A stretch of DNA of 64,000 nt from an uncultured Eubacteriales bacterium (GCA_964644675.1 CAZXWK010000001.1:50430-114429), one strand, 5' to 3'; positions 1 through 64,000 are shown, counted from the first letter of the stretch. Numbers and translations are program-made. The notes: a model not told the origin generated them from the letters alone.

Positions 1-1
1 C

Positions 2-424
2 TACCTCGAGGAGACCGGCCGCTACGCGCACGTCATCGCGGACGGCGGCATGCGCACCGGCGGCGACCTCGCCAAGGCCATCGCGTGCGGCGCCGACTCG
101 ATCATGATCGGCTCGCCGCTCGCCGCCGCCTCCGAGGCGCCCGGCCGCGGCTACCACTGGGGCATGGCGACCTTCCACCCCGACCTGCCGCGCGGCACGC
201 GCGTGCGCGCCGGCGTGAAGGGCACGCTCGAGGAGATCCTGCTCGGCCCGGCGCACCAGAACGACGGCACGCTCAACCTGCTCGGCGGTCTGCGCACCTC
301 GATGTCGACCACCGGCTACGAGAACCTCAAGACGTTCCAGAAGGCCGAGGTCATGGTCGCCCCGTCGCTCCAGACCGAGGGCAAGGTCCTGCAGAACTCG
401 CAGGGCGTCGGGATGGGTCGGTAG
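2..424 (+). CDS. GuaB3-type IMP dehydrogenase-related protein, C-terminal part (5' end outside window)
   Basis: The frame is open from base 2. The translation [41 protein letters not shown]...GYHWGMA matches the TIM-barrel C-terminus of IMPDH-family GuaB3 proteins. It lies directly upstream of guaA, as in actinobacteria. Confidence 0.8.
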
Positions 425-430
425 CGCCCG

Positions 431-1981
431 GTGACGACGCAGCACGAGAGCCAGCCCACGGTCTTCGTCCTCGACTTCGGCGCCCAGTACGCGCAGCTCA
501 TCGCGCGTCGCGTCCGTGAGGCCCGGGTCTACAGCGAGATCGTGCCGTACGACATATCCGCCGAGGAGGTCGAGCGCCGCGCACCCGCGGCGCTCATCCT
601 TTCGGGTGGCCCCGCGAGCGTGTACGCCGAGGGCGCGCCCCACATGGACCCGCGCGTGCTCGAGCTGGGCATCCCGATCCTGGGCTTCTGCTACGGCATC
701 CAGGAGATGGCGCTCCAGCTGGGCGGCTCGATCCCCAAGACCGACATCGGCGAGTATGGCTTCGCCGAGCTCACCGTCACCGACCCGTCGTGCTCGCTGC
801 TCGCGGGCGTGCCCGAGGTCAGCCAGGTGTGGATGAGCCACCGCGACAGCGTCGGCACGGTGCCCGACGGGTTCGTCGTGACCGGCCGGACCGCCACGAC
901 GGCGGTCGCCGCGATGGAGGACCCGACGCGCAAGCTGTTCGCGACCCAGTTCCACCCCGAGGTTGCGCACACCGAGTTCGGCCAGCACATCATCCGGACG
1001 TTCCTGCACGAGATCGCGGGCATCCCGCCGCTGTGGACGATGGTCAACATCATCGACGACGCCGTCGACTCGATCCGCGCCCAGGTGGGCGACGCGAAGG
1101 TCATCTGCGGGCTGTCGGGCGGCGTCGACTCGAGTGTGGTGGCCGCGCTGCTGCACCGGGCGATCGGCGACCAGCTCACCTGCGTCTTCGTCGACCACGG
1201 CATGTTGCGCCTCAACGAGGCCGAGCAGGTCGTGAAGACGTTCCGCGACGGGATGGACGTCGAGCTCATCCACGTAGACGCGGAGGACCGCTACCTCGAT
1301 CTGCTCGCCGGCGTGACCGACCCGGAGCGCAAGCGCCACATCATCGGCGAGGAGTTCTGGAAGGTCTTCTTCGACGAGGCGACCAGGCTCGAGGGCGTCA
1401 AGTTCCTCGCGCAGGGGACGCTCTATCCCGACGTCATCGAGAGCGGCAACAAGACGGCCGCCAAGATCAAGAGCCACCACAACCTGATCCCGTTCCCGCC
1501 GGGCGTGCACTTCGACCTCATCGAGCCGCTCAAGGCGCTCTTCAAGGACGAGGTCCGCGCGGTCGGCACCGAGCTGGGCCTGCCGGACGAGATCGTGCAC
1601 CGGCAGCCTTTCCCCGGCCCCGGCCTCGCGGTCCGCATCATCGGCGAGATCACGCACGAGAAGCTTGAGACGCTGCGCCACGCCGACGCGATCGTCCGCG
1701 AGGAGATCGGCGCGTGGGACACCGGCCGGGAGGTCTGGCAGTACTTCGCGGTGCTGCCCGACATCCGCAGCGTCGGCGTCATGGGCGACGAGCGCACCTA
1801 CGGCCACCCGATCATCATCCGCGCGGTCTCCTCGGCCGACGCGATGACCGCCGACTGGGCGCGCCTGCCCCACGACCTGCTCGCCAAGATGAGCAACCGC
1901 ATCATCAACGAGGTCGACGGGATCAACCGCGTCGCCTACGACATCACGAGCAAGCCCCCCGGCACCATCGAGTGGGAGTAA
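431..1981 (+). CDS. guaA: GMP synthase (glutamine-hydrolysing)
   Basis: 516-aa ORF with a GTG start. It has a GATase-1 domain (GFCYGIQ), the PP-loop SGGVDSSV, and the typical C-terminal dimerisation end ...KPPGTIEWE. Confidence 0.95.
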
Positions 1982-2082
1982 CCCCCGCCGAGAAGCACCG
2001 AGAAGCACCGACAGACGCAGAGCCTCCGGCGCGGACCCGAACAGGGCCGCGCCGGTGCTATTCTGGAAGACGAGGTGAACCG

Positions 2083-3102
2083 ATGACCGCGAATCGCAGC
2101 AGGATCGGGACAGGTACGGGTGGCCGCGCGCCGAGGGTGTTCTCGGCGGTGCTCGCGAGCGTGCTTGTGCTCGCGCTGCTGCCGGGGTCCGCGTTCGCGG
2201 CGTCCAGGCCGCCCGTCAGCGTGCCCTCGGCGACACTCATGACGATCGACGGTCAGCAGATCTGGGCGCGCAAGCCCAACGCCCCGCGGCGCGTGGCGAG
2301 CACGATCAAGATGCTGAACGCCCTCGTGGTCATGGAGAACGCTTCGCTCGACGACACGGTCGTCGTCGCCGCGAAGGCAGCGGCGATCGACAACGGTGAC
2401 GTCGGGCTCTACAAGGGCCAGAAGCTCACCGTGCGGCAGCTCCTGCAGATGATGCTCGTGGCCTCGGCGAACGACGCCGCCGAAGCGCTCGCGATCCACA
2501 TCGCGGGCAGCGAGAAGGCGTACGTGCGGATGATGAACGAGAAGGCCGCCGAGATCGGGCTGAAGAACACGCGCGCGGCCGACCCGCACGGGCTGAGCAA
2601 GAAGGAGAAGTCAACGGCGCAGGACCTCAGCGTGCTCGCGCGGTACGTGATGGCCGACCCCGAGCTGCGCACGATCGTCGCGATGAAGCGCGTGAGTGTC
2701 CCGCGCAGGAAGGGCAAGGCGCGCTGGTACCGCTCGACCGACGCGCTGCTCGGCAAGTATCGCGGCATCGAGGGGGTCAAGACCGGCTTCACCAACCCGG
2801 CGGGCTACTGCTTCGTCGCGGCCGCCAAGCGCGGCGACGTCGAGCTGGTCGCGGTCGTGCTGGGCGCCAAGTCGAATGCGGCGCGCTTCAGCGAGGCGCG
2901 CAAGCTGCTCGACTGGGGCTTCAAGCACTATGTCCCGGCGCCCGTCGTCGTGCCCTCGGGTGACACGAGCGGCACGCCCACGGCATCGTCGGCGGTGCCC
3001 GCGTTCAGCCAGCAGGCGACGCACGTGTACGCGCAGCTCGCCGAGCTCGACGGCGGCGGGGATTCGTCGGTCCCGACGGTCACGGTGATCCCCGCGTACT
3101 AG
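2083..3102 (+). CDS. D-alanyl-D-alanine carboxypeptidase (serine-type, PBP5/DacB-like), secreted
   Basis: ATG at 2083 follows GAGGTGA. It has a signal peptide (...[10 protein letters not shown]) and the SxxK (STIK), SxN (SAN) and KTG (KTGFT) motifs. The longer ORF from 1714 overlaps guaA and was not used. Confidence 0.85.
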
Positions 3103-3263
3103 CGATCGCGCGGTTCTCGGCGATTCGGCGCCGCTCCCGGCTGCTCTCGCGCCGTTCGCGCCCGGCAGCGGCCATCGCGACCGCACGCCGGCGCTCCATC
3201 GTCTACACTGTCGTGAACCGCCGACCGCGGTGTTCTCGGCACGAATATGCAAGGGAGTCAGTC

Positions 3264-3545
3264 ATGACCGACCAGAGCAACTCGGCGCAGGAGCGGATCG
3301 CCGAGATCCGCGGCCGCATCGACGCGATCGACTGCCAGCTCGTCAAGCTCCTCAACGAGCGCGCGCAGTGCTCGCTCGACATACGCGCCCTCAAGCCCGA
3401 CGCCCACTGGGGCCTCTACGACCCCAAGCGCGAAGAGGAGATCTTCGCCAACGTCGCCAAGTGCAACGAGGGCCCGCTGTACGCCGAGAACCTCCGCGAG
3501 ATCTACGAGGCCATCCTCCACGTCGCCAAGGAGATGAGGGGCTGA
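3264..3545 (+). CDS. chorismate mutase (AroQ class, small helical)
   Basis: ATG at 3264 follows AAGGGA. The translation [33 protein letters not shown] is typical of AroQ chorismate mutases. The stop overlaps the next start (TGATG). Confidence 0.8.
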
Positions 3546-4342
3546 TGGCGGCGCAGGAAGCGGCAGCCATCGGGGCGATCACGCGCGACTCCGGCTTCAC
3601 GATCATCGCCGGCCCGTGCTCGGTCGAGAGTCTCGAGCAGATGCGCGAAGTGGGCGCCGCGCTCAAGGAGCTGGGCGTCAAGGTCATGCGCGGCGGCGCC
3701 TACAAGCCCAGGACCTCGCCGTTCTCGTTCCAGGGCCTCGAAGAGGAGGGCCTGAAGATCCTGCGGGCCGTCGCCGACGAGTTCGGTCTCCTCGTCGTCA
3801 CCGAGGTCACCGACTCCGCCCACGCCGAGAAGGTCGACGCCTACGCCGACATTCTGCAGATCGGCACGCGCAACATGGCGAACTTCAGCCTGCTGAAGAA
3901 GATCGGCGAGGTCACCGCCGAGAGCCGCAAGCCGGTCGTGTTCAAGCGAGGCATGGCCGCCACCATCGAGGAATGGCTGCAGGCGAGCAACTACATCACC
4001 ATGTTCGGCAACGAGAACGTCGTGCTGTGCGAGCGCGGCATCCGGACCTTCGAGACCTCCACGCGATTCACGCTCGACATCACGGCGGTCCCCGTGGTCA
4101 AGAAGCTGTCGCTGCTCCCCATCATCATCGACGTGTCGCACCCCACGGGGCAGGCCGATCTCGTTCCCGCCGTCTCGCGCGCCGCGGTCGCCGTGGGCGC
4201 CGACGGCATCATGGTCGAGGTGCACCCCAACCCGCGCGAGGCGCTGTGCGACGGCCCGCAATCGCTCGACTTGGAAGGATTACGAAACCTTGTCGGCGAA
4301 CTACGCAGAGTAGCCTCGGCGGTAGGGACCGAGCTCGTCTGA
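3545..4342 (+). CDS. 3-deoxy-7-phosphoheptulonate (DAHP) synthase, type I-beta (KDO8PS-like subfamily)
   Basis: The translation [20 protein letters not shown]...[19 protein letters not shown]...ILQIGTRNM...DVSH is the core of type I-beta DAHP synthases. It is translationally coupled to the chorismate mutase gene. Confidence 0.88.
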
Positions 4343-4462
4343 TCGTGGGGCGCGCCGGGCGTCGAGGCCGGGGCATCGCCCGCGCGAGGGGTGCGGGCGT
4401 CTCGACCGACGATCGTGGGTGCGATCCGCGTGGGGTTCCCGGGGCATGCTCATAGACGTCAG

Positions 4463-4642
4463 ATGTGCTCGCACTGCGGCAGCAGGGACGCGCGCGAACT
4501 CGGCGAGTGCTCGGTCTGCCACAAAGCCGTCTGCGAGATGTGCGGGAGCGTCCAGATCGCCGCGGGCGAGCGCAAGATCATGCACCGCGAGTGCATCAAG
4601 AAGGACGGCGGGCAGTTCCGGATGATCAAGTTCGTGAAGTAG
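4463..4642 (+). CDS. small cysteine-rich (zinc-ribbon-like) protein, function unknown
   Basis: 59 aa with CSHC, CSVC, CEMC and HREC pairs and non-shadow amino-acid composition. The start is uncertain: the ORF is open from a GTG at 4391 and there is no clear RBS before 4463. Confidence 0.45.
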   Translation: MCSHCGSRDARELGECSVCHKAVCEMCGSVQIAAGERKIMHRECIKKDGGQFRMIKFVK

Positions 4643-4648
4643 CCGCCC

Positions 4649-5908
4649 GTGGTCGCCGACCTTGTCTTCCCCGAAGGCTTCCTGTGGGGCGCCGCGACGT
4701 CCTCGTACCAGATCGAGGGCGGGGAGACCAAGACCGACTGGGACTCGTTCGCTGCTGCCGGCCGGCTGCTCGAGCCGCGGGGTGACGCGTGCGACTCGTG
4801 GAACCGCTGGGCCGAGGACCTCGACCTCGCGGCCGAGCTCGGGCTCAACACCTACCGCATCTCACTCGAATGGGCGCGCATCGAGCCCGAGCCGGGCTGT
4901 TTCGACGACGATGCGCTCGCTCACTACCTCGACGTGGTGCGCGGCATCCGCGAGCGCGGGATGCGATCGATGGTCGTGCTGTGGCACTTCACCAATCCGG
5001 CGTGGCTCGGCGTCTCGGGGCGTGTCTGGCACTCGGACGCCGCCGCGAGCGCCTTCGAGCGTTACGCGCGGCACGTCGCCGGGCCGCTCGCGCCACACGT
5101 GGACTGGTGGGCGACGCTGAACGAGGCGAACACCTACTCGAGCCACGGATGGCTTGAGGGCGACTGGCCCCCTGGGCACCGTCACGACTGGCCGGGCGGG
5201 TTCCGTGTCTACGAGTACCTCAGCAGGGCGCACAATCGCGCGTACGCTGCGATCAAGCACGAGGCGGGCGAGAGTGCACGGGTCGGCCTGACTCACGTCA
5301 TGCCCTGGACGCACCGCGCGGCGGTTCGCGGGGGGTTCTCGGCGGGGATGCAGGCGTACTGGCGCTGGCTCGGCGTCCACCACTTCCTCGACAAGTGCCG
5401 CGGGGCGATGGACTGGCTGGGCGTGCAGTACTACTACGACTCGCCGACGCGCATGCTGCGGCTGGTCGACCGCGACGGCAGCACGCCGCCCCGCACCGAT
5501 ATGGGCTGGCGCATCGCACCGGAAGGGCTCTACCACGTGGTGCGAGAAGCGAGCGAACGCTACCGGGTTCCCATCATCGTGACCGAGAACGGGCTGGCCG
5601 ATGCGGCGGACACGCAGCGGGCGCGCTTCATCGTCGACCATCTGCGCTGGCTCGGCCGGGCGATCGACGATGGGGCCGAGGTGCTCGGCTACCTGCACTG
5701 GTCGATGCTCGACAACTACGAGTGGGCCTTCGGGTACGGGCCGAGGTTCGGGCTCACCGAGGTCGACTACGCGACGCAACGGCGCACGCTGAGGCCTTCG
5801 GCGCGGCTCTACGGCGAGATCGCGCGGACGAACCGGGTCGCCGCCGACGCCGCGCTCGGGCTGGCGTACGCGGACGGAACGGGGCCGCTCGGACCCGAGG
5901 CGGGCTGA
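4649..5908 (+). CDS. glycoside hydrolase family 1 (beta-glucosidase-like)
   Basis: GTG start. The N-terminus FPEGFLWGAATSSYQIEGG, the acid/base LNEAN and the nucleophile VTENG are GH1 signatures. Confidence 0.85.
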   Translation: MVADLVFPEGFLWGAATSSYQIEGGETKTDWDSFAAAGRLLEPRGDACDSWNRWAEDLDLAAELGLNTYRISLEWARIEPEPGCFDDDALAHYLDVVRGIRERGMRSMVVLWHFTNPAWLGVSGRVWHSDAAASAFERYARHVAGPLAPHVDWWATLNEANTYSSHGWLEGDWPPGHRHDWPGGFRVYEYLSRAHNRAYAAIKHEAGESARVGLTHVMPWTHRAAVRGGFSAGMQAYWRWLGVHHFLDKCRGAMDWLGVQYYYDSPTRMLRLVDRDGSTPPRTDMGWRIAPEGLYHVVREASERYRVPIIVTENGLADAADTQRARFIVDHLRWLGRAIDDGAEVLGYLHWSMLDNYEWAFGYGPRFGLTEVDYATQRRTLRPSARLYGEIARTNRVAADAALGLAYADGTGPLGPEAG

Positions 5909-6104
5909 CCGTCGGGCGTGACCGCGGCGCCGGGAAGGACTCGTGCCGCCCGCGTGCGGTACGCTGTTCACGTTGATTCAGTCAAGTCGGGGCGCGTTCT
6001 CTCCGATGAGAACCTATGTACGACCGGTCCCGGAGGGCCGGCCGGGACTGTGCCCGTTCGCAGCCGGGTCGACCCGCACGTGCCATACCCGTTTAGGGGG
6101 ATCC

Positions 6105-9100
6105 ATGAAGCGCTCATACGGACTCATCGTCGCCGCGGTCACCGTCGCCATACTGTTGGCGGCACCCGCATCGGCACTCGCTTTCCAGGTGACTGGAGGC
6201 GGAGGCAACCAGACGCAGAACCCGTACGGGTACTGGTACGCCGGCAAGGAGGCGTGCGCGCAAGAGGGGTGTCACTCGGCGATCGCGGCGGTCAAGACCC
6301 CGCACAGCGAGATGGTCAAGGACATCGGCGCGAACCCGGGGCAGCTGTATCCCGCTGCGGACAGCGGTCACTGGCCGTTCACGAGCCCGATCATCGGTGG
6401 CATCTCGGTGCTGCCGCGCGACATCTACCTGCAGGTCGGCGACGACGAGGGCTTCCTGGAGTACATCGGTCAGGAAGGCAACTCGAAGGCCGTCAACGTC
6501 AAGCCGACCGACGACCTGCCCGTGTGGAGCCCCGCCAACTGGCTGATCGCCGAGGACAGGCTCGAGGCGCAGACGTCGAAGATGGGCAACGGCGTATACG
6601 GCCAGAGCTGCTCGCAGTGCCACAACGTGGGCCAGACTCGTCCGGCGAACGCGAAGTACACGCTGCCGAGCGGAGCGACGCAGACGACCAACACTCCGAC
6701 GACCGTGAGCGAGCTCGGCATCCAGTGCGAGGCGTGCCACGGGTCGGGCAAGGTGCCCGACGGCCACAAGAAGGGCGTGCCCGGAGTCGTGGGCGGCTAC
6801 CAGGTCCTCAAGGCCCAGACGTGCGGCCAGTGTCATGTGAGCGGAGCAACGCCGCAGCTGAACGTGGGGGGCACCGCCTTCGGCAACCCGAACGGCTTCA
6901 CGACCGACCAGAAGCTCTCGGACTACCTGACCGCGTACTCGGTCGTCGAGACCGAGGGCCAGATGATGAAGTACGTGAACAACCCGAGCTGGCCGGGCGG
7001 GACCAAGCCCAGGTTCCTGCCCAACGGGGCGGACTTCTCGATGCGGCACACCTACTACAACGAGTGGCTGGTCAACAAGACGCCCGTGCCCTCCGGCGGA
7101 GAGCACGGTCACGCCGATCCGCTCAACAACGAGGTCCGGACGGCCGCCGCGGCTGGGGACACCACGTGCCTGAAGTGCCACTCGGGTCTCGCGTTCCTCA
7201 ACCGGGTCGACGCGAAGTCGCCGTCCGGGACGCGCATCGTCGGGACGTTCCCGAGTTGGGCCACGGTCCAGACCGACGACCCCGGAATCTCGTGCATGGT
7301 GTGCCACACCGGTCACGTCGCCAAGAAGGAGGGCGGCGGCTACGACAGCCTCCGCCGCAAGGGCAACGGTGAGACCGTCGAGTGCACCGACTGCCATAAC
7401 TGGCAGTACGAGGCGCTCGGCAAGAGCGTCCAGTACGAGGCCATCGACGGCACCGAGTACGCCCGACCGGCCGCCAACGCCCGCGTGAACTACGCGCAGC
7501 GCGAGATGTTCTCGGGCGGCAAGGGCGGCAGCGACGGCACGGGCGGCATGTGGGGCGTCGAGCCGATGGAGTCGGGCATGCCCGACGTGGAGTGCCGGGA
7601 CTGCCACATGCCCCGCACGCACAAGGAAGGCATGCCCACGACCGACGACGGCTCGACGACCGGCACGCGCATGTCGCACCGGTTCCACGTCGTCTTCCCG
7701 GGCGACGCGAAGCGGTGGAAGCTCCGCCCCAACGGCGATTCCTGCACGGCCTCCTGCCACGAGCAGGACGCCTCCGAGTGGACCAGGGATGACTTCCAGG
7801 CGTGGATCGACCAGAAGCGCTCGAGCGTGACGACGGCCACGGACGACGCCACCGGCACCCTCGGTGCTGTCGCGACGGACCTGGGCCTGGCGGGCGGATG
7901 GACGAGCTTCATGGCGTCGAAGCCGACGGTCGGTCCGGGCTCGGCACTGTCGCCGGCCGTCTGGGCGATGCTGCAGCACGCGGCTCAGAACTGCGACTTC
8001 GTCGTCACTGACGGTTCGGGTGGCATCCACAACCCCGCGTACGCGACCGCCGGCCTCCAGAAGTCCTACGAGTGGGCGCTCGCCTACGACGCGTCCTTGA
8101 GCGCCGCGATCGTCGGCGGCAAGCCGGTCGACGGCAGCGGGTTCCAGGTCGAGGGCACGCTGCTGGGCCTGGGCGACGAGCCGATCGCGGGCGCCGAGGT
8201 GGCGCTCGAGGTCTACCAGGGCGGGGTCTGGACCCAGATCGACCAGGCGACGACCGACGCGAGCGGCGACTACACGTTCGATACGGGCGTCCTGCGCGGC
8301 ACGTTCCAGCTGCGCGCGGCCTACGTGCCGTCATCGGGCGTGTCCGTGACCTCGACGCCCATCGACGTCGTGATTCCCGAGACGGTGTGCGATCTCACGC
8401 CGGCCGGGGCCGGTTCGTCGTGGGTGGATGCTGCGTCGGTCCAGGTACAGCTCACGTCGAGCAGCGGCATGAAGTTCTACTCGCTCGCGGGCGCGACCAC
8501 GCTCGCCCCGACGCTCTACACCGGTCCGTTCACCATCAGCGCCGAGGGCGAGACGTCGATCCGCTTCTGGTCGGCCGACGCCGATGGGCTCGAGGCGCCG
8601 CAGGTCCAGGGCGTCCACATCGACCGCGCCGCGCCGGTCCTCTCGAGCGACGCCGCATCTGGCTACCTCGAAGGCGCGTCGGTGCGCGTATCCGCCTCTG
8701 ACTCGGGAGCGGGCGTCGCCAAGCTCGAGTACTCGCTCGACGGCGGGCCGCTGTCGACGGCGAGCAGCACCTGGGCGGTCTGCACGACCACCGGTCTCGG
8801 TTCGCACACGGTCGCCGCGCGCGCGACCGACGTCGCCGGCAAGGTGACGAGCGCGTCGTGGACGTTCGCCGTCCGGACGACGCCCGCGCTCGCGAAGTCG
8901 CCTTCGAAGAGCACGGTGAGCGTCCGGTACAAGAAGTACTGGGCGCCCAAGGTGACGGTCACCGCCCGCGGTGGCGCGGTCGCCGGCAAGCGTGTCGTGC
9001 TGCAGCGGTCGAGCAACGGGCGCACGTGGTCCGACTACGCCTCCTTCACGACGAACGCGTCTGGGCAGGCCTCGGCGTCCATCAAGATGTCGAGGCGTGG

Positions 9101-9185
9101 CACCACCTACTGGCGTTGGATGTCGCCCGAGGACGCCTCGTACGTCGGTGTGACCACCGCGAAGACGAAGGTGTCCGTCAGGTAG
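6105..9185 (+). CDS. secreted multihaem c-type cytochrome with C-terminal Ig-like/carboxypeptidase-regulatory-like surface domains
   Basis: ATG at 6105 follows TAGGGGG. Signal peptide MKRSYGLIVAAVTVAILLAAPASALA. Seven CXXCH motifs start at 6609, 6726, 6822, 7167, 7293, 7383 and 7593. There is also a CX4CH (6255-6275) and a CX3CH (7743-7760). The C-terminal ~400 aa are beta-rich with Ig-like repeats (e.g. AAPVLSSDA...VRVSASDSGAGVAKLEYSLDGG). Confidence 0.85.
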   Translation: MKRSYGLIVAAVTVAILLAAPASALAFQVTGGGGNQTQNPYGYWYAGKEACAQEGCHSAIAAVKTPHSEMVKDIGANPGQLYPAADSGHWPFTSPIIGGISVLPRDIYLQVGDDEGFLEYIGQEGNSKAVNVKPTDDLPVWSPANWLIAEDRLEAQTSKMGNGVYGQSCSQCHNVGQTRPANAKYTLPSGATQTTNTPTTVSELGIQCEACHGSGKVPDGHKKGVPGVVGGYQVLKAQTCGQCHVSGATPQLNVGGTAFGNPNGFTTDQKLSDYLTAYSVVETEGQMMKYVNNPSWPGGTKPRFLPNGADFSMRHTYYNEWLVNKTPVPSGGEHGHADPLNNEVRTAAAAGDTTCLKCHSGLAFLNRVDAKSPSGTRIVGTFPSWATVQTDDPGISCMVCHTGHVAKKEGGGYDSLRRKGNGETVECTDCHNWQYEALGKSVQYEAIDGTEYARPAANARVNYAQREMFSGGKGGSDGTGGMWGVEPMESGMPDVECRDCHMPRTHKEGMPTTDDGSTTGTRMSHRFHVVFPGDAKRWKLRPNGDSCTASCHEQDASEWTRDDFQAWIDQKRSSVTTATDDATGTLGAVATDLGLAGGWTSFMASKPTVGPGSALSPAVWAMLQHAAQNCDFVVTDGSGGIHNPAYATAGLQKSYEWALAYDASLSAAIVGGKPVDGSGFQVEGTLLGLGDEPIAGAEVALEVYQGGVWTQIDQATTDASGDYTFDTGVLRGTFQLRAAYVPSSGVSVTSTPIDVVIPETVCDLTPAGAGSSWVDAASVQVQLTSSSGMKFYSLAGATTLAPTLYTGPFTISAEGETSIRFWSADADGLEAPQVQGVHIDRAAPVLSSDAASGYLEGASVRVSASDSGAGVAKLEYSLDGGPLSTASSTWAVCTTTGLGSHTVAARATDVAGKVTSASWTFAVRTTPALAKSPSKSTVSVRYKKYWAPKVTVTARGGAVAGKRVVLQRSSNGRTWSDYASFTTNASGQASASIKMSRRGTTYWRWMSPEDASYVGVTTAKTKVSVR

Positions 9186-9240
9186 CGAGATCGCATCGCG
9201 CGCGAGGCTACGGCGCGACGCGATGCTGAACGAGCTTTCG

Positions 9241-9267
9241 AGGAGCGCCCTTTTCGGGGCGCTCCTC
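9241..9267 (+). terminator. stem-loop downstream of the cytochrome gene (candidate intrinsic terminator)
   Basis: AGGAGCGCCC-ttttcgg-GGGCGCTCCT is a perfect 10-bp inverted repeat, followed by cccgTTTgg (weak U tract). A second GC hairpin lies at about 9193-9226. Confidence 0.5.
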
Positions 9268-9332
9268 CCGTTTGGCGACCGACCGCTCTCGACCCCTCCC
9301 GAGCGCAGTTCCGAGTGGTACACTTCCGTCCC

Positions 9333-11618
9333 ATGACTATCGACCTCTCCTCACTCAACCCGGCCCAGCGCGAGGCGGTTCTCGCGACCGAAGGCCCCCT
9401 GCTCGTGCTCGCCGGTGCCGGCAGCGGCAAGACCCGCGTCCTCACCTACCGCATCGCGCACATCGTCGGCGACCTGCGGGTCTCGCCCGCTGAGGTCCTC
9501 GCGATCACCTTCACCAACAAGGCTGCCGCCGAGATGCGCGAGCGCCTCGGTGCACTGATCGGCCCCGGCGTGCGGTCGATGTGGGTGATGACCTTTCACG
9601 CGATGTGCGTCCGGATGCTGCGCTACGACGCGGAACTGCTCGGCTTCACGCGCAACTTCACGATCTACGACGCGGACGACTCGAAGCGGCTGCTCAAAGA
9701 GGTCATGCGCGGGCTCGAGATCGACGAGAAGCACTACCCGGTCAACGGGATCGCGAACCGGATCTCCTCGGCGAAGAACGAGCTGCTCTCGGCGTCCGAG
9801 TTCGCGGCGAAGGCGATCACGCCGCCTGACAAGAAGGCGGCTCAGGTCTACGACCGCTACCAGCAGCGGCTGCTGACGGCCAACGCCATGGACTTCGACG
9901 ACCTGCTCGTCAACGCGTACCGGCTGCTCACCTCCGAGCCCACGGTGCTGCGCGCCTACCAGGACCGCTTCCGCTACATCAGCGTCGACGAGTACCAGGA
10001 CACCAACCACGCGCAGTACGAGATCACGAACCTGCTTGCGGGCGGGCACGGCAACCTGATGGTCGTCGGCGACGACGACCAGTCGATCTACTCGTGGCGC
10101 GGGGCGGACATCCGCAACATCCTCGAGTTCGAGCGCGACTACCCGCAGGCGACCGTCATCAAGCTCGAGGAGAACTACCGCTCGACGGCGCGCATCCTCG
10201 CCGCTGCCAACGCGGTCGTCGCGAACAACCCCAACCGCAAGCCCAAGACGCTGTTCACCGCGAACGCCGAGGGCGAGAAGATCTCGAGCTACCTCGCGAG
10301 CGACGAGCGCGACGAGGCCCGCTTCATCACCGCCGAGATCGAGCGGCTCGTCCGCATCGACGGCCGCCGCTACACCGACTTCGCGGTCTTCTACCGCACC
10401 AACGCGCAGTCGAGATCGCTCGAAGACGCGATGCTGCGGGCCGGCGTGCCCTACCGCATCGTCGGTGGTACGCGCTTCTTCGACCGCGCCGAGATCCGCG
10501 ACGTCATGGCCTACCTCAAAGCGGTCGTGAACCCGGCCGACGAGATCTCGCTCAAGCGCATCATCAACACGCCGCGTCGCGGCATCGGCGACACCACCGT
10601 CGAGCGCGTCGAGGCGTCGGCGCGCGAGACGGGCTCGAGCTTCGAGGCCGCGCTGCGCCTCGCGGTCGAGGACGACTCGCTGCAGGCCCGCGCGCGCATC
10701 GCGGTCTCCGGCTTCCTGGGCATCCTCGACGAGATGCGCGCGATGAGCGGCGACCTGCGCGACCTGGTCGAGATGATCGTCGCCCGCGCCGGGCTCATCG
10801 AGGCGCTCGAGGCCGAGAACACCGACGAGTCGCGCGGCCGAGCCGACAACATCCGCGAGTTCTTCGGCGTCGTCTCCGAGTTCGCCGAGAACCACGAGGC
10901 CCCCGACCTCCCCGCGTTCATGGAGTGGCTCGCGCTGCGCACCGACCTCGACGCGCTGGCCGAGGGTGACGAGTACGTCACGCTCATGACCGTGCACACG
11001 GCCAAGGGTCTCGAGTACCCGGTCGTCTTCGTCGCCGGTCTCGAGGAGTCGATCTTCCCGCACGCGAACTCGATGTTCGACCCGTCCGGCCTCGAGGAGG
11101 AGCGCCGGCTCGCCTACGTCGCCATCACGCGCGCCCGCGAGCGCCTCTACCTGTCGCACGCGCACGCTCGCTCGCTCTACGGCACCACGCAGCACAACCC
11201 GCAGAGCCGCTTCGTCGCCGAGATACCCGCCGAGCACCTCGAGGTCTCGGGCGTGGGCTCGCTGGGCGTGAGCGGGAGCGGGTGGGAGAAGCGCGGCGAC
11301 CGGGGCGGCAGCTTCGGGCACGGCTACGACGCCGGCGGCGGGAGCTACTCGCGCGGCGGCCGCGAGGGCGGGTTTGGTGGCGGCAAGGCGGCCGGCGAGC
11401 GGGTCTTCGGGAGCGGCGCGCAGGGCAGCGGTCCCAAGCGCGGGCCCAAGGAGCCGACCGAGTCCTTCTCGGCGGGGGACCTGGTCGACCACAAGGCGTT
11501 CGGGCGGGGGCGCGTCATGTCGGTCAACGGAGACGCGCTCGAGATCCGCTTCGACCGGACGGGCGAGACGAAGAAGCTGCTCGTCGGGTACGCTCCCATC
11601 GTGAAGATCAAGCAGTAG
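9333..11618 (+). CDS. pcrA: ATP-dependent DNA helicase PcrA/UvrD family
   Basis: The N-terminus LNPAQREAVL...AGAGSGKT carries Walker A. Other helicase motifs are DEYQDTN, TVHTAKGLE and VAITRAR. A Gly-rich linker precedes a C-terminal Tudor-like tail (...GRVMSVNGDALEIRFD...). Confidence 0.9.
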   Translation: MTIDLSSLNPAQREAVLATEGPLLVLAGAGSGKTRVLTYRIAHIVGDLRVSPAEVLAITFTNKAAAEMRERLGALIGPGVRSMWVMTFHAMCVRMLRYDAELLGFTRNFTIYDADDSKRLLKEVMRGLEIDEKHYPVNGIANRISSAKNELLSASEFAAKAITPPDKKAAQVYDRYQQRLLTANAMDFDDLLVNAYRLLTSEPTVLRAYQDRFRYISVDEYQDTNHAQYEITNLLAGGHGNLMVVGDDDQSIYSWRGADIRNILEFERDYPQATVIKLEENYRSTARILAAANAVVANNPNRKPKTLFTANAEGEKISSYLASDERDEARFITAEIERLVRIDGRRYTDFAVFYRTNAQSRSLEDAMLRAGVPYRIVGGTRFFDRAEIRDVMAYLKAVVNPADEISLKRIINTPRRGIGDTTVERVEASARETGSSFEAALRLAVEDDSLQARARIAVSGFLGILDEMRAMSGDLRDLVEMIVARAGLIEALEAENTDESRGRADNIREFFGVVSEFAENHEAPDLPAFMEWLALRTDLDALAEGDEYVTLMTVHTAKGLEYPVVFVAGLEESIFPHANSMFDPSGLEEERRLAYVAITRARERLYLSHAHARSLYGTTQHNPQSRFVAEIPAEHLEVSGVGSLGVSGSGWEKRGDRGGSFGHGYDAGGGSYSRGGREGGFGGGKAAGERVFGSGAQGSGPKRGPKEPTESFSAGDLVDHKAFGRGRVMSVNGDALEIRFDRTGETKKLLVGYAPIVKIKQ

Positions 11619-11627
11619 GGGGCGCTC

Positions 11628-13256
11628 GTGGGACCCATCCTCGTGTTCGGCCACAAGAATCCGGACAACGACTCCATCGCCTCGGCGGTGGCCTACGCGC
11701 ATCTCAAGAACGTCACCGACCCCGAGAGCTTCTACGTGCCGGCGCGTCTCGGCCCGGTGCCCAAAGAGGCCGAGTGGGTGTTCCGCCGCTTCGGCGTCGA
11801 GCTGCCCGACGAGGTCACCCACGTCCGCACACGCGTGCGCGACGTCATGACGCCCGACCCGGTCGTCATCGGTGTCGACGAGCCCATGCTCGCCGCCGGG
11901 CTCCTCATGCGCGAGCGCGGCGTCCGTGCGCTTCCGGTGGTCGACGCCGAGGGCCGCGCGGCCGGACTCGTCAGTGAGCGGCTCCTGGCCGAGCGCTACC
12001 TGCACGAGACCGGCATCGAGGGCTTCCGCCGGATGCCCGTCTCGGTAGGGCTCATCGCGCGTACGCTCGAGGGCGAGCTGGTGTGCGGCGACCCGGACGC
12101 GCAGATCACCGGCGACGTGCTCGTCGCCGCGAACGAGCCGTCCACGCTGGTCGCGAGGCTCGCACCCGGCGACGTCGTCATCAGCGGCGACCGCCTGCGC
12201 ACGCCGCCGCTCGCGCTCGAGGCCGGGATCGCGCTGCTCGTGGCGACGGGCGGCTTTCGGCCGTCCGACGACGTCGTCGAGCTCGCCCGTGCGCGCGGCG
12301 CGGCGCTCGTCTGCACCGAGCTCGACGCCTACATCGCGGCGCGCCGCATCTCGCTCGCGCACTCGGTCGGCGACCTGGTCGACGACGAGGTCCCCACGGT
12401 CGGTCCCGAGACGCTGCTCTCCGAGGCCGCCGAGGACCTCATCTCGAGCGTGCACCGCGAGGCGGTCGTCACCGACGCCGAGAACCGCGTCATCGGCATC
12501 ATCACCCGCACCGACGTCGCCCGCGGCACGCGCCGCCGCGTCGTGCTGGTCGACCACAACGAGAAGGGCCAGTCCGCCCCCGGCATCGAAGAGGCGACGG
12601 TCGTCGAGATCGTGGACCACCACCGCGTCGGCGACATCGAGAGCGCCGGCCCGATCCTCTTCCTCAACCTGCCGGTCGGCGCGACGGCGACCATCGTCGC
12701 CTCGCGCTTCGAGGAACTGGGCGTCGAGATCCCCAAGGGGATCGCGGCGGTGCTCCTCTCGGCGGTGTTGACCGACACGGTGCTGCTCAAGTCGCCGACG
12801 ACGACCGACACCGATCGGCGCGTCGCCGAGCGTCTCGCGGCGATGGTGGGCGTCGACGCGCTCGAGTTCGGGATGGAGGTCTTCCGCTCGCGCATGGAGG
12901 GCGAGGTCTTCAGCGCCGAGAAGGTCGTCGGCACCGACGCCAAGGAGTTCCACGTGGGCGACACGGTCGTCCTCGTCGCGCAGTACGAGACCGTCGACGT
13001 CGAGTCGGTCATGGGGCATGCGGGCGAGATCCGTGCGCAGATGGAGGCGGTCGCCTCCGCGAAGGGCTACGACGCCGTGGTGCTCATGGTGACCGACATC
13101 GTGCGCGAGGGGAGCGAGATCCTCGCGGTGGGCGCGGTCCGTCCCGTCGAGCGCGCGCTGGGCATCGACCTGGCGGACGGCTCGGCGTGGATGCCGGGCG
13201 TGCTGTCGCGCAAGAAGCAGGTAGCCGCGCGGCTCGTCGACGCGGTCAGGGGCTGA
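11628..13256 (+). CDS. family II (DHH/DHHA2) inorganic pyrophosphatase with inserted CBS pair/DRTGG region (CBS-PPase)
   Basis: GTG start. DHH motifs are GHKNPDNDS and LVDHNEKGQS. A CBS-like region (VMTPDPVVI...) and a GDR-containing insert sit between them, and the C-terminus is DHHA2-like. Confidence 0.85.
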   Translation: MGPILVFGHKNPDNDSIASAVAYAHLKNVTDPESFYVPARLGPVPKEAEWVFRRFGVELPDEVTHVRTRVRDVMTPDPVVIGVDEPMLAAGLLMRERGVRALPVVDAEGRAAGLVSERLLAERYLHETGIEGFRRMPVSVGLIARTLEGELVCGDPDAQITGDVLVAANEPSTLVARLAPGDVVISGDRLRTPPLALEAGIALLVATGGFRPSDDVVELARARGAALVCTELDAYIAARRISLAHSVGDLVDDEVPTVGPETLLSEAAEDLISSVHREAVVTDAENRVIGIITRTDVARGTRRRVVLVDHNEKGQSAPGIEEATVVEIVDHHRVGDIESAGPILFLNLPVGATATIVASRFEELGVEIPKGIAAVLLSAVLTDTVLLKSPTTTDTDRRVAERLAAMVGVDALEFGMEVFRSRMEGEVFSAEKVVGTDAKEFHVGDTVVLVAQYETVDVESVMGHAGEIRAQMEAVASAKGYDAVVLMVTDIVREGSEILAVGAVRPVERALGIDLADGSAWMPGVLSRKKQVAARLVDAVRG

Positions 13257-13257
13257 C

Positions 13258-13950
13258 GTGCCGGGCACGCCGACACCGACCGAGAGCTGGCGCCGCGACC
13301 CGGCGGCGGGCTGGATCGCGCTCGGCGGGCTGGGGGCTCTCGCGGCGTCCGCGTTCGTCGCGCTCGCGATCGTGGAGCTCGCGGTGCCCGCGGTCGGACG
13401 CTTCGACGCGATGCTCTCGGCGGTGGTCCGCGCGATGCAGAACCCGCTGCTGACGCGCTTCGCCGTCGCCTGCACGACCCTGGGGAGCACGTGGGTGATC
13501 GCGGGCGTCACCGTCGCGGTCGGCATCTGGCTCGCCACGCGCAGGGCGTGGGCGGGGCTGATCTACCTGCTCATGACGGTGCCGGTCGGCTGGTTCCTGG
13601 GCGACGTGCTCGCGAAGAACCTGATCCAGCGCGCGCGTCCGGTAGGTGTCGCCCTCATCGAGCTTCCCAAGAGCTACTCGTTGCCCAGCGGGCACGCGCT
13701 CGCGAGCCTCCTGCTGTACGCCGCGATCGTCGCGATCGTGATGATCGAGACCCCGCCGGGCCGACACGTGAAGCGCTGGGTGTTCGGGATCGCCGCGCTC
13801 GCCATCGTGCTGGTCGGCTGGTCGCGCGTCTACCTGGGCGTCCACTGGGCGGGCGACGTGCTCGCGGCATGGTTCTTCGGGCTTGCGTGGTGGGCACTCA
13901 TGACCGCGATCTACTTCGGGTCCGTCCGCATGGAGGCCAAGCGGCCGTAG
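13258..13950 (+). CDS. PAP2-family membrane phosphatase
   Basis: All three PAP2 motifs are present in a polytopic membrane protein: KNLIQRARP, PSGH and SRVYLGVHWAGD. Confidence 0.8.
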   Translation: MPGTPTPTESWRRDPAAGWIALGGLGALAASAFVALAIVELAVPAVGRFDAMLSAVVRAMQNPLLTRFAVACTTLGSTWVIAGVTVAVGIWLATRRAWAGLIYLLMTVPVGWFLGDVLAKNLIQRARPVGVALIELPKSYSLPSGHALASLLLYAAIVAIVMIETPPGRHVKRWVFGIAALAIVLVGWSRVYLGVHWAGDVLAAWFFGLAWWALMTAIYFGSVRMEAKRP

Positions 13951-13981
13951 GGCGCCCAGGCGCGGGCAGCGCCTCGTGCCG

Positions 13982-15739
13982 CTACACCGCGCGCGGAAGC
14001 GAGAGCGTGAACTCCGTCCCCGCTCCAACCTCCGAGGTCACCGAGACCGCGCCCCCGTTGCGCTCGACCACGTGCTTGACGAGCGCCAGTCCCAGCCCGG
14101 TCCCGCCGCTGTCGCGACTCCGCGCCTGGTCGACGCGGTAGAAGCGCTCGAAGATGCGTGGCAGGTGCTCCGCCGAGATGCCGGGGCCCGTGTCGCTCAC
14201 CTTCAGCCGCACGATCGACTCCGAGACCTTCACGCTCACCCGCACGCCACCGCTCTCGGTGTAGGCGATCGCGTTGTCCAGCAGGTTGTCGAGTGCGATC
14301 GCGAGGTCGGTTCGCTCGACCGCCACGAACACGTCGAGCCCCCGCACCGCCGAGAAGTCGACGTCGAGGTCGAGCCCCGCACGGCTCGCCGCCGCCCGGT
14401 GTCCCGTCACGGCCACGTCGAGCGCCTGTCGCACGTCGGTCACGGCGCCCGGCGCGGGCGTGCCTTCGAGCCGGGAGAGGTCGAGCAGGTCGCCGACCAG
14501 CCGCTTGAGACGCGAGGCCTCGGCCTCGATCTGGCGCGAGAACGCGAGCGACTGCTCGACGTCGCCGTCGGCTGCGGCGTGGCCCGCGGACTCGGCGAGC
14601 AGCTGGATGCCGGCGACCGGCGTCTTGAGCTCGTGGCTCGCATTGGCGACGAAGTCGCGCCTGACCCGGTCGAGGCGCGCGAGTTCGGTTACGTCCGAGA
14701 CGACCACGAGCGTCCGTCCCTCGCCCCGCGCGTCGTCGAGCGGGACCAGGACGACGCGCAGGGTGCGGCCGAGCGGGTCCGGTGGCAGCTCCGCCGCGAA
14801 GCCGGTCTTCTCGGCAAGGTGGTCGAGGATCTGCGCGGCGAGTGATTCGGGGAGCCCGAGGCGCTCGAGGCGCGTGTCGCGCCAGCCGGCGCGGGGTGCG
14901 CGGAACATGCGGCCCGCCGCGCTGTTCGCGTAGCGGACCACGTCGCCCTCGAGGAGCAGGACCGTGTCCGACAGGCCGTCCAGCGCGGTCCTCAGCGTCC
15001 GCTGCTCGGTCTCCAACGCCGAGAGACGCGACTGCATCTGCGATCGCAGTCCGGTGAGGGCCGCGGCGAGGTCGGCGAGGTCGGCGGGGACTTCGGGAAC
15101 CGGCGTCGTCAGGTCGCCGGCGGCCATGCGCTCGGCGGTCGAGGTGAGTTCGGCGATCGGGCGCGCAGCCGCCCCGCTCGCCCAGGTCGCGATGATCCCC
15201 GCGAACACGACCGCCGCGATCAGGAGCGCCAGTCCCACCCGGCGAGAGGTCTGCGCGATCGCCCCTACCGTCGACAGCGGTTGCGCGGCGCGGACCGCGA
15301 CTCGCGCGCCGTCGAGCTGGGCCGGCACGGCCACGTAGAGCTCTTCGACGCCGTCGTTCTTCGAGACGCGCCGAGCGGTGCCCACGCGACCCTCGAGCGC
15401 GGCTGCCACCTCGGGCCGTCCGGCGTGGTTGTCCATGGTCGCGGGCGAGTTCGCCGAGTCGGCGAGAACCGCCCCGTCCGCCGAGACGATCGTCAGCCGC
15501 ACGTCGGTCTTCTCGACGATGCGCTTGGCGACGACCTGAGGGGACTCGGTCGTCTCGGCGGCGTAGAGGGCGGCCGACTGCGCGACCGCGCCGAGGTTGC
15601 GCTGTTGCTGCTCGATGACGGCGCGCGTGAGCGGGCCGTAGAGCGACCAGAGCCACGCGGCGGCGAAGACCGCACCCACCAGCACGTACCCGATGATGAG
15701 GCGGGCACGGTAGGAGTCGGCGATGCGCGCGATCCGCAT
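13982..15739 (-). CDS. phoR: sensor histidine kinase, PhoR/SenX3-like (TM-sensor-HAMP-PAS-HisKA-HATPase)
   Basis: The start MRIARIADS overlaps the stop of the upstream regulator gene by 1 nt (ATGA). H-box SHELKTPVAGI, N-box LLDNAIAYT, G-boxes DTGPGI and GGTGLGLALV. The symbol is inferred only from adjacency to pstSCAB. Confidence 0.8.
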   Translation of the reverse strand: MRIARIADSYRARLIIGYVLVGAVFAAAWLWSLYGPLTRAVIEQQQRNLGAVAQSAALYAAETTESPQVVAKRIVEKTDVRLTIVSADGAVLADSANSPATMDNHAGRPEVAAALEGRVGTARRVSKNDGVEELYVAVPAQLDGARVAVRAAQPLSTVGAIAQTSRRVGLALLIAAVVFAGIIATWASGAAARPIAELTSTAERMAAGDLTTPVPEVPADLADLAAALTGLRSQMQSRLSALETEQRTLRTALDGLSDTVLLLEGDVVRYANSAAGRMFRAPRAGWRDTRLERLGLPESLAAQILDHLAEKTGFAAELPPDPLGRTLRVVLVPLDDARGEGRTLVVVSDVTELARLDRVRRDFVANASHELKTPVAGIQLLAESAGHAAADGDVEQSLAFSRQIEAEASRLKRLVGDLLDLSRLEGTPAPGAVTDVRQALDVAVTGHRAAASRAGLDLDVDFSAVRGLDVFVAVERTDLAIALDNLLDNAIAYTESGGVRVSVKVSESIVRLKVSDTGPGISAEHLPRIFERFYRVDQARSRDSGGTGLGLALVKHVVERNGGAVSVTSEVGAGTEFTLSLPRAV

Positions 15740-16467
15740 CAGTCGGCGTCCGGTTCGCGGAGCGCGGCTTCGGACTTCAGGACCGGCTCGAAGCGGTAGC
15801 CCATGCCGTGCACGGTGTGGACGTACAGGTACTCCGACGGGTCCTCGATCGCCTGGCGAACTCGCCGGATGTGGACGTCGATCGTGCGCGAGGACGGCAG
15901 GTGCTCGTAGCCCCACACCTCTTCCGCGAGCAGTTGACGCGTGGCGAGCTGGCCTTCTCGGCGCGCGAGAGAGAGCAGGAGCTGGAACTCCTTGAGGCGC
16001 AGCTTGACCGGCGCGCCCGCCACCGAGGCCCGGAAGCTTCGCGGCTCGAGAACCAGGTCGCCCACCTCGATACGGGTGTCGTCGGCGAGGGTCTCCTTGG
16101 TCCGCACGCGGCGCAGGTTCGCGCGAACGCGCGCGAGCAGCTCTTCCATGGAGAACGGCTTGGTGATGTAGTCGTCGGCCCCGGCGTCCAGCCCGCGAAC
16201 CTTGTCGCGCTCGGTGTCGAGCGCGGTGACCATGACGATGGCGGTCTCCTTGTCCTCGGCGCGCAGCCGCTCGGCGATCTGGTAGCCGTCCATCGTGGGC
16301 AGCATGAGGTCCAGAAGCACCAGGTCGGGCCGCACCGTCTCGGCGGCCGCCAGCGCGTCGCCGCCGTCCGCGACGGCATGCACCGTGAAGCCCGCTCGCT
16401 TGAGAGCGTACTCCACCGTCTGCCTGATGATCGGGTCGTCCTCGACCACGAGGATCGTAGCCATCAT
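15739..16467 (-). CDS. phoP: OmpR/PhoB-family response regulator
   Basis: The start MMATILVVEDD follows GGAGAGG. It has a receiver domain (DLVLLDLMLP...) and a winged-helix output domain (...VHTVHGMGYRF). The symbol is inferred from context. Confidence 0.85.
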   Translation of the reverse strand: MMATILVVEDDPIIRQTVEYALKRAGFTVHAVADGGDALAAAETVRPDLVLLDLMLPTMDGYQIAERLRAEDKETAIVMVTALDTERDKVRGLDAGADDYITKPFSMEELLARVRANLRRVRTKETLADDTRIEVGDLVLEPRSFRASVAGAPVKLRLKEFQLLLSLARREGQLATRQLLAEEVWGYEHLPSSRTIDVHIRRVRQAIEDPSEYLYVHTVHGMGYRFEPVLKSEAALREPDAD

Positions 16468-16544
16468 GTGCGCCTCTCCGAGAAGGGTGCCGTTCGCGTG
16501 CCCATGATGGCACCCGCGACGCGTCCCGACGAGCGATTTCACGA

Positions 16545-16595
16545 ACAGTTAACACACGTGTTTCGGAGTTTACTTCGGTGCAACCACTCGTTGCT
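16545..16595. promoter_or_regulatory. candidate Pho-box-like repeats in the divergent phoP/pstS intergenic region
   Basis: GTTAACACACG-TGTTTCGGAGT-TTACTTCGGTG gives three roughly 11-nt units with TTxACx-like cores, plus the palindrome ACACGTGT. This is pattern only, with no consensus scoring. Confidence 0.25.
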
Positions 16596-16667
16596 CGACC
16601 GCCCATAGCATTTCCCTCGGCGGTATCGCCGCCAAAACGTCGTCAATTCCTGGACAGGGGAGTGATC

Positions 16668-17561
16668 GTGAAAGCATCGAAGTGGCTGGTGGTCCTCGGC
16701 CTCGCCGCCGCCGTGGTCGGCGCGCTGGCGCTGACGGGCTGCGGACCTGCCGGCAGCGACCAGGGTTCGAGCACCGAGTCGTCCTCGGGCAGCGAGCTGA
16801 CCGGCACGATCAACGTGGCCGGCTCGGACACGATGGTCAATCTCGCGCAGGCCTGGGCCGAGAAGTTCAATGAGGCGAACCCGGGCGTGCAGATCACCGT
16901 CAAGGGCGGCGGTTCGGGCAACGGCATCGCCGCGCTCATCAACAAGACCGTCGACTTCGCCGACGCGTCGCGTGAGATGAAGGACGAGGAGAAGTCGGCC
17001 GCCTCGGCGGCAGGCGTCGATCCCGTCGAGACCGAGGTCGCCCGTGATGGCGTCGTCATCATCGTGAACAAGCAAAACGCCGTCGCCGCACTCACCAAGG
17101 AGCAGCTCGGCAAGATCTACGCGGGCGAGCTCACCAACTGGAAGGACGTCGGCGGTGCCGACGCCGCGATCGTGCTGCTCGGCCGCGACACCTCGTCAGG
17201 CACCTACGGCTTCGTCAAAGACGAGGTGCTCGGCAAGCTCCCCAACAAGCCGGAGTACGCCAAGGAGATGCGCAACTTGCAGTCCTCGCAGGCGATCGTC
17301 GACGAGGTCGGCAAGAACCCGAACGCGATCGGCTACGTCGGCTTGGGCTACGAGAACGCGACGATCAAGCCGGTCTCGATCGACGGCACCCAGGCCTCGG
17401 TCGAGAGCGTGCTCGACGGCAGCTACGCACTGAGCCGCGGCCTGCTGATGTACAGCGATGGTCAGCCTGACGGCGCCAAGAAGGCGTACCTGGACTGGAT
17501 CCTGGGTCCCGAGGGTCAGAAGCTGGTCGAGGAGCAGGGCTTCGTGCCCCTCGCCAAGTAG
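16668..17561 (+). CDS. pstS: phosphate ABC transporter substrate-binding lipoprotein
   Basis: GTG follows CAGGGGA. Lipobox LALTGC. The translation GSDTMVNLAQAWAE...GGGSGNGIAAL... is typical of PstS. An alternative GTG lies at 16662. Confidence 0.9.
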   Translation: MKASKWLVVLGLAAAVVGALALTGCGPAGSDQGSSTESSSGSELTGTINVAGSDTMVNLAQAWAEKFNEANPGVQITVKGGGSGNGIAALINKTVDFADASREMKDEEKSAASAAGVDPVETEVARDGVVIIVNKQNAVAALTKEQLGKIYAGELTNWKDVGGADAAIVLLGRDTSSGTYGFVKDEVLGKLPNKPEYAKEMRNLQSSQAIVDEVGKNPNAIGYVGLGYENATIKPVSIDGTQASVESVLDGSYALSRGLLMYSDGQPDGAKKAYLDWILGPEGQKLVEEQGFVPLAK

Positions 17562-17576
17562 CGACGGAGTAGATAC

Positions 17577-18503
17577 GTGATAGAGCCGTCGCACTCGCGC
17601 ACGGCGCGCAAGGGCCGCCCGGCATTCAGCCGGGCGGCCGACGCCGTCGCAAGGAACCTCATATGGGTATGCGGCTGGGTGGCCATCGTCATCCTCGCCG
17701 CCATCTTCGGCTTCCTCGTGCTCAACTCGTGGAAGGCGATCCAGTCGCAGGGCCTGTGGAACATGATCACCGGGACCGACTGGTACCCGGTCTCGACGCC
17801 GCCGTCCTACGGCTTCCTCCCCGCCGAGGTCGGCTCGCTCTGGGTCACCGGGGTCGCCCTGCTGCTGGCCGTGCCGATCGCAATCGGTGCGGCCGTCTAC
17901 CTGTCGGAGTTCGCGACAGGGCGCCCCAAGGAGCTCATGAAGTCGGTGGTCGAGTTCATGGCCGCCGTTCCGTCGGTCGTGCTCGGACTGCTGGGGCTGG
18001 CGTACCTCTCGCCGCTCGTGGCCAGCGTGTTCGGCCTGGACTCTGGCCTGACCGCGTTGACCGCGGGCCTGGTGGTCGGCGTCATGACACTGCCGACCAT
18101 CATCTCGATCGCCGAGGACGCGCTGCACAACGTGCCGTTCGACCTGCGGCAGGGGTCGCTCGCCCTGGGCAACACGCGGTGGCAGACGACGTACAAGGTG
18201 ACCATCCCGGCGGCATCATCCGGCATCTTCGCCGCCGTGATGCTGGGCCTCGGCCGCGCGATCGGGGAGACGATGGTCGTGCTCATGCTCGCGGGCAACT
18301 CGGGCGTCGTCATCACCTCGCCGCTCGAGGCTGCGCGTACGCTCACCGGCACGATCGCGCAGGAGATGGGCGAGGTCGTTCGTGGCGGGGAGCACTACTC
18401 CGTGCTCTTCACGATGGGACTCGTGCTCTTCGCGATCACGTTCGCGGTCAACCTCGCGGCCGACCTGGTGCTCGAGCGCCAGCGGAAGCGGTGGCGCCGA
18501 TGA
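17577..18503 (+). CDS. pstC: phosphate ABC transporter permease PstC
   Basis: Six-TM permease with the EAA-like loop (...[23 protein letters not shown]) in the pstSCAB order. Confidence 0.9.
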
Positions 18504-19375
18504 CCGATCGACGGATGAGCCACGCTCGCGTCCGCCGGGCGCGCATGGTCGAGCAGGTCGCGAAGGTGGTCACGGGTGCGTGCCTCCTGTTCGCGGTGGG
18601 CGCCACCGTGGCGATCATCGCCCTCATCATCTACCGGGGCCTGCCGTCGATCTCGCTCGAGTTCATCTTCGGCATGCCCCGGAAGAACATGACGGCGGGC
18701 GGCATCTGGCCGGCGATCTATGGGACGATCCTGCTCACCCTGGGCACCGCGCTCTTCGCGCTGCCGCTCGGCGTCGGTGCGGGCGTCTACCTCGCCGAGT
18801 ACGCGCGGCGCGGCGCCGGCACGCGCGTGATCCGGCTCTCGATCCAGAACATGGCCGGCGTGCCTTCGATCGTCTACGGGCTCTTCGGCCTCTCGGCGTT
18901 CGTGATCGTCATGCGCTACGGCGTCTCGCTGCTCGCCGGCTCGCTCACCCTCGCCTGTCTGACGCTGCCCGTGATCATCGCGGCGACGGAGGAGTCACTG
19001 CGCCAGGTGCCGCAGGACCTGCGGCAGGCGTCGCTCGCGCTCGGTGCGACCAAGCTGCGCACGATCACGCGGGTGGTGCTCCCGGCTGCGGCCCCGGGCA
19101 TCGTGACCGGCTCGATCCTCGGCCTGTCACGGGCGGCGGGCGAGACGGCTCCCATCATCCTCACCGCCGCGGCGTTCTACGCGCCGATGCCGCGGTCACC
19201 GTTCGACCAGGTCATGGCGCTGCCGTACCACCTCTACATCATGGCCACTCAGGCGGTCAGGCCGTCTCCCGCGATCATCTGGGGCACGGCCCTCGTCCTC
19301 GTCGCCGGGGTCACGACCGCGGGGGTCCTCGCGGCGACCTGGCGTTCTCGGCAAAGGAGCAAGATCAGATGGTAG
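18500..19375 (+). CDS. pstA: phosphate ABC transporter permease PstA
   Basis: ATG at 18500 overlaps the pstC stop. The permease loop is ...[23 protein letters not shown]. Confidence 0.9.
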
Positions 19376-20163
19376 GTTCCGCGAGCAGCGCGACCGGCAC
19401 GTTCGACCTCCACGACGTGTCGGTCACGTATGGGAAGGAAACGGCGATCGCCGGTGTCGACCTGCACATCCCCCCGCAGGCGGTCACGGCGCTCATCGGG
19501 CCGTCAGGGTGCGGCAAGTCCACGCTCCTGCGCTGCCTCAACCGCATGAACGACGAGCTCGGCAGCGTGACGGTCGGCGGTCGCGTGCTGCTCGACGGTG
19601 AGGACATCAACAGCGGCAAGGTGGATCCCGTCGAATTGAGGATGCGGGTCGGCATGGTGTTCCAGCGGCCCAATCCATTCCCGATGACGATCTACGAGAA
19701 CGTCACGTACGGGCCCCGGACGCAAGGCATCCGCAAGCGCGCCGAGCTCGATGCGATCGTCGAGGAGTCGCTGACCCGGGCTGCGTTGTGGACCGAGGTC
19801 AAGGGAGTGCTCAAGAAGCACGCGTTCGAGCTCTCGGGCGGTCAGCAGCAGCGGCTGTGCATCGCCCGGGCCCTGGCGACCCGGCCCGAGGTCCTGCTCA
19901 TGGATGAGCCGGCCTCAGCGCTCGACCCGATCTCGACTCAGCAGATCGAGGACACCATCGCAGAACTCAAGAGTTCGGTCACGATCGTGATCGTCACCCA
20001 CAACATGCAGCAGGCCGCTCGCATCTCCGACCAGACCGCGTTCATGCTGCGCGAGTCGATGGACGCCCCCGCACAGCTCGTCGAGGTCGGGGACACCAAG
20101 ACGATGTTCATGACGCCCGCCGATACGCGCACCGAGGCCTATATCACGGGCCGCTTCGGCTAG
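19369..20163 (+). CDS. pstB: phosphate ABC transporter ATP-binding protein
   Basis: Walker [10 protein letters not shown], signature LSGGQQQRL, Walker B LLMDEP. The start overlaps the pstA end by 7 nt. Confidence 0.95.
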
Positions 20164-20216
20164 GACCGGGCTGCCGCGACGGGTAGGCCCGGGCGGGAGA
20201 CCTTCAGAGAAAAGCG

Positions 20217-20250
20217 CAGGACGCGCCCGAGGGGGGTAGGGCGCGTCCTG
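20217..20250 (+). terminator. stem-loop after pstB (candidate terminator)
   Basis: CAGGACGCGCCC-gaggggggta-GGGCGCGTCCTG is a perfect 12-bp stem. No U tract follows. Confidence 0.55.
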
Positions 20251-20565
20251 TCATGTTCGAGGGGCGTTTCCCACCTGAGGGGGGAGGGGTTGGCGGGTCG
20301 CCCAGCTCTCGGCAAGGGAAAAGCAACGGGTATGCCAGATTGGGTAGCCCTAGGGTCGAACTGTATGAAGGTTACGTGAACTGAGTATGGAGGGCGACGC
20401 GAAGTCAGCCGGAAGTGCATACCGGTGGGTAACACTGTGAGCAGGCCAGTGTAGCTGGCCGACTTGTCTGCGCCCCCCGCGAAAGGGTATGACGGTAGGT
20501 GACCGGTGGCGAACGACCTGCGCCGCCTGATGCCCGCGCCGACGTCCGCCCGAACCGGAGGCCGA

Positions 20566-21093
20566 ATGCCCGCTCCGTCCGTCCGCCGCGCGACCCTCTC
20601 CGACGCCTCGGCGATCGCCGAGATCTACAACCACTACGTACGCACGTCCACGGCGACCTTCGACACCGAAGAAAAGTCGGTGGCGGACCGCGAGCAGTGG
20701 CTCGCCCACCACGGCGACGAGCACCCCGTGCTCGTCGCGGAGGAGGACGGGCGCGTCGTTGCATGGGGTTCTCTGAGCCCGTGGGGCACGCGATGCGCCT
20801 ACCGCCACACCGTCGAGATATCGGTCTACGTCGCGCCCGGCGCGACCGGTAGGGGGATCGGCCCCCTGCTCACGAGGGACCTGGTGGCCGCAGCTCGTAG
20901 TGCGGGTCACCACGCGATCGTCAGCCAGATCGTCCACGAGAACGAAGTCTCGCTTCGCTCGACCGAGCGCGGCGGCTTCGAACGTGTGGGCACGCTCCGG
21001 CAGGTCGGGCGCAAGTTCGACCGGTGGCTCGACGTCGTGCTGCTCGAACTCATCCTCGACGGCGACGACCCGGCCGCCGATGGACAGGGGTGA
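20566..21093 (+). CDS. GNAT N-acetyltransferase, phosphinothricin/MSO acetyltransferase-like
   Basis: The translation ATLSDASAIAEIYNHYV..STATFD...GRGIGPLL...FERVG..RQVGRKFDRWLDV resembles the PAT/Bar family. The start is uncertain: the ORF is open from a GTG at 20506. Confidence 0.75.
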   Translation: MPAPSVRRATLSDASAIAEIYNHYVRTSTATFDTEEKSVADREQWLAHHGDEHPVLVAEEDGRVVAWGSLSPWGTRCAYRHTVEISVYVAPGATGRGIGPLLTRDLVAAARSAGHHAIVSQIVHENEVSLRSTERGGFERVGTLRQVGRKFDRWLDVVLLELILDGDDPAADGQG

Positions 21094-22450
21094 CGCCGTG
21101 ACGGCGCCAAACGGCGACGTCGGCGCAGAGCGGCGTCTCCACGAGCGGCTCGCCGCGGGTTTTGCGGCGTTCTTCCACACCGAGGTTGCCGGCGCGGTGG
21201 TACTGCTCGCCGCGACCCTCGCGGCGCTGCTGATCGCCAACTCCGCGCTCTGGCCGGCGTACGAGCACCTGTGGCACACCGAGATCGGCGTCTACGTCGG
21301 GGAGTGGAGCTTCTCGGAGAGCGCCCTGCACTGGGTCAACGATGCCCTCATGGCGCTGTTCTTCTTCGTGGTCGGGCTCGAGATCAAGCGCGAGTTCCTG
21401 GTCGGCGACCTGTCCGACCGCCGTAAAGCGATGCTGCCGATCCTCGCAGCCCTCGGCGGCATGCTCGTGCCCGCGGTGATCTACTACGCCCTGAACGTCG
21501 GTGGCCCCGGCGCCCACGGCTGGGGAGTACCGATGGCGACCGACATCGCCTTCGTGATCGGAGTGATGGCCCTGCTCGGCCACCGGGTGCCGCCGGGGCT
21601 CAAGGTCTTCGTCGTCGCGCTCGCGATCGCCGACGACATCGGCGCGATCATCGTCATCGCCCTCGTGTACACGAGCCAGATCTTCTGGGGCTGGCTCGCG
21701 GTCGCAGCGCTGTTCTTCGTCGTGCTCGTCGTGCTCAACCGGCGAGGGGTCGACACGCCCTGGCCCTACTTCATCGTCGGTGGCGCCCTTTGGTTCGCGA
21801 TGCTCAACAGCGGCATCCACTCGACGATCGCGGGCGTGCTCGTGGCGTTCACCATCCCGGCGGTCGCCAAGACCGATCCCATGGACTTCGTCGGGTTCGC
21901 GCGGACCCGGCTCGACGCGATCGAGGAGTGTCACGTCGAGGACGCGCACGTGCTCGAGGACAACGAGCAGCAGGTCTACGCCGGAGAGATCCGCCGAGAA
22001 GCCCGCCACACCGCCGCGCCGCTCCAGCGCCTTGAGACCGCGCTGCACCCGTGGACGACCTACCTGGTGCTGCCACTCTTCGCCCTCGGCAACGCCGCGG
22101 TCCGGATCGTCGGAGAGGACGTGGGCGCGCTGCTGTCGAGCCGCGTCGCGCTGGGCGTGATGCTCGGGCTCGTGGTCGGCAAGCCGCTCGGCATCGGGCT
22201 CATGTCGTGGGTGGCCGTGAAGCTCCGCGTCGCCGACCTGCCCGAGGGCGTCCGGTGGAGCCACATGCTCGGCGCCGGCATGCTCGGCGGCATCGGCTTC
22301 ACCATGTCGCTGTTCGTGGCGAGCATCGCGTTCAGAGGCGCCCTCGAGATCTCGGAGGCGAAGGTCGCCATCCTGGTGGCATCGGCCATCGCGGGTGCGC
22401 TCGGCTACCTCACGTTGCGCTTCGCGACACGCCGGTCCGCTGCCGAGTAG
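21080..22450 (+). CDS. nhaA: Na+/H+ antiporter NhaA
   Basis: 12-TM protein with ...WVNDALMALFFFVVGLEIKRE..., ...ADDIGAI... and ...GGIGFTMSLF..., which are characteristic of NhaA. It overlaps the GNAT gene by 14 nt. An alternative GTG start lies at 21098. Confidence 0.9.
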   Translation: MDRGDAVTAPNGDVGAERRLHERLAAGFAAFFHTEVAGAVVLLAATLAALLIANSALWPAYEHLWHTEIGVYVGEWSFSESALHWVNDALMALFFFVVGLEIKREFLVGDLSDRRKAMLPILAALGGMLVPAVIYYALNVGGPGAHGWGVPMATDIAFVIGVMALLGHRVPPGLKVFVVALAIADDIGAIIVIALVYTSQIFWGWLAVAALFFVVLVVLNRRGVDTPWPYFIVGGALWFAMLNSGIHSTIAGVLVAFTIPAVAKTDPMDFVGFARTRLDAIEECHVEDAHVLEDNEQQVYAGEIRREARHTAAPLQRLETALHPWTTYLVLPLFALGNAAVRIVGEDVGALLSSRVALGVMLGLVVGKPLGIGLMSWVAVKLRVADLPEGVRWSHMLGAGMLGGIGFTMSLFVASIAFRGALEISEAKVAILVASAIAGALGYLTLRFATRRSAAE

Positions 22451-22537
22451 ACCGCGCCGCAGGCGCTGTGGGCCCGCTGTGCGGGGGCAGCCGGCGCAGC
22501 GGGTAGACTCACCGTAGGGTTACGGGGAGGAGGCGGC

Positions 22538-23572
22538 ATGGGTCGCCGGATCCTTCGGTGGACGCTCGTCTCGGTCGCAGCGATCGTGGTGGCGGTGGTC
22601 GCCTTGATCGTGTGGTCCTACGTCTGGCCGCCGCGCGTACCCGCCGCGCACCCCGATCCCGCCTCGAGCTACACGGATGCGGTACGCCGCATCGAGGCCG
22701 CGCGGGAGCAGGACCCGCCCGGCGTCTCGAGCGGCGCGATCTTCCTCGGCCAGGGAAGCCGTGCCGAGACCGCGGTCGTGCTCTTCCACGGCCTGACCAA
22801 CCGTCCCAAGCAGATGGCGCGCCTCGCCTCGGCGCTCGCCGAGCAGGGCTACAGCGTCTACGTGCCGCGATTGCCCGGGCACGGGCTCGCCGACCCGATG
22901 ACGTCGGCGCTGACGACGGTCTCCACCGAGCAGGTCATCGCCACGGTCGACCAGTCGGTCGACATCGCGGCCGGCCTGGGGCGCCACGTCGTGGTATCGG
23001 GTCTCTCGGCAGGCGGCGGACTCGCGGCGTATGCGGCCGCGAACCGCGACGAGGTCGACGGCGCGGTGCTCATCGCGCCGCTGTTCCGGCCCAAGAGCTA
23101 CCCCGGCTGGGCGAACCGGCCCGTCTACCAGATCGCACCGCTCCTGCCGACCGTCTGGTACTGGTGGAACGCCGAGGACGAGGGAAAGCGGTTCGAAGAC
23201 GGGGTCCCGTACCCGCGCTTCCCGCTCGCCGCCTTCGCGCGCTTCTCGGCCGTCTCGGACTCCGTCCTGAGACGGCGGCCGCAGCGTCGAGGGCGGATCG
23301 GGAGCGTCGTGGTGGTCGAGAACCTTGGCGACCCCCGGCTCGACAACGTTCAGGCGACACACCTCGCCGAGTCCGCACTGCGGCCGATCGCACACGACTG
23401 GCGGGTCGTCACGATACCCGCCTCGAAGGGCTACCTGCACGACCTGATCGATCCGGACGGTGAGAATGCCGAGCGCCTTGACGAGATCTACGCCCTGCTC
23501 CTGCCGCTGTACGGGGCAGCTGAGACGTCAGCCGGGGCGGCGACGGCCAACCCTGGGGCTGCGGTGCCGTAG
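22538..23572 (+). CDS. alpha/beta-fold hydrolase (esterase/lipase-like) with N-terminal TM anchor
   Basis: ATG follows GGAGGAGG. It has the oxyanion-region HGLTN and the nucleophile elbow GLSAGG. Confidence 0.7.
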   Translation: MGRRILRWTLVSVAAIVVAVVALIVWSYVWPPRVPAAHPDPASSYTDAVRRIEAAREQDPPGVSSGAIFLGQGSRAETAVVLFHGLTNRPKQMARLASALAEQGYSVYVPRLPGHGLADPMTSALTTVSTEQVIATVDQSVDIAAGLGRHVVVSGLSAGGGLAAYAAANRDEVDGAVLIAPLFRPKSYPGWANRPVYQIAPLLPTVWYWWNAEDEGKRFEDGVPYPRFPLAAFARFSAVSDSVLRRRPQRRGRIGSVVVVENLGDPRLDNVQATHLAESALRPIAHDWRVVTIPASKGYLHDLIDPDGENAERLDEIYALLLPLYGAAETSAGAATANPGAAVP

Positions 23573-23614
23573 CACCGGCTGCGAGGCGTACGGTCGCGGC
23601 GTCGACAGCAGCGC

Positions 23615-23857
23615 TCAGTCGACCGTCCCGTAGCGTCGGCTCCAGCCGTGTCCCACGATCGCCGAGTTGAGCTGGTCGGCCAGCCGCTGCCGCGTGTAGG
23701 CCCCGCCGCTCGGCAGGTTCTCGAAGAGCGGCAGCAGGTCCGCGTCGAGGTCGAGGGTCTCGGCGCGCAGAATCACGTCGAGCCGGGACACGCGCTTCCG
23801 GTCTCGGAAGAGGTTGTCGAGAAAGCGCTGCAGGACTTCGCGGTCGTCGTCGGGCAC
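23615..23857 (-). CDS. small hypothetical protein (weak resemblance to DUF2795-type proteins)
   Basis: 80-aa ORF with balanced, non-shadow composition (...LPLFENLPSGGAYTRQRLADQLNSAI...). There is no strong motif. Confidence 0.45.
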   Translation of the reverse strand: MPDDDREVLQRFLDNLFRDRKRVSRLDVILRAETLDLDADLLPLFENLPSGGAYTRQRLADQLNSAIVGHGWSRRYGTVD

Positions 23858-23919
23858 GGGCGCTCCGGGTCCGGTGGAGGGCGGAGCGCCATTCTATCGC
23901 ACCCGTGCGGGGAGGGAGC

Positions 23920-24330
23920 CTACTTGGCGGCCTCCACGACGATCTCGCCGGTCATGGACGGATGGATCGTGCACTTCACCGGGAACGTCCCGGTCGCGCT
24001 CGCCGTCCACGTCACCTTCTGGCCCGGCGCCTGGTCGCCCAGGTCGCTGTCGCCGACGACGACGCGGTGGGTGGTGCTGTCCTGGTTGTCGAACGTGACC
24101 GTGTCGCCGACCTTCACGGTGAGCGAGGCCGGATCGAACGCGAAGTTGCTCTCCACGATGGTGAGCGACGTCGCCGAGCTACCTCCGGTGGTCGCGGGAG
24201 TGGTGCTCGACCCGGTCCCGGTCGAGCCACTCGTGCCGGACGACGAGCCGGAGCAGCCGGCCACCAGCACCAGCACGAGCACAGCGAGCGCCAACGACGC
24301 GATGATGCGCCGAGTGGTCAGGAATCTCAT
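23920..24330 (-). CDS. cupredoxin (amicyanin/plastocyanin-like type-1 copper) lipoprotein
   Basis: Lipobox LVAGC followed by a Ser/Gly/Thr linker. The copper ligand pattern is H (TTHRV) ... C-x2-H-x2-M (KCTIHPSM), as in amicyanin-type loops. Confidence 0.75.
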   Translation of the reverse strand: MRFLTTRRIIASLALAVLVLVLVAGCSGSSSGTSGSTGTGSSTTPATTGGSSATSLTIVESNFAFDPASLTVKVGDTVTFDNQDSTTHRVVVGDSDLGDQAPGQKVTWTASATGTFPVKCTIHPSMTGEIVVEAAK

Positions 24331-24480
24331 GGCACCTCCTCGGTCGAGGCGAGCCGTGCGGCCCGTCTCTGAAAGCCTACAAAGGTGTCCGTACCCTGAT
24401 GACGCGTCTCCGTAGCCGATGAACTTCCACCGGGCAGCCGAACCGGCGTGCTCGCCAGGACGGGGGGCGGAGGGCCGAGA

Positions 24481-26022
24481 CTAGCCGAGCCAGCTGCGGA
24501 CGGCGCCTTCGACGCCGTCCCGCCCGGCGCTTACCACGTTGGTGAAGCGCTCGGTCTTCTCGTCGAGCTCGGCGAGCGCGCGAGGAACGCACGCTCCCTC
24601 ACCGGCGAGTTCCTGAACGCGGCTCAGGAGCTCGACGCCGCTCAGCTCGCGCACCCCGTCGGGGAGCGGCTCTGCGTACGGGATCTGTGCGAGGGCCTTG
24701 TAGACGTCGCCCCCGAACTTCGCCCAGTGTGCGGTCGAGACCACGAGCACCGGGTCGCGCTCGCGCAGGCGCTCGGCGACCTCCCATGCGACGGCGGTGT
24801 GCGGGTCGAGCAGGTAGCCGGTCTGCTCGTGCACCTCGCGCACGGTGGCGAGCGACTCGTCGTTGTCCACGTAGTCGGACGAGAATGCTGCGCGGATCTC
24901 CGCGAAGGACTCGCGGTCGATCTGGAAGCGGCCCGTCTCGGAGAGCGAGGACATCCACTCGCGGACGCGCACCGGATCGTCGGTCACCTCGTAGAGGAGC
25001 CGCTCGAGGTTGCTCGAGATAAGGATGTCCATCGAAGGCGAGGGGGTGGTCACGAACCGGCGGTCGCTGATGTCGTAGGTGCCCGTCGCGATGAAGTCCG
25101 AGAGCACGTTGTTCTCGTTCGCCGCCACGATCAGCCGCCCGATGGGCACGCCGATCTTCTTCGCGTAGTACGCGCCGAGCACGTTGCCAAAGTTGCCGGT
25201 CGGCACGCATACGTCGATCGGCTCGCCCGCCACGACACCGCCGGCCTTCACCATGTCGGCGTACGCGCTCACGTAGTAGACCACCTGCGGGAGCAGCCGA
25301 CCCCAGTTGATGCTGTTCGCCGAGGAGAGCTTCAGCGCGTACTTCTGCGCGAGCTCCTCGGCGAAGGCGGCGTCGTTGAACGCGGCCTTGACCGCGTTCT
25401 GGCAGTCGTCGAAGTTCCCGCGGACGCCGAACACGCCGACGTTGTCGCCGTGCTGCGTGACCATCTGCTTGCGCTGGATGTCGCTCACGCCCTCGGCGGG
25501 GTAGAAGACGACGATCCCGGTGTGCTCGCGGTCGGCGAAGCCCTCGAGAGCGGCCTTGCCCGTGTCGCCCGAGGTCGCGACGAGAATCAGGTAGTCGTTG
25601 GACTCGCGTCCCCGCTTGCGCTGCTCGTCGATCGCTTCACTGAAGAAGCGCGGCAAGCACTGCAGCGCCATGTCCTTGAACGCGCTCGTGGGGCCGTGCC
25701 ACAGCTCGAGCACCCAGGTGCCGGGGACGACCTCCTCGACCGGAGCTATGCGCGGGTCGTCCCACTGCGAGCCGTAGGCCTCCTGCATGAGCGCGTCGAC
25801 GCGCGTCGAGTCCAGGTCGACGCCGAACCTCGAGAACACGGCGGCTGCGCGCCGCCAATAGGGCCAGCTCTCGAACGCGAGGATCTCGGCGAGCGTGAAG
25901 TGCGGCAGGTCGTCGGGGACGTAGAGTCCACCGCCCGGCGCAATGCCCTCGATGATCGCCTGGGTAAAGGTCTTGGGCGAGCGGTCGAGACCGCGCGTGT
26001 CGTGGTAGGTGACTGGCTTCAT
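24481..26022 (-). CDS. thrC: threonine synthase (long form)
   Basis: The start MKPVTYHDTRG follows GGGGGA. The PLP-lysine motif is TSAFKDMALQ and the protein is ~513 aa. The upstream 18 codons of the ORF were not used. Confidence 0.9.
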   Translation of the reverse strand: MKPVTYHDTRGLDRSPKTFTQAIIEGIAPGGGLYVPDDLPHFTLAEILAFESWPYWRRAAAVFSRFGVDLDSTRVDALMQEAYGSQWDDPRIAPVEEVVPGTWVLELWHGPTSAFKDMALQCLPRFFSEAIDEQRKRGRESNDYLILVATSGDTGKAALEGFADREHTGIVVFYPAEGVSDIQRKQMVTQHGDNVGVFGVRGNFDDCQNAVKAAFNDAAFAEELAQKYALKLSSANSINWGRLLPQVVYYVSAYADMVKAGGVVAGEPIDVCVPTGNFGNVLGAYYAKKIGVPIGRLIVAANENNVLSDFIATGTYDISDRRFVTTPSPSMDILISSNLERLLYEVTDDPVRVREWMSSLSETGRFQIDRESFAEIRAAFSSDYVDNDESLATVREVHEQTGYLLDPHTAVAWEVAERLRERDPVLVVSTAHWAKFGGDVYKALAQIPYAEPLPDGVRELSGVELLSRVQELAGEGACVPRALAELDEKTERFTNVVSAGRDGVEGAVRSWLG

Positions 26023-26134
26023 GCGTTCGGTCCCCCGGTTTTCGAATCGCCGCGGTCGGGCGCCGCGGTGCGGCATAGGCGATTCTACCCCGACGCGTGG
26101 CCGAGCGGGGCCTGTGCGGGGCGGCCGCCGTCGG

Positions 26135-26665
26135 CTACTCCCTGACGAACTCCTCGGCGAGCAGGTCCATGAGCAGGTTGTCGTGGAACGTGCCGTCGTC
26201 GCCGCGCTCGTAGCACCGGGCGACGCCGATGGGCCGGTACCCGATCTTCGCGTACGCGCGGATCGCCCGTTCGTTGTCGGCGGCGGGGTCGATCGTGAGC
26301 CGGTGATGGCCGCGCTCGTCGATCAGGTAGGTGGCCAGCAACCTGAGCGCCTCGGTGCCGATCCCCCTGCCGGTCTTGTCGGACAGCAGCCCGATGTCCA
26401 TGCCTGCCGAGCGATACTCGGGCTCGGGAACCTCGTGAAAGTCGATGAGCCCGATGGCTTCATCTCCCACCTCGACGACGAGCCAGCGCAGCCCCTCCTC
26501 GGTGAGCCAGCGCAGCATCGTGGCCTCGTCGGTGCTCCAGCGCGGACCGGACGCGGGGTCCCGCGCGATGGCACGCGCCATCGCCTCCGCCTCGCCCTCG
26601 CGCGGCGGGCGCAGCGTGACGCGCGGGCCAACGAGCGTGGGCAGTCCCTGGGCGCTCTGTGTCAT
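26135..26665 (-). CDS. GNAT family N-acetyltransferase
   Basis: The start MTQSAQG follows AGGAGA. The acetyl-CoA-binding region is ...DKTGRGIGTEAL..., with a typical GNAT C-terminal half. Confidence 0.8.
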   Translation of the reverse strand: MTQSAQGLPTLVGPRVTLRPPREGEAEAMARAIARDPASGPRWSTDEATMLRWLTEEGLRWLVVEVGDEAIGLIDFHEVPEPEYRSAGMDIGLLSDKTGRGIGTEALRLLATYLIDERGHHRLTIDPAADNERAIRAYAKIGYRPIGVARCYERGDDGTFHDNLLMDLLAEEFVRE

Positions 26666-26730
26666 GGTCTCTCCTCGTGGCGGCTGGTACGCTTCACATA
26701 CTGTGCGTACCCGCCGAGAAGGGCCTCGCG

Positions 26731-27921
26731 ATGAAGTACGTGGTCGTGATACTCGATGGAGCGTCCGGATGGCCGCTCGACGTGCTCCAGGGCAAGACCT
26801 CTCTCCATGCGGCGTCGACTCCCAATCTCGACGAGATGGCGCGGATCGGACTGCTCGGCATGGCCCGAACGGTTCCCGACGGGATGGAGCCATCGTCGTC
26901 GGCGGCCTGCACCTCCATCATCGGGTACGACCCGGTAGCCGACTACGTCGGTCGGGGCGCGATCGAGGCGGCGAGCATGGGCATCGAGCTCGGGCCCGAC
27001 GAACTCGCACTGCGACTCAACCTGGTCACCGTGGCCAACGGCGTCATGAGTTCCTACTCCTCAGGCAACATCACCACCGAGGAGTCCTCGGCCATCGTCA
27101 CCGAGATGGCATCGGTCCTCGACGACGAGACGTTCACCCTGTACCCAGGCGTGGCGTATCGGCACATCCTCGTGGTGAAGGGTCACCCTGAACTGCTCGA
27201 CACGACGTACACCCCGCCCCACGACATCTCAGACCGGCCCGTGGCGCCGTTCGTTCCCAAGGGACCGGGAGCGGACCTCCTGCTCGCGTACATGGAGCGG
27301 TCGCGTCCACTCCTCGAGCGTAGTGCCGCCAACCGTCGCCGTGCGGAAAGCGGGCAGCTCGCGGCGACGGACGTCTGGCCGTTCTGGCCGGGGGTGGCTC
27401 CACGGGGAATGCGGCCGTTCAGCGAGGTCCGGGGGCACGGCGCGGCAATGACCAGCGGCGTCGACCTGCTGAACGGTCTCGCCGTGCTCGCGGGTATCCG
27501 ACGGCTCGAGATCGCCGGGGTCACCGGAGGGCCGGACAACGACTACGCTGCCCAGGCAGAGGGCGCTCTGGCCGCACTGGCGCACGACGACGTGGTGTTC
27601 ATCCACGTCGAGTCGCCCGACGAAGAGGGCCATGCCGGCGACGCGAGAGGCAAGGTCGCTGCCATCGAGGCGATCGACCGCGAGGTCGTGGGACGCATCC
27701 GTCCGCTCGTCGAGTCCGGTGCCGTGCGACTGCTCGCGATGCCCGACCATCCGACACCGCTCGAGATCAAGACACATGCGGGTGAGCCGGTGCCGTTCGT
27801 GTTGGCGGGAGCCGGGATCGCCTCGAACGAGGGGGACGAGTTCCACGAGCTCTGTGCCGAGGGCTCCGGGACGTTCGTCGACCCGGCGAGCGGGCTCATC
27901 GGGCTGCTTCTCGCGCCGTAG
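26731..27921 (+). CDS. cofactor-independent phosphoglycerate mutase homologue (ApgM family; 'proposed homoserine kinase' subgroup)
   Basis: The translation MKYVVVILDGASGWP...TPNLDEMA...HVESPDEEGHAGD...MPDHPTP carries metalloenzyme-superfamily ApgM signatures. Confidence 0.8.
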   Translation: MKYVVVILDGASGWPLDVLQGKTSLHAASTPNLDEMARIGLLGMARTVPDGMEPSSSAACTSIIGYDPVADYVGRGAIEAASMGIELGPDELALRLNLVTVANGVMSSYSSGNITTEESSAIVTEMASVLDDETFTLYPGVAYRHILVVKGHPELLDTTYTPPHDISDRPVAPFVPKGPGADLLLAYMERSRPLLERSAANRRRAESGQLAATDVWPFWPGVAPRGMRPFSEVRGHGAAMTSGVDLLNGLAVLAGIRRLEIAGVTGGPDNDYAAQAEGALAALAHDDVVFIHVESPDEEGHAGDARGKVAAIEAIDREVVGRIRPLVESGAVRLLAMPDHPTPLEIKTHAGEPVPFVLAGAGIASNEGDEFHELCAEGSGTFVDPASGLIGLLLAP

Positions 27922-28088
27922 GTTCGCGGCACGGGCGTTGCTTGGACATCGACGGGACGCGAGCGTGCTCGTACCCGCGCGAACCGTGCGCGGCGTCATT
28001 GCGTTAGCGGCCTGAACTTGAGAAACTGAGTTGTTGGGTCCATGCCGATCACCTGGGGGTGAACGGGCTGGTTCGGGCGAATCATGCC

Positions 28089-29216
28089 ATGAGACTGCTC
28101 GCGCTCATATTCACGGCGATGCTTGTCATAGCCGTGTGTCTCGCATTCGCTCAGCCCGCTTTGGCCTACGACGAGACGACGGGCTATCCCACACCGCTCG
28201 GACATGCGACGGGCTACGCTCAGTGCCTCTCGTGCCACGGCTACTCCCAGGCATCCGGGGACTGCATGGGATGCCACGGACCGCCGCTCTTCCCCGACAC
28301 GGTGCAGTACGGACGGGGCCCGCATGCCGGCTACACTACGGGCTCCGAACGCTGCTCGGTCTGCCACAGCGTCCACACCGCCCTTGGGAGCTACGCGTTG
28401 CTGCCCGAGGCGACCGTCCTGGCGACGTGTGAGACGTGCCACGACGGAACGGGCGGCAAGGGAGTCTACGGCGCGATCCTTGCGCGAACCGGCGTCGCCC
28501 CGGCACAGCAGCATCGCATAGAGGCGACCAGCACCGTCCCTGGTGGGAATCCGGCCACGGGCGGCAGTCTCGAGGCGACGTTCGCCGGGCCTAGCGGGAC
28601 CTTGACGTGCTCCGACTGCCACAACCCGCACAACGCGAACACGATCGCCGATTTCCCCGGCGAGCGCCGGCGCGTCCCGTACACCACGGCTTCGCGCACG
28701 ACATGGCAGTCGCTCGAGACCAACCGCCTGCTGCGCAAGAGCCCCGGAGGCACGACCGCGACCGTTGACGTGTACGGTTCCGATTGGTGCCTCGCGTGCC
28801 ACCGCGGCCGCGGCGAGGGTACGGCAGAGCACAATCACCCGACCGACTCGAAGGCGTCCCGTGCCGATGCGTTCACGTACTCCAACGCGGCGCTCACGCA
28901 GGGCGAGTCGCTTACGACCCAGACGGTCATGGGTCCGCTCGCCGGCTCAAACCGGGGCTACCTGATGCCCGACCCGAGATCCACCCAGCAGTCGGGCCAC
29001 AAGCCGATCTGCCAGCAGTGCCACGAGGACAGCCGATACGTGGGCGTCTTGACGACTGCCGGCGCCGATGCAGCCACCTTCACCGTGTCGCTCGACGGCA
29101 GCGTGGCCACCGACAACCCGCGGTTCCAGAACTTCCCCCATGAGACGCAGAACGCGCACATGCTGGTGGAGACCGGCGACGGGTTGTGTCTCAACTGTCA
29201 CGCGGTACTGCCCTAG
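28089..29216 (+). CDS. secreted octahaem c-type cytochrome
   Basis: Signal or anchor sequence MRLLALIFTAMLVIAVCLAFAQPALA. Eight CXXCH motifs: CLSCH, CMGCH, CSVCH, CETCH, CSDCH, CLACH, CQQCH, CLNCH (first at 28224, last at 29187). An alternative GTG start lies at 28059. Confidence 0.8.
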   Translation: MRLLALIFTAMLVIAVCLAFAQPALAYDETTGYPTPLGHATGYAQCLSCHGYSQASGDCMGCHGPPLFPDTVQYGRGPHAGYTTGSERCSVCHSVHTALGSYALLPEATVLATCETCHDGTGGKGVYGAILARTGVAPAQQHRIEATSTVPGGNPATGGSLEATFAGPSGTLTCSDCHNPHNANTIADFPGERRRVPYTTASRTTWQSLETNRLLRKSPGGTTATVDVYGSDWCLACHRGRGEGTAEHNHPTDSKASRADAFTYSNAALTQGESLTTQTVMGPLAGSNRGYLMPDPRSTQQSGHKPICQQCHEDSRYVGVLTTAGADAATFTVSLDGSVATDNPRFQNFPHETQNAHMLVETGDGLCLNCHAVLP

Positions 29217-29253
29217 CGGCGATCAGCGTCTCCGCTCCACGCCGGCGCCGCGC

Positions 29254-29862
29254 CTAGATCTTTCCGGCGAGCATCCTGCCGAGCTGCGCAGCCTTGTCGC
29301 GGTCCCACTCGTCGAGCGGCTCCCTGTGCCATCCGCCCGTTATCGACAGCGAGCCCACCGTCTTGATCCCGCCGGTTTCCAGCGCCTGCCTCAGCTCCCG
29401 GATAGGGCCGCTCGTGTAGCCGAAGAACGTCGCAAGCGGCTCGGGCGTCCGACCGGCCGTGATGATGACGGCGCGCTTGACCGCGGTGACGGTCGTGCAC
29501 GGTGGCACGTCCCTGCGCCCGGTTCCTGGTAGGACGAGCTGCCGATCGTCGGGGAAGAACGCCTTGAGCCGGTCGAGCGTCGTCTGGAGGAGCGGATCGG
29601 GCCGACGGAAGTACGAGGGTAGTCCGAAGATCACCCCGTCCGCCTCTGAGATCCTCTCCGCAAGCTCGGGAAGGTCGTCCGGGATCTTGCAGGCGCCCGT
29701 GTAGCGGCACATCCCGCACCCGCCACACGGGTGGATCCTGAGCGCGGACAGCCGCACGCGCTCGACGACCGCCCCGACGGCCTCTGCCGCCCTGGCGGCC
29801 TCCTCGACCGACACACTCAGCACTCCCCGCGTGGGGCTCGCGTCGATGGCCACGATCCTCAC
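29254..29862 (-). CDS. iron-sulfur flavoprotein (Isf-like, flavodoxin-fold NADPH-dependent FMN reductase family)
   Basis: GTG start follows AGGGGGA. It has the flavodoxin-like N-terminus VRIVAIDASP and the compact Cys motif CGGCGMCRYTGAC (CX2CX2CX5C), characteristic of Isf proteins. Confidence 0.7.
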   Translation of the reverse strand: MRIVAIDASPTRGVLSVSVEEAARAAEAVGAVVERVRLSALRIHPCGGCGMCRYTGACKIPDDLPELAERISEADGVIFGLPSYFRRPDPLLQTTLDRLKAFFPDDRQLVLPGTGRRDVPPCTTVTAVKRAVIITAGRTPEPLATFFGYTSGPIRELRQALETGGIKTVGSLSITGGWHREPLDEWDRDKAAQLGRMLAGKI

Positions 29863-29896
29863 ACTGCATCCCCCTCTGAAACGTCGAGACTCATCG

Positions 29897-30499
29897 TCAC
29901 GCCGAACCCGTTCCGAACAGGTGCTGTTGGCTCTGCAGCGGCTCTCCCGCCCCGGGGAGCTGCCCGGAGCGAATCGCCTCGGCGATGTCGTCGAGCCAGT
30001 CGATGGTCGTCCGCTCCTGCGCAATCGCGCCCTCGAAGGCCGAGCCCCTCAGTGCAGCCTCCCGGGCCGTCGAGCCGGTCTCCTGGGCGAATAGGACGGC
30101 TTCCCCGCGCAGTGCGTCGAGTCGGGTCTGGTGTCTGGACCGCCGGCTCTCGATGACGTCCAGCAGCTCGCCCTCGGGAAGTGCGGCTGCGAAGTACAGC
30201 CACAGCAGTAGGGGGTCGCGGGCGGAGGCGAGGGCGGGCGATTCGCGCAGCCACGCAGTGAGGGCGTCTCGGCCTGCGGGGGTGATCTCATAGACACGGC
30301 GGTCGGGCCGACCCGCCTGGCGCTTCCGCGTCGAGGAGATCAAGCGGGCGCCCTGCAGCCGCTCCAGAGTGCGGTAGATCTGCGCCTGGTCGGCGGTCCA
30401 GATGAAGCGAGCGTCGTGATCGAAGCAGCGTGTCTTGAGGTCGTAGCCCGATCGCGGCCGCTCGCTGAGGAAGCCCAGGATCGCGGCTTCTAGCGACAT
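29897..30499 (-). CDS. PadR-family transcriptional regulator (long form with C-terminal domain)
   Basis: The translation MSLEAAILGFLSERPRSGYDLK...QIYRTLERL...RRVYEITPAGRDAL is a PadR winged helix. Confidence 0.85.
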   Translation of the reverse strand: MSLEAAILGFLSERPRSGYDLKTRCFDHDARFIWTADQAQIYRTLERLQGARLISSTRKRQAGRPDRRVYEITPAGRDALTAWLRESPALASARDPLLLWLYFAAALPEGELLDVIESRRSRHQTRLDALRGEAVLFAQETGSTAREAALRGSAFEGAIAQERTTIDWLDDIAEAIRSGQLPGAGEPLQSQQHLFGTGSA

Positions 30500-30519
30500 C
30501 CTCTGGCCCCCTCTGATGA

Positions 30520-30556
30520 ATACATGACAAAACATATACTAGACAAGACATATATG
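30520..30556. promoter_or_regulatory. AT-rich island upstream of the PadR gene with ACAT-type repeats (candidate promoter/operator)
   Basis: The sequence is tACATgacaaaACATATActagacaagACATATATG. It contains an ACATATA direct repeat (30532 and 30548) and the palindrome CATATATG. It starts about 21 bp upstream of the PadR start and contrasts strongly with the GC-rich flanks. Confidence 0.3.
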
Positions 30557-30659
30557 AATAGCAAGTCTCGACCAAAGGCTGAGGTAGGCCGCATTTGCGC
30601 AGCTCAGAAAGCTCTCGTCGAGCTCAAGTCAGGGTGGAGGGTAGTCCAAGCCCAGACAC

Positions 30660-30694
30660 GAAGAGACCCGGCTCTGCCAAACCGGGTCTCTTCG
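30660..30694 (-). terminator. stem-loop downstream of the SHOCT/EamA genes (candidate terminator)
   Basis: GAAGAGACCCGG-ctctgccaaa-CCGGGTCTCTTC is a perfect 12-bp stem. Confidence 0.5.
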
Positions 30695-30749
30695 CACAAG
30701 GAGGGGGAAAGCACGGCGCTTGGGGTGTGAGCGCCTGAATAGGGGCGTT

Positions 30750-30974
30750 CTAGCGGCGCAGGATCACGAGCATGCGCTCGTATTCCTCGGCTGAGATCTC
30801 GCCCTTCGCGTAGCGGTGGGCAAGGATCCTCTCGGCTTCGTCGAGGGGCGACGTCGGCCGGGCGGGAGCGGTCGCGTGGGCCGCGTTGCCGGCGAACACG
30901 CCGGTGGTACGACCGACGACCGCAAGGGCGGCGTACGCGGTCAGGCCGGCGATGACGACAAGTGCCAGGTACAT
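30750..30974 (-). CDS. SHOCT-domain membrane protein
   Basis: N-terminal TM helix followed by the C-terminal ...LDEAERILAHRYAKGEISAEEYERMLVIL, a SHOCT-like short oligomerisation motif. Confidence 0.65.
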   Translation of the reverse strand: MYLALVVIAGLTAYAALAVVGRTTGVFAGNAAHATAPARPTSPLDEAERILAHRYAKGEISAEEYERMLVILRR

Positions 30975-31103
30975 CTCGGCCTCCTTCTCTTCGTCGGGTT
31001 CGGTTGCCGCAACCTCACTATCGGCGAAGGGTGCGAAGGCGGAATGAACGCCGCGTGGAGAAGGTATGGATTGGAAATTGGAGCGGTCTCACGCGACGGC
31101 GTG

Positions 31104-32114
31104 CTAGACCTCGCTCGGCTCGGGTTCGAGAAGTGGTTCCTCGGCGAGGCTTCTCGCGGCGTCGTCCGCGGGGGGTCGACGGGGCGGTCGCGTGGGCGCG
31201 CCGGTCGCGAGCGCGACGCCGCCGACGATGACGACCATTCCCGCCAGCGTGGCTCCCGTGATGGGCTCCGGCGGCACCAGGCCGATCCTGCCGGCGAGGG
31301 CGCCGGCGAACACGGCGATCACCGGATTCACGTACGCGTACGTCATCACCTTGCTCGCGGGCAGGTGCTTGAGCGCGTAGGTGAAAGCGGTGAATGCGAT
31401 CGCGCTGCCGAACACGATGAGGTAGAGGAGGGCCGACATCGCCTTGGCGTTGAAGGTCACGAGAGGCCATTCGCCGCGGATGGCCGCGATCGCGATCAGA
31501 ACCAGTCCCGCGGCGAGCATCTCGTAGGCGGTCATGACGGTGTTGTCGCAGGTGACCGGGTGACGCTTGGAGTAGATCGAGCCGCTCGCCCACAGCCAAG
31601 TGCCCACGATCTGCAGGCCTATCCCGAGCAGCTCCGTCGCTCCCGCCGAAACGCCGACGAGCCTGGGCCACAACAGCACGCCCAGACCGGCGAACCCGAC
31701 CGCCAGCCCGATCCAGCCGAGCCTGCTGGGACGCTGCATGTCGGGGAACGCCGACTCCGCGAGCGCGATCCACAGCGGAAGCAGCGCGACCACGAGTGCC
31801 GAGATACCGGAAGGCACGTTCTGCTCGGCGAGGAAGGTGAAGTATTGGCCGCCCACGATGAGCAGGATGCCGACGATGACCGATACGCGGAGGTCCTTGG
31901 CGGAGATCCTGAGGGGCACGCGCCTCCACGCCGCGATGCCGAACATGATCGCCGCGGCCGGTATCTGGCGCATCGCCGCGTAGGCTGTCGGCGGCAGCCC
32001 GGCGTCGAGACCGACCTTGATGGCGAGGTACGTGGTGCCCCACACCACGTACATGATCAGCATCGAGAGGACGACCTTGAAGCGATTCGAGGGGGCGGAC
32101 ACGAAGCTCCTCAC
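31104..32114 (-). CDS. EamA/DMT-superfamily transporter
   Basis: Ten-TM protein with two EamA-like halves (...VVWGTTYLAIKVGL...). GTG start, exact start uncertain. Confidence 0.8.
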   Translation of the reverse strand: MRSFVSAPSNRFKVVLSMLIMYVVWGTTYLAIKVGLDAGLPPTAYAAMRQIPAAAIMFGIAAWRRVPLRISAKDLRVSVIVGILLIVGGQYFTFLAEQNVPSGISALVVALLPLWIALAESAFPDMQRPSRLGWIGLAVGFAGLGVLLWPRLVGVSAGATELLGIGLQIVGTWLWASGSIYSKRHPVTCDNTVMTAYEMLAAGLVLIAIAAIRGEWPLVTFNAKAMSALLYLIVFGSAIAFTAFTYALKHLPASKVMTYAYVNPVIAVFAGALAGRIGLVPPEPITGATLAGMVVIVGGVALATGAPTRPPRRPPADDAARSLAEEPLLEPEPSEV

Positions 32115-32209
32115 CAGGCTGTAGGCTGCGACATCTTGCCACTGTAGCGCTCCGGGCGCGGGGGTGCAGGACGCCTCACGCGCTCGCGCGCCTCGGTTAC
32201 ACTGGAGCC

Positions 32210-32656
32210 ATGACGGAGTATACGTACGAGTACCCGAGACCCGCCTTCACCTGCGACACCGTCGTGTTCGCCGGTCCCTCGGCCGCGCGCAAGGTCCTGC
32301 TCGTTCGGCGCGGAGCCGAACCGTTCCTGGGCTGCTGGGCGCTCCCCGGCGGCTTTGTCGACGAAGGCGAACGCCCGGTCGAAGCCGCGCGCCGCGAGCT
32401 CGCGGAGGAAACGGGGCTGATCTGGGAGGGCCCGCTCGTGCCCGTGGGAACGTTCGGCGATCCCGGCCGCGACCCGCGCGGGTGGGTGGTGACCGCGGCG
32501 TATCTCGCCGACATCGGTCTCGAGCCGCTGACGGTCGTAGGCGGGGACGACGCCTCGGAGGCGGCCTGGTTCTTCGCCGACGAGTTGCCGTCGAAGCTCG
32601 CATTCGACCACGACGAAGTCATCGCCGCCGCCTTGTGGCGGCTGCGGTGCCTGTAG
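32210..32656 (+). CDS. NUDIX hydrolase
   Basis: Nudix box GGFVDEGERPVEAARRELAEETGL. Confidence 0.85.
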   Translation: MTEYTYEYPRPAFTCDTVVFAGPSAARKVLLVRRGAEPFLGCWALPGGFVDEGERPVEAARRELAEETGLIWEGPLVPVGTFGDPGRDPRGWVVTAAYLADIGLEPLTVVGGDDASEAAWFFADELPSKLAFDHDEVIAAALWRLRCL

Positions 32657-32666
32657 GGGGTAGCGC

Positions 32667-32999
32667 GTGTACTTCGGGTACGTGAGCCTGGTCAGCTATC
32701 CCTTCGTCTCGTTCGGCTTCTGGGTCGTCCTCATCGCCACGGTCGGGTTCACGCTCGTGTACCCGGTCGGCTCCTCAAGAGGCCGCCGGGCGGCGGAGCA
32801 GTGGATCCGCGCGTGCGTGGTGCTTCTCGTGGTGGGCGGGGTCGCCGACGTGACCTGGGCGGTACTCAGCGGCCAGTGGTCGGCCTTCATGGCCACGTTC
32901 GGGTCCGGCCCGCTTGTCGAGATGGCGATGCTCGGCACGCTCGTCGTGGGCTCGATGTGGTTCATGGCGGTCCGCTACACGCAGGGCCTCGAGAAGTAG
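32667..32999 (+). CDS. small hypothetical membrane protein (3 predicted TM helices)
   Basis: GTG follows TAGGGGG. The hydrophobic segments have coding-like composition. No motif was recognised. Confidence 0.5.
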   Translation: MYFGYVSLVSYPFVSFGFWVVLIATVGFTLVYPVGSSRGRRAAEQWIRACVVLLVVGGVADVTWAVLSGQWSAFMATFGSGPLVEMAMLGTLVVGSMWFMAVRYTQGLEK

Positions 33000-33063
33000 T
33001 ACTCTCTACGCTCCCTCGACGGGGAATCACACCGTCAGGAGCGCCGCCTGGGAAGGACCAGCC

Positions 33064-35526
33064 ATGCCCGACATCATGATGCGACTTGGCCGCGACGTGC
33101 TCGTGCTCGAAGGGGCGATGGGCACGATGTTGCACCGCGCCGGGCTTCCCGCGGGCGAGTGCCCCGAACTGCTCAACGTCACGGCGCCCGAGATGGTGAG
33201 CGACGTGCACCGGCTCTACGCGCTCGCCGGTGCCGACTGCTGCACCACGAACACCTTCGGCGGTTCGCGGCCCAAGCTCGCCGAATACGGCTACGCCGAT
33301 CGCGTCGCGGAGCTCAACCGGGCTGCGGTGCGGATCTGCAAGGCGGACGGTGCCGCGCACGTGCTCGCCGACGTCGGCCCCACGGGGCTGGTCATGGAGC
33401 CGCTCGGCACGGCGACCTTCGACGAGCTCTTCGCGGTCTTCGCCGAGCAGATCGCCGCGCTCGCCGCCGAGAAGCCGGACGCGATCTTCTTCGAGACGTT
33501 CACCGACATCGCCGAGCTGCGCTGCGGCGTTCTGGCCGCCAAGTCCGTGTGCGACCTCCCGGTCTTCGCGAGTTGCACCTTTGGGATGTCGGGACGCATG
33601 GACCTCTCCGGGACCGATCCCGCGACCGCGGCCGTCATCCTCGAGGCGGCGGGCGCCGACGCGGTGGGACTCAACTGCGGCCTGGGCCCGGAGCAGATGC
33701 TCCCGCTCGCCGAGACGATGGTCCGCGCGACGAAGCTGCCGGTGATCGTGCAGCCCAACGCCGGGCTGCCCTTCCTCGACGACGAGGGCCATACGGTGTT
33801 CCCGGGCACTCCGCACGAGATGGGTCGGTTCGCTGCCGACGCGCGAGCCGTCGGCGCCGCCGCCGTGGGCTCGTGCTGCGGCTCGACGCCTGCGTTCACC
33901 GGAGCGATCGTCGACGCCGTGGCCGACCGGGACGTCGTCGAGATCGCGGAGCGAGGCTACTCGGACGCCCCGATCGCGGGACCGCGCAAGGTCGTCACCT
34001 TCGGTCCCGGTTCCCCGGTCCGTATCGTCGGCGAGCGCATCAACCCGACGGGCAAGCCCAAGCTCAAGGAGACGCTGCTCGCGGGCTCGATGAGCGTCGT
34101 GCGCGCGTATGCGGCCGAGCAGGAGGCCGCAGGGGCCGACGTGCTCGACGTGAACGTAGGCGCGGCGGGGGTGGACGCGGCGACCACGCTGCCTGCCGCG
34201 GTGATCGCGCTCTCCGGTTCCACCGATCTGCCGCTCGTGCTCGACACCACCGACCCGATGGCGCTCGAGGCGGCGTTGCGCGTCTACCCCGGCCGTGCGC
34301 TGATCAACAGCGTCAACGGAGATCCCGAGTCGATGGCGACGGTGCTGCCGCTCGCCGCGAAGTACGGCGCGGCGCTCGTGGTGCTCGCGCTTGACGACGA
34401 GGGGATCCCCGCCGACGTCGAAGGGCGCGTGGCCATCGTCGAGCGCGTCCGTGCCGCGGCGGTCGCGGCCGGCATCGCCGAGCGCGACCTGATCGTGGAC
34501 TCGCTGGTCATGACGGCGGCAACCGACGCCCACGCGCCGCGGGTCACGGTGGAGACGCTCGCGCGCGTGCACGAGTCGGGCCTGGCGACGCTGCTCGGCG
34601 TCTCCAACGTCAGCCACGGGCTGCCGGATCGCGCGCTTCTCAACGCCGCGTTCTTCGATGCGGCGGCCGCCTCCGGGCTCGACGCCGCGATCCTGAACCC
34701 CAACGACCGGGTGGTGATGCAGGCGGTCGAGCTCGCGAACAGCGCCCGCGCGGCAGGGGAGGCGTCCGACGCCCACGGCGAAGCGTGGGCGGCGTGGGAC
34801 GCCGCGTACGAGGCCGCGCTCGCAGATGCGGCCGCGGGCACCGACGCGCTTGCGGGCGCGGCCGAGGGAGTCGGCGGCCCGGGCGGCGCCGCGCCCGAGC
34901 CTCGCGCGGCCCTCGAGACCGCGGTGCTGCGCGGCGACGCCGACGCCTCTCCGGGGCTGGTGGACGCGGTCATCGCAGCCGGCACGCCCGCGACCGAGGT
35001 CATCGGCGCCGTGCTCACGCCGGCGATCCAGCGCCTGGGCGACGCGTACGGCCGCGGCGAGGCGTTCCTGCCGCAGATGATGATCGCCGCCGACGCCATG
35101 AAGGCCGCCGTCGCGCGCGTGAAGGAACACCTGCCCGAGGGCGAGGGCGTCTCGGAGGGGCGCGTCGTCTTCGCGACCGTGAAGGGCGACATCCACTCCA
35201 TCGGCAAGGACATCTGCGTCTCGCTGCTCGAGAGCCAGGGCTTCGACGTCGAGGACCTGGGCGTGGACGTACCGGCCGAGAAGGTCGTCTCGGCGGCGGC
35301 GGATGCGGATGCCGTCTGCCTCTCGGCGCTCATGACGACGACGCTGCCGGCGATGAAGGCGACGGTCGAGGCGGTCGGCTCGGCGGGCAACGTCCCGGTC
35401 TTCGTGGGCGGCGCGGTGGTCACCGCGGATTGGGCGGCGGGCGTGGGCGCGGGGTATTCTGCAGACGCGCCCGGCTGCGTCGCGGCGGTGCGCGAAGCGA
35501 TCGTCGGCCGACGGAGCGGTTCATGA
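33064..35526 (+). CDS. metH: cobalamin-dependent methionine synthase lacking the C-terminal AdoMet reactivation domain
   Basis: 820 aa. It has an Hcy S-methyltransferase domain (...GADCCTTNTFG...GSCCGSTP), a pterin-binding domain (...GADVLDVNVG...), and a B12 cap plus the B12-binding DxHxxG motif (GDIHSIGKD). Confidence 0.9.
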   Translation: MPDIMMRLGRDVLVLEGAMGTMLHRAGLPAGECPELLNVTAPEMVSDVHRLYALAGADCCTTNTFGGSRPKLAEYGYADRVAELNRAAVRICKADGAAHVLADVGPTGLVMEPLGTATFDELFAVFAEQIAALAAEKPDAIFFETFTDIAELRCGVLAAKSVCDLPVFASCTFGMSGRMDLSGTDPATAAVILEAAGADAVGLNCGLGPEQMLPLAETMVRATKLPVIVQPNAGLPFLDDEGHTVFPGTPHEMGRFAADARAVGAAAVGSCCGSTPAFTGAIVDAVADRDVVEIAERGYSDAPIAGPRKVVTFGPGSPVRIVGERINPTGKPKLKETLLAGSMSVVRAYAAEQEAAGADVLDVNVGAAGVDAATTLPAAVIALSGSTDLPLVLDTTDPMALEAALRVYPGRALINSVNGDPESMATVLPLAAKYGAALVVLALDDEGIPADVEGRVAIVERVRAAAVAAGIAERDLIVDSLVMTAATDAHAPRVTVETLARVHESGLATLLGVSNVSHGLPDRALLNAAFFDAAAASGLDAAILNPNDRVVMQAVELANSARAAGEASDAHGEAWAAWDAAYEAALADAAAGTDALAGAAEGVGGPGGAAPEPRAALETAVLRGDADASPGLVDAVIAAGTPATEVIGAVLTPAIQRLGDAYGRGEAFLPQMMIAADAMKAAVARVKEHLPEGEGVSEGRVVFATVKGDIHSIGKDICVSLLESQGFDVEDLGVDVPAEKVVSAAADADAVCLSALMTTTLPAMKATVEAVGSAGNVPVFVGGAVVTADWAAGVGAGYSADAPGCVAAVREAIVGRRSGS

Positions 35527-36209
35527 TCATCACCAAGCCTAGAGCGTGGCAGCGGATCCTCGACAACCTCGCCGAGATCGGGGCGAAGCGCGTGTTCGTG
35601 ATGGGCTGCGGAGAGTGCGCGACCGTGGCGCACACCGGCGGCGGCGCGGAGGTGCTCAAGGCCAAGGCGGCGCTCGAGAGCAAGGGCTACGAGGTCACGG
35701 GGACCGCCGTCGACGACGTCGCCTGCCACTCGGGTGGCACCAAGCTGCTCGTCCGCAAGAACTCGCCCGCCATCGACGCCGCGGACGCGATCGTCGTCCT
35801 GACGTGCGGAGCCGGCGTCCAGACGGTCGCTGACGCGACGAGCAAGCCCGTCTTCCCCGGACTCGAGAGCGTGTTTCTCGGCAACGTCGTCAGGCACGGC
35901 GTGTTCGAGGAGCGCTGCCAGATGTGCGGCGACTGCGTGCTCGACAAGACCGCGGGCATCTGTCCCGTCACGACGTGCCCCAAGGGCCTGCTCAACGGGC
36001 CGTGTGGCGGCATGTGGGACGGCAAGTGCGAGGTGCTCCGCGATCGCGAGTGCACGCACGTGCGGATCCATCACCGGCTCGCTCAGCAGGGGCGCAGCCG
36101 GCTGAGGACCATCCCCGCCAAGGACTACTCGGCGAAGCTGAAGCCGGGTGCGGTCAACCTGCGCGACTCGGCGCTCGGGCGCGGCTCGGGCGGGGAGGAG
36201 CGCTCGTGA
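35523..36209 (+). CDS. methylenetetrahydrofolate reductase C-terminal-domain protein (MetV-like, Cys-rich)
   Basis: The start overlaps the metH stop (ATGA). Cys-rich motifs are GCGECAT and CQMCGDCVLDKTAGICPVTTCPKGLLNGPCGG. Confidence 0.8.
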   Translation: MIITKPRAWQRILDNLAEIGAKRVFVMGCGECATVAHTGGGAEVLKAKAALESKGYEVTGTAVDDVACHSGGTKLLVRKNSPAIDAADAIVVLTCGAGVQTVADATSKPVFPGLESVFLGNVVRHGVFEERCQMCGDCVLDKTAGICPVTTCPKGLLNGPCGGMWDGKCEVLRDRECTHVRIHHRLAQQGRSRLRTIPAKDYSAKLKPGAVNLRDSALGRGSGGEERS

Positions 36210-37084
36210 GCCGGCTGCGCGAAGCGCTCGCGCGCGGCGAATTCGTCATCACCGGCGAAGTCGCGCCTCCTCACGGCACGGACTACTCGGCGATGCTGAG
36301 GAGCGTCGAGAAGCTCGCACCCGTCTGCCACGCGCTCAACGTCACCGACAACCAGGGCGCGACGCTGCACCTCAGCTCTCTTGCCGCCTCGCGCGTGGTG
36401 CTCGAGAACGGCGGGGGATGCGAGCCGATCTTCCAGCAGACGTGCCGGGACCGGAACCGGCTCGCGCTGCAGAGCGACCTGCTCGCGGCGTGGACGCTCG
36501 GGCTCGAGAACGTGCTCGTCGTGACGGGCGACGATCCCCGGGGCGGCGACCACGCGCAGGCGAAGGGCGTCTTCGACCTCGACTCGACGCAGCTCATCGA
36601 GGTCACGGCCAAGCTGAACGCCGGCGTCGACATGAACGGCTCGCCGCTCGACGGTGCGACTGACTTCTACATCGGCGGCGCGCTGTTCCCCGAGGCCGAG
36701 CCCTGGGACATCCAACTCGAGCGCGCGCTGCAGAAGATCGAGGCGGGCGCGACGTTCTTCCAGACCCAGGCGATGACCGATCCCGAGAAGTTCGCGCGTG
36801 CGTACGATGCGCTGCGTCCCACGGGCGCCAAGATCATCGCCGGCGTGCTGCTGCTCAAGAACCCGCGCGTCATCAGGTTCATCAACGAGAAGCTGGCCGG
36901 TCTCATGATCCCCGACCACATCGCCGAGAGGATCGCGCGGGCGGACGACCCGCTCGAGGAGTCGATCCAGCTCGCGATCGAGCAGGTGGAGCAGCTGCGT
37001 GACATCGCCGACGGCGTGCACATCATGCCCCTCGGCGCCGACGACGCCGTGCCGCGGATACTCGAGGGCGCGGGGCTCGTCTAG
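36206..37084 (+). CDS. metF: methylenetetrahydrofolate reductase
   Basis: GTG overlaps the MetV stop (GTGA). The translation FVITGEVAPPHG...LNVTDNQGA...TCRDRN...TGD... matches the MTHFR fold. Confidence 0.85.
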   Translation: MSRLREALARGEFVITGEVAPPHGTDYSAMLRSVEKLAPVCHALNVTDNQGATLHLSSLAASRVVLENGGGCEPIFQQTCRDRNRLALQSDLLAAWTLGLENVLVVTGDDPRGGDHAQAKGVFDLDSTQLIEVTAKLNAGVDMNGSPLDGATDFYIGGALFPEAEPWDIQLERALQKIEAGATFFQTQAMTDPEKFARAYDALRPTGAKIIAGVLLLKNPRVIRFINEKLAGLMIPDHIAERIARADDPLEESIQLAIEQVEQLRDIADGVHIMPLGADDAVPRILEGAGLV

Positions 37085-37205
37085 GCGTCGTGTCGCGCCG
37101 ATAACACGCTTGGCAGGCGTCGTGCTGTCGCGGCGTGAGATGCGCGGCTGCGATAGGGCCGCGTGCGCGCCACGACCAACCCGAACGCACGACTGAAAGC
37201 ACGCG

Positions 37206-39137
37206 ATGGCGAACCGGAGGGCCTTCCTCATCACGCTCGCAGTGGCGCTCGCGCTCGTCGCGAAGCTGCTGCTGACGCGGTACCTGATACTGGGCGTGGC
37301 GTTCGCGCCACTCGCGGTGGCGAGCGACGTGGCCTTCGTCGTCGCTCTCGTGCTGATCGTCGACGCGCTGGCGCCCGACCACCGCCTGGGTGCCCTGTTC
37401 TTCCTCGACCTCGTCGTCACGGTCGTCATGGTCGCCTCGGTGATGTACGCGAACCACTATGCGGCCGTACCGACGGCCGGCCTCATCCCGCTCGCCGGCC
37501 AGCTCTCGGCGGTCTCGAGCGCGGTGCGGCTCGCCGCGACGCCTGTCCTGGCGCTCTACGCCATCGACCTCGTGCTCCTCGGCGGGCTGTCGATCGCGAT
37601 GGCGGCCCGCCGTCTGGGCGTCTTCAGCGGTGACGCAACGCCGGAGCGGCCCGGGATCGTTCGGCTGCACGGCGGCATCTACCTCGTCGCCGTTCCGGCC
37701 ATCGTGGTGTTCGCGATAGCCGTGGGCAGGGTCGCGGGCGCTGGGGCCTCCGACGACGGGCGACGGCTCGCGGCGGCGGACGGGCTGTTCGCCTACCAGG
37801 TCGCGACGATCGTCCCGCGCCAGGCCGACGTCTCGGGAGAAGTCGACACGACCGACCCGCGGGCGGTGCAGCGCGCGATCGATCAGCTGAACGGGGGTGG
37901 TTCGGGGGTTCGCGTCGCCGAGTTCGAGCGCGGCTCGTTCGCGGGCAAGAACGTGGTCATCGTGCAGGTCGAGGCCTTGCAGTCGGCCGCTGTGGACGCG
38001 AAGGTCGGCGGCGTGCCGGTCATGCCCAACCTGAGCCGCCTGGCCTCGCAGAGCTGGTACTTCCCGAACACGCTCGCCAACGTCGGGCGGGGAACCACCG
38101 TCGACGCCGAGTGGGCCGAGAACACGTCGCTCTATCCGCCTGCGGAGACCGCGTCCTCACAGCAGTGGGCGGACCGCAAGGCGCGGTCGTTGCCGCGGCT
38201 GCTGGCGGAGCGGGGATACGACAGTCTCACCTTCCACGCGAACACCGTGCACTTCTGGAACCGTGGCCAGTTCTACCGAGCCCTGGGCTTCACGCAGTAC
38301 TTCGACGACACGTACTTCGGCTCGGACGACCGCGTGGGAATGGGCGCCTCGGACGAGGTGCTGTTCGCCAAGACGGTGGAGGAGCTCGAGCGCAGAAGGG
38401 CGAGCGGCAAGCCCTTCTACGCCGAGGTCATCACTCTCTCCTCCCACTACCCGTACGACTCGCTGCCCGCTTCGAAACGGCGCCTTGGCCTTGCCGAGCC
38501 GTACGCCGGCACGCTGACGGGCGCGTACCTCCAGAACATGGAGTACGTCGATCGGGCGCTGGGCCGGTTCCTCGGCTCGCTGGAGGCGGCCGGGCTCTCC
38601 CAAGACACGGTCGTCGTGGTCGTGGGCGACCACTTCGGCATCAAGGACGTCGAGACGCTCGGAGACGAAGCCGCCGCGCAGCGGGCGCTGTTCGGCCGGC
38701 AGTACAACGAGGCTGACCGCGTGAGCGTGCCGATGGTCGTGCACCTTCCCGGTCAGACCGAGGGGCGCCTGCAGCAGGGCGTGGCGGCGCAGGTCGACGT
38801 CATGCCGACCATCGCCGACCTGCTCGGCATCGACCTGTCCGGCACGCCGCACGTCGGCCGGTCACTGTTCGTCAAGGGTCCGCGGGTCGTCGCAGGGACG
38901 GGCTTCCTGGCGGCCGGCTCGTACGCGGACGATAACTACGTGCAGGTCACCGGAGCCACCGCGAGCCAGAGCCGGGCCTTCGCGGTCTCCGGGCACGCGC
39001 CCGTGCCGCAGCCGGCCGACGCAGCCTCGATGGAGGAGCGCGCCCGCGCTCTGCTCGAGGTATCGCGGGCGTGGGCGGACTCGCTGCCCCGCGACCCCGC
39101 GTCGACGGCCGACCCGCTCTCGGTCATTCCGCGCTAG
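37206..39137 (+). CDS. LTA-synthase-family (LtaS/sulfatase-fold) membrane protein
   Basis: Five N-terminal TM helices precede an extracellular alkaline-phosphatase-superfamily domain (...VIVQVEALQS...GTTVDAEWAENTSLYP...VVVVGDHFG). Confidence 0.8.
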   Translation: MANRRAFLITLAVALALVAKLLLTRYLILGVAFAPLAVASDVAFVVALVLIVDALAPDHRLGALFFLDLVVTVVMVASVMYANHYAAVPTAGLIPLAGQLSAVSSAVRLAATPVLALYAIDLVLLGGLSIAMAARRLGVFSGDATPERPGIVRLHGGIYLVAVPAIVVFAIAVGRVAGAGASDDGRRLAAADGLFAYQVATIVPRQADVSGEVDTTDPRAVQRAIDQLNGGGSGVRVAEFERGSFAGKNVVIVQVEALQSAAVDAKVGGVPVMPNLSRLASQSWYFPNTLANVGRGTTVDAEWAENTSLYPPAETASSQQWADRKARSLPRLLAERGYDSLTFHANTVHFWNRGQFYRALGFTQYFDDTYFGSDDRVGMGASDEVLFAKTVEELERRRASGKPFYAEVITLSSHYPYDSLPASKRRLGLAEPYAGTLTGAYLQNMEYVDRALGRFLGSLEAAGLSQDTVVVVVGDHFGIKDVETLGDEAAAQRALFGRQYNEADRVSVPMVVHLPGQTEGRLQQGVAAQVDVMPTIADLLGIDLSGTPHVGRSLFVKGPRVVAGTGFLAAGSYADDNYVQVTGATASQSRAFAVSGHAPVPQPADAASMEERARALLEVSRAWADSLPRDPASTADPLSVIPR

Positions 39138-39158
39138 GGCGGCGAGTCTCTCGGCAGC

Positions 39159-41486
39159 CTAGCGGTCCCGCTGGCGCGCGGCCTCATCGAGGATCGCTGC
39201 CACCAGACGCGCCTCGCCGGGGTTGTGGCTGGTCTTGGCGTGCCACGGCAGGTTGTAGGCGACCCAGATGACGCGCCCCTTGCCCCACGCGCGTTCGGCG
39301 ACGAGCGGCTTGCCGTCGAGCCGCGCGAGGACGCGGAGTGGCCCCGAGCCCGGCAGCGCCGAGTAGCCGGCCCCGAACCACGGCTCGCCGGTCTCGGTGC
39401 GCCAGGCCGACGGCGAGATCCGCCCGACCTCAGGGTGGTTCGCCGAGAAGTCCGGATCGAGTGAGATGGTCGCGTTCTCGCTCACGTGTTGCCGGGCGAT
39501 CACGGTGTCGAAGAGGACCGACTCGCCCAGCGAAGTGGGCTCGCTCAGGTTGCCCGACGCGTCGAACACGAGCGTGCCGCCCTCTTCGACGTAGCGCATG
39601 AGGAGACGCTCCGCGTTGCCCCGGTCGTGCCACAGGCCCCCGAAAGCGACCACGTAGGGGTACCGCTTCAGCTCCTCGAGCGTGACGCCGTCGTAGTAGG
39701 CGGTCCCCTCGAGGTTGTAGTCTCCCTCTTCGTGCTTCAGATACGTGGTGAAGCCTTGCAGTTCCTCGAGGTAGTTCTCCCATCCCGAGCCCAGGTACAG
39801 AGCACGTGGCAACGGCGTCACCGGTCGGTCCCGCTTCAGGACGCGCGCGCTCCCCGTGTCGAAGACCGCGCTGAAGCGTGACGGTGTCTCGGGATGAACG
39901 GTGATGTAGTAGGCGGCATCACGCTTGTCGAGTTCGTGTCCAAAAGCCCGGGCGTCTTCGAAGAACGGCATGGCGAGGACGTTGCGCCGGGCGTAGAAGG
40001 CGGTGACCGGCCACATGTCCGAGAAGACCGTCCCTTGCGCGGACGAAGGCTGCCTCGACAGGTAGGCGGCGGTCTTGCGCGCGTCGGCGACCGTGGGATC
40101 CGGCCGCCAGTTCGTCCGTGCGACGTCGATGGCGACCCCGGCGGCCAGCACCAAGACGAGCGGGAGCCACGCGAATCGGACCAGCGACCGGGCCGCGAAG
40201 CGGCCGTCGTCCGAAAGAGAGGTCTCCTCGTCGACGGTTTCGGGCCGCACCGGGAGTGCCGCGACCAAGCGGTCCCAGCCGAGCGCGACAAGGTAGGCCA
40301 CCTGCGGCGCCATCACGATGTAGTAGCGCGTGACCCGCTGTGCCCACTGCTCGTGGAACGTGTAGTAGCCCAGAAGCCACGCGATCACCACGGCGTCGAG
40401 CGCGAGGTCAGCCGGCACGGCGCGCTTGTGCGCGCTCGACGGATCGTGCTCCTCGGAGGTGAGCAGCCGCCACACCAGATAGACGCTCCCCACGATCGCG
40501 ACCTGCGTGGACAGCAGGCCACCGTGCACGGCGACCCAGGCCGCGGCGGCCGCGATCGCGAACGAGACGCCGATACGACCCGCCGAGACGTGCCGATCGT
40601 GCAGCGACCGGAACGCGGCGAGCGCCAGCCCGAGCACCGCGAGCATCAGCAGCAGCGTCGTGAAGAAGGCGAGGGGGCGCGGCGCGGCGAGGACGGGGAG
40701 CGCGCCAAAGTAGCTTCCGACTTCGCGGAGGACGCCTGCAGTGATATCGGCGGACTGCTGGATGCGAAGCGAGGTCACGAACGGGTAGAACGGCTCGCTG
40801 AAACGGCGCGAGTAGAAGTAGCCGAACGGCGCGTACAGCGCCAAGGCCGCAAGGATGCCCAACGCGATGTCGCGGGCGTGGGCGAAGACGCGGGTGCGGA
40901 AGAGCATCCAAAGCGCGATGGGGAAGACGAACAGCAGCGAGGTCGTGCGCATCAGGACGGCGCACACGGCGAGTGGGAACGCCGCGATGTAGTAGCGCGA
41001 GTCCGACTCCGTGGCCCGGTACAGGGCGAGAAGGGCCCACGTGCACAACGCAACCGCGCCGATGTCCGTGTAACCGACGCCGATCCACTCCCATACCGGC
41101 GGCGCGACGAGCACCGCAAGCCCGGCTCCCGCCGCGACGAGGGGCGAGACCCGCTTGCGCGCGAGCAGGTACGCGCCGGCAACTGCGAGAAGCGCGAACG
41201 CGAAGTCGACGACCTGGATCACGACCGGGCTCATGAAACCCAAGCGGACGAGCGGCGCGGCGACCACCGAGATCAGCGGCGGCCTTGCCGGCTCGGTGTA
41301 GCCGTAGCCGCGTCCCGCCAGAGCGGCCGCGTTCGCGAAGAACGAGTACGTGTCCCAGCCAGGCCCGGCGACGATCTGGGCGACCAGTTTGTAGAGCGCG
41401 AGGGCCCCGACGAGCGCGAACGCCCGCACGAGTCGCGGATCGGCGGGCGAGGGTGAGGTCGGGTCCTGTGTGCCGGCGTGGATCAC
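39159..41486 (-). CDS. GT-C-fold (family 39/PMT_2/ArnT-like) polytopic membrane protein with ~300-aa soluble C-terminal domain
   Basis: The GTG start overlaps the GT2 stop (GTGA). A first-loop motif ...GWDTYSFFANAAALAGRGYGYTEPARPPL... is followed by about 11-12 TM helices. The C-terminal soluble domain ends ...GKGRVIWVAYNLPWH.... The rest of the 1283-aa ORF upstream is a shadow of the GT2 gene. Confidence 0.7.
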   Translation of the reverse strand: MIHAGTQDPTSPSPADPRLVRAFALVGALALYKLVAQIVAGPGWDTYSFFANAAALAGRGYGYTEPARPPLISVVAAPLVRLGFMSPVVIQVVDFAFALLAVAGAYLLARKRVSPLVAAGAGLAVLVAPPVWEWIGVGYTDIGAVALCTWALLALYRATESDSRYYIAAFPLAVCAVLMRTTSLLFVFPIALWMLFRTRVFAHARDIALGILAALALYAPFGYFYSRRFSEPFYPFVTSLRIQQSADITAGVLREVGSYFGALPVLAAPRPLAFFTTLLLMLAVLGLALAAFRSLHDRHVSAGRIGVSFAIAAAAAWVAVHGGLLSTQVAIVGSVYLVWRLLTSEEHDPSSAHKRAVPADLALDAVVIAWLLGYYTFHEQWAQRVTRYYIVMAPQVAYLVALGWDRLVAALPVRPETVDEETSLSDDGRFAARSLVRFAWLPLVLVLAAGVAIDVARTNWRPDPTVADARKTAAYLSRQPSSAQGTVFSDMWPVTAFYARRNVLAMPFFEDARAFGHELDKRDAAYYITVHPETPSRFSAVFDTGSARVLKRDRPVTPLPRALYLGSGWENYLEELQGFTTYLKHEEGDYNLEGTAYYDGVTLEELKRYPYVVAFGGLWHDRGNAERLLMRYVEEGGTLVFDASGNLSEPTSLGESVLFDTVIARQHVSENATISLDPDFSANHPEVGRISPSAWRTETGEPWFGAGYSALPGSGPLRVLARLDGKPLVAERAWGKGRVIWVAYNLPWHAKTSHNPGEARLVAAILDEAARQRDR

Positions 41487-43039
41487 GATGACCTGTGGAA
41501 GCTCGCCAACCACTTGAGGATCGGCTGGACCCCGGCGAGCACGGCGACCGAGATCAGCGGGAGTGTCGCGCGCGCGAGGAACGCCCACGCCAGCACGAAG
41601 CCCTTGAAGACTCCCGTGAGGAGCTGGATCGACCGCAGTCTCGCGATGTCGAAACGCTCGCGCGTCGGCCCGATGACGCCGGGCACCGTCCACTGCTGGT
41701 CTTCGGTCAGGGCGGTCAGGAACCCGGAGAAGCGGAAGTGGAACACCATGAACCGGAAGATCGGCAGCGCCACGACGGACCACGCCGAGCGCTCGATCCG
41801 GTGACGGGTGTCCTCCTCGGCGATGGCGTAGATCGCGAAGGTGTTCACGAACTCCAAGAGCAGGTAGAACACGTACATCGCGAAGATGGCGATCGCGATG
41901 AGCCAGGGCGAGTATCCCAAGAGCGGGAAGAAGAGCACGAGCGGCGTCCACACCAGGCGCGGGAACGCGAGCGTGTGGTCCATGAGCAGCATCTTGGGAA
42001 GCGACTTGCGCTCGTTGGACGTCCGCGAGTTCGAGGTGATGAGGTCGGCGTTGAGGGCGGCCACTTCGAGCTGTCCGCGCGCCCAGCGAACGCGCTGGCC
42101 GTAGAGGTCGTCGAGGCGGATGACGGGATCGAGGAAGACCCGCGCCCGGTGCACGAATCCGATCTTGACGCCGGCCCGGTGCAACGCCCAGGTCATGTCG
42201 GTGTCCTCGGAGACGGTGCGGTTCGAATACAGGCTGCACCGCTCGAACTCGGAGCGCCGGAACGCCGAGCAAGCTCCGGCCAAGGTGTACATGGTGTCCG
42301 TCTCGGACTGTGCGGCCCTGCCCAGGCTGAACGACGACTGGTACTCGAGGAACTGGCTCTCCGAGAGGAACAGCTGCCAGAGGTTGAGCTTCTGGGGCGT
42401 CGGCATGCCCTCCTCGTCGAGAATGAGATCGCCGTTGCGGTCGCGCGCCTCGACCAGGTCCCAGTCGACCTCGATGTTGCCGGTCGCGGCGCCCATCTCC
42501 GGGTTGCGGACGAACGCCTCGGCGATAGCGCGGATGCAGTAAGGGGCGAGCACGACGTCGCTGTCGATGTTGACCAGGATCTCGCCCTCGGATGCTTCGA
42601 TGCCCGTGTTCAGCGCGTGGGCCTTGCCGGCGTGGCCGTTGCGGATGACGACGAAGCGCCCGGCGAACGGTCCGATCTCGATCCGCTGGCCGCGGATGAT
42701 CATGCCCGTCGCCGGATGCGTGCCGTCGGCGTGCGACTGAGCGAGCTCGGCGGTCCCGTCTGTGGAGCCGTCGTCGATGACGACGACCTCGAGCTTGTCG
42801 TGCGGGTAGTCCTGGACCTTGACCGATTGCAGGCAACGGTCGATGACCGCGGCCTCGTTGTGCGCGGGCACGATCACCGTGACCTTGGGCAGCTCGTCGT
42901 CCTCGTAGTAGGTCTCGTGGTCGTCGTGGCGGCGGCGCCGGACCAGGATGAGCCGCTGAACGGTGTCGACGCCGTCGACGATGATCGGCGTGATCAGCCA
43001 GACGCCCCACAGGAGGATGAACGCCCAGACGCTACCCAT
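41483..43039 (-). CDS. processive family-2 glycosyltransferase (PgaC/cellulose-synthase-like polysaccharide synthase)
   Basis: N-terminal TM helix, then VTVIVPAHNE, VIDDGSTD, NIDSDV, TEDTD-like SEDTDMT and QRVRWARGQ (Q(Q/R)xRW), followed by four or more C-terminal TM helices. The start overlaps the upstream gene by 8 nt. Confidence 0.85.
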   Translation of the reverse strand: MGSVWAFILLWGVWLITPIIVDGVDTVQRLILVRRRRHDDHETYYEDDELPKVTVIVPAHNEAAVIDRCLQSVKVQDYPHDKLEVVVIDDGSTDGTAELAQSHADGTHPATGMIIRGQRIEIGPFAGRFVVIRNGHAGKAHALNTGIEASEGEILVNIDSDVVLAPYCIRAIAEAFVRNPEMGAATGNIEVDWDLVEARDRNGDLILDEEGMPTPQKLNLWQLFLSESQFLEYQSSFSLGRAAQSETDTMYTLAGACSAFRRSEFERCSLYSNRTVSEDTDMTWALHRAGVKIGFVHRARVFLDPVIRLDDLYGQRVRWARGQLEVAALNADLITSNSRTSNERKSLPKMLLMDHTLAFPRLVWTPLVLFFPLLGYSPWLIAIAIFAMYVFYLLLEFVNTFAIYAIAEEDTRHRIERSAWSVVALPIFRFMVFHFRFSGFLTALTEDQQWTVPGVIGPTRERFDIARLRSIQLLTGVFKGFVLAWAFLARATLPLISVAVLAGVQPILKWLASFHRSS

Positions 43040-46000
43040 GGCGCACGTCCTTCTCGGCCGACGGGTCTATCTTGGCGCTGACCACCGCGACGGTCGGCCT
43101 GGTCATGAGGTACCAGAACACTACGACGATGCCGGTGAAGAAGAACACGCGCCCGACGACCGCGTGGGCGATGAAGACCCACGACGTGCCGAGTGCCGAG
43201 ATCATCGCAATGATGATCAGGATGCGAGCCAGGTTGATCGCGTAGGTCGCCGCGGCCCCCACTGCCGCCGTGCCGAGCCTGCGACCGCTGCGGAACGCGG
43301 GGTAGAAGAGCGTCAGCCCGACGAACGCGGCGATCTCGAGGAGGGCCGAGCACTCGACGCCGATGTCGAAGACGCCCCAGCCGACGTGGTTCTTGATCGC
43401 GAGCCCTGACGAGCCGAGCAGCTCGATGTGGAGCGTCAGCCACTGCGCGATCGCCGCCGCCTGACGCGCCTCGATCGCCTCGAGCTTGGCGTCCCAGCCG
43501 AGCGCCTGCGAGAAGAAGAGCACGAACATCACGAATCCGAACGCGCCGAGCAGGTACATCCGCAGCCACTTGCGCCTGCTGCGCAGGTAGAGCGTCAGCG
43601 CGAGCCACAGGGCGCCGGCGGCGAGGATCCACGGCAGCGAACGCGGTCCGGTGGCCGCGATGTCCTGCATCCACGCGCCCAGAGTTGGGACCGAGTAGAA
43701 CTGCGTCGTCTTGGTGTCGATCAACGACCCGTCCGACGCCTTCCAGTACTCGGTGACGTTGTACGTGCCCTGGTTAGGGAACGCCGAGTTCGAGATCGAC
43801 CAGGCCGGATCGGCCCAGTACGAGGTGCCCGCGACATCGACGCCGGTGCTCGTATGCGTCTGTACCGCGGACACGCCGTTCCACGTCTGCGGGTTGCCCG
43901 ACGCGTCGATGTAGGTGTCGAGGCTGCCGAACACGCCGTCCCCGTTGGTGTCCCACCAGATGACGTAGGTCGCTGTCGAGTTGATGATCGAGATCGGGCT
44001 CGAGTTGTGCAGCGACGACGACACCGAGACGTTCTGGCCGATCGTGGCTGCGTCGGTCGCCCAGAGCGCGGCGATCTCCGCGGTCTTCTCGGCGACGAGC
44101 ACGAACGTGGTCGTGTAGGTGAGCGCGCCGTTCGACCGGTAGACGCGCAAGGTCCACGTGCCCAGCTCGTCGGTTGCGGTCGTGGTGTACGTGTCGGTCT
44201 TGACGCCGCTCGAGTTGGGCGCCGACGTGGCGCCGGTGCGGATGGTCGCGCCGCTCGGCGAGGTCCAGACGAAGTAGTATTGGCGGTTCGTCGCGAGCGC
44301 CGTGGCCTTCGCGTAGACCGTCGCGCCGCGCGTGAAGGTCGTCTCGGCGGCTTCGTACTTGGAGTCCGGGTAGGTGACGACGGACCGGACCGTGGTGGTG
44401 TCGGTCGCCGAGCTCGTCGAACCACCCGATGAGGCCGTCACGGTCATGACGTCGACGGTGCCGGACGCGGTTCCGGAGGGCACGGTGACCTTCACGACGA
44501 CGTCACGGGTGGTCCCGAACGGCCCCATCACGACGTTCGTGAGGGGGGTGACTCCGTCGGTGTCGTAGAAGGCGGTGGTCCACCCGCGGCTGGTCGAGGC
44601 GCTCAACGTGACCGTCCGCGTGGTGGCCGAGCTGTTTGTGATCGTGTGGACGTAGGCAGCGCTTCCGCCGGGAGCGGCGAACGACGCCTCGTTCGGCGCG
44701 ATCTTCAGGTCCGATCCGACGACCGTCGTCACGCCGCGGGCGCTGTCGGTCGTCGATGGGCTCGCGAGCAGGCTTCCGGTCAGCACCATCGTGTCCTGCG
44801 TTCCGGCCGCCGTGCCGGCGGGAACCGTCACGCTCACGACCACGGTCGTCGACTCCATCGCTCCGAGCGAGACCGACGTAACCGTGCTGCCGACCGCGTT
44901 CTTCAGGGTGGTCTGCCAGCCGTGTCCGGACACGGCGGTCAGATTGACCGTGTTCGGCTGTGCGTTGTTGTTCGCGATCGTGTACGTGTAGCTGATGGTC
45001 TGGCTGGCAGCAACGCTTCCGGCCCGATCCGGCGACAGGATGAGACCGAGAGCGGGCGGGACCTTGAAGCCGAAGTCGACGGTGTTGACGTTGGTATTGG
45101 TGACCGTGACCAGGGCCTGCGCCGGACTTGGGGTCGTCGGAGCGAAGCCGAAGAGCGCGCCGCCGGCGTTGAAGTTCGCCGAGTCGACGACTACGCGGTA
45201 GGTGCCGTTCCAAGTGTTGACGCCGTAGGCTCCCGACGAGTCCGTCATCGCGGCCGCGATGACCCTGCCGGTCACGGTGTCCGTGAGCGACAAAAGGACG
45301 CCGGCGATGCCGTTCTCGCCCGCGTCCTGCACGCCGTTGCCGTTGAGGTCGTTGAAGACCGTGTCGCCCACGGTGAACGGCGCGGGTGGCGGCATGGGCC
45401 TGCCCGACTCGTCAACGCCGATGATCGGGTGCTCGAAGCGCAACGCGTTGAGGTTGTGCATGTCGACGCCAACGGCCCGTACGTCATACATGCCCGAGGG
45501 CAGCGAGTCGACGTGGTAGTCAGTGACGGCCGTGCTCGTCGCGACCGTGTCGAGCCGGAAGAGCTCCCATTCGGTCGTGCCGGAGGGGTCGTTGTTCGCC
45601 CAGGTGTTGCCGAGCGGGTCGATCACCGAGTACCGCACGTTGGGCGTGCGCCGGTAGTTGGCGTTGGTGTTGTCGTCGGCGGGTGCGCCGGCGTTGGCGG
45701 CCTCGGTGATCGCGGCCCCCGGATCGAACGTGGGCGTGTAGGTGGTGTTCGCGTCGTTCGTGTCGTTGATGAGGTCGAAGTCGCCGTCCCACAGGTCGAT
45801 ATGGTCGGCTTCCTGCGCGACCTGCATGTAGAAGTCCCACGTGCCGTCGTAGGTGGTGGGCGTGAGCGTCGGCCACGCCGGGTAGACGAGCGACTGGGTG
45901 GACGGGAACGCGCCGATATAGCCGAACACCGTGGTCGGGATGATGTAGGTATAACCTTCGACGCGCGCCTTGAAGACATTCATGGAGTTGACCGTCGGAG

Positions 46001-46490
46001 ACGTGCCGTTGACGACCAAGCGGTAGAAGTAGTTGCCCGACGGCGCCCTGGCCGCGGCGCTCGTTGCGACGGGGAAGTCCGTCCACGCGTTCTCGGCCAT
46101 CTGAGTGTCGGTCCACGTCGCGACGACCGTGGTGCCGGTGCCGTTGCCGAGCGGATCGGCGTACAGCGTGTACGACGTGGGGAACGTCGGCGTGTACATG
46201 TCCCAGAGCGAGCTGGACGCGCCGTCGAAGAAGCCGAGGTTGAACGTGCTCAGCGTGTTGTCGACCGAGAAGCTCAGCGTGACGGTCGTGCCCGACAGCG
46301 TGGAGAGCCCGTCACCTGCGACGCACAGCATCTTGCCGTCGTTGGTGACGCCGGTCGGGAAGTACGAGTACACGGGAGCGGCCGACGCGCCTGACGGGGC
46401 GGTGGCACAGGCGATCGCCGCGAGTGCCGCCGCGAACAGCGAGGCGATCCGTCGGACGGTGGTCCGCCGTGCTGTCGCGAGTCGCCGCAC
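43032..46490 (-). CDS. giant secreted adhesin-like protein fused to a C-terminal exosortase/archaeosortase-family membrane domain
   Basis: The ORF is continuous. The proposed GTG start at 46490 lies 13 nt after GGAGG and gives the signal peptide VRRLATARRTTVRRIASLFAAALAAIACATAPSGASA. The ectodomain has an SdrD-B-like fold (VFNDLNGNGVQDAGENGIAGV) and tandem NEW3/CARDB-like domains. The last ~180 aa have five TM helices and ordered candidates C (43350-43352, VECSAL), R (43224-43226, AINLARI) and H (43164-43166, IAHAVVG). The start is uncertain because the ORF is open to 46730. Confidence 0.75.
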   Translation of the reverse strand: MRRLATARRTTVRRIASLFAAALAAIACATAPSGASAAPVYSYFPTGVTNDGKMLCVAGDGLSTLSGTTVTLSFSVDNTLSTFNLGFFDGASSSLWDMYTPTFPTSYTLYADPLGNGTGTTVVATWTDTQMAENAWTDFPVATSAAARAPSGNYFYRLVVNGTSPTVNSMNVFKARVEGYTYIIPTTVFGYIGAFPSTQSLVYPAWPTLTPTTYDGTWDFYMQVAQEADHIDLWDGDFDLINDTNDANTTYTPTFDPGAAITEAANAGAPADDNTNANYRRTPNVRYSVIDPLGNTWANNDPSGTTEWELFRLDTVATSTAVTDYHVDSLPSGMYDVRAVGVDMHNLNALRFEHPIIGVDESGRPMPPPAPFTVGDTVFNDLNGNGVQDAGENGIAGVLLSLTDTVTGRVIAAAMTDSSGAYGVNTWNGTYRVVVDSANFNAGGALFGFAPTTPSPAQALVTVTNTNVNTVDFGFKVPPALGLILSPDRAGSVAASQTISYTYTIANNNAQPNTVNLTAVSGHGWQTTLKNAVGSTVTSVSLGAMESTTVVVSVTVPAGTAAGTQDTMVLTGSLLASPSTTDSARGVTTVVGSDLKIAPNEASFAAPGGSAAYVHTITNSSATTRTVTLSASTSRGWTTAFYDTDGVTPLTNVVMGPFGTTRDVVVKVTVPSGTASGTVDVMTVTASSGGSTSSATDTTTVRSVVTYPDSKYEAAETTFTRGATVYAKATALATNRQYYFVWTSPSGATIRTGATSAPNSSGVKTDTYTTTATDELGTWTLRVYRSNGALTYTTTFVLVAEKTAEIAALWATDAATIGQNVSVSSSLHNSSPISIINSTATYVIWWDTNGDGVFGSLDTYIDASGNPQTWNGVSAVQTHTSTGVDVAGTSYWADPAWSISNSAFPNQGTYNVTEYWKASDGSLIDTKTTQFYSVPTLGAWMQDIAATGPRSLPWILAAGALWLALTLYLRSRRKWLRMYLLGAFGFVMFVLFFSQALGWDAKLEAIEARQAAAIAQWLTLHIELLGSSGLAIKNHVGWGVFDIGVECSALLEIAAFVGLTLFYPAFRSGRRLGTAAVGAAATYAINLARILIIIAMISALGTSWVFIAHAVVGRVFFFTGIVVVFWYLMTRPTVAVVSAKIDPSAEKDVRHG
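44385..45045 (-). repeat. tandem duplication of a ~110-aa Ig-like (NEW3/CARDB/DUF11-like) domain inside the giant protein
   Basis: Two consecutive modules each end in ...VVVSVTVPAGTAAGTQDTMVLTGS... / ...VVVKVTVPSGTASGTVDVMTVTAS.... The boundary lies near 44720. Coordinates are approximate. Confidence 0.5.
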
Positions 46491-46756
46491 ATGTCGAGAC
46501 AGGCCTCCGGCTATGCGGAAACCTCCGACGGCGTCAGGCTCTTGCTGGCGCGTGCGGACTGAGCGGACGAGCACGATGTGTTCCTCTCGGGCGCGGGGAG
46601 CCGCGAGACGGCGACTTGGTGGAGCTAACGGCACACAGCGACATAGTCTACAGTCAATTAGCCGATAGAAACGACGGAAGGAAGCATGCTCTGACGAAGG
46701 GGCGGAACGGGCGACGGACGGGCGTATCATCCGTGGTCACGGGCGCCATTCGTCGA

Positions 46757-46778
46757 CCAGCGGCAGATGTACCGCTGG
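46757..46778 (-). terminator. small stem-loop between the lipoprotein gene and the giant gene
   Basis: CCAGCGG-cagatgta-CCGCTGG has a 7-bp stem and no U tract. It is weak. Confidence 0.3.
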
Positions 46779-46863
46779 CACCCGGTCTTGCGTCATGCCG
46801 CGTCAGGCCGCGACCGGGTGCGATCCTCGCCGAGTGGTTCGCGCGGACGCAGGGCTTCAGGCG

Positions 46864-47205
46864 CTACTTCCAGTGGCCGTCCACGCTGCAGGTCAGCGTC
46901 CCCGCCGACGCGTCCCACGCGTAGGCGCCGCCGTTGGGGCACGTCGGGACCTTGTCGACGGCGCCGGCCGAGACGAGCTCAGCCGTGGTCGCCGGCATCG
47001 GCGTCCCCGGGTTCGCCGCGGCCCACTGCGCGACCTGGCTCTCGAAGACCTGCTGGTTGCTCAGGCATACCGTGCGCTGCGCCTGGTCGGAATACTGGCC
47101 GGCCTTCTGCGCGTTGCCGGGCAGCTTGGCGCCGCCACATCCGGCAAGCGCGATCGATGCGACGACGAGCGTCGCCGCGAGCATCATCCGGGTCGCCGTT
47201 CGCAT
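46864..47205 (-). CDS. small lipoprotein with pseudopilin-like Cys pattern, function unknown
   Basis: Lipobox IALAGC. The mature part ...CLSNQQVFESQVAQWAAANPG...ELVSAG..DKVPTCPNGGAYAWD...LTCSVDGHW resembles the globular part of type II secretion/type IV pilin-like proteins but lacks a prepilin N-terminus. Confidence 0.6.
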   Translation of the reverse strand: MRTATRMMLAATLVVASIALAGCGGAKLPGNAQKAGQYSDQAQRTVCLSNQQVFESQVAQWAAANPGTPMPATTAELVSAGAVDKVPTCPNGGAYAWDASAGTLTCSVDGHWK

Positions 47206-47298
47206 GACTCCGTCCCTTCCGCGAGAGCTGGCGGGCGCGTGCTAGAATCTTCGGACATTGTGCCCGAAAGTGCGTGTTCGGCTACGGAGGATTCACAA

Positions 47299-48693
47299 AT
47301 GCGTATCGCAGTTCTCGGTGGAGGTCCCGGCGGCTACTCTGCGGCGTTCGAGGCCGCGCGACTCGGGGCACAGGTCACGCTCGTCGAGAAGAGCCGGCTC
47401 GGAGGCACGTGCCTGAACTGGGGCTGCATCCCCACCAAGACCATCCTGCGCTCCGCGCACATCGTGCACGACACCAAGCACGCCGAGGAGTTCGGGCTGA
47501 ACGCTGCACCCGCTACGGTCGATGTCGACCGGCTCCGCGCGCGCAAAGAAGGCGTCGTGGACGAACTCGTCGGGCAGATCGAGGCGAGCGCGAAGCGGCT
47601 CAAGGTCGAGGTCGTCTACGGCGAGGGCAAGCTCCTTGGCGCCGACGAGCTCCTGGTCGACCTCGAGGAGGGCGGCACGCAGATCGTCGAGTGCGACGCC
47701 GTGATCCTGGCGACCGGTTCCGAGACCTTCAGGCTGCCGTCGATCGACCACGACATGGCCGGCATCTGGACGAGCGACGACGCGGTCTCGCTTCGCGAGA
47801 TCCCCGGCGAGATCGTCATCATCGGCGGGGGCGTCATCGGCCTCGAGTTCGCGTGCGCCTACGCGGTCTTCGGCAGCAAGGTGACCGTCGTCGAGCTCAT
47901 GGACCAGGTCCTGCCGGGCAATGACAAGCGCGTGGTCAAGCTCGTGCAAGCCAAGCTCGAAGAGCTGGGCGTGGAGTTCCACCTGGGCGACGCCGTCGAG
48001 TCCGTCGCGCGCGAGAACGGCCGCATGGTCAGCACGCTGCGCAGCGGCACCGCCATCGAGAGCGACATCGTGATGAGCGCGGTCGGTCGCGTGCCCAACT
48101 CGTTCGGCCTGGGATTCCAGGAGGTCGGACTCGAGTTCGACCGCCGCGCGCTCAAGGTCGACGAGCACTTCCGCACCAACGTCGAGGGCATCTACGCGAT
48201 CGGCGACCTGATCGGCGGCATGATGCTCGCCCACGTCGCCGAGGAGGAGGGCGTCGTCGCCGCGCGCAACGCGGTGGCAGTGCTCAAGGCCGCCGCGGGT
48301 GGCCCGCCCGCGGAGCTCGAGACGCTTCGCTGCGACTGCATCCCCGCCTGTGTCTACACGTTCCCGGAGGTCGGCGTCGTCGGCTCGTCGCGCGACTCGG
48401 CCAAGGAGCGCGGCATCGACGCGGTCCAGGCGGTCTCGAAGTTCGCGGCGAACGGCAAGGCTCTCGGCGAGGGCGAGGGCGACGGCTTCGTGCAGATGGT
48501 CGCCGAGAAGGGCACCGGCCGTATCGTCGGCTGCCAGATCGTCGGGCCGCACGCGGTCGAGATCATCAACGAGGTCGGCCTCGCGATGGCGCAGGGCATC
48601 ACTGTCGGCGAGCTCGCCGAGACGGTCCACGCCCATCCCACGGTGAGCGAGGTCATCCGCGCCGCTGCGGCGGACGCGGCGAGCAAGGTCTGA
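47299..48693 (+). CDS. lpdA: dihydrolipoyl dehydrogenase
   Basis: ATG follows GGAGGA. FAD motif GGGPGGY, redox-active GGTCLNWGCIPTK, NAD motif GGGVIGLE, and a C-terminal HAHPT(V)SE interface. Confidence 0.9.
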   Translation: MRIAVLGGGPGGYSAAFEAARLGAQVTLVEKSRLGGTCLNWGCIPTKTILRSAHIVHDTKHAEEFGLNAAPATVDVDRLRARKEGVVDELVGQIEASAKRLKVEVVYGEGKLLGADELLVDLEEGGTQIVECDAVILATGSETFRLPSIDHDMAGIWTSDDAVSLREIPGEIVIIGGGVIGLEFACAYAVFGSKVTVVELMDQVLPGNDKRVVKLVQAKLEELGVEFHLGDAVESVARENGRMVSTLRSGTAIESDIVMSAVGRVPNSFGLGFQEVGLEFDRRALKVDEHFRTNVEGIYAIGDLIGGMMLAHVAEEEGVVAARNAVAVLKAAAGGPPAELETLRCDCIPACVYTFPEVGVVGSSRDSAKERGIDAVQAVSKFAANGKALGEGEGDGFVQMVAEKGTGRIVGCQIVGPHAVEIINEVGLAMAQGITVGELAETVHAHPTVSEVIRAAAADAASKV

Positions 48694-48718
48694 CGACCGA
48701 GGCGCACCGGGTGCTAGT

Positions 48719-49648
48719 ATGGGCGCCCGAACCGCGTCCCGAGTCGGAAGGACCCAGCGCGTGTCCGAGTACCGCCATGGCGCGACCGCCCGGCTTCCCG
48801 AGTGGCTGCGCCGACCGATCGCCCAGCCCGGCAAGGCCCTCGACGTTGAGGAGCTGCTCGGCGACCTGCGCCTGAACACCGTCTGCAAGTCGGCGAAGTG
48901 CCCCAACCGCGGCGAGTGCTACGCGAGCGGCACCGCGACGTTCCTGGTGCTCGGCGACGCGTGTACGCGCGGCTGCCGCTTCTGTGCGGTCGAGACTCGG
49001 GTCCCGGCCGCGCCCGACCGAGGTGAGCCCGCCCGCGTCGCCGAGGCCGCGAGCCGGCTCGGCCTGCGCCACGTCGTCGTCACGATGGTGACCCGCGACG
49101 ACCTCCGGGATGGGGGCGCCGCGCACATCGTCGCGATCATCGATGCCGTACGCGCCGCAGCCCCCGACGTCGCGGTCGAGGTGCTCACGAGCGACTTCGC
49201 GGGCGCGCCGGACGCCATCGACCTGGTCGCGGCGGCGAGGCCCGACGTCTTCAACCACAACGTCGAGACCGTCCCGCGCCTCTACGCGACCGTGCGTCCC
49301 GGCGCCGACTACGAGCGCTCGCTCGGAGTCCTCGCGCGCGTGCGCGAGATGCAACCCGACCTGCCGACCAAGTCCGGGCTCATGCTCGGGCTGGGGGAGA
49401 CGCCCGACGAGGTCGTCTCGGTGATGGAAGACCTGCGCGCTCACGGAGTGTCGATGCTGACGCTCGGCCAGTACCTGCGGCCGAGCAAGGACCACCTGCC
49501 CGTCGCCGAGTTCGTGGATCCGAGCGTGTTCGCGGAGCTGGCGCGGGCGGGCTACCGGCTGGGGTTCTCGGCGGTCGCGAGCGCGCCGTTCGTGCGCTCG
49601 AGTTACCACGCCGGCGATCTGGCCCACGAGTCCTCGGCGGGAGAGTAG
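48719..49648 (+). CDS. lipA: lipoyl synthase
   Basis: The auxiliary cluster motif is CKSAKCPNRGEC and the radical-SAM motif is CTRGCRFC. The exact start is uncertain. Confidence 0.9.
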   Translation: MGARTASRVGRTQRVSEYRHGATARLPEWLRRPIAQPGKALDVEELLGDLRLNTVCKSAKCPNRGECYASGTATFLVLGDACTRGCRFCAVETRVPAAPDRGEPARVAEAASRLGLRHVVVTMVTRDDLRDGGAAHIVAIIDAVRAAAPDVAVEVLTSDFAGAPDAIDLVAAARPDVFNHNVETVPRLYATVRPGADYERSLGVLARVREMQPDLPTKSGLMLGLGETPDEVVSVMEDLRAHGVSMLTLGQYLRPSKDHLPVAEFVDPSVFAELARAGYRLGFSAVASAPFVRSSYHAGDLAHESSAGE

Positions 49649-49651
49649 CGG

Positions 49652-50680
49652 CTACTCGCGGTTGGCGTCGAGTGGCTTGCCGGCTCGGTCCCGGCCGGCC
49701 TCCTTGGCGTGGTAGAGCGAGCGGTCGGCCGCGGCGAGCAACTGCGCGGGCGTCACCGCCGCTCCGTCCAAGACGACCGCGCCGCCGGCACTCACCGTGA
49801 GGGCGTGCCCGCCGGTGTAGTCGCTGAACGGGATCTCCCGGACGCATTCGACCACGCGCTCCATGAGTCGCTCGAGCTCCTCGGGCCCGGTCTCGGGCGC
49901 GAGGATCGCGAACTCGTCGCCGCCATAGCGGCCGATGACGTCGGCCTCGCGCACGGCGGTCTCCAGTGCTCGCGCTACGCTCTTGAGCGCCTCGTCGCCC
50001 ACCGGATGTCCCCAGTTGTCGTTGACGGTCTTGAACCGGTCGACGTCCACCAGGACCAGGCCCAACGGGTGTCCGTACCTCTGGGCCCACGACACCCACT
50101 GGTGGACGTAGCCGTAGAAGCCACGCCGGTTGTAGAGCCCCGTCAGATGGTCGTGACTCGCCATCTGGGCGAGGCGCTGCTGGTCCCGAAACGAGCGGGC
50201 GAGCACGCGCGCGAGGAAGCGGGCGAGGTCGACCTGGCTGTGGCGCGCCTCGATGGCGTCCACGAGTCGCATCACGTGCCGAGCGTACGCTTCCCGGTGG
50301 TAGGTGGACGACCCCGGTTCCATCAGGTCGAGCAGTTCGCCGAAGACCGGGTCGAGCATGTAGAACTCGAGGTGCGCCGCGACGTTGAGCATCTGGTCCT
50401 CGGACAGGCCCGAGAGGTCGGTCGGCACGATGTCGTCGATCTCTTCCCGTAGCGCCGTGAGCCGCTCGCGAACGTCGGAGCCGTCGGCGAGGTCCGGAAC
50501 GAGCCCGTCTCCCCACGCCTCGAGCAGGTCGCTCCACCACGTGACGTGTGCGTGCTCGTCCACGGCCATACGGTCGAAGAGCCTGCTCAGGTCGGGGTCG
50601 GTCGCTGCGGCGGCCATCGAGGAGTAGGTCTGCTCGGCGATGTGATCGAGCTCGACGCATAGTCGGAGGATGTGGTCCAT
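49652..50680 (-). CDS. diguanylate cyclase (GGDEF) with N-terminal ferritin-like/four-helix-bundle putative di-metal domain
   Basis: The C-terminal half carries HDHLTGLYNRRGF...RYGGDEFAIL (an intact GGDEF motif). The N-terminal ~165 aa are helical with E/H-rich pairs (ELDHIAEQ, VDEHAH, HLEF, HREAYARH). Confidence 0.85.
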   Translation of the reverse strand: MDHILRLCVELDHIAEQTYSSMAAAATDPDLSRLFDRMAVDEHAHVTWWSDLLEAWGDGLVPDLADGSDVRERLTALREEIDDIVPTDLSGLSEDQMLNVAAHLEFYMLDPVFGELLDLMEPGSSTYHREAYARHVMRLVDAIEARHSQVDLARFLARVLARSFRDQQRLAQMASHDHLTGLYNRRGFYGYVHQWVSWAQRYGHPLGLVLVDVDRFKTVNDNWGHPVGDEALKSVARALETAVREADVIGRYGGDEFAILAPETGPEELERLMERVVECVREIPFSDYTGGHALTVSAGGAVVLDGAAVTPAQLLAAADRSLYHAKEAGRDRAGKPLDANRE

Positions 50681-51000
50681 GGGTCTCCAGCTTCAGAGGG
50701 CCTCTTCGGAGGCGGGTTCCCGGTCGCGTCGCCCGTAACCTTGTGTTCCCGAGCAAAGCATCTCACACGCCTTGGCCGCGCGATCCGTTGGTGCGAACCT
50801 ATCTCGATTCATACGGTTACGCTTCCGAACCGACAGAGGTATAGTTGATGAGGGGTCGGCGAGGAGACTCGCCGAAGAGGAACTTCTTCATTTTCTGTCT
50901 GAGACGCCCGTTCGCTTGCGAGCGGGCGTCTCGGCGTTCCGAGAAGCCCGTTCTCCAGGCGTCGCGCGCGAGGAGCGGCGGCCTGGGGTGGAGAGATAGA

Positions 51001-51345
51001 ATGGAGACGCCGCGTGAGCGGCGAGACAGCGTACAGAGAGGTGGCGTGGTGGACAGCATCGACGAGCTGGACATGTACGAGGCGGAGAAGCGGCTCGCGC
51101 TCTACAACGAGTACCGCGACGCGATCCGTGTCTTCGGCTACTACGTCGAGACGGAGCTGCGGGCCTATCTGTGCAACGGCGTGGACGTCGACGCGGTGCC
51201 GGCCCCGGGAGGGACGTACTTCCGGGTCACGCTCACCGACACCTGGATCTACGAGGCTGAGCGGCCGCAGCGTTTCGTCCCCGAGGTCGTCATCTACGAG
51301 GTGGGTCCCGTTCACGTGCAGAAGCTGCGCGGCGAGGACGACTAG
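51001..51345 (+). CDS. hypothetical protein immediately upstream of ligA
   Basis: Coding-like composition (...DMYEAEKRLALYNEYRDAIRVFGYYVETELRAYL...). It ends 3 nt before ligA. The start is uncertain: ATG at 51001, or GTG at 51046 or 51049 after GAGAGG. Confidence 0.5.
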   Translation: METPRERRDSVQRGGVVDSIDELDMYEAEKRLALYNEYRDAIRVFGYYVETELRAYLCNGVDVDAVPAPGGTYFRVTLTDTWIYEAERPQRFVPEVVIYEVGPVHVQKLRGEDD

Positions 51346-54163
<2,818 letters not shown>

Positions 54164-54167
<4 letters not shown>

Positions 54168-54952
54168 GTCCCGAGAACCCCGAGTCGACGACGGCGCCCG
54201 CAACGCCTCTCGAGCCCGTACCCGTCGCGCCCGCCGAGCGTCCCCTGACGCTCGTCGAGTGGAGCGTCGCCGAGGGCCTCGCGCTCGTCGTGTTCGCTAT
54301 CGTGCTCACCTTGCTCGCGGGGCTCGTCACGGCGCGCGTCTTCGCGTCCGGGCTCAGCGACGAGGTGCAGTCGCTCATCGTCGGCGGTCTGCTGTTGCTG
54401 ACCTACGCGGGCCAGGCCGGCGCTGCGTGGGTGAGCGGGCGGACTCGCGGGGTCTCCTCGCTCGGATCGATCGGGTTCTGGCCGATCGCCCCGGTCGTGC
54501 CGTGGGTGCTCGCCGCCGTGGGTGTCGCCGCGGGCATGCGTGTCTTCGAGATGGTGTACGAGGCGCTGCTCCGCGCCGGCGGCGTGGCGCTGTCGGGACA
54601 GAACCTCGACATGACCCGGATCCTGCCGCCGGGCGTGTTCGGCACCGCGTTCACGGTGGTGCTGCTCGTCGTCATCGCCCCCATCGCCGAGGAAGTCGTC
54701 TTCCGCGGCGTCCTGCTCTCGGCGTTCCGGGCGCGGTGGGGCGACGTCGCCGGGATCACCGTCTCGGCCGCGATCTTCTCGGCGGTGCACCTCAATCCGT
54801 ACTCGTTCCTGCCGCTCTTCGTTCTGGGCGCGTCGATGGGCGCGCTGTTCGTGAAGTCTCGCTCCCTGTGGACCGCGGTCATCGCACACGCGGCGTTCAA
54901 CGGGCTCGGGGTCATGGCGCTGTACGCGCTGCGCGCTCTGGGGCTGCAGTGA
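54164..54952 (+). CDS. CPBP-family intramembrane glutamic endopeptidase (CAAX protease-like)
   Basis: Motifs are EEVVFRG (EExxxR), FSAVH (FxxxH) and HAAFNG (HxxxN/D). The start overlaps the previous gene by 4 nt. Confidence 0.8.
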
Positions 54953-56148
54953 CCGGCGCCGGCGCGCATCTGTCGCTTCGGCCCGAGCGGTGCGACCAGT
55001 GCGGCCGATGTGAGCGCGCCTGCTCGGCCGATGCGATCAAGGTGGGGCCGTCCTACCTCTACGTCGACTGGCACGCATGCGACGGCTGCAACGCGTGCGT
55101 CGAAGCGTGCGACCGCGGTGCGATCGAGCGCGCGGTCGTCTCGAAGCGCGCGATGGCCTCGGCGCCTCTCGCGCCCGACGCGGTCAGCAAGGTCGTTGTC
55201 GGCTCGCGAGCCGAGGCCAAGGCGGTGCGCAAGGCCGCCGAGCAGGCCGCCAAGGCGCAGGCGAAAGGCGGGGTCACGTACGCGCCCAAGGCCGACAAGA
55301 CCGCTGCCGAGATCGCCGCGCAAGTCTCGGCGCGGTCCGGCGGTAGCGCTGCCGCGACCGCCTCGCCGGCGCCCCGCCCGCGCGTGGCGGTGGCGGGCGT
55401 CAGCGCCGGGGGGCCGCCGCCGGGTGCCGTCAGCTGGACGCTGGTCGATCTCGGGGTGACGCTCGCGGTGGTGCTGGTGACCGTGCTGGTGAAGGACCTG
55501 GTCTTCGGGCTGCGCGCGGTCGGTCTCATGCCCGTCGAGGGGCGCATGCTCGTGCGGGGCGCGGTGCTGGTCGCGTTCTACTGTCTCCAGCTCGCCGCGT
55601 TCTCGTGGCTCGCCTCGCGCCACCACGCCCGGCTCCTCCCCGCCTTCGGGCTTCGCCGTGCCGACGGCGCGCCCGATACCTCGGACACCAGCCCGTCGGC
55701 GATCGGCTCGGCGGGGCTCGTGCTGCTGCTGTTCGCCGGTACCGAGACCTTCGCGATCGTCTATGGGCTCGCGATGCGGGCGGCGGGGTTCGTAAGGCCC
55801 GAGCAGCTGAACGTGGACCTGGGCGTTCTCTTCGGGACTGGCTGGTGGGGCGTCGCGCTGTCCGTGGCCCTCGTGGCGTTCGTCGCGCCCTTCGCCGAGG
55901 AGTTGGCGTTCCGGGGCATCGTGCTGCCGGTGCTTGGTGCCCGATGGGGAGCATGGCCGGCGGTCGTGACCTCCGCCGCCGTCTTCGCGGCCTACCACTT
56001 CAGCGCGTGGATGTTCGCGCCCACGTTCGTGCTGGGTGTCGCCCTGGCGTGGTTGGCGTGGACGCGCCGTTCGCTCTGGCCGGCGATCTGCCTCCACGTG
56101 CTCTACAACGGTGCCGCCGTGGCGGCGAGCTACTTGCTGGTGCGGTAG
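54949..56148 (+). CDS. 2x[4Fe-4S] ferredoxin domain fused to a CPBP-family intramembrane protease domain
   Basis: GTG overlaps the previous stop (GTGA). The N-terminus has CDQCGRCERAC and CDGCNACVEAC (54991-55110). An Ala/Lys-rich linker and TM helices follow, with EELAFRG, FAAYHF and HVLYNG. Confidence 0.75.
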   Translation: MTGAGAHLSLRPERCDQCGRCERACSADAIKVGPSYLYVDWHACDGCNACVEACDRGAIERAVVSKRAMASAPLAPDAVSKVVVGSRAEAKAVRKAAEQAAKAQAKGGVTYAPKADKTAAEIAAQVSARSGGSAAATASPAPRPRVAVAGVSAGGPPPGAVSWTLVDLGVTLAVVLVTVLVKDLVFGLRAVGLMPVEGRMLVRGAVLVAFYCLQLAAFSWLASRHHARLLPAFGLRRADGAPDTSDTSPSAIGSAGLVLLLFAGTETFAIVYGLAMRAAGFVRPEQLNVDLGVLFGTGWWGVALSVALVAFVAPFAEELAFRGIVLPVLGARWGAWPAVVTSAAVFAAYHFSAWMFAPTFVLGVALAWLAWTRRSLWPAICLHVLYNGAAVAASYLLVR

Positions 56149-56318
56149 ACGCCGCGCTCGTCGCCGGTGAGTCACCCGACTGTGTTCGGGCACCTCGGCG
56201 CGATTCGAACGGAGCGACCTTCGGAGCACGCTGTGGGGCGGTTGGGTATGATGAGTGCCGTGCTCTTGCCGGCCTGCGCCGGCGCGCCTCGGTCGTCTGC
56301 ACGAAAGGACCCCCTCGC

Positions 56319-56621
56319 ATGTCCCTCTCCGAGCGCGACGTCCGCCACGTCGCCCTGCTCGCCCGCCTCGCGCTTTCCGATGACGAGGTCGAGGCGATGC
56401 GCACCGACCTCAACTCGATCCTCGGCCACATCGACGAGATCCAGCGCCTCGACCTCGAGGGCGTCGAGCCCATGGCCCACGCCACCGCCGTCGTCAACGT
56501 GACGCGCGAGGACGTCTGCGCGCCGTCGTTCCCGCAAGACGTCGCGGTCGCCAACGCGCCACTCGCCGAGAACGGCGCCTTCGTGATCCCGCAGATCGTG
56601 GGCGGCGGTGAGGAGGCGTGA
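56319..56621 (+). CDS. gatC: Asp/Glu-tRNA amidotransferase subunit C
   Basis: The translation MSLSERDVRHVALLARLALSDDEVEAM..DLNSILGHID is a typical GatC. The end overlaps the gatA start. Confidence 0.9.
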   Translation: MSLSERDVRHVALLARLALSDDEVEAMRTDLNSILGHIDEIQRLDLEGVEPMAHATAVVNVTREDVCAPSFPQDVAVANAPLAENGAFVIPQIVGGGEEA

Positions 56622-58105
56622 GCAACCTGCGACTCGCAACGGCCACCGCGAGCGAGATACGCTCCGGGCTCGCGGCCAAGGACTTCTCGGCGGTCGAGGT
56701 CACCGAGGTCATGCTCGAGCGCATCGGCGACCTGAACGCCGACGTCCGCGCGTTCAACCAGATCACGCCGGAACTCGCGCTGACCGCGGCCGACAGGATC
56801 GACGCGCTCGTCGCGCGCGGCGAGGAGCTGCCTCCGCTCGCGGGCGTCCCGGCGGCGTTCAAGGACAACATGAACCTGATCGGCACGCGCACGACCTGCT
56901 CGAGCCGCATCCTGGCGAACTACGAGAGCCCCTACGACTGCACCGCGGTCGCGCGGCTGATCGACGCGGGCGTCATCCCGCTCGGCAAGTGCAACATGGA
57001 CGAGTTCGCCTTCGGAAGCTCGGGCGAGACGAGCGCGACCGGACCCGCCAAGAACCCGTGGGACCTCGGCCGCGTGCCGGGCGGCTCGAGTGCGGGCAGC
57101 GCCGCAGCCGTCGCCGCAGGCATGGCGACCGTCACGCTCGGCAGCGACACGGGCGGCTCGATCCGACAGCCCGGCTCGCTGACCGGTACGGTCGCGCTCA
57201 AGCCGACGTACGGCCGCGTGAGCCGATACGGGTGCGTCGCCTTCGCGAGCTCGCTCGACCAGATCGGCCCCTTCAGCCGAACCGTCGAGGACAGCGCGCT
57301 GGTGCTCCAGGCGATCAGCGGCAAGGACCCGCACGACGCGACGAGCTCCGAGCGCCCCGCCGAGGACTTCGTCGCCGCCGCGCGTGGGGCCGACGTGACC
57401 GGCATGCGTATCGCCATCGTGCGCGACATGCTCGAGATGGAGGGGCTCGATCCCGAGGTGCGCCAGAGCGTACTGGACGCCGCCGCGCGCTTCGAGGCGA
57501 TGGGCGCCACCGTGGGCGAGGTCGACCTGCCCACGAGCAAGCACGGGCTCTCGGCGTACTACATCATCGGTCCCGCCGAGGCGTCGTCGAACCTCGCGCG
57601 CTTCGACGGTATCCGCTACGGTCACCGCGCCGAGAACCCCGCCGACGTGCTCGACTTGTACATGCGCTCGCGCGCCGAGGGCTTCGGCGCCGAAGCCAAG
57701 CGGCGGATCATGCTCGGCACGTACGCGCTGTCGGCCGGCTACTACGACGCCTACTACGGCCAGGCGCAGAAGGCGCGCACGCTGATCGCCCGCGAGTTCA
57801 CCTCGGCGTTCCGGGACTACGACGTGCTCCTGACGCCGACGAGCCCGCAGGTCGCGTGGCGCTTCGGGGAGAAGAGCGACCCGCTGACCATGTACCTCTC
57901 GGACTTCTACACGATTCCGGTGAACCTCGCCGGCAACTGTGCGATCAACGTCCCGTGCGGATTCGCGGAAGAGGACGGAGTGCGACTGCCCATCGGCCTG
58001 CAGATCATCGGCGACTACTTCGCCGAGTCGAAGGTCTTCTCGGCAGCAGCGGCCCTCGAGCGCGACCTGGGACTGGATCTGGAAAGCCCGCTCGTCTCGG
58101 CGTAG
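56618..58105 (+). CDS. gatA: Asp/Glu-tRNA amidotransferase subunit A
   Basis: It has the amidase signature GGSSAGSAAAVAAG and the motifs ...KDNM... and ...GSDTGGSIRQP.... Confidence 0.95.
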   Translation: MSNLRLATATASEIRSGLAAKDFSAVEVTEVMLERIGDLNADVRAFNQITPELALTAADRIDALVARGEELPPLAGVPAAFKDNMNLIGTRTTCSSRILANYESPYDCTAVARLIDAGVIPLGKCNMDEFAFGSSGETSATGPAKNPWDLGRVPGGSSAGSAAAVAAGMATVTLGSDTGGSIRQPGSLTGTVALKPTYGRVSRYGCVAFASSLDQIGPFSRTVEDSALVLQAISGKDPHDATSSERPAEDFVAAARGADVTGMRIAIVRDMLEMEGLDPEVRQSVLDAAARFEAMGATVGEVDLPTSKHGLSAYYIIGPAEASSNLARFDGIRYGHRAENPADVLDLYMRSRAEGFGAEAKRRIMLGTYALSAGYYDAYYGQAQKARTLIAREFTSAFRDYDVLLTPTSPQVAWRFGEKSDPLTMYLSDFYTIPVNLAGNCAINVPCGFAEEDGVRLPIGLQIIGDYFAESKVFSAAAALERDLGLDLESPLVSA

Positions 58106-58153
58106 GTGCCGCGACACGGGCATGACGACTGCACGCGACGAAAGGGGAGGACC

Positions 58154-58582
58154 ATGGGAACCAAGGCCGACTACACCGAGGAGCAGTGGCACGAGCTGCT
58201 GTTCGCGGTCCAGAACACGATGGCGTTCGTCTCGTTCGCCAACGGAGCGAAGTTCTGGGAGGGCATGAAGGAGGCGAGCGCGAGCGCCAAGTTCATGCGC
58301 GAGCAGTTCAAGTCGAGCGAGAGCGCGCTCATCCGCGACCTCGCGAGCACGGCAACGACCAAGCACGAGAAGCTCAACACCGCCGATCCGGCCGCGATGG
58401 AGAAGCAGGTGCTCGACTCGGTCGCCGAGGCGACCAAGCTCGTCGCCGACACGTCGCCCGAGGACCTCGACGCCTACAAGGCGTTCATCATCGGTGTCGC
58501 CGAGTCGGCTGCCGAGGCGGCGGACGGTGTCGACGAGGCCGAGCAAACCGCGATCGACAAGGTCAAGAGCGCGCTCGTCTAG
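58154..58582 (+). CDS. hypothetical helical protein
   Basis: ATG follows AAAGGGGAGG. 142 aa with coding-like composition. No motif was recognised. Confidence 0.55.
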   Translation: MGTKADYTEEQWHELLFAVQNTMAFVSFANGAKFWEGMKEASASAKFMREQFKSSESALIRDLASTATTKHEKLNTADPAAMEKQVLDSVAEATKLVADTSPEDLDAYKAFIIGVAESAAEAADGVDEAEQTAIDKVKSALV

Positions 58583-58609
58583 ACCGCGCCTGCCGCGAAC
58601 GCGAACGAC

Positions 58610-58633
58610 AAGGGCCGCCTTCGGGCGGCCCTT
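58610..58633. terminator. GC-rich hairpin between convergent genes (candidate bidirectional terminator)
   Basis: AAGGGCCGCC-ttcg-GGCGGCCCTT is a perfect 10-bp stem with a tetraloop. Confidence 0.6.
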
Positions 58634-58661
58634 CTCCGTGGCGAGCGGGGTTCTCGGCCAG

Positions 58662-60317
58662 CTACTTTCGCCGGTAGTGCGCCGACATCGCCGAGAGGAA
58701 GTACCACGAGCCGACGCCGAGCGCGCCCGCCAGGAAGATGCGTGCGACCCAGACGAACCACTCCGGAAGCTCCGTCCGGGAGAGCAGCACCGAGAGCCCC
58801 ACGACGAACGCCGAGACGACCAGCGCGAAGGCGAGCCGGTTGGTGGCCTCCTCGAAGCGCTTGATCATCGGGTCGAAGCCCGTCGGGTGCACCGCGATGC
58901 GGAACTCGCCCTGGCCGGCGCGGCGCAGAAGGCGCACGAGCGACTCGGGGATGTCCTGGCCGATGTTGAGGATGCGGCGAACCGAGCTCGTAAGCGAGCG
59001 TGCGATCGCGCCGGGGGAGAGGCGCTCGTTGGTGATTCGCCGCGCGAACGGCGCCGTCACGGCGACGAAGTCGAACTCGGGGTCGAGCATGGTGCCGAGG
59101 CCCTCGAGGACGACGAGCGTGGTGAGGAGCAGGGCGAGCTCGGAGTCGAGCAGCAGGTGGTGGTCGCGCACGAGGTCGAGCACCTCGGTGATGAGGTCGC
59201 CCATCCGGATCTCGTGCAGCGACTTGTTGTAGTACTTGGTGATGAGGCGCGAGACCTCGCGCTCGAGCTCGTTGACGTCGATGTCGCCGGGGTTGCCCGC
59301 GCCGTTGACGAGGGTGTCCACCGCGAGCGAGGCATCGTCGTCGACGATCGCCATGAACAGGTCGGCGAGCTGGTCTCGGCCGACCTTGGAGATCGTGCCG
59401 CACCGCCCGAAGTCGGTGAACGCGACGCGCCCGTCGGGCATCGCGAAGAGGTTCCCGGGGTGCGGGTCGGCGTGGTAGAAGCCGTGCACGAAGATCTGCT
59501 CGAGGTAGCAGTAGATGCCGCGCTTTGCGAGCTGCGTGCGGTCCATCCCGGCTTCGTCGAGCAGGTCCGGGCGGTTGAATGGGATGCCCTGCATCCGCTC
59601 GAGCGTCAGGACCTTGTTGGTCGTGTACTCCCACTCCACCGCCGGGAACTTCACCGTGTCGTCGCCGGCGAACATGTCGCCGAGCCGCTCGGCGTTCTGC
59701 GCCTCGTTGATGTAGTCGAGCTCCATGCGCACCGCGCTTGCGAACTCCCCGGCGATCGCGAGCACGTCGTACGTCTCGCCGAACTCCGAGTGCGTCGCGA
59801 CGAAGCGGGCCTGGGTGACGAGGATGTCGAGATCGGTCTCGACGACGTGGTCGACGTTGGGCCGCTGCACCTTGACGACGATCTCCCGGTCCTCGCCGAG
59901 CTCGGCGCAGTAGACCTGGCCGAGAGAGGCCGCGGCGATGGGCGTGCGGTCGAACTTCGTGAACAGCTCGTCAACCGGTGCGCCGAGCTGAGACTCGATG
60001 AGCGCGAACGCCTCGTCGTCGGGGAAGGGGGCCACGTCGTCCTGGAGCTTGCGGAGCTCGTCGATGACGTCTTCGGGAATCAGGTCCGGTCGCGTCGACG
60101 CGACCTGGCCGAGCTTCACGAACGTCGGCCCGAGGCGCTCGAGCGTGTGGCGCAGGCGGACACCGAAGGGTTCAGGGCTCTCGCGCTCGGGCCGCAGGCG
60201 GCGGCCGACGGGCTGGAAGTGCCGCAGCCCGGTGACGTCGAGCAGGTTGTCGAGGCCTTCGTCGGCGAGTACGCCGACGATCTGGCGGTAGCGGTCCAGG
60301 TGCTTGTACGGAGGCAT
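58662..60317 (-). CDS. ABC1/UbiB-family atypical kinase with C-terminal TM helices
   Basis: The translation ...FVKLGQVASTRPDLIP...PIAAASLGQVY...HADPHPGNL...DFG... is an ABC1 kinase core, followed by two C-terminal TM helices. Confidence 0.85.
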   Translation of the reverse strand: MPPYKHLDRYRQIVGVLADEGLDNLLDVTGLRHFQPVGRRLRPERESPEPFGVRLRHTLERLGPTFVKLGQVASTRPDLIPEDVIDELRKLQDDVAPFPDDEAFALIESQLGAPVDELFTKFDRTPIAAASLGQVYCAELGEDREIVVKVQRPNVDHVVETDLDILVTQARFVATHSEFGETYDVLAIAGEFASAVRMELDYINEAQNAERLGDMFAGDDTVKFPAVEWEYTTNKVLTLERMQGIPFNRPDLLDEAGMDRTQLAKRGIYCYLEQIFVHGFYHADPHPGNLFAMPDGRVAFTDFGRCGTISKVGRDQLADLFMAIVDDDASLAVDTLVNGAGNPGDIDVNELEREVSRLITKYYNKSLHEIRMGDLITEVLDLVRDHHLLLDSELALLLTTLVVLEGLGTMLDPEFDFVAVTAPFARRITNERLSPGAIARSLTSSVRRILNIGQDIPESLVRLLRRAGQGEFRIAVHPTGFDPMIKRFEEATNRLAFALVVSAFVVGLSVLLSRTELPEWFVWVARIFLAGALGVGSWYFLSAMSAHYRRK

Positions 60318-60396
60318 GCGACTCCCGATCAGTCTCGGCGTGCCGTCGGAAGCGCGGCGTGCCGGCGCCGCGTTCTGGATCGTGTTCGCGGAGGCG

Positions 60397-60753
60397 CTAC
60401 TCCGCCGCGGGCGCTCCGCCCTGGGCGGCGAGCATCGCCTTGAGCTCGGCGATCTGGGCCTTCAGCTCGTCCACCTCTGACTTGGTCGCGACGCCGCTCT
60501 GCTTCAGGACCTTGTCGGTCTCCTCGGCCACGGTCTCGCGCATGGTCTCCTGCTGCTTCTCGGCGATCTCGGTGATCGTGTCGGAGACCTTCTTGGCGTC
60601 GCTCTGCGACATCTTGCCCTTCTCGATGAGGTCGCTCGTCAGGCCCTGCGTCCGCTCCTTGGTGAGCTCGAGCACGCCGATCCCGAGCAGGAACGCGTTC
60701 TCGACCAGGGCCGCAGGATCCATCGGCAGGCTTGACTTCTTCTCGTCGGCCAT
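60397..60753 (-). CDS. phasin-like / PHA-granule-regulator-like coiled-coil protein
   Basis: The start MADEKK follows GGAGGGGA. The translation ...VENAFLLGIGVLELTKERTQGLTSDLIEKG... plus a C-terminal coiled coil resembles COG3937-type phasin family proteins. Confidence 0.6.
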   Translation of the reverse strand: MADEKKSSLPMDPAALVENAFLLGIGVLELTKERTQGLTSDLIEKGKMSQSDAKKVSDTITEIAEKQQETMRETVAEETDKVLKQSGVATKSEVDELKAQIAELKAMLAAQGGAPAAE

Positions 60754-60928
60754 CGGTCCCCTCCATACGTCATCACGATCGCGGTCGGACTCACACGGAA
60801 GGTATACCCCTTGCGGGCCGCCAATCCTTTCCTGCCGATGCGATCGCACTCGACGATGGGTAGCATCACCTGAGCGCCGCGGACGGGCCGCGGCGTCAGG
60901 ACACGGACTCGGAAGGACCGGTGAGTCG

Positions 60929-61633
60929 ATGGCCGACATGACCGAGAGCGGCGTGGCGCTCGGGCTCGCACAGTTCCAGGCGAAGCACGCGCAGAACGAA
61001 GGTTCCACCGCGTGGCAGCTCGAGAGTCCCCGCACGCTCGAGATCAACCTCGCCGCCGAGAAGGTCCGCATCAAGGTGGGGGCGATGATCGCGTACCGCG
61101 GCGACCTGAAGTTCGAGCGCGCCGGTTCGGGCGGCATCTCGAAGATGATGAAGGCAGCGTTCACGAGCGAGAGCGGCCGCGCGACCGAGGTTACGGGGAC
61201 CGGCAAGCTGTACGTCGGTGACGTGGCCAAGGAGATCTCGATCCTGCAGCTCGCAGGCGAGACGTTGTTCGTGAACTCGGGCGATCTGCTCGCGTACTCG
61301 AGCTCGCTCGAGTGGGACATCGACGTCATCAAGGGTGCCGGGATGGTCGCAGGAGGGCTGTTCACGTTCAAGCTCTGGGGTAGCGGCTACGCCGCGATCA
61401 CCACGCACGGCGAGCCGCTCGTGCTGCAGGTGACGCCGGACTCGCCGCTCTTCACCGACCCTGACGCCACCGTCGCCTGGAGCGAGGGCCTGCAGGTCAG
61501 CATCAAGACCGACGTCAGCTTCAAGACGCTCACCGGCCGGGCGAGCGGGGAGACTTGGCAGATGGCGTTCACGGGCACGGGCTTCGTCGTGGTGCAGCCG
61601 TTCGAGGAGACGGTGGCGAACGCTCGGCAGTAG
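60929..61633 (+). CDS. AIM24-family (DUF124) protein
   Basis: 234 aa of beta-rich sequence (...VRIKVGAMIAYRGDLKFER...LYVGD...GGLFTFKLWGSGYAAITTHGEP...FVVVQPFE) typical of the AIM24 family. Confidence 0.7.
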   Translation: MADMTESGVALGLAQFQAKHAQNEGSTAWQLESPRTLEINLAAEKVRIKVGAMIAYRGDLKFERAGSGGISKMMKAAFTSESGRATEVTGTGKLYVGDVAKEISILQLAGETLFVNSGDLLAYSSSLEWDIDVIKGAGMVAGGLFTFKLWGSGYAAITTHGEPLVLQVTPDSPLFTDPDATVAWSEGLQVSIKTDVSFKTLTGRASGETWQMAFTGTGFVVVQPFEETVANARQ

Positions 61634-61684
61634 CTGGCGCCACCCTCGGGGGCGCCGGACGCCGGCAATCTGACGCGAACGCGA

Positions 61685-61714
61685 GGAGAGCGCCCGAGGG
61701 ACCGGGCGCTCTCC
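61685..61714. terminator. GC-rich hairpin between convergent genes
   Basis: GGAGAGCGCCC-gagggacc-GGGCGCTCTCC is an 11-bp perfect stem. A second hairpin lies at about 61635-61657. Confidence 0.5.
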
Positions 61715-61758
61715 GTGTCTTCGCGAAATGGAGCGGTGGTCGGCGGGGCTCCGCCGAG

Positions 61759-62427
61759 CTACGCCGAGCGGCGCATCGCCTGGATGCGCTGCTCGATCTC
61801 GTGGACGCGCGGGTTGTCCGCGAGCTTGGCGAGGTTGATCTGCGGCAGGCTGATCTGCGGGCGCCACGACATGACGCGTCGTACGCCGAGCACCATGACG
61901 ACGGCGACGATGCCCGCGCCGCCCAGAAGGGCCGCCGCGATGATGAGTGCGGCCTTGGTGCCGATGAGCACCTTTGAGTCGTCGCTGATGGTCGCCCTTG
62001 GGGTGAGGAGCACGCCGACGAACCCGTTGTTGACGGTGGACTCCCCGCTCAGCATCACGATGCCGCCGCCCTGGGTGACGTCGAGCTTCTTGCCGACGAT
62101 GATCGGAGCGCCCGCCTGCGTGATGTCCATGTCGTTGCCGGCGAGGACGGCGCTCGTGTAGGACTGCCGCACCGAGACGTCGCCCTTCGCGTAGACGAGC
62201 GGCGAGGCCGACGCGGTGATCGAGACGTCACCGTCGGCCTTGGTGAAGCCGATCGCGGTCCCGACCGCCTCGAGCGTGCCGGTCTGCACTGTCCCGATCG
62301 CGCTCAGGTTGGCCTGCAGCGAACCGCCTTCGATGTGGCCGGCGACGTGTGGAGCGATGTCGGGCGTCTCGAGCTTGGCCGGCTCGACCGTTTCCGGTGT
62401 CTCGGTCGTCGGGGTGTTCTCGTCCAT
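61759..62427 (-). CDS. hypothetical membrane-anchored protein with repetitive beta-strand-like N-terminal region
   Basis: 222 aa. The N-terminal acidic/Thr-Pro stretch is followed by quasi-periodic G/V/D-rich segments and one TM helix (AALIIAAALLGGAGIVAVVMVLGV). No motif was recognised. Confidence 0.5.
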   Translation of the reverse strand: MDENTPTTETPETVEPAKLETPDIAPHVAGHIEGGSLQANLSAIGTVQTGTLEAVGTAIGFTKADGDVSITASASPLVYAKGDVSVRQSYTSAVLAGNDMDITQAGAPIIVGKKLDVTQGGGIVMLSGESTVNNGFVGVLLTPRATISDDSKVLIGTKAALIIAAALLGGAGIVAVVMVLGVRRVMSWRPQISLPQINLAKLADNPRVHEIEQRIQAMRRSA

Positions 62428-62626
62428 GGGTCCCTCCCGGGATCGGTTTCGACGTGCGGGGTCGTTCTGCCCCGGTACGGATGTCTATACCCGACGCGAC
62501 GTCGCGGGTGCCCCCGTCACCCGGGCGCGCCGTCGGGTAGAATCGTGCGGTACGCCGAGAAGACCCCCGACCGTCGGGCCCGTCGTGGCCGAGACGGTCG
62601 TCTGTCGCGAACAAGGAGCACCACGC

Positions 62627-64000
62627 ATGGCGAAAGACCGTCTCGCCGAGGTCCTCGAGACCTGGGAAGCCGTCATCGGACTCGAGATCCACACCGAACT
62701 CACCACGCTGAACACGAAGATGTTCTGCGGGTGTGCGGTGGCGTTCGGTGGCGAGCCGAATACGCGCACGTGCCCGGTGTGCCTGGGCCTGCCCGGCGCC
62801 CTGCCGGTGCCCAACCAGGCCGCCATCGAGTCCACGGTGCTCGCGGGTCTCGCGACCAACTGCGAGATCGCGCGATGGAGCCAGTTCCACCGCAAGCAGT
62901 ACTTCTATCCCGACATGCCCAAGGACTACCAGATCTCCCAGTATGACCTGCCCTTCTGCGCTGACGGCTGGGTGGACGTCGAGATCGATGGGACGCTCGC
63001 CGAGGAGCGGCACGAGTACCTCTCGGCGCGCGAGGACGGTTCCGCCGGCGACGCGATCGAGATGGCGCCCGACGGCGACGGCTACTCGGCGAGGATCGGC
63101 ATCACCCGCATCCACCTCGAAGAGGACACCGGCAAGATGATCCACGTCGGTGGCAGCGAGGGCCGCATCAGCGGCGCCACCAAGTCGCTCGTCGACTTCA
63201 ACCGCGCGGGCACGCCGCTCATCGAGCTCGTCACAGAGCCGGACATCCGCACGCCGGAGGAGGCGCGCCGCTTCGCCCAGAAGCTGCGCCTCATCTGGTT
63301 GTCGCTCGGGATCTCGGATTGCAGCATGGAGGAAGGCTCGATGCGTGTGGACGCGAACGTGAGCGTCCGGCGCCGCGGCGAGACCGAGCTCGGCACCAAG
63401 GCCGAGCTCAAGAACATGAACAGTTTCAAGGCGCTGCACGACGGGCTGGTGGTCGAGATCGTGCGCCAGGTCGAGCTCATCGAGTCGGGTGGCTCGGTCG
63501 TGCAGGAGACCCGCCACTACGACGTCGCCGCACGGCGCACCAGCAGCCTCCGGAGCAAGGAAGAGGCGCACGACTACCGCTACTTCCCCGAGCCCGACAT
63601 GGTGCCGTTCGAGTTCAGCGACGAGTTCGTCGACGGCATCCGCGGCCGTCTGCCCGAGCTTCCCGACGCAAGGCGCACGCGCTTCATGACCGACTTCGGC
63701 CTGCCCGCCCACGACGCGACGGTTCTGACGAGCGACTTCGAGCTCGCGGAGTTCTTCGAGGCCGCGGTCACCATCGGCGGGCCGGAGCGCGCCAAGGCCA
63801 TCAGCAACGTGATGCTCAACGACCTCTCGGCGTACCTGAACGCCGAGGGCATCGCGGTCACCGAGTCGCGCATCGTGCCGAGCATGGTCGCTGAACTCGT
63901 CGAACTGGTCGACGACGGCGTGATCAGCGGCAAGCAGGCCAAGGAGGTCTTCTCGGAGATGGCTGCCTCCGGCGACGCGCCCGGCGCGATCGTCGAGCTC
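62627..64000 (+). CDS. gatB: Asp/Glu-tRNA amidotransferase subunit B (3' end outside window)
   Basis: ATG follows AAGGAG. The translation WEAVIGLEIHTEL...CPVCLGLPGALP...QYFYPDMPKDYQISQ...ITRIHLEEDTGK...VDFNRAGTPLIE... is typical of GatB. The frame is open to the window end. Confidence 0.9.
   Translation, partial: MAKDRLAEVLETWEAVIGLEIHTELTTLNTKMFCGCAVAFGGEPNTRTCPVCLGLPGALPVPNQAAIESTVLAGLATNCEIARWSQFHRKQYFYPDMPKDYQISQYDLPFCADGWVDVEIDGTLAEERHEYLSAREDGSAGDAIEMAPDGDGYSARIGITRIHLEEDTGKMIHVGGSEGRISGATKSLVDFNRAGTPLIELVTEPDIRTPEEARRFAQKLRLIWLSLGISDCSMEEGSMRVDANVSVRRRGETELGTKAELKNMNSFKALHDGLVVEIVRQVELIESGGSVVQETRHYDVAARRTSSLRSKEEAHDYRYFPEPDMVPFEFSDEFVDGIRGRLPELPDARRTRFMTDFGLPAHDATVLTSDFELAEFFEAAVTIGGPERAKAISNVMLNDLSAYLNAEGIAVTESRIVPSMVAELVELVDDGVISGKQAKEVFSEMAASGDAPGAIVEL

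Follow-up and report, generated by a model that had tools for sequence, protein, structure and literature searches.

The gene at positions 6105 to 9185 of the stretch of DNA analysed here (64,000 nucleotides in total, hereafter the window) raises the question of what an actinobacterial-like organism does with a large exported multihaem cytochrome c that ends in a series of Ig-like domains. An earlier note on this DNA, drawing a parallel to Thermincola, had put the protein forward as a candidate for electron transfer at the cell surface. The open reading frame, start and motifs given there were all recovered as described: the nonahaem cytochrome c coding sequence (6105..9185 including the stop codon, plus strand, as are the features within the gene, the Shine-Dalgarno sequence and the upstream element given below) opens with an ATG at 6105, encodes 1026 aa and has a GC3 of 0.92 that is typical of the window. 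A Shine-Dalgarno sequence AGGGGGA (6093..6099) lies 5–6 nt before the ATG and is near-invariant across seven loci; the orthologues all start with MKRS or MRS, and the Shine-Dalgarno sequence is conserved upstream of them. A GTG start at 5943, giving 1080 aa, was considered as well and is unsupported, as the orthologues begin at the MKRS methionine with its conserved ribosome-binding site. Further upstream, an element reading AGTCAAGTC ... CCGATGAGAACCTATG (5980..6018) is kept at most orthologous loci in the alignment of the seven upstream regions and stays beside the cytochrome gene in the window despite the insertion of a beta-glucosidase gene further upstream; it may represent a promoter or 5'-leader travelling with the gene. 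A consensus scan gave no sigma-70 match at this element and no promoter-like site around the gene, the sole terminator-like site in a scan of the same surroundings lies on the opposite strand inside the gene, and Rfam and tRNA scans of the window found nothing.

Nine haem c attachment sites were found between 6255 and 7760, one of them CX4CH, seven CXXCH and one CX3CH, at the very coordinates given previously. All nine are collinear one-to-one, in the profile alignment, with those of OcwA, a nonahaem cytochrome that serves the Gram-positive Thermincola potens as terminal reductase at its cell surface, acting on iron and electrodes (PMC6703420). Haem 1 is represented by the CX4CH motif CAQEGCH (aa 51–57, 6255..6275), which aligns to CKTCH in OcwA with a two-residue insertion. 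It is followed by CSQCH (haem 2, 6609..6623), CEACH (haem 3, 6726..6740), CGQCH (haem 4, 6822..6836), CLKCH (haem 5, 7167..7181) and CTDCH (haem 7, 7383..7397), each assigned by motif, family alignment and OcwA profile alignment, while the family and OcwA alignments likewise place CMVCH (haem 6, 7293..7307), after which comes the invariant His404, and CRDCH (haem 8, 7593..7607), after which comes the invariant pair Met502-Pro503. The CX3CH motif CTASCH (haem 9, 7743..7760) aligns to CSSCH in OcwA with a one-residue insertion. Seven CXXCH motifs compare with a mean of 0.009 and a maximum of one in 2000 shuffles of the protein.

The two non-canonical motifs, together with the lack of the gene at the corresponding site of a related genome (L020), could be taken as signs of a decaying or non-functional relic, or of variant motifs that do not bind haem. 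We regard this as very improbable, since the frame of 1026 codons is intact, the codon bias is host-like (GC3 0.92), the ribosome-binding site is strong, and all nine motifs plus seven further histidines are invariant among 24 aligned full-length relatives sharing 43–60 % identity. Throughout the clade the altered spacings at haems 1 and 9 are retained, haem 9 being CX4CH in some orthologues, and sister clades carry CXCH and CX10CH variants at haem 1. CX3CH and CX4CH sites are furthermore known to bind haem in other cytochromes, as the CX4CH sites of Desulfovibrio cytochrome c3 do.

The relationship to OcwA extends over the whole haem domain (aa ~27–662). A profile built from 45 family members matched 6i5b_A with an E value of 2.8e-55 in one stretch covering profile positions 43–649, followed by 6qvm at 2.4e-16; these entries are OcwA (6I5B) and OmhA (6QVM), respectively (PMC6703420, PMC9250108). 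A direct BLASTP comparison of OcwA with the window protein gave 27.7 % identity over 552 columns (E 1.4e-28). As the fold search with the full-length model was dominated by tandem Ig arrays such as those of complement and alpha-2-macroglobulin, residues 28–680 were re-modelled alone to read the fold of the haem domain. The resulting AF2 model, predicted without haems, has a pLDDT of 77 and a pTM of 0.76, and its first-ranked Foldseek match in the PDB is OcwA (E 4.9e-19, TM 0.78–0.79 when normalised to the length of OcwA), followed by OmhA, MccA and ONR/NrfA. The structure prediction that the earlier note had called for thus returned OcwA as the top fold match, and what had been an analogy to Thermincola is now homology to OcwA by profile and fold, which supports the original candidacy. 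The domain closes with a C-terminal three-helix bundle (aa 561–662, 7785..8090) that is apparent from the AF2 helices (561–592, 617–634 and 644–662, pLDDT >90) and from the alignment with OcwA and OmhA; Pfam Cytochrom_C552 aligns at aa 493–666. Judged by its sequence and its predicted fold, the protein is a Sec-exported nonahaem cytochrome c of the OcwA/OmhA clade within the NrfA-related multihaem superfamily and a distant relative of OcwA.

Other cytochrome families were considered for the same protein. Assignment to NrfA was rejected, as there is no CXXCK motif and the family models stay below their cut-offs (PF02335 23.0 bits versus 24.1, TIGR03152 11.8 versus 692.5). MccA was rejected for the lack of a CX15CH or CX17CH haem 8 and of a two-cysteine Cu(I) site, the only non-motif cysteines being 630, 762 and 893; a profile match to 4rkm (E 0.0079) covers the terminal helices only. 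The MtrC/OmcA/MtrF type is defined by a ten-haem staggered cross in which two pentahaem domains alternate with two beta-barrel domains, and it was rejected with nine haems against ten and with no MtrC-type structure among the fold matches. PF22113 matches at aa 159–249 only (38 bits, cut-off 30), and OcwA itself has been stated to be structurally unrelated to MtrC (PMC6703420).

Conservation of the putative haem ligands follows the same pattern. Seven non-motif histidines are invariant in the family and all present in OcwA (67, 221, 315, 336, 404, 525 and 642), which is the number that the OcwA scheme needs for six distal ligands plus the non-bonding equivalent of His282 (PMC6703420). His67 (6303..6305), His221 (6765..6767), His336 (7110..7112), His404 after haem 6 (7314–7316), His525 (7677..7679) and His642 within the three-helix bundle (8028–8030) align to OcwA histidines and would be the distal ligands of the six bis-His haems. 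Haem 9 of OcwA has His/Met ligation, and candidates for this methionine in the window protein are the invariant Met502, which is also found in OcwA, and Met622. OcwA further contains two open haems, the five-coordinate haem 2 and haem 5, the latter equivalent to the active-site haem of NrfA (PMC6703420), and it is above these two that the window protein departs from it. After the OcwA numbering had been checked (offset 29, both HH pairs 99 residues apart as published), the His281-His282 pair was found to correspond to Arg314-His315 on the distal face of haem 2 (7044..7049), with His315 invariant and Arg314 nearly so, and the His380-His381 pair above haem 5 to Asn463-Tyr464 (7491..7496). At the His381 position most orthologues have histidine, whose place is taken by tyrosine in the window protein and in P0002, its closest relative; at the His380 position histidine is not kept in most orthologues. 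Variants of the haem 5 pocket within the family are xH, HI, HP and NY. His282, His381 and His380 are reported to be conserved in all OcwA/OmhA sequences (PMC9250108); of the non-bonding distal histidines over the two open haems, only the His282 equivalent, His315, is kept in the window protein.

Pockets remodelled to this extent suggest that substrate chemistry, and not simple conduction, has been under selection. The protein might be chiefly an enzyme that turns over some soluble compound, for example nitrite, hydroxylamine, NO, a sulfur oxyanion or a different small oxidant, and that works in the wall zone in respiration or detoxification, with haem 2 and/or haem 5 being catalytic. Its fold is that of the NrfA/ONR/MccA/HAO superfamily, nitrite reduction and hydroxylamine turnover are activities of OcwA itself (PMC6703420), and the haem 2 pocket combines His315 with Arg314, arginine and histidine being catalytic residues in NrfA (PMC9250108). 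Such a role nevertheless appears rather unlikely to us, as the nitrite turnover of OcwA is very slow with a kcat of about 1 per min (PMC6703420), a CXXCK lysine-ligated haem is missing and the NrfA models score below their cut-offs, neither CX15CH nor an MccA-like pair of copper-binding cysteines is present, and the variation of the haem 5 pocket within the family would be unusual for a fixed active site.

Secretion, as claimed before, is supported by a predicted Sec-type signal peptide at aa 1–26 (6105..6182, predicted cleavage ASALA|FQV), which is the sole hydrophobic segment of the protein and whose n/h/c pattern and AxA|F site are conserved in the orthologues. LPXTG and lipobox are both absent, as had been noted, and so is a C-terminal membrane helix; domain scans of the protein gave no SLH or CWB2 match either. 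Lacking any of these recognisable anchors, the protein could be released rather than displayed. The Ig-like region had been put at about 470 aa starting after the last haem, of which aa ~664–1026 (~363 aa, 8094..9182) stands, whereas aa 561–662 still belongs to the haem domain and forms its three-helix bundle, a feature shared with OcwA and NrfA. The tail consists of four Ig-like beta-sandwich domains identified by NF047446 (52 bits versus a cut-off of 40), AF2 and Foldseek: a CarboxypepD_reg/transthyretin-like domain (~664–757), a second domain (758–842), one of OmpL47-type/Big_7 (843–933) and a Big_1-like domain (934–1026). Its AF2 model is all-beta with a pLDDT of ~90, and the Foldseek matches are tandem Ig/MG-domain arrays. 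Around 40 near-full-length relatives share 41–60 % identity with the protein; towards the orthologues, identity amounts to 35–45 % in the tail and 62 % in the haem domain. A search with the tail alone returned four weak or partial matches and missed even the orthologues. One relative (P0041) has CWB2, and in remoter family members the Ig tail is replaced by three CWB2 repeats (E 1e-43), DUF5648 or Big_3_5. Wall-binding modules in the position of the Ig tail support an extracytoplasmic, wall-associated location of the window protein.

The genomic context agrees with the actinobacterial-like host suspected earlier. The best named matches of the neighbouring GuaA are MAGs of Coriobacteriia and Anaerosomatales and the orthologue loci are labelled Coriobacteriia, whereby the host is a member of the Coriobacteriia and probably of the order Anaerosomatales. 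The gene stands alone among housekeeping genes (guaA, DAHP synthase, pcrA), between the DAHP synthase/zinc-ribbon genes and pcrA, with no adjacent redox partner. A small upstream ORF (4343–4639) with one CXXCH was considered as a partner cytochrome and rejected, as it has no signal peptide and shows a Cys4-type zinc-ribbon pattern; its real start is probably the methionine at 4463. Consistent with the previous reading, no gene for cytochrome c maturation turned up in the window: the called ORFs gave no Pfam match to ResB, CcsA or CcdA, and a six-frame search of the window found no tryptophan-rich (WWD) motif of the CcsA/CcmF type. Cultured Anaerosomatales encode 17–18 multihaem cytochromes each as well as cytochrome c biogenesis genes, with an obligate Fe(III) reducer among the isolates (PMC9686372). 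With these isolates published in 2022 (PMC9686372), a trait that had been called rarely described in Actinomycetota is no longer undescribed.

Multihaem chains are reversible in principle, which opens the alternative of reverse flow or relay, with the protein taking up electrons from Fe(II), a syntrophic partner or a cathode, or acting as an intermediate wall-spanning conduit. Given the long Ig tail, the haem domain could sit within the wall instead of above it. The window also encodes, 19 kb away, a second secreted cytochrome, which has eight CXXCH motifs, and the relatives in culture, rich in cytochromes, live as lithotrophs on hydrogen or formate (PMC9686372). We nonetheless hold this alternative to be improbable, because OcwA and OmhA have been proposed as outermost components (PMC6703420, PMC9250108) and there are no adjacent oxidative partner genes; on the direction of flow itself the sequence is silent.

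Taken together, the protein is a credible candidate for extracellular electron transfer, a function suggested by ~28 % identity to OcwA, and its role is most likely that of a wall-associated terminal reductase. We consider it moderately probable that a nonahaem chain of the OcwA type passes electrons to acceptors outside the cytoplasmic membrane, with the Ig tail serving as stalk or tether. Following export, a maturation system encoded elsewhere in the genome would attach the nine haems, which would form an OcwA-type chain of six bis-His haems, haem 9 and the two terminal haems 2 and 5, whose distal sites are probably open or weakly occupied. This chain would take electrons from upstream membrane or wall cytochromes and hand them, for instance, to Fe(III) in minerals or chelates, to humics, or to flavins and other shuttles, while the four Ig-like domains, as a stalk or non-covalent tether, may keep the haem domain within the Gram-positive wall or beyond it. 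The cytochrome-rich host lineage and the second secreted cytochrome in the window are in line with this reading. Against this proposal stand the identity of only ~28 %, the lost distal His-His pairs, the missing anchor, adjacent redox partner and, in the window, maturation gene, and also the case of Anaerosoma tenue, for which an OcwA homologue is reported, yet no reduction of Fe(III)/ferrihydrite (PMC9686372), so that homology alone does not predict iron reduction.

A bolder version, which we put forward tentatively and regard as doubtful, is that the Coriobacteriia clade of ~1020-aa proteins is a functionally distinct offshoot of OcwA, with expanded motifs at the entry and exit haems 1 and 9, rebuilt pockets and an anchor-less Ig stalk, and with an acceptor or reaction and a mode of wall crossing or attachment unlike those of OcwA. 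If this were true, the clade could be adapted, for example, to reducing one specific substrate, soluble or mineral, at the cell surface, and the unusual spacing as well as the CXCH and CX10CH variants at haem 1 might need a specialised haem lyase.

The protein does not open a new category, as reports of multihaem cytochromes, of an OcwA homologue and of Fe(III) respiration in this order date back to 2022. To our knowledge, however, very few proteins of Gram-positive extracellular electron transfer have been characterised, with OcwA and OmhA being the only structurally known surface reductases. The present analysis places the OcwA design also in environmental Coriobacteriia (groundwater, lake and soil MAGs), as a conserved family of ~40 sequences with a signature of its own, namely the CX4CH and CX3CH sites, the rebuilt distal pockets and the Ig-domain tail. 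Natural variants within the family allow the function of OcwA's two open haems to be probed, the exchange of the Ig tail for CWB2 or DUF5648 is material for testing how cytochromes are retained in a thick wall, and the gene may be used as a marker of the potential to reduce iron or humics in the widespread OPB41/Anaerosomatales lineage.

Among known systems, NrfA, ONR and MccA share the C-terminal haem-packing scheme and the three-helix bundle with the window protein, with weak but consistent profile and fold matches; they have five or eight haems, while the window protein has nine and no CXXCK, CX15CH or Cu site. The OcwA homologue of Anaerosoma tenue M08DHB (MCK8115166-68, PMC9686372), whose host belongs to the same class and probably the same order, had already been noted in print as an OcwA-like multihaem cytochrome. 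According to its description, the gene lies in a cluster with those for an MtrA homologue and a rubrerythrin, whereas the gene analysed here stands by itself. OmhA, the S-layer undecahaem cytochrome of Carboxydothermus ferrireducens (6QVM), falls into the same clade (clade 3, PMC9250108), is the surface-located cytochrome of a Gram-positive iron reducer and gives the second-best match by profile and by fold, but has two extra N-terminal haems and no Ig-like tail, and its fold match reaches a TM of 0.41. Like OcwA (TherJR_2595, Thermincola potens JR, PDB 6I5B), the window protein is a predicted Sec-exported nonahaem cytochrome c of a Gram-positive bacterium, with an unchanged order of the nine haem sites, with the equivalent of His282 as well as six candidate distal histidines kept, and, in the predicted model, a globular haem domain with an extra beta-sheet subdomain and a C-terminal three-helix bundle. 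It differs from OcwA in having CX4CH at haem 1 and CX3CH at haem 9 where OcwA has plain CXXCH, in ~150 residues of insertions in the haem domain, in the replacement of the distal His281 by Arg and of His380/381 by Asn/Tyr, in the four-domain Ig-like tail that lengthens it by ~363 aa, and in its host, which is an actinobacterium of the Coriobacteriia, whereas that of OcwA is a member of the Clostridia.

The cytochrome gene is an uninterrupted reading frame of 1026 codons (6105-9185, +), with a ribosome-binding site (AGGGGGA) just 5' of its ATG at 6105. Since this site and the MKRS start of the protein are both kept at the orthologous loci, a longer reading from a GTG at 5943 was rejected. A motif scan confirmed the nine haem-attachment candidates exactly where the earlier note, made from the sequence alone, had located them, namely CAQEGCH (CX4CH, aa 51-57) for haem 1, seven CXXCH sites at aa 169, 208, 240, 355, 397, 427 and 497, and CTASCH (CX3CH, aa 547-552) for haem 9. 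Shuffled versions of the protein, in contrast to the seven CXXCH of the real sequence, contained 0.009 CXXCH on average and one at most. The sole hydrophobic stretch comprises the N-terminal 26 residues and ends in ASALA/F, while the whole 1026 aa contain neither an LPXTG motif nor a lipobox, as had already been noted, nor a C-terminal helix. The neighbouring GuaA shares 85-93% identity with proteins named Coriobacteriia, Anaerosomatales or Actinobacteria HGW MAGs, which together with the GC content of the window of 67-73% identifies the host as a member of the Coriobacteriia, probably of the OPB41/Anaerosomatales lineage.

Comparison of the family profile with solved structures returned 6i5b_A as the best match by far (E 2.8e-55, one alignment covering profile positions 43-649), followed by 6qvm (E 2.4e-16) and by weak terminal-helix matches to NrfA, MccA and ONR. 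The 6I5B structure is that of OcwA, a nonahaem cytochrome acting as terminal reductase on the cell surface of Thermincola potens JR (PMC6703420), and 6QVM is that of OmhA, an undecahaem cytochrome from the S-layer of Carboxydothermus ferrireducens (PMC9250108). Compared directly by BLASTP, OcwA and the protein are identical at 27.7% of 552 aligned columns (E 1.4e-28), and OcwA itself is found in our set of cluster-representative relatives (P0104). With aa 28-680 modelled by AlphaFold2 (pLDDT 77, pTM 0.76), a fold search of the PDB likewise placed OcwA first (E 4.9e-19, TM 0.78-0.79 normalised by OcwA), ahead of OmhA, MccA and ONR/NrfA. Homology to OcwA is therefore established at the level of sequence as well as of predicted fold. 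The analogy to Thermincola drawn in the earlier note is thereby sharpened into homology, and the structure prediction proposed there for the haem domain yielded an OcwA-type fold.

A search of 5.8 billion proteins recovered 45 relatives, about 35 of which are 1003-1053 aa long and match at 98-100% query coverage with 41-60% identity; the few named ones come from Coriobacteriia MAGs. All nine haem motifs, including the CX4CH and CX3CH spacings, are invariant in 24 of 24 aligned full-length members, and so are the non-motif residues His67, 221, 315, 336, 404, 525 and 642. This conservation contradicts the idea that the gene is dead, which we consider highly improbable. The superfamily is small, since HMMER, run exhaustively against 1.84 billion cluster representatives, gave only 84 matches at E <= 0.001. 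Among species-representative genomes, carriers of the family are MAGs with the label Coriobacteriia or Coriobacteriales, plus a few under Eubacteriales or Chloroflexia in which the same conserved gene order is seen. Remoter homologues (20-32% identity) belong to other Actinomycetota MAGs and to isolated MAGs of other phyla.

The cytochrome gene is monocistronic and lies inside a conserved housekeeping array, in which guaB, guaA, a D-Ala-D-Ala carboxypeptidase, chorismate mutase, DAHP synthase and a 59-aa zinc-ribbon ORF precede it and pcrA, a DHH-CBS phosphoesterase, PAP2, a two-component system and pstS follow. The same order is found at seven other loci, and no redox partner gene adjoins the cytochrome at the locus. 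The cysteine-rich, zinc-ribbon-like ORF (4463-4642, +; CxxC...CxxC...CxxC...HxxC, no signal peptide) had no match in an NCBIfam scan, and at seven related loci its counterpart stands directly 5' of the cytochrome gene with 47-57% identity. Only in the window does a GH1 beta-glucosidase gene (4649-5908, +; Pfam E 4e-76) lie between the two; as none of the related loci compared has it there, it represents a lineage-specific insertion, which left the conserved upstream element of the cytochrome (5980-6018) undisturbed. A related Coriobacteriia genome with a GuaA 85% identical to that of the window, represented by the loci L020 (10001-15309; GCA_001714665.1, contig MCHG01000001.1) and L021, carries guaA, chorismate mutase, DAHP synthase, a small ORF and pcrA in this order, the last two with no cytochrome gene in between. 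The small ORF, unannotated and 58-68 aa long, sits where the zinc-ribbon-like ORF does elsewhere. Since the array is present in GCA_001714665.1 without it, the cytochrome is accessory within the lineage, at a fixed locus.

Pfam scans of about 40 of the called ORFs found no cytochrome c maturation genes within the 64 kb, and the tryptophan-rich WWD motif of CcsA/CcmF-type proteins is absent from every frame, in agreement with what had been noted from the bare sequence. The window does encode another secreted multihaem cytochrome (28059-29216, +; 385 aa), which has eight CXXCH, a signal peptide ending in PALA/YD and Pfam matches to Paired_CXXCH_1 and Cytochrome_C7. Over residues 166-265 it shows a weak match to PDB 7tfs (E 3.6e-5), the OmcE nanowire cytochrome of Geobacter (bioRxiv 10.1101/2024.12.21.629920). 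This protein could serve the same electron path as a partner, or could be a cytochrome of the filament type.

Among the fetched loci, maturation-like genes adjoin a cytochrome homologue only in the Bathyarchaeota MAG UBA233 (L017), whose homologue is very distant (20% identity). Two ORFs there, at about 7494 (-) and 8608 (+) and less than 3 kb from it, carry the tryptophan-rich motif WGxYWxWD, which is typical of haem handling proteins of the CcsA/CcmF type.

Other loci of the window deserve mention in their own right. In a four-gene envelope-polymer cluster (37206-46730), the gene for an LtaS-like protein of the sulfatase family (37206-39137, +) is followed by three genes on the minus strand, which encode a PMT_2-type membrane glycosyltransferase of 773 aa (39159-41480), a GT2 glycosyltransferase (41483-43039) and a protein of 1232 aa (43032-46730) that combines SdrD_B/Ig-like domains with an exosortase domain at its C-terminus. 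This exosortase domain comes closest to the Gram-positive XrtG type, although its 66 bits fall short of the equivalog cut-off. The 40-42 kb region shows a strong AT skew (0.29). Further downstream, a gene whose product joins a 4Fe-4S ferredoxin-type domain at the N-terminus with a CPBP/Rce1-like membrane protease domain (54994-56148, +) is directly preceded by a second, stand-alone Rce1-like gene (54164-54952).

The roughly 470 C-terminal residues of the cytochrome had been taken as carboxypeptidase-regulatory-like and Ig-like, which holds for aa 664-1026, predicted as four beta-sandwich domains at a pLDDT of around 90; aa 561-662, by contrast, are a bundle of three helices and part of the haem domain according to the model and the domain matches. 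The tail resembles tandem Ig/MG arrays in a fold search and matches an OmpL47-type domain (52 bits vs a cut-off of 40), while CarboxypepD_reg, Big_7 and Big_1 all remain sub-threshold. It evolves faster than the haem domain (35-45% vs 62% identity among orthologues), and a search for relatives with the tail alone was uninformative. At the same position, remoter members carry three CWB2 cell-wall-binding repeats (P0041, E 1e-43), DUF5648 (P0035 and P0044) or Big_3_5 (P0043). Such swapping of modules speaks for a role of the C-terminus in attachment to the cell envelope or in spacing within it, and is the best available, albeit indirect, evidence for a wall-associated location.

Taken as a whole, we favour, with somewhat better than even confidence, a reading in which the protein would be exported by Sec, receive its nine haems from a maturation system whose genes lie elsewhere and be kept in or on the wall by its Ig tail, so that an OcwA-type haem chain could pass respiratory electrons to extracellular or wall-zone acceptors. 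The homology, the fold, the conserved ligands and the domain architecture are shown by the analysis, while haem loading, location, acceptor and direction of electron flow are inferred. The surface electron-transfer cytochrome suggested previously is supported to this extent by the homology to OcwA. An uptake or relay role appears improbable to us. The literature on the order calls for caution: Parvivirga hydrogeniphila is an obligate Fe(III) reducer, but Anaerosoma tenue reportedly encodes an OcwA homologue and yet does not reduce ferrihydrite (PMC9686372).

In the comparison with OcwA, all nine haem sites align one-to-one. CKTCH of haem 1 and CSSCH of haem 9 in OcwA correspond to CAQEGCH and CTASCH, which on this alignment are local expansions of plain CXXCH sites. 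In our census, CX4CH at haem 1 and CX3CH or CX4CH at haem 9 occur together in the ~1020-aa clade (P0001-P0037) and are combined in no complete sequence outside it. All nine sites are plain CXXCH in OcwA and in most of the remoter relatives. Sister clusters also show a plastic haem 1 site, with CXCH in P0046, P0048 and P0062 (TCGCH, ACFCH and GCGCH) and a CX10CH-like spacing in P0054. The haem domain exceeds that of OcwA by about 150 residues, spread over five or six insertions.

Six haems of OcwA are bis-His coordinated, haem 9 is His/Met, and the five-coordinate haems 2 and 5 each have a non-bonding pair of histidines over them, 281/282 and 380/381 (PMC6703420). All seven invariant non-motif histidines align to OcwA histidines, and their number matches the six distal ligands plus the equivalent of His282, His315. 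OcwA His281, however, is replaced by Arg314, and His380/381 by Asn463/Tyr464 here and in the closest relative (numbering checked); most orthologues have His at the 381 position, and the pair reads HI or HP in some. The clade thereby departs from the reported rule that His282, His381 and His380 are conserved in all OcwA/OmhA sequences analysed (PMC9250108). Reduction of a soluble substrate at the open haems would fit the Arg-His pocket, the chemistry of the superfamily and the weak nitrite activity of OcwA, but the hallmarks of NrfA and MccA are missing and the haem 5 pocket is variable, so that we regard such a reductase as unlikely.

The trait as such, which the earlier note had called rarely described in Actinomycetota, is already in print: multihaem cytochromes, an OcwA homologue, cytochrome c biogenesis genes and Fe(III) respiration have been reported for this order of Coriobacteriia (PMC9686372). 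New is the specific clade, which differs by conserved expanded haem motifs at both sequence ends, rebuilt distal pockets, a fixed housekeeping locus and a tail of four Ig domains without an anchor, where OcwA has no Ig-like tail at all.
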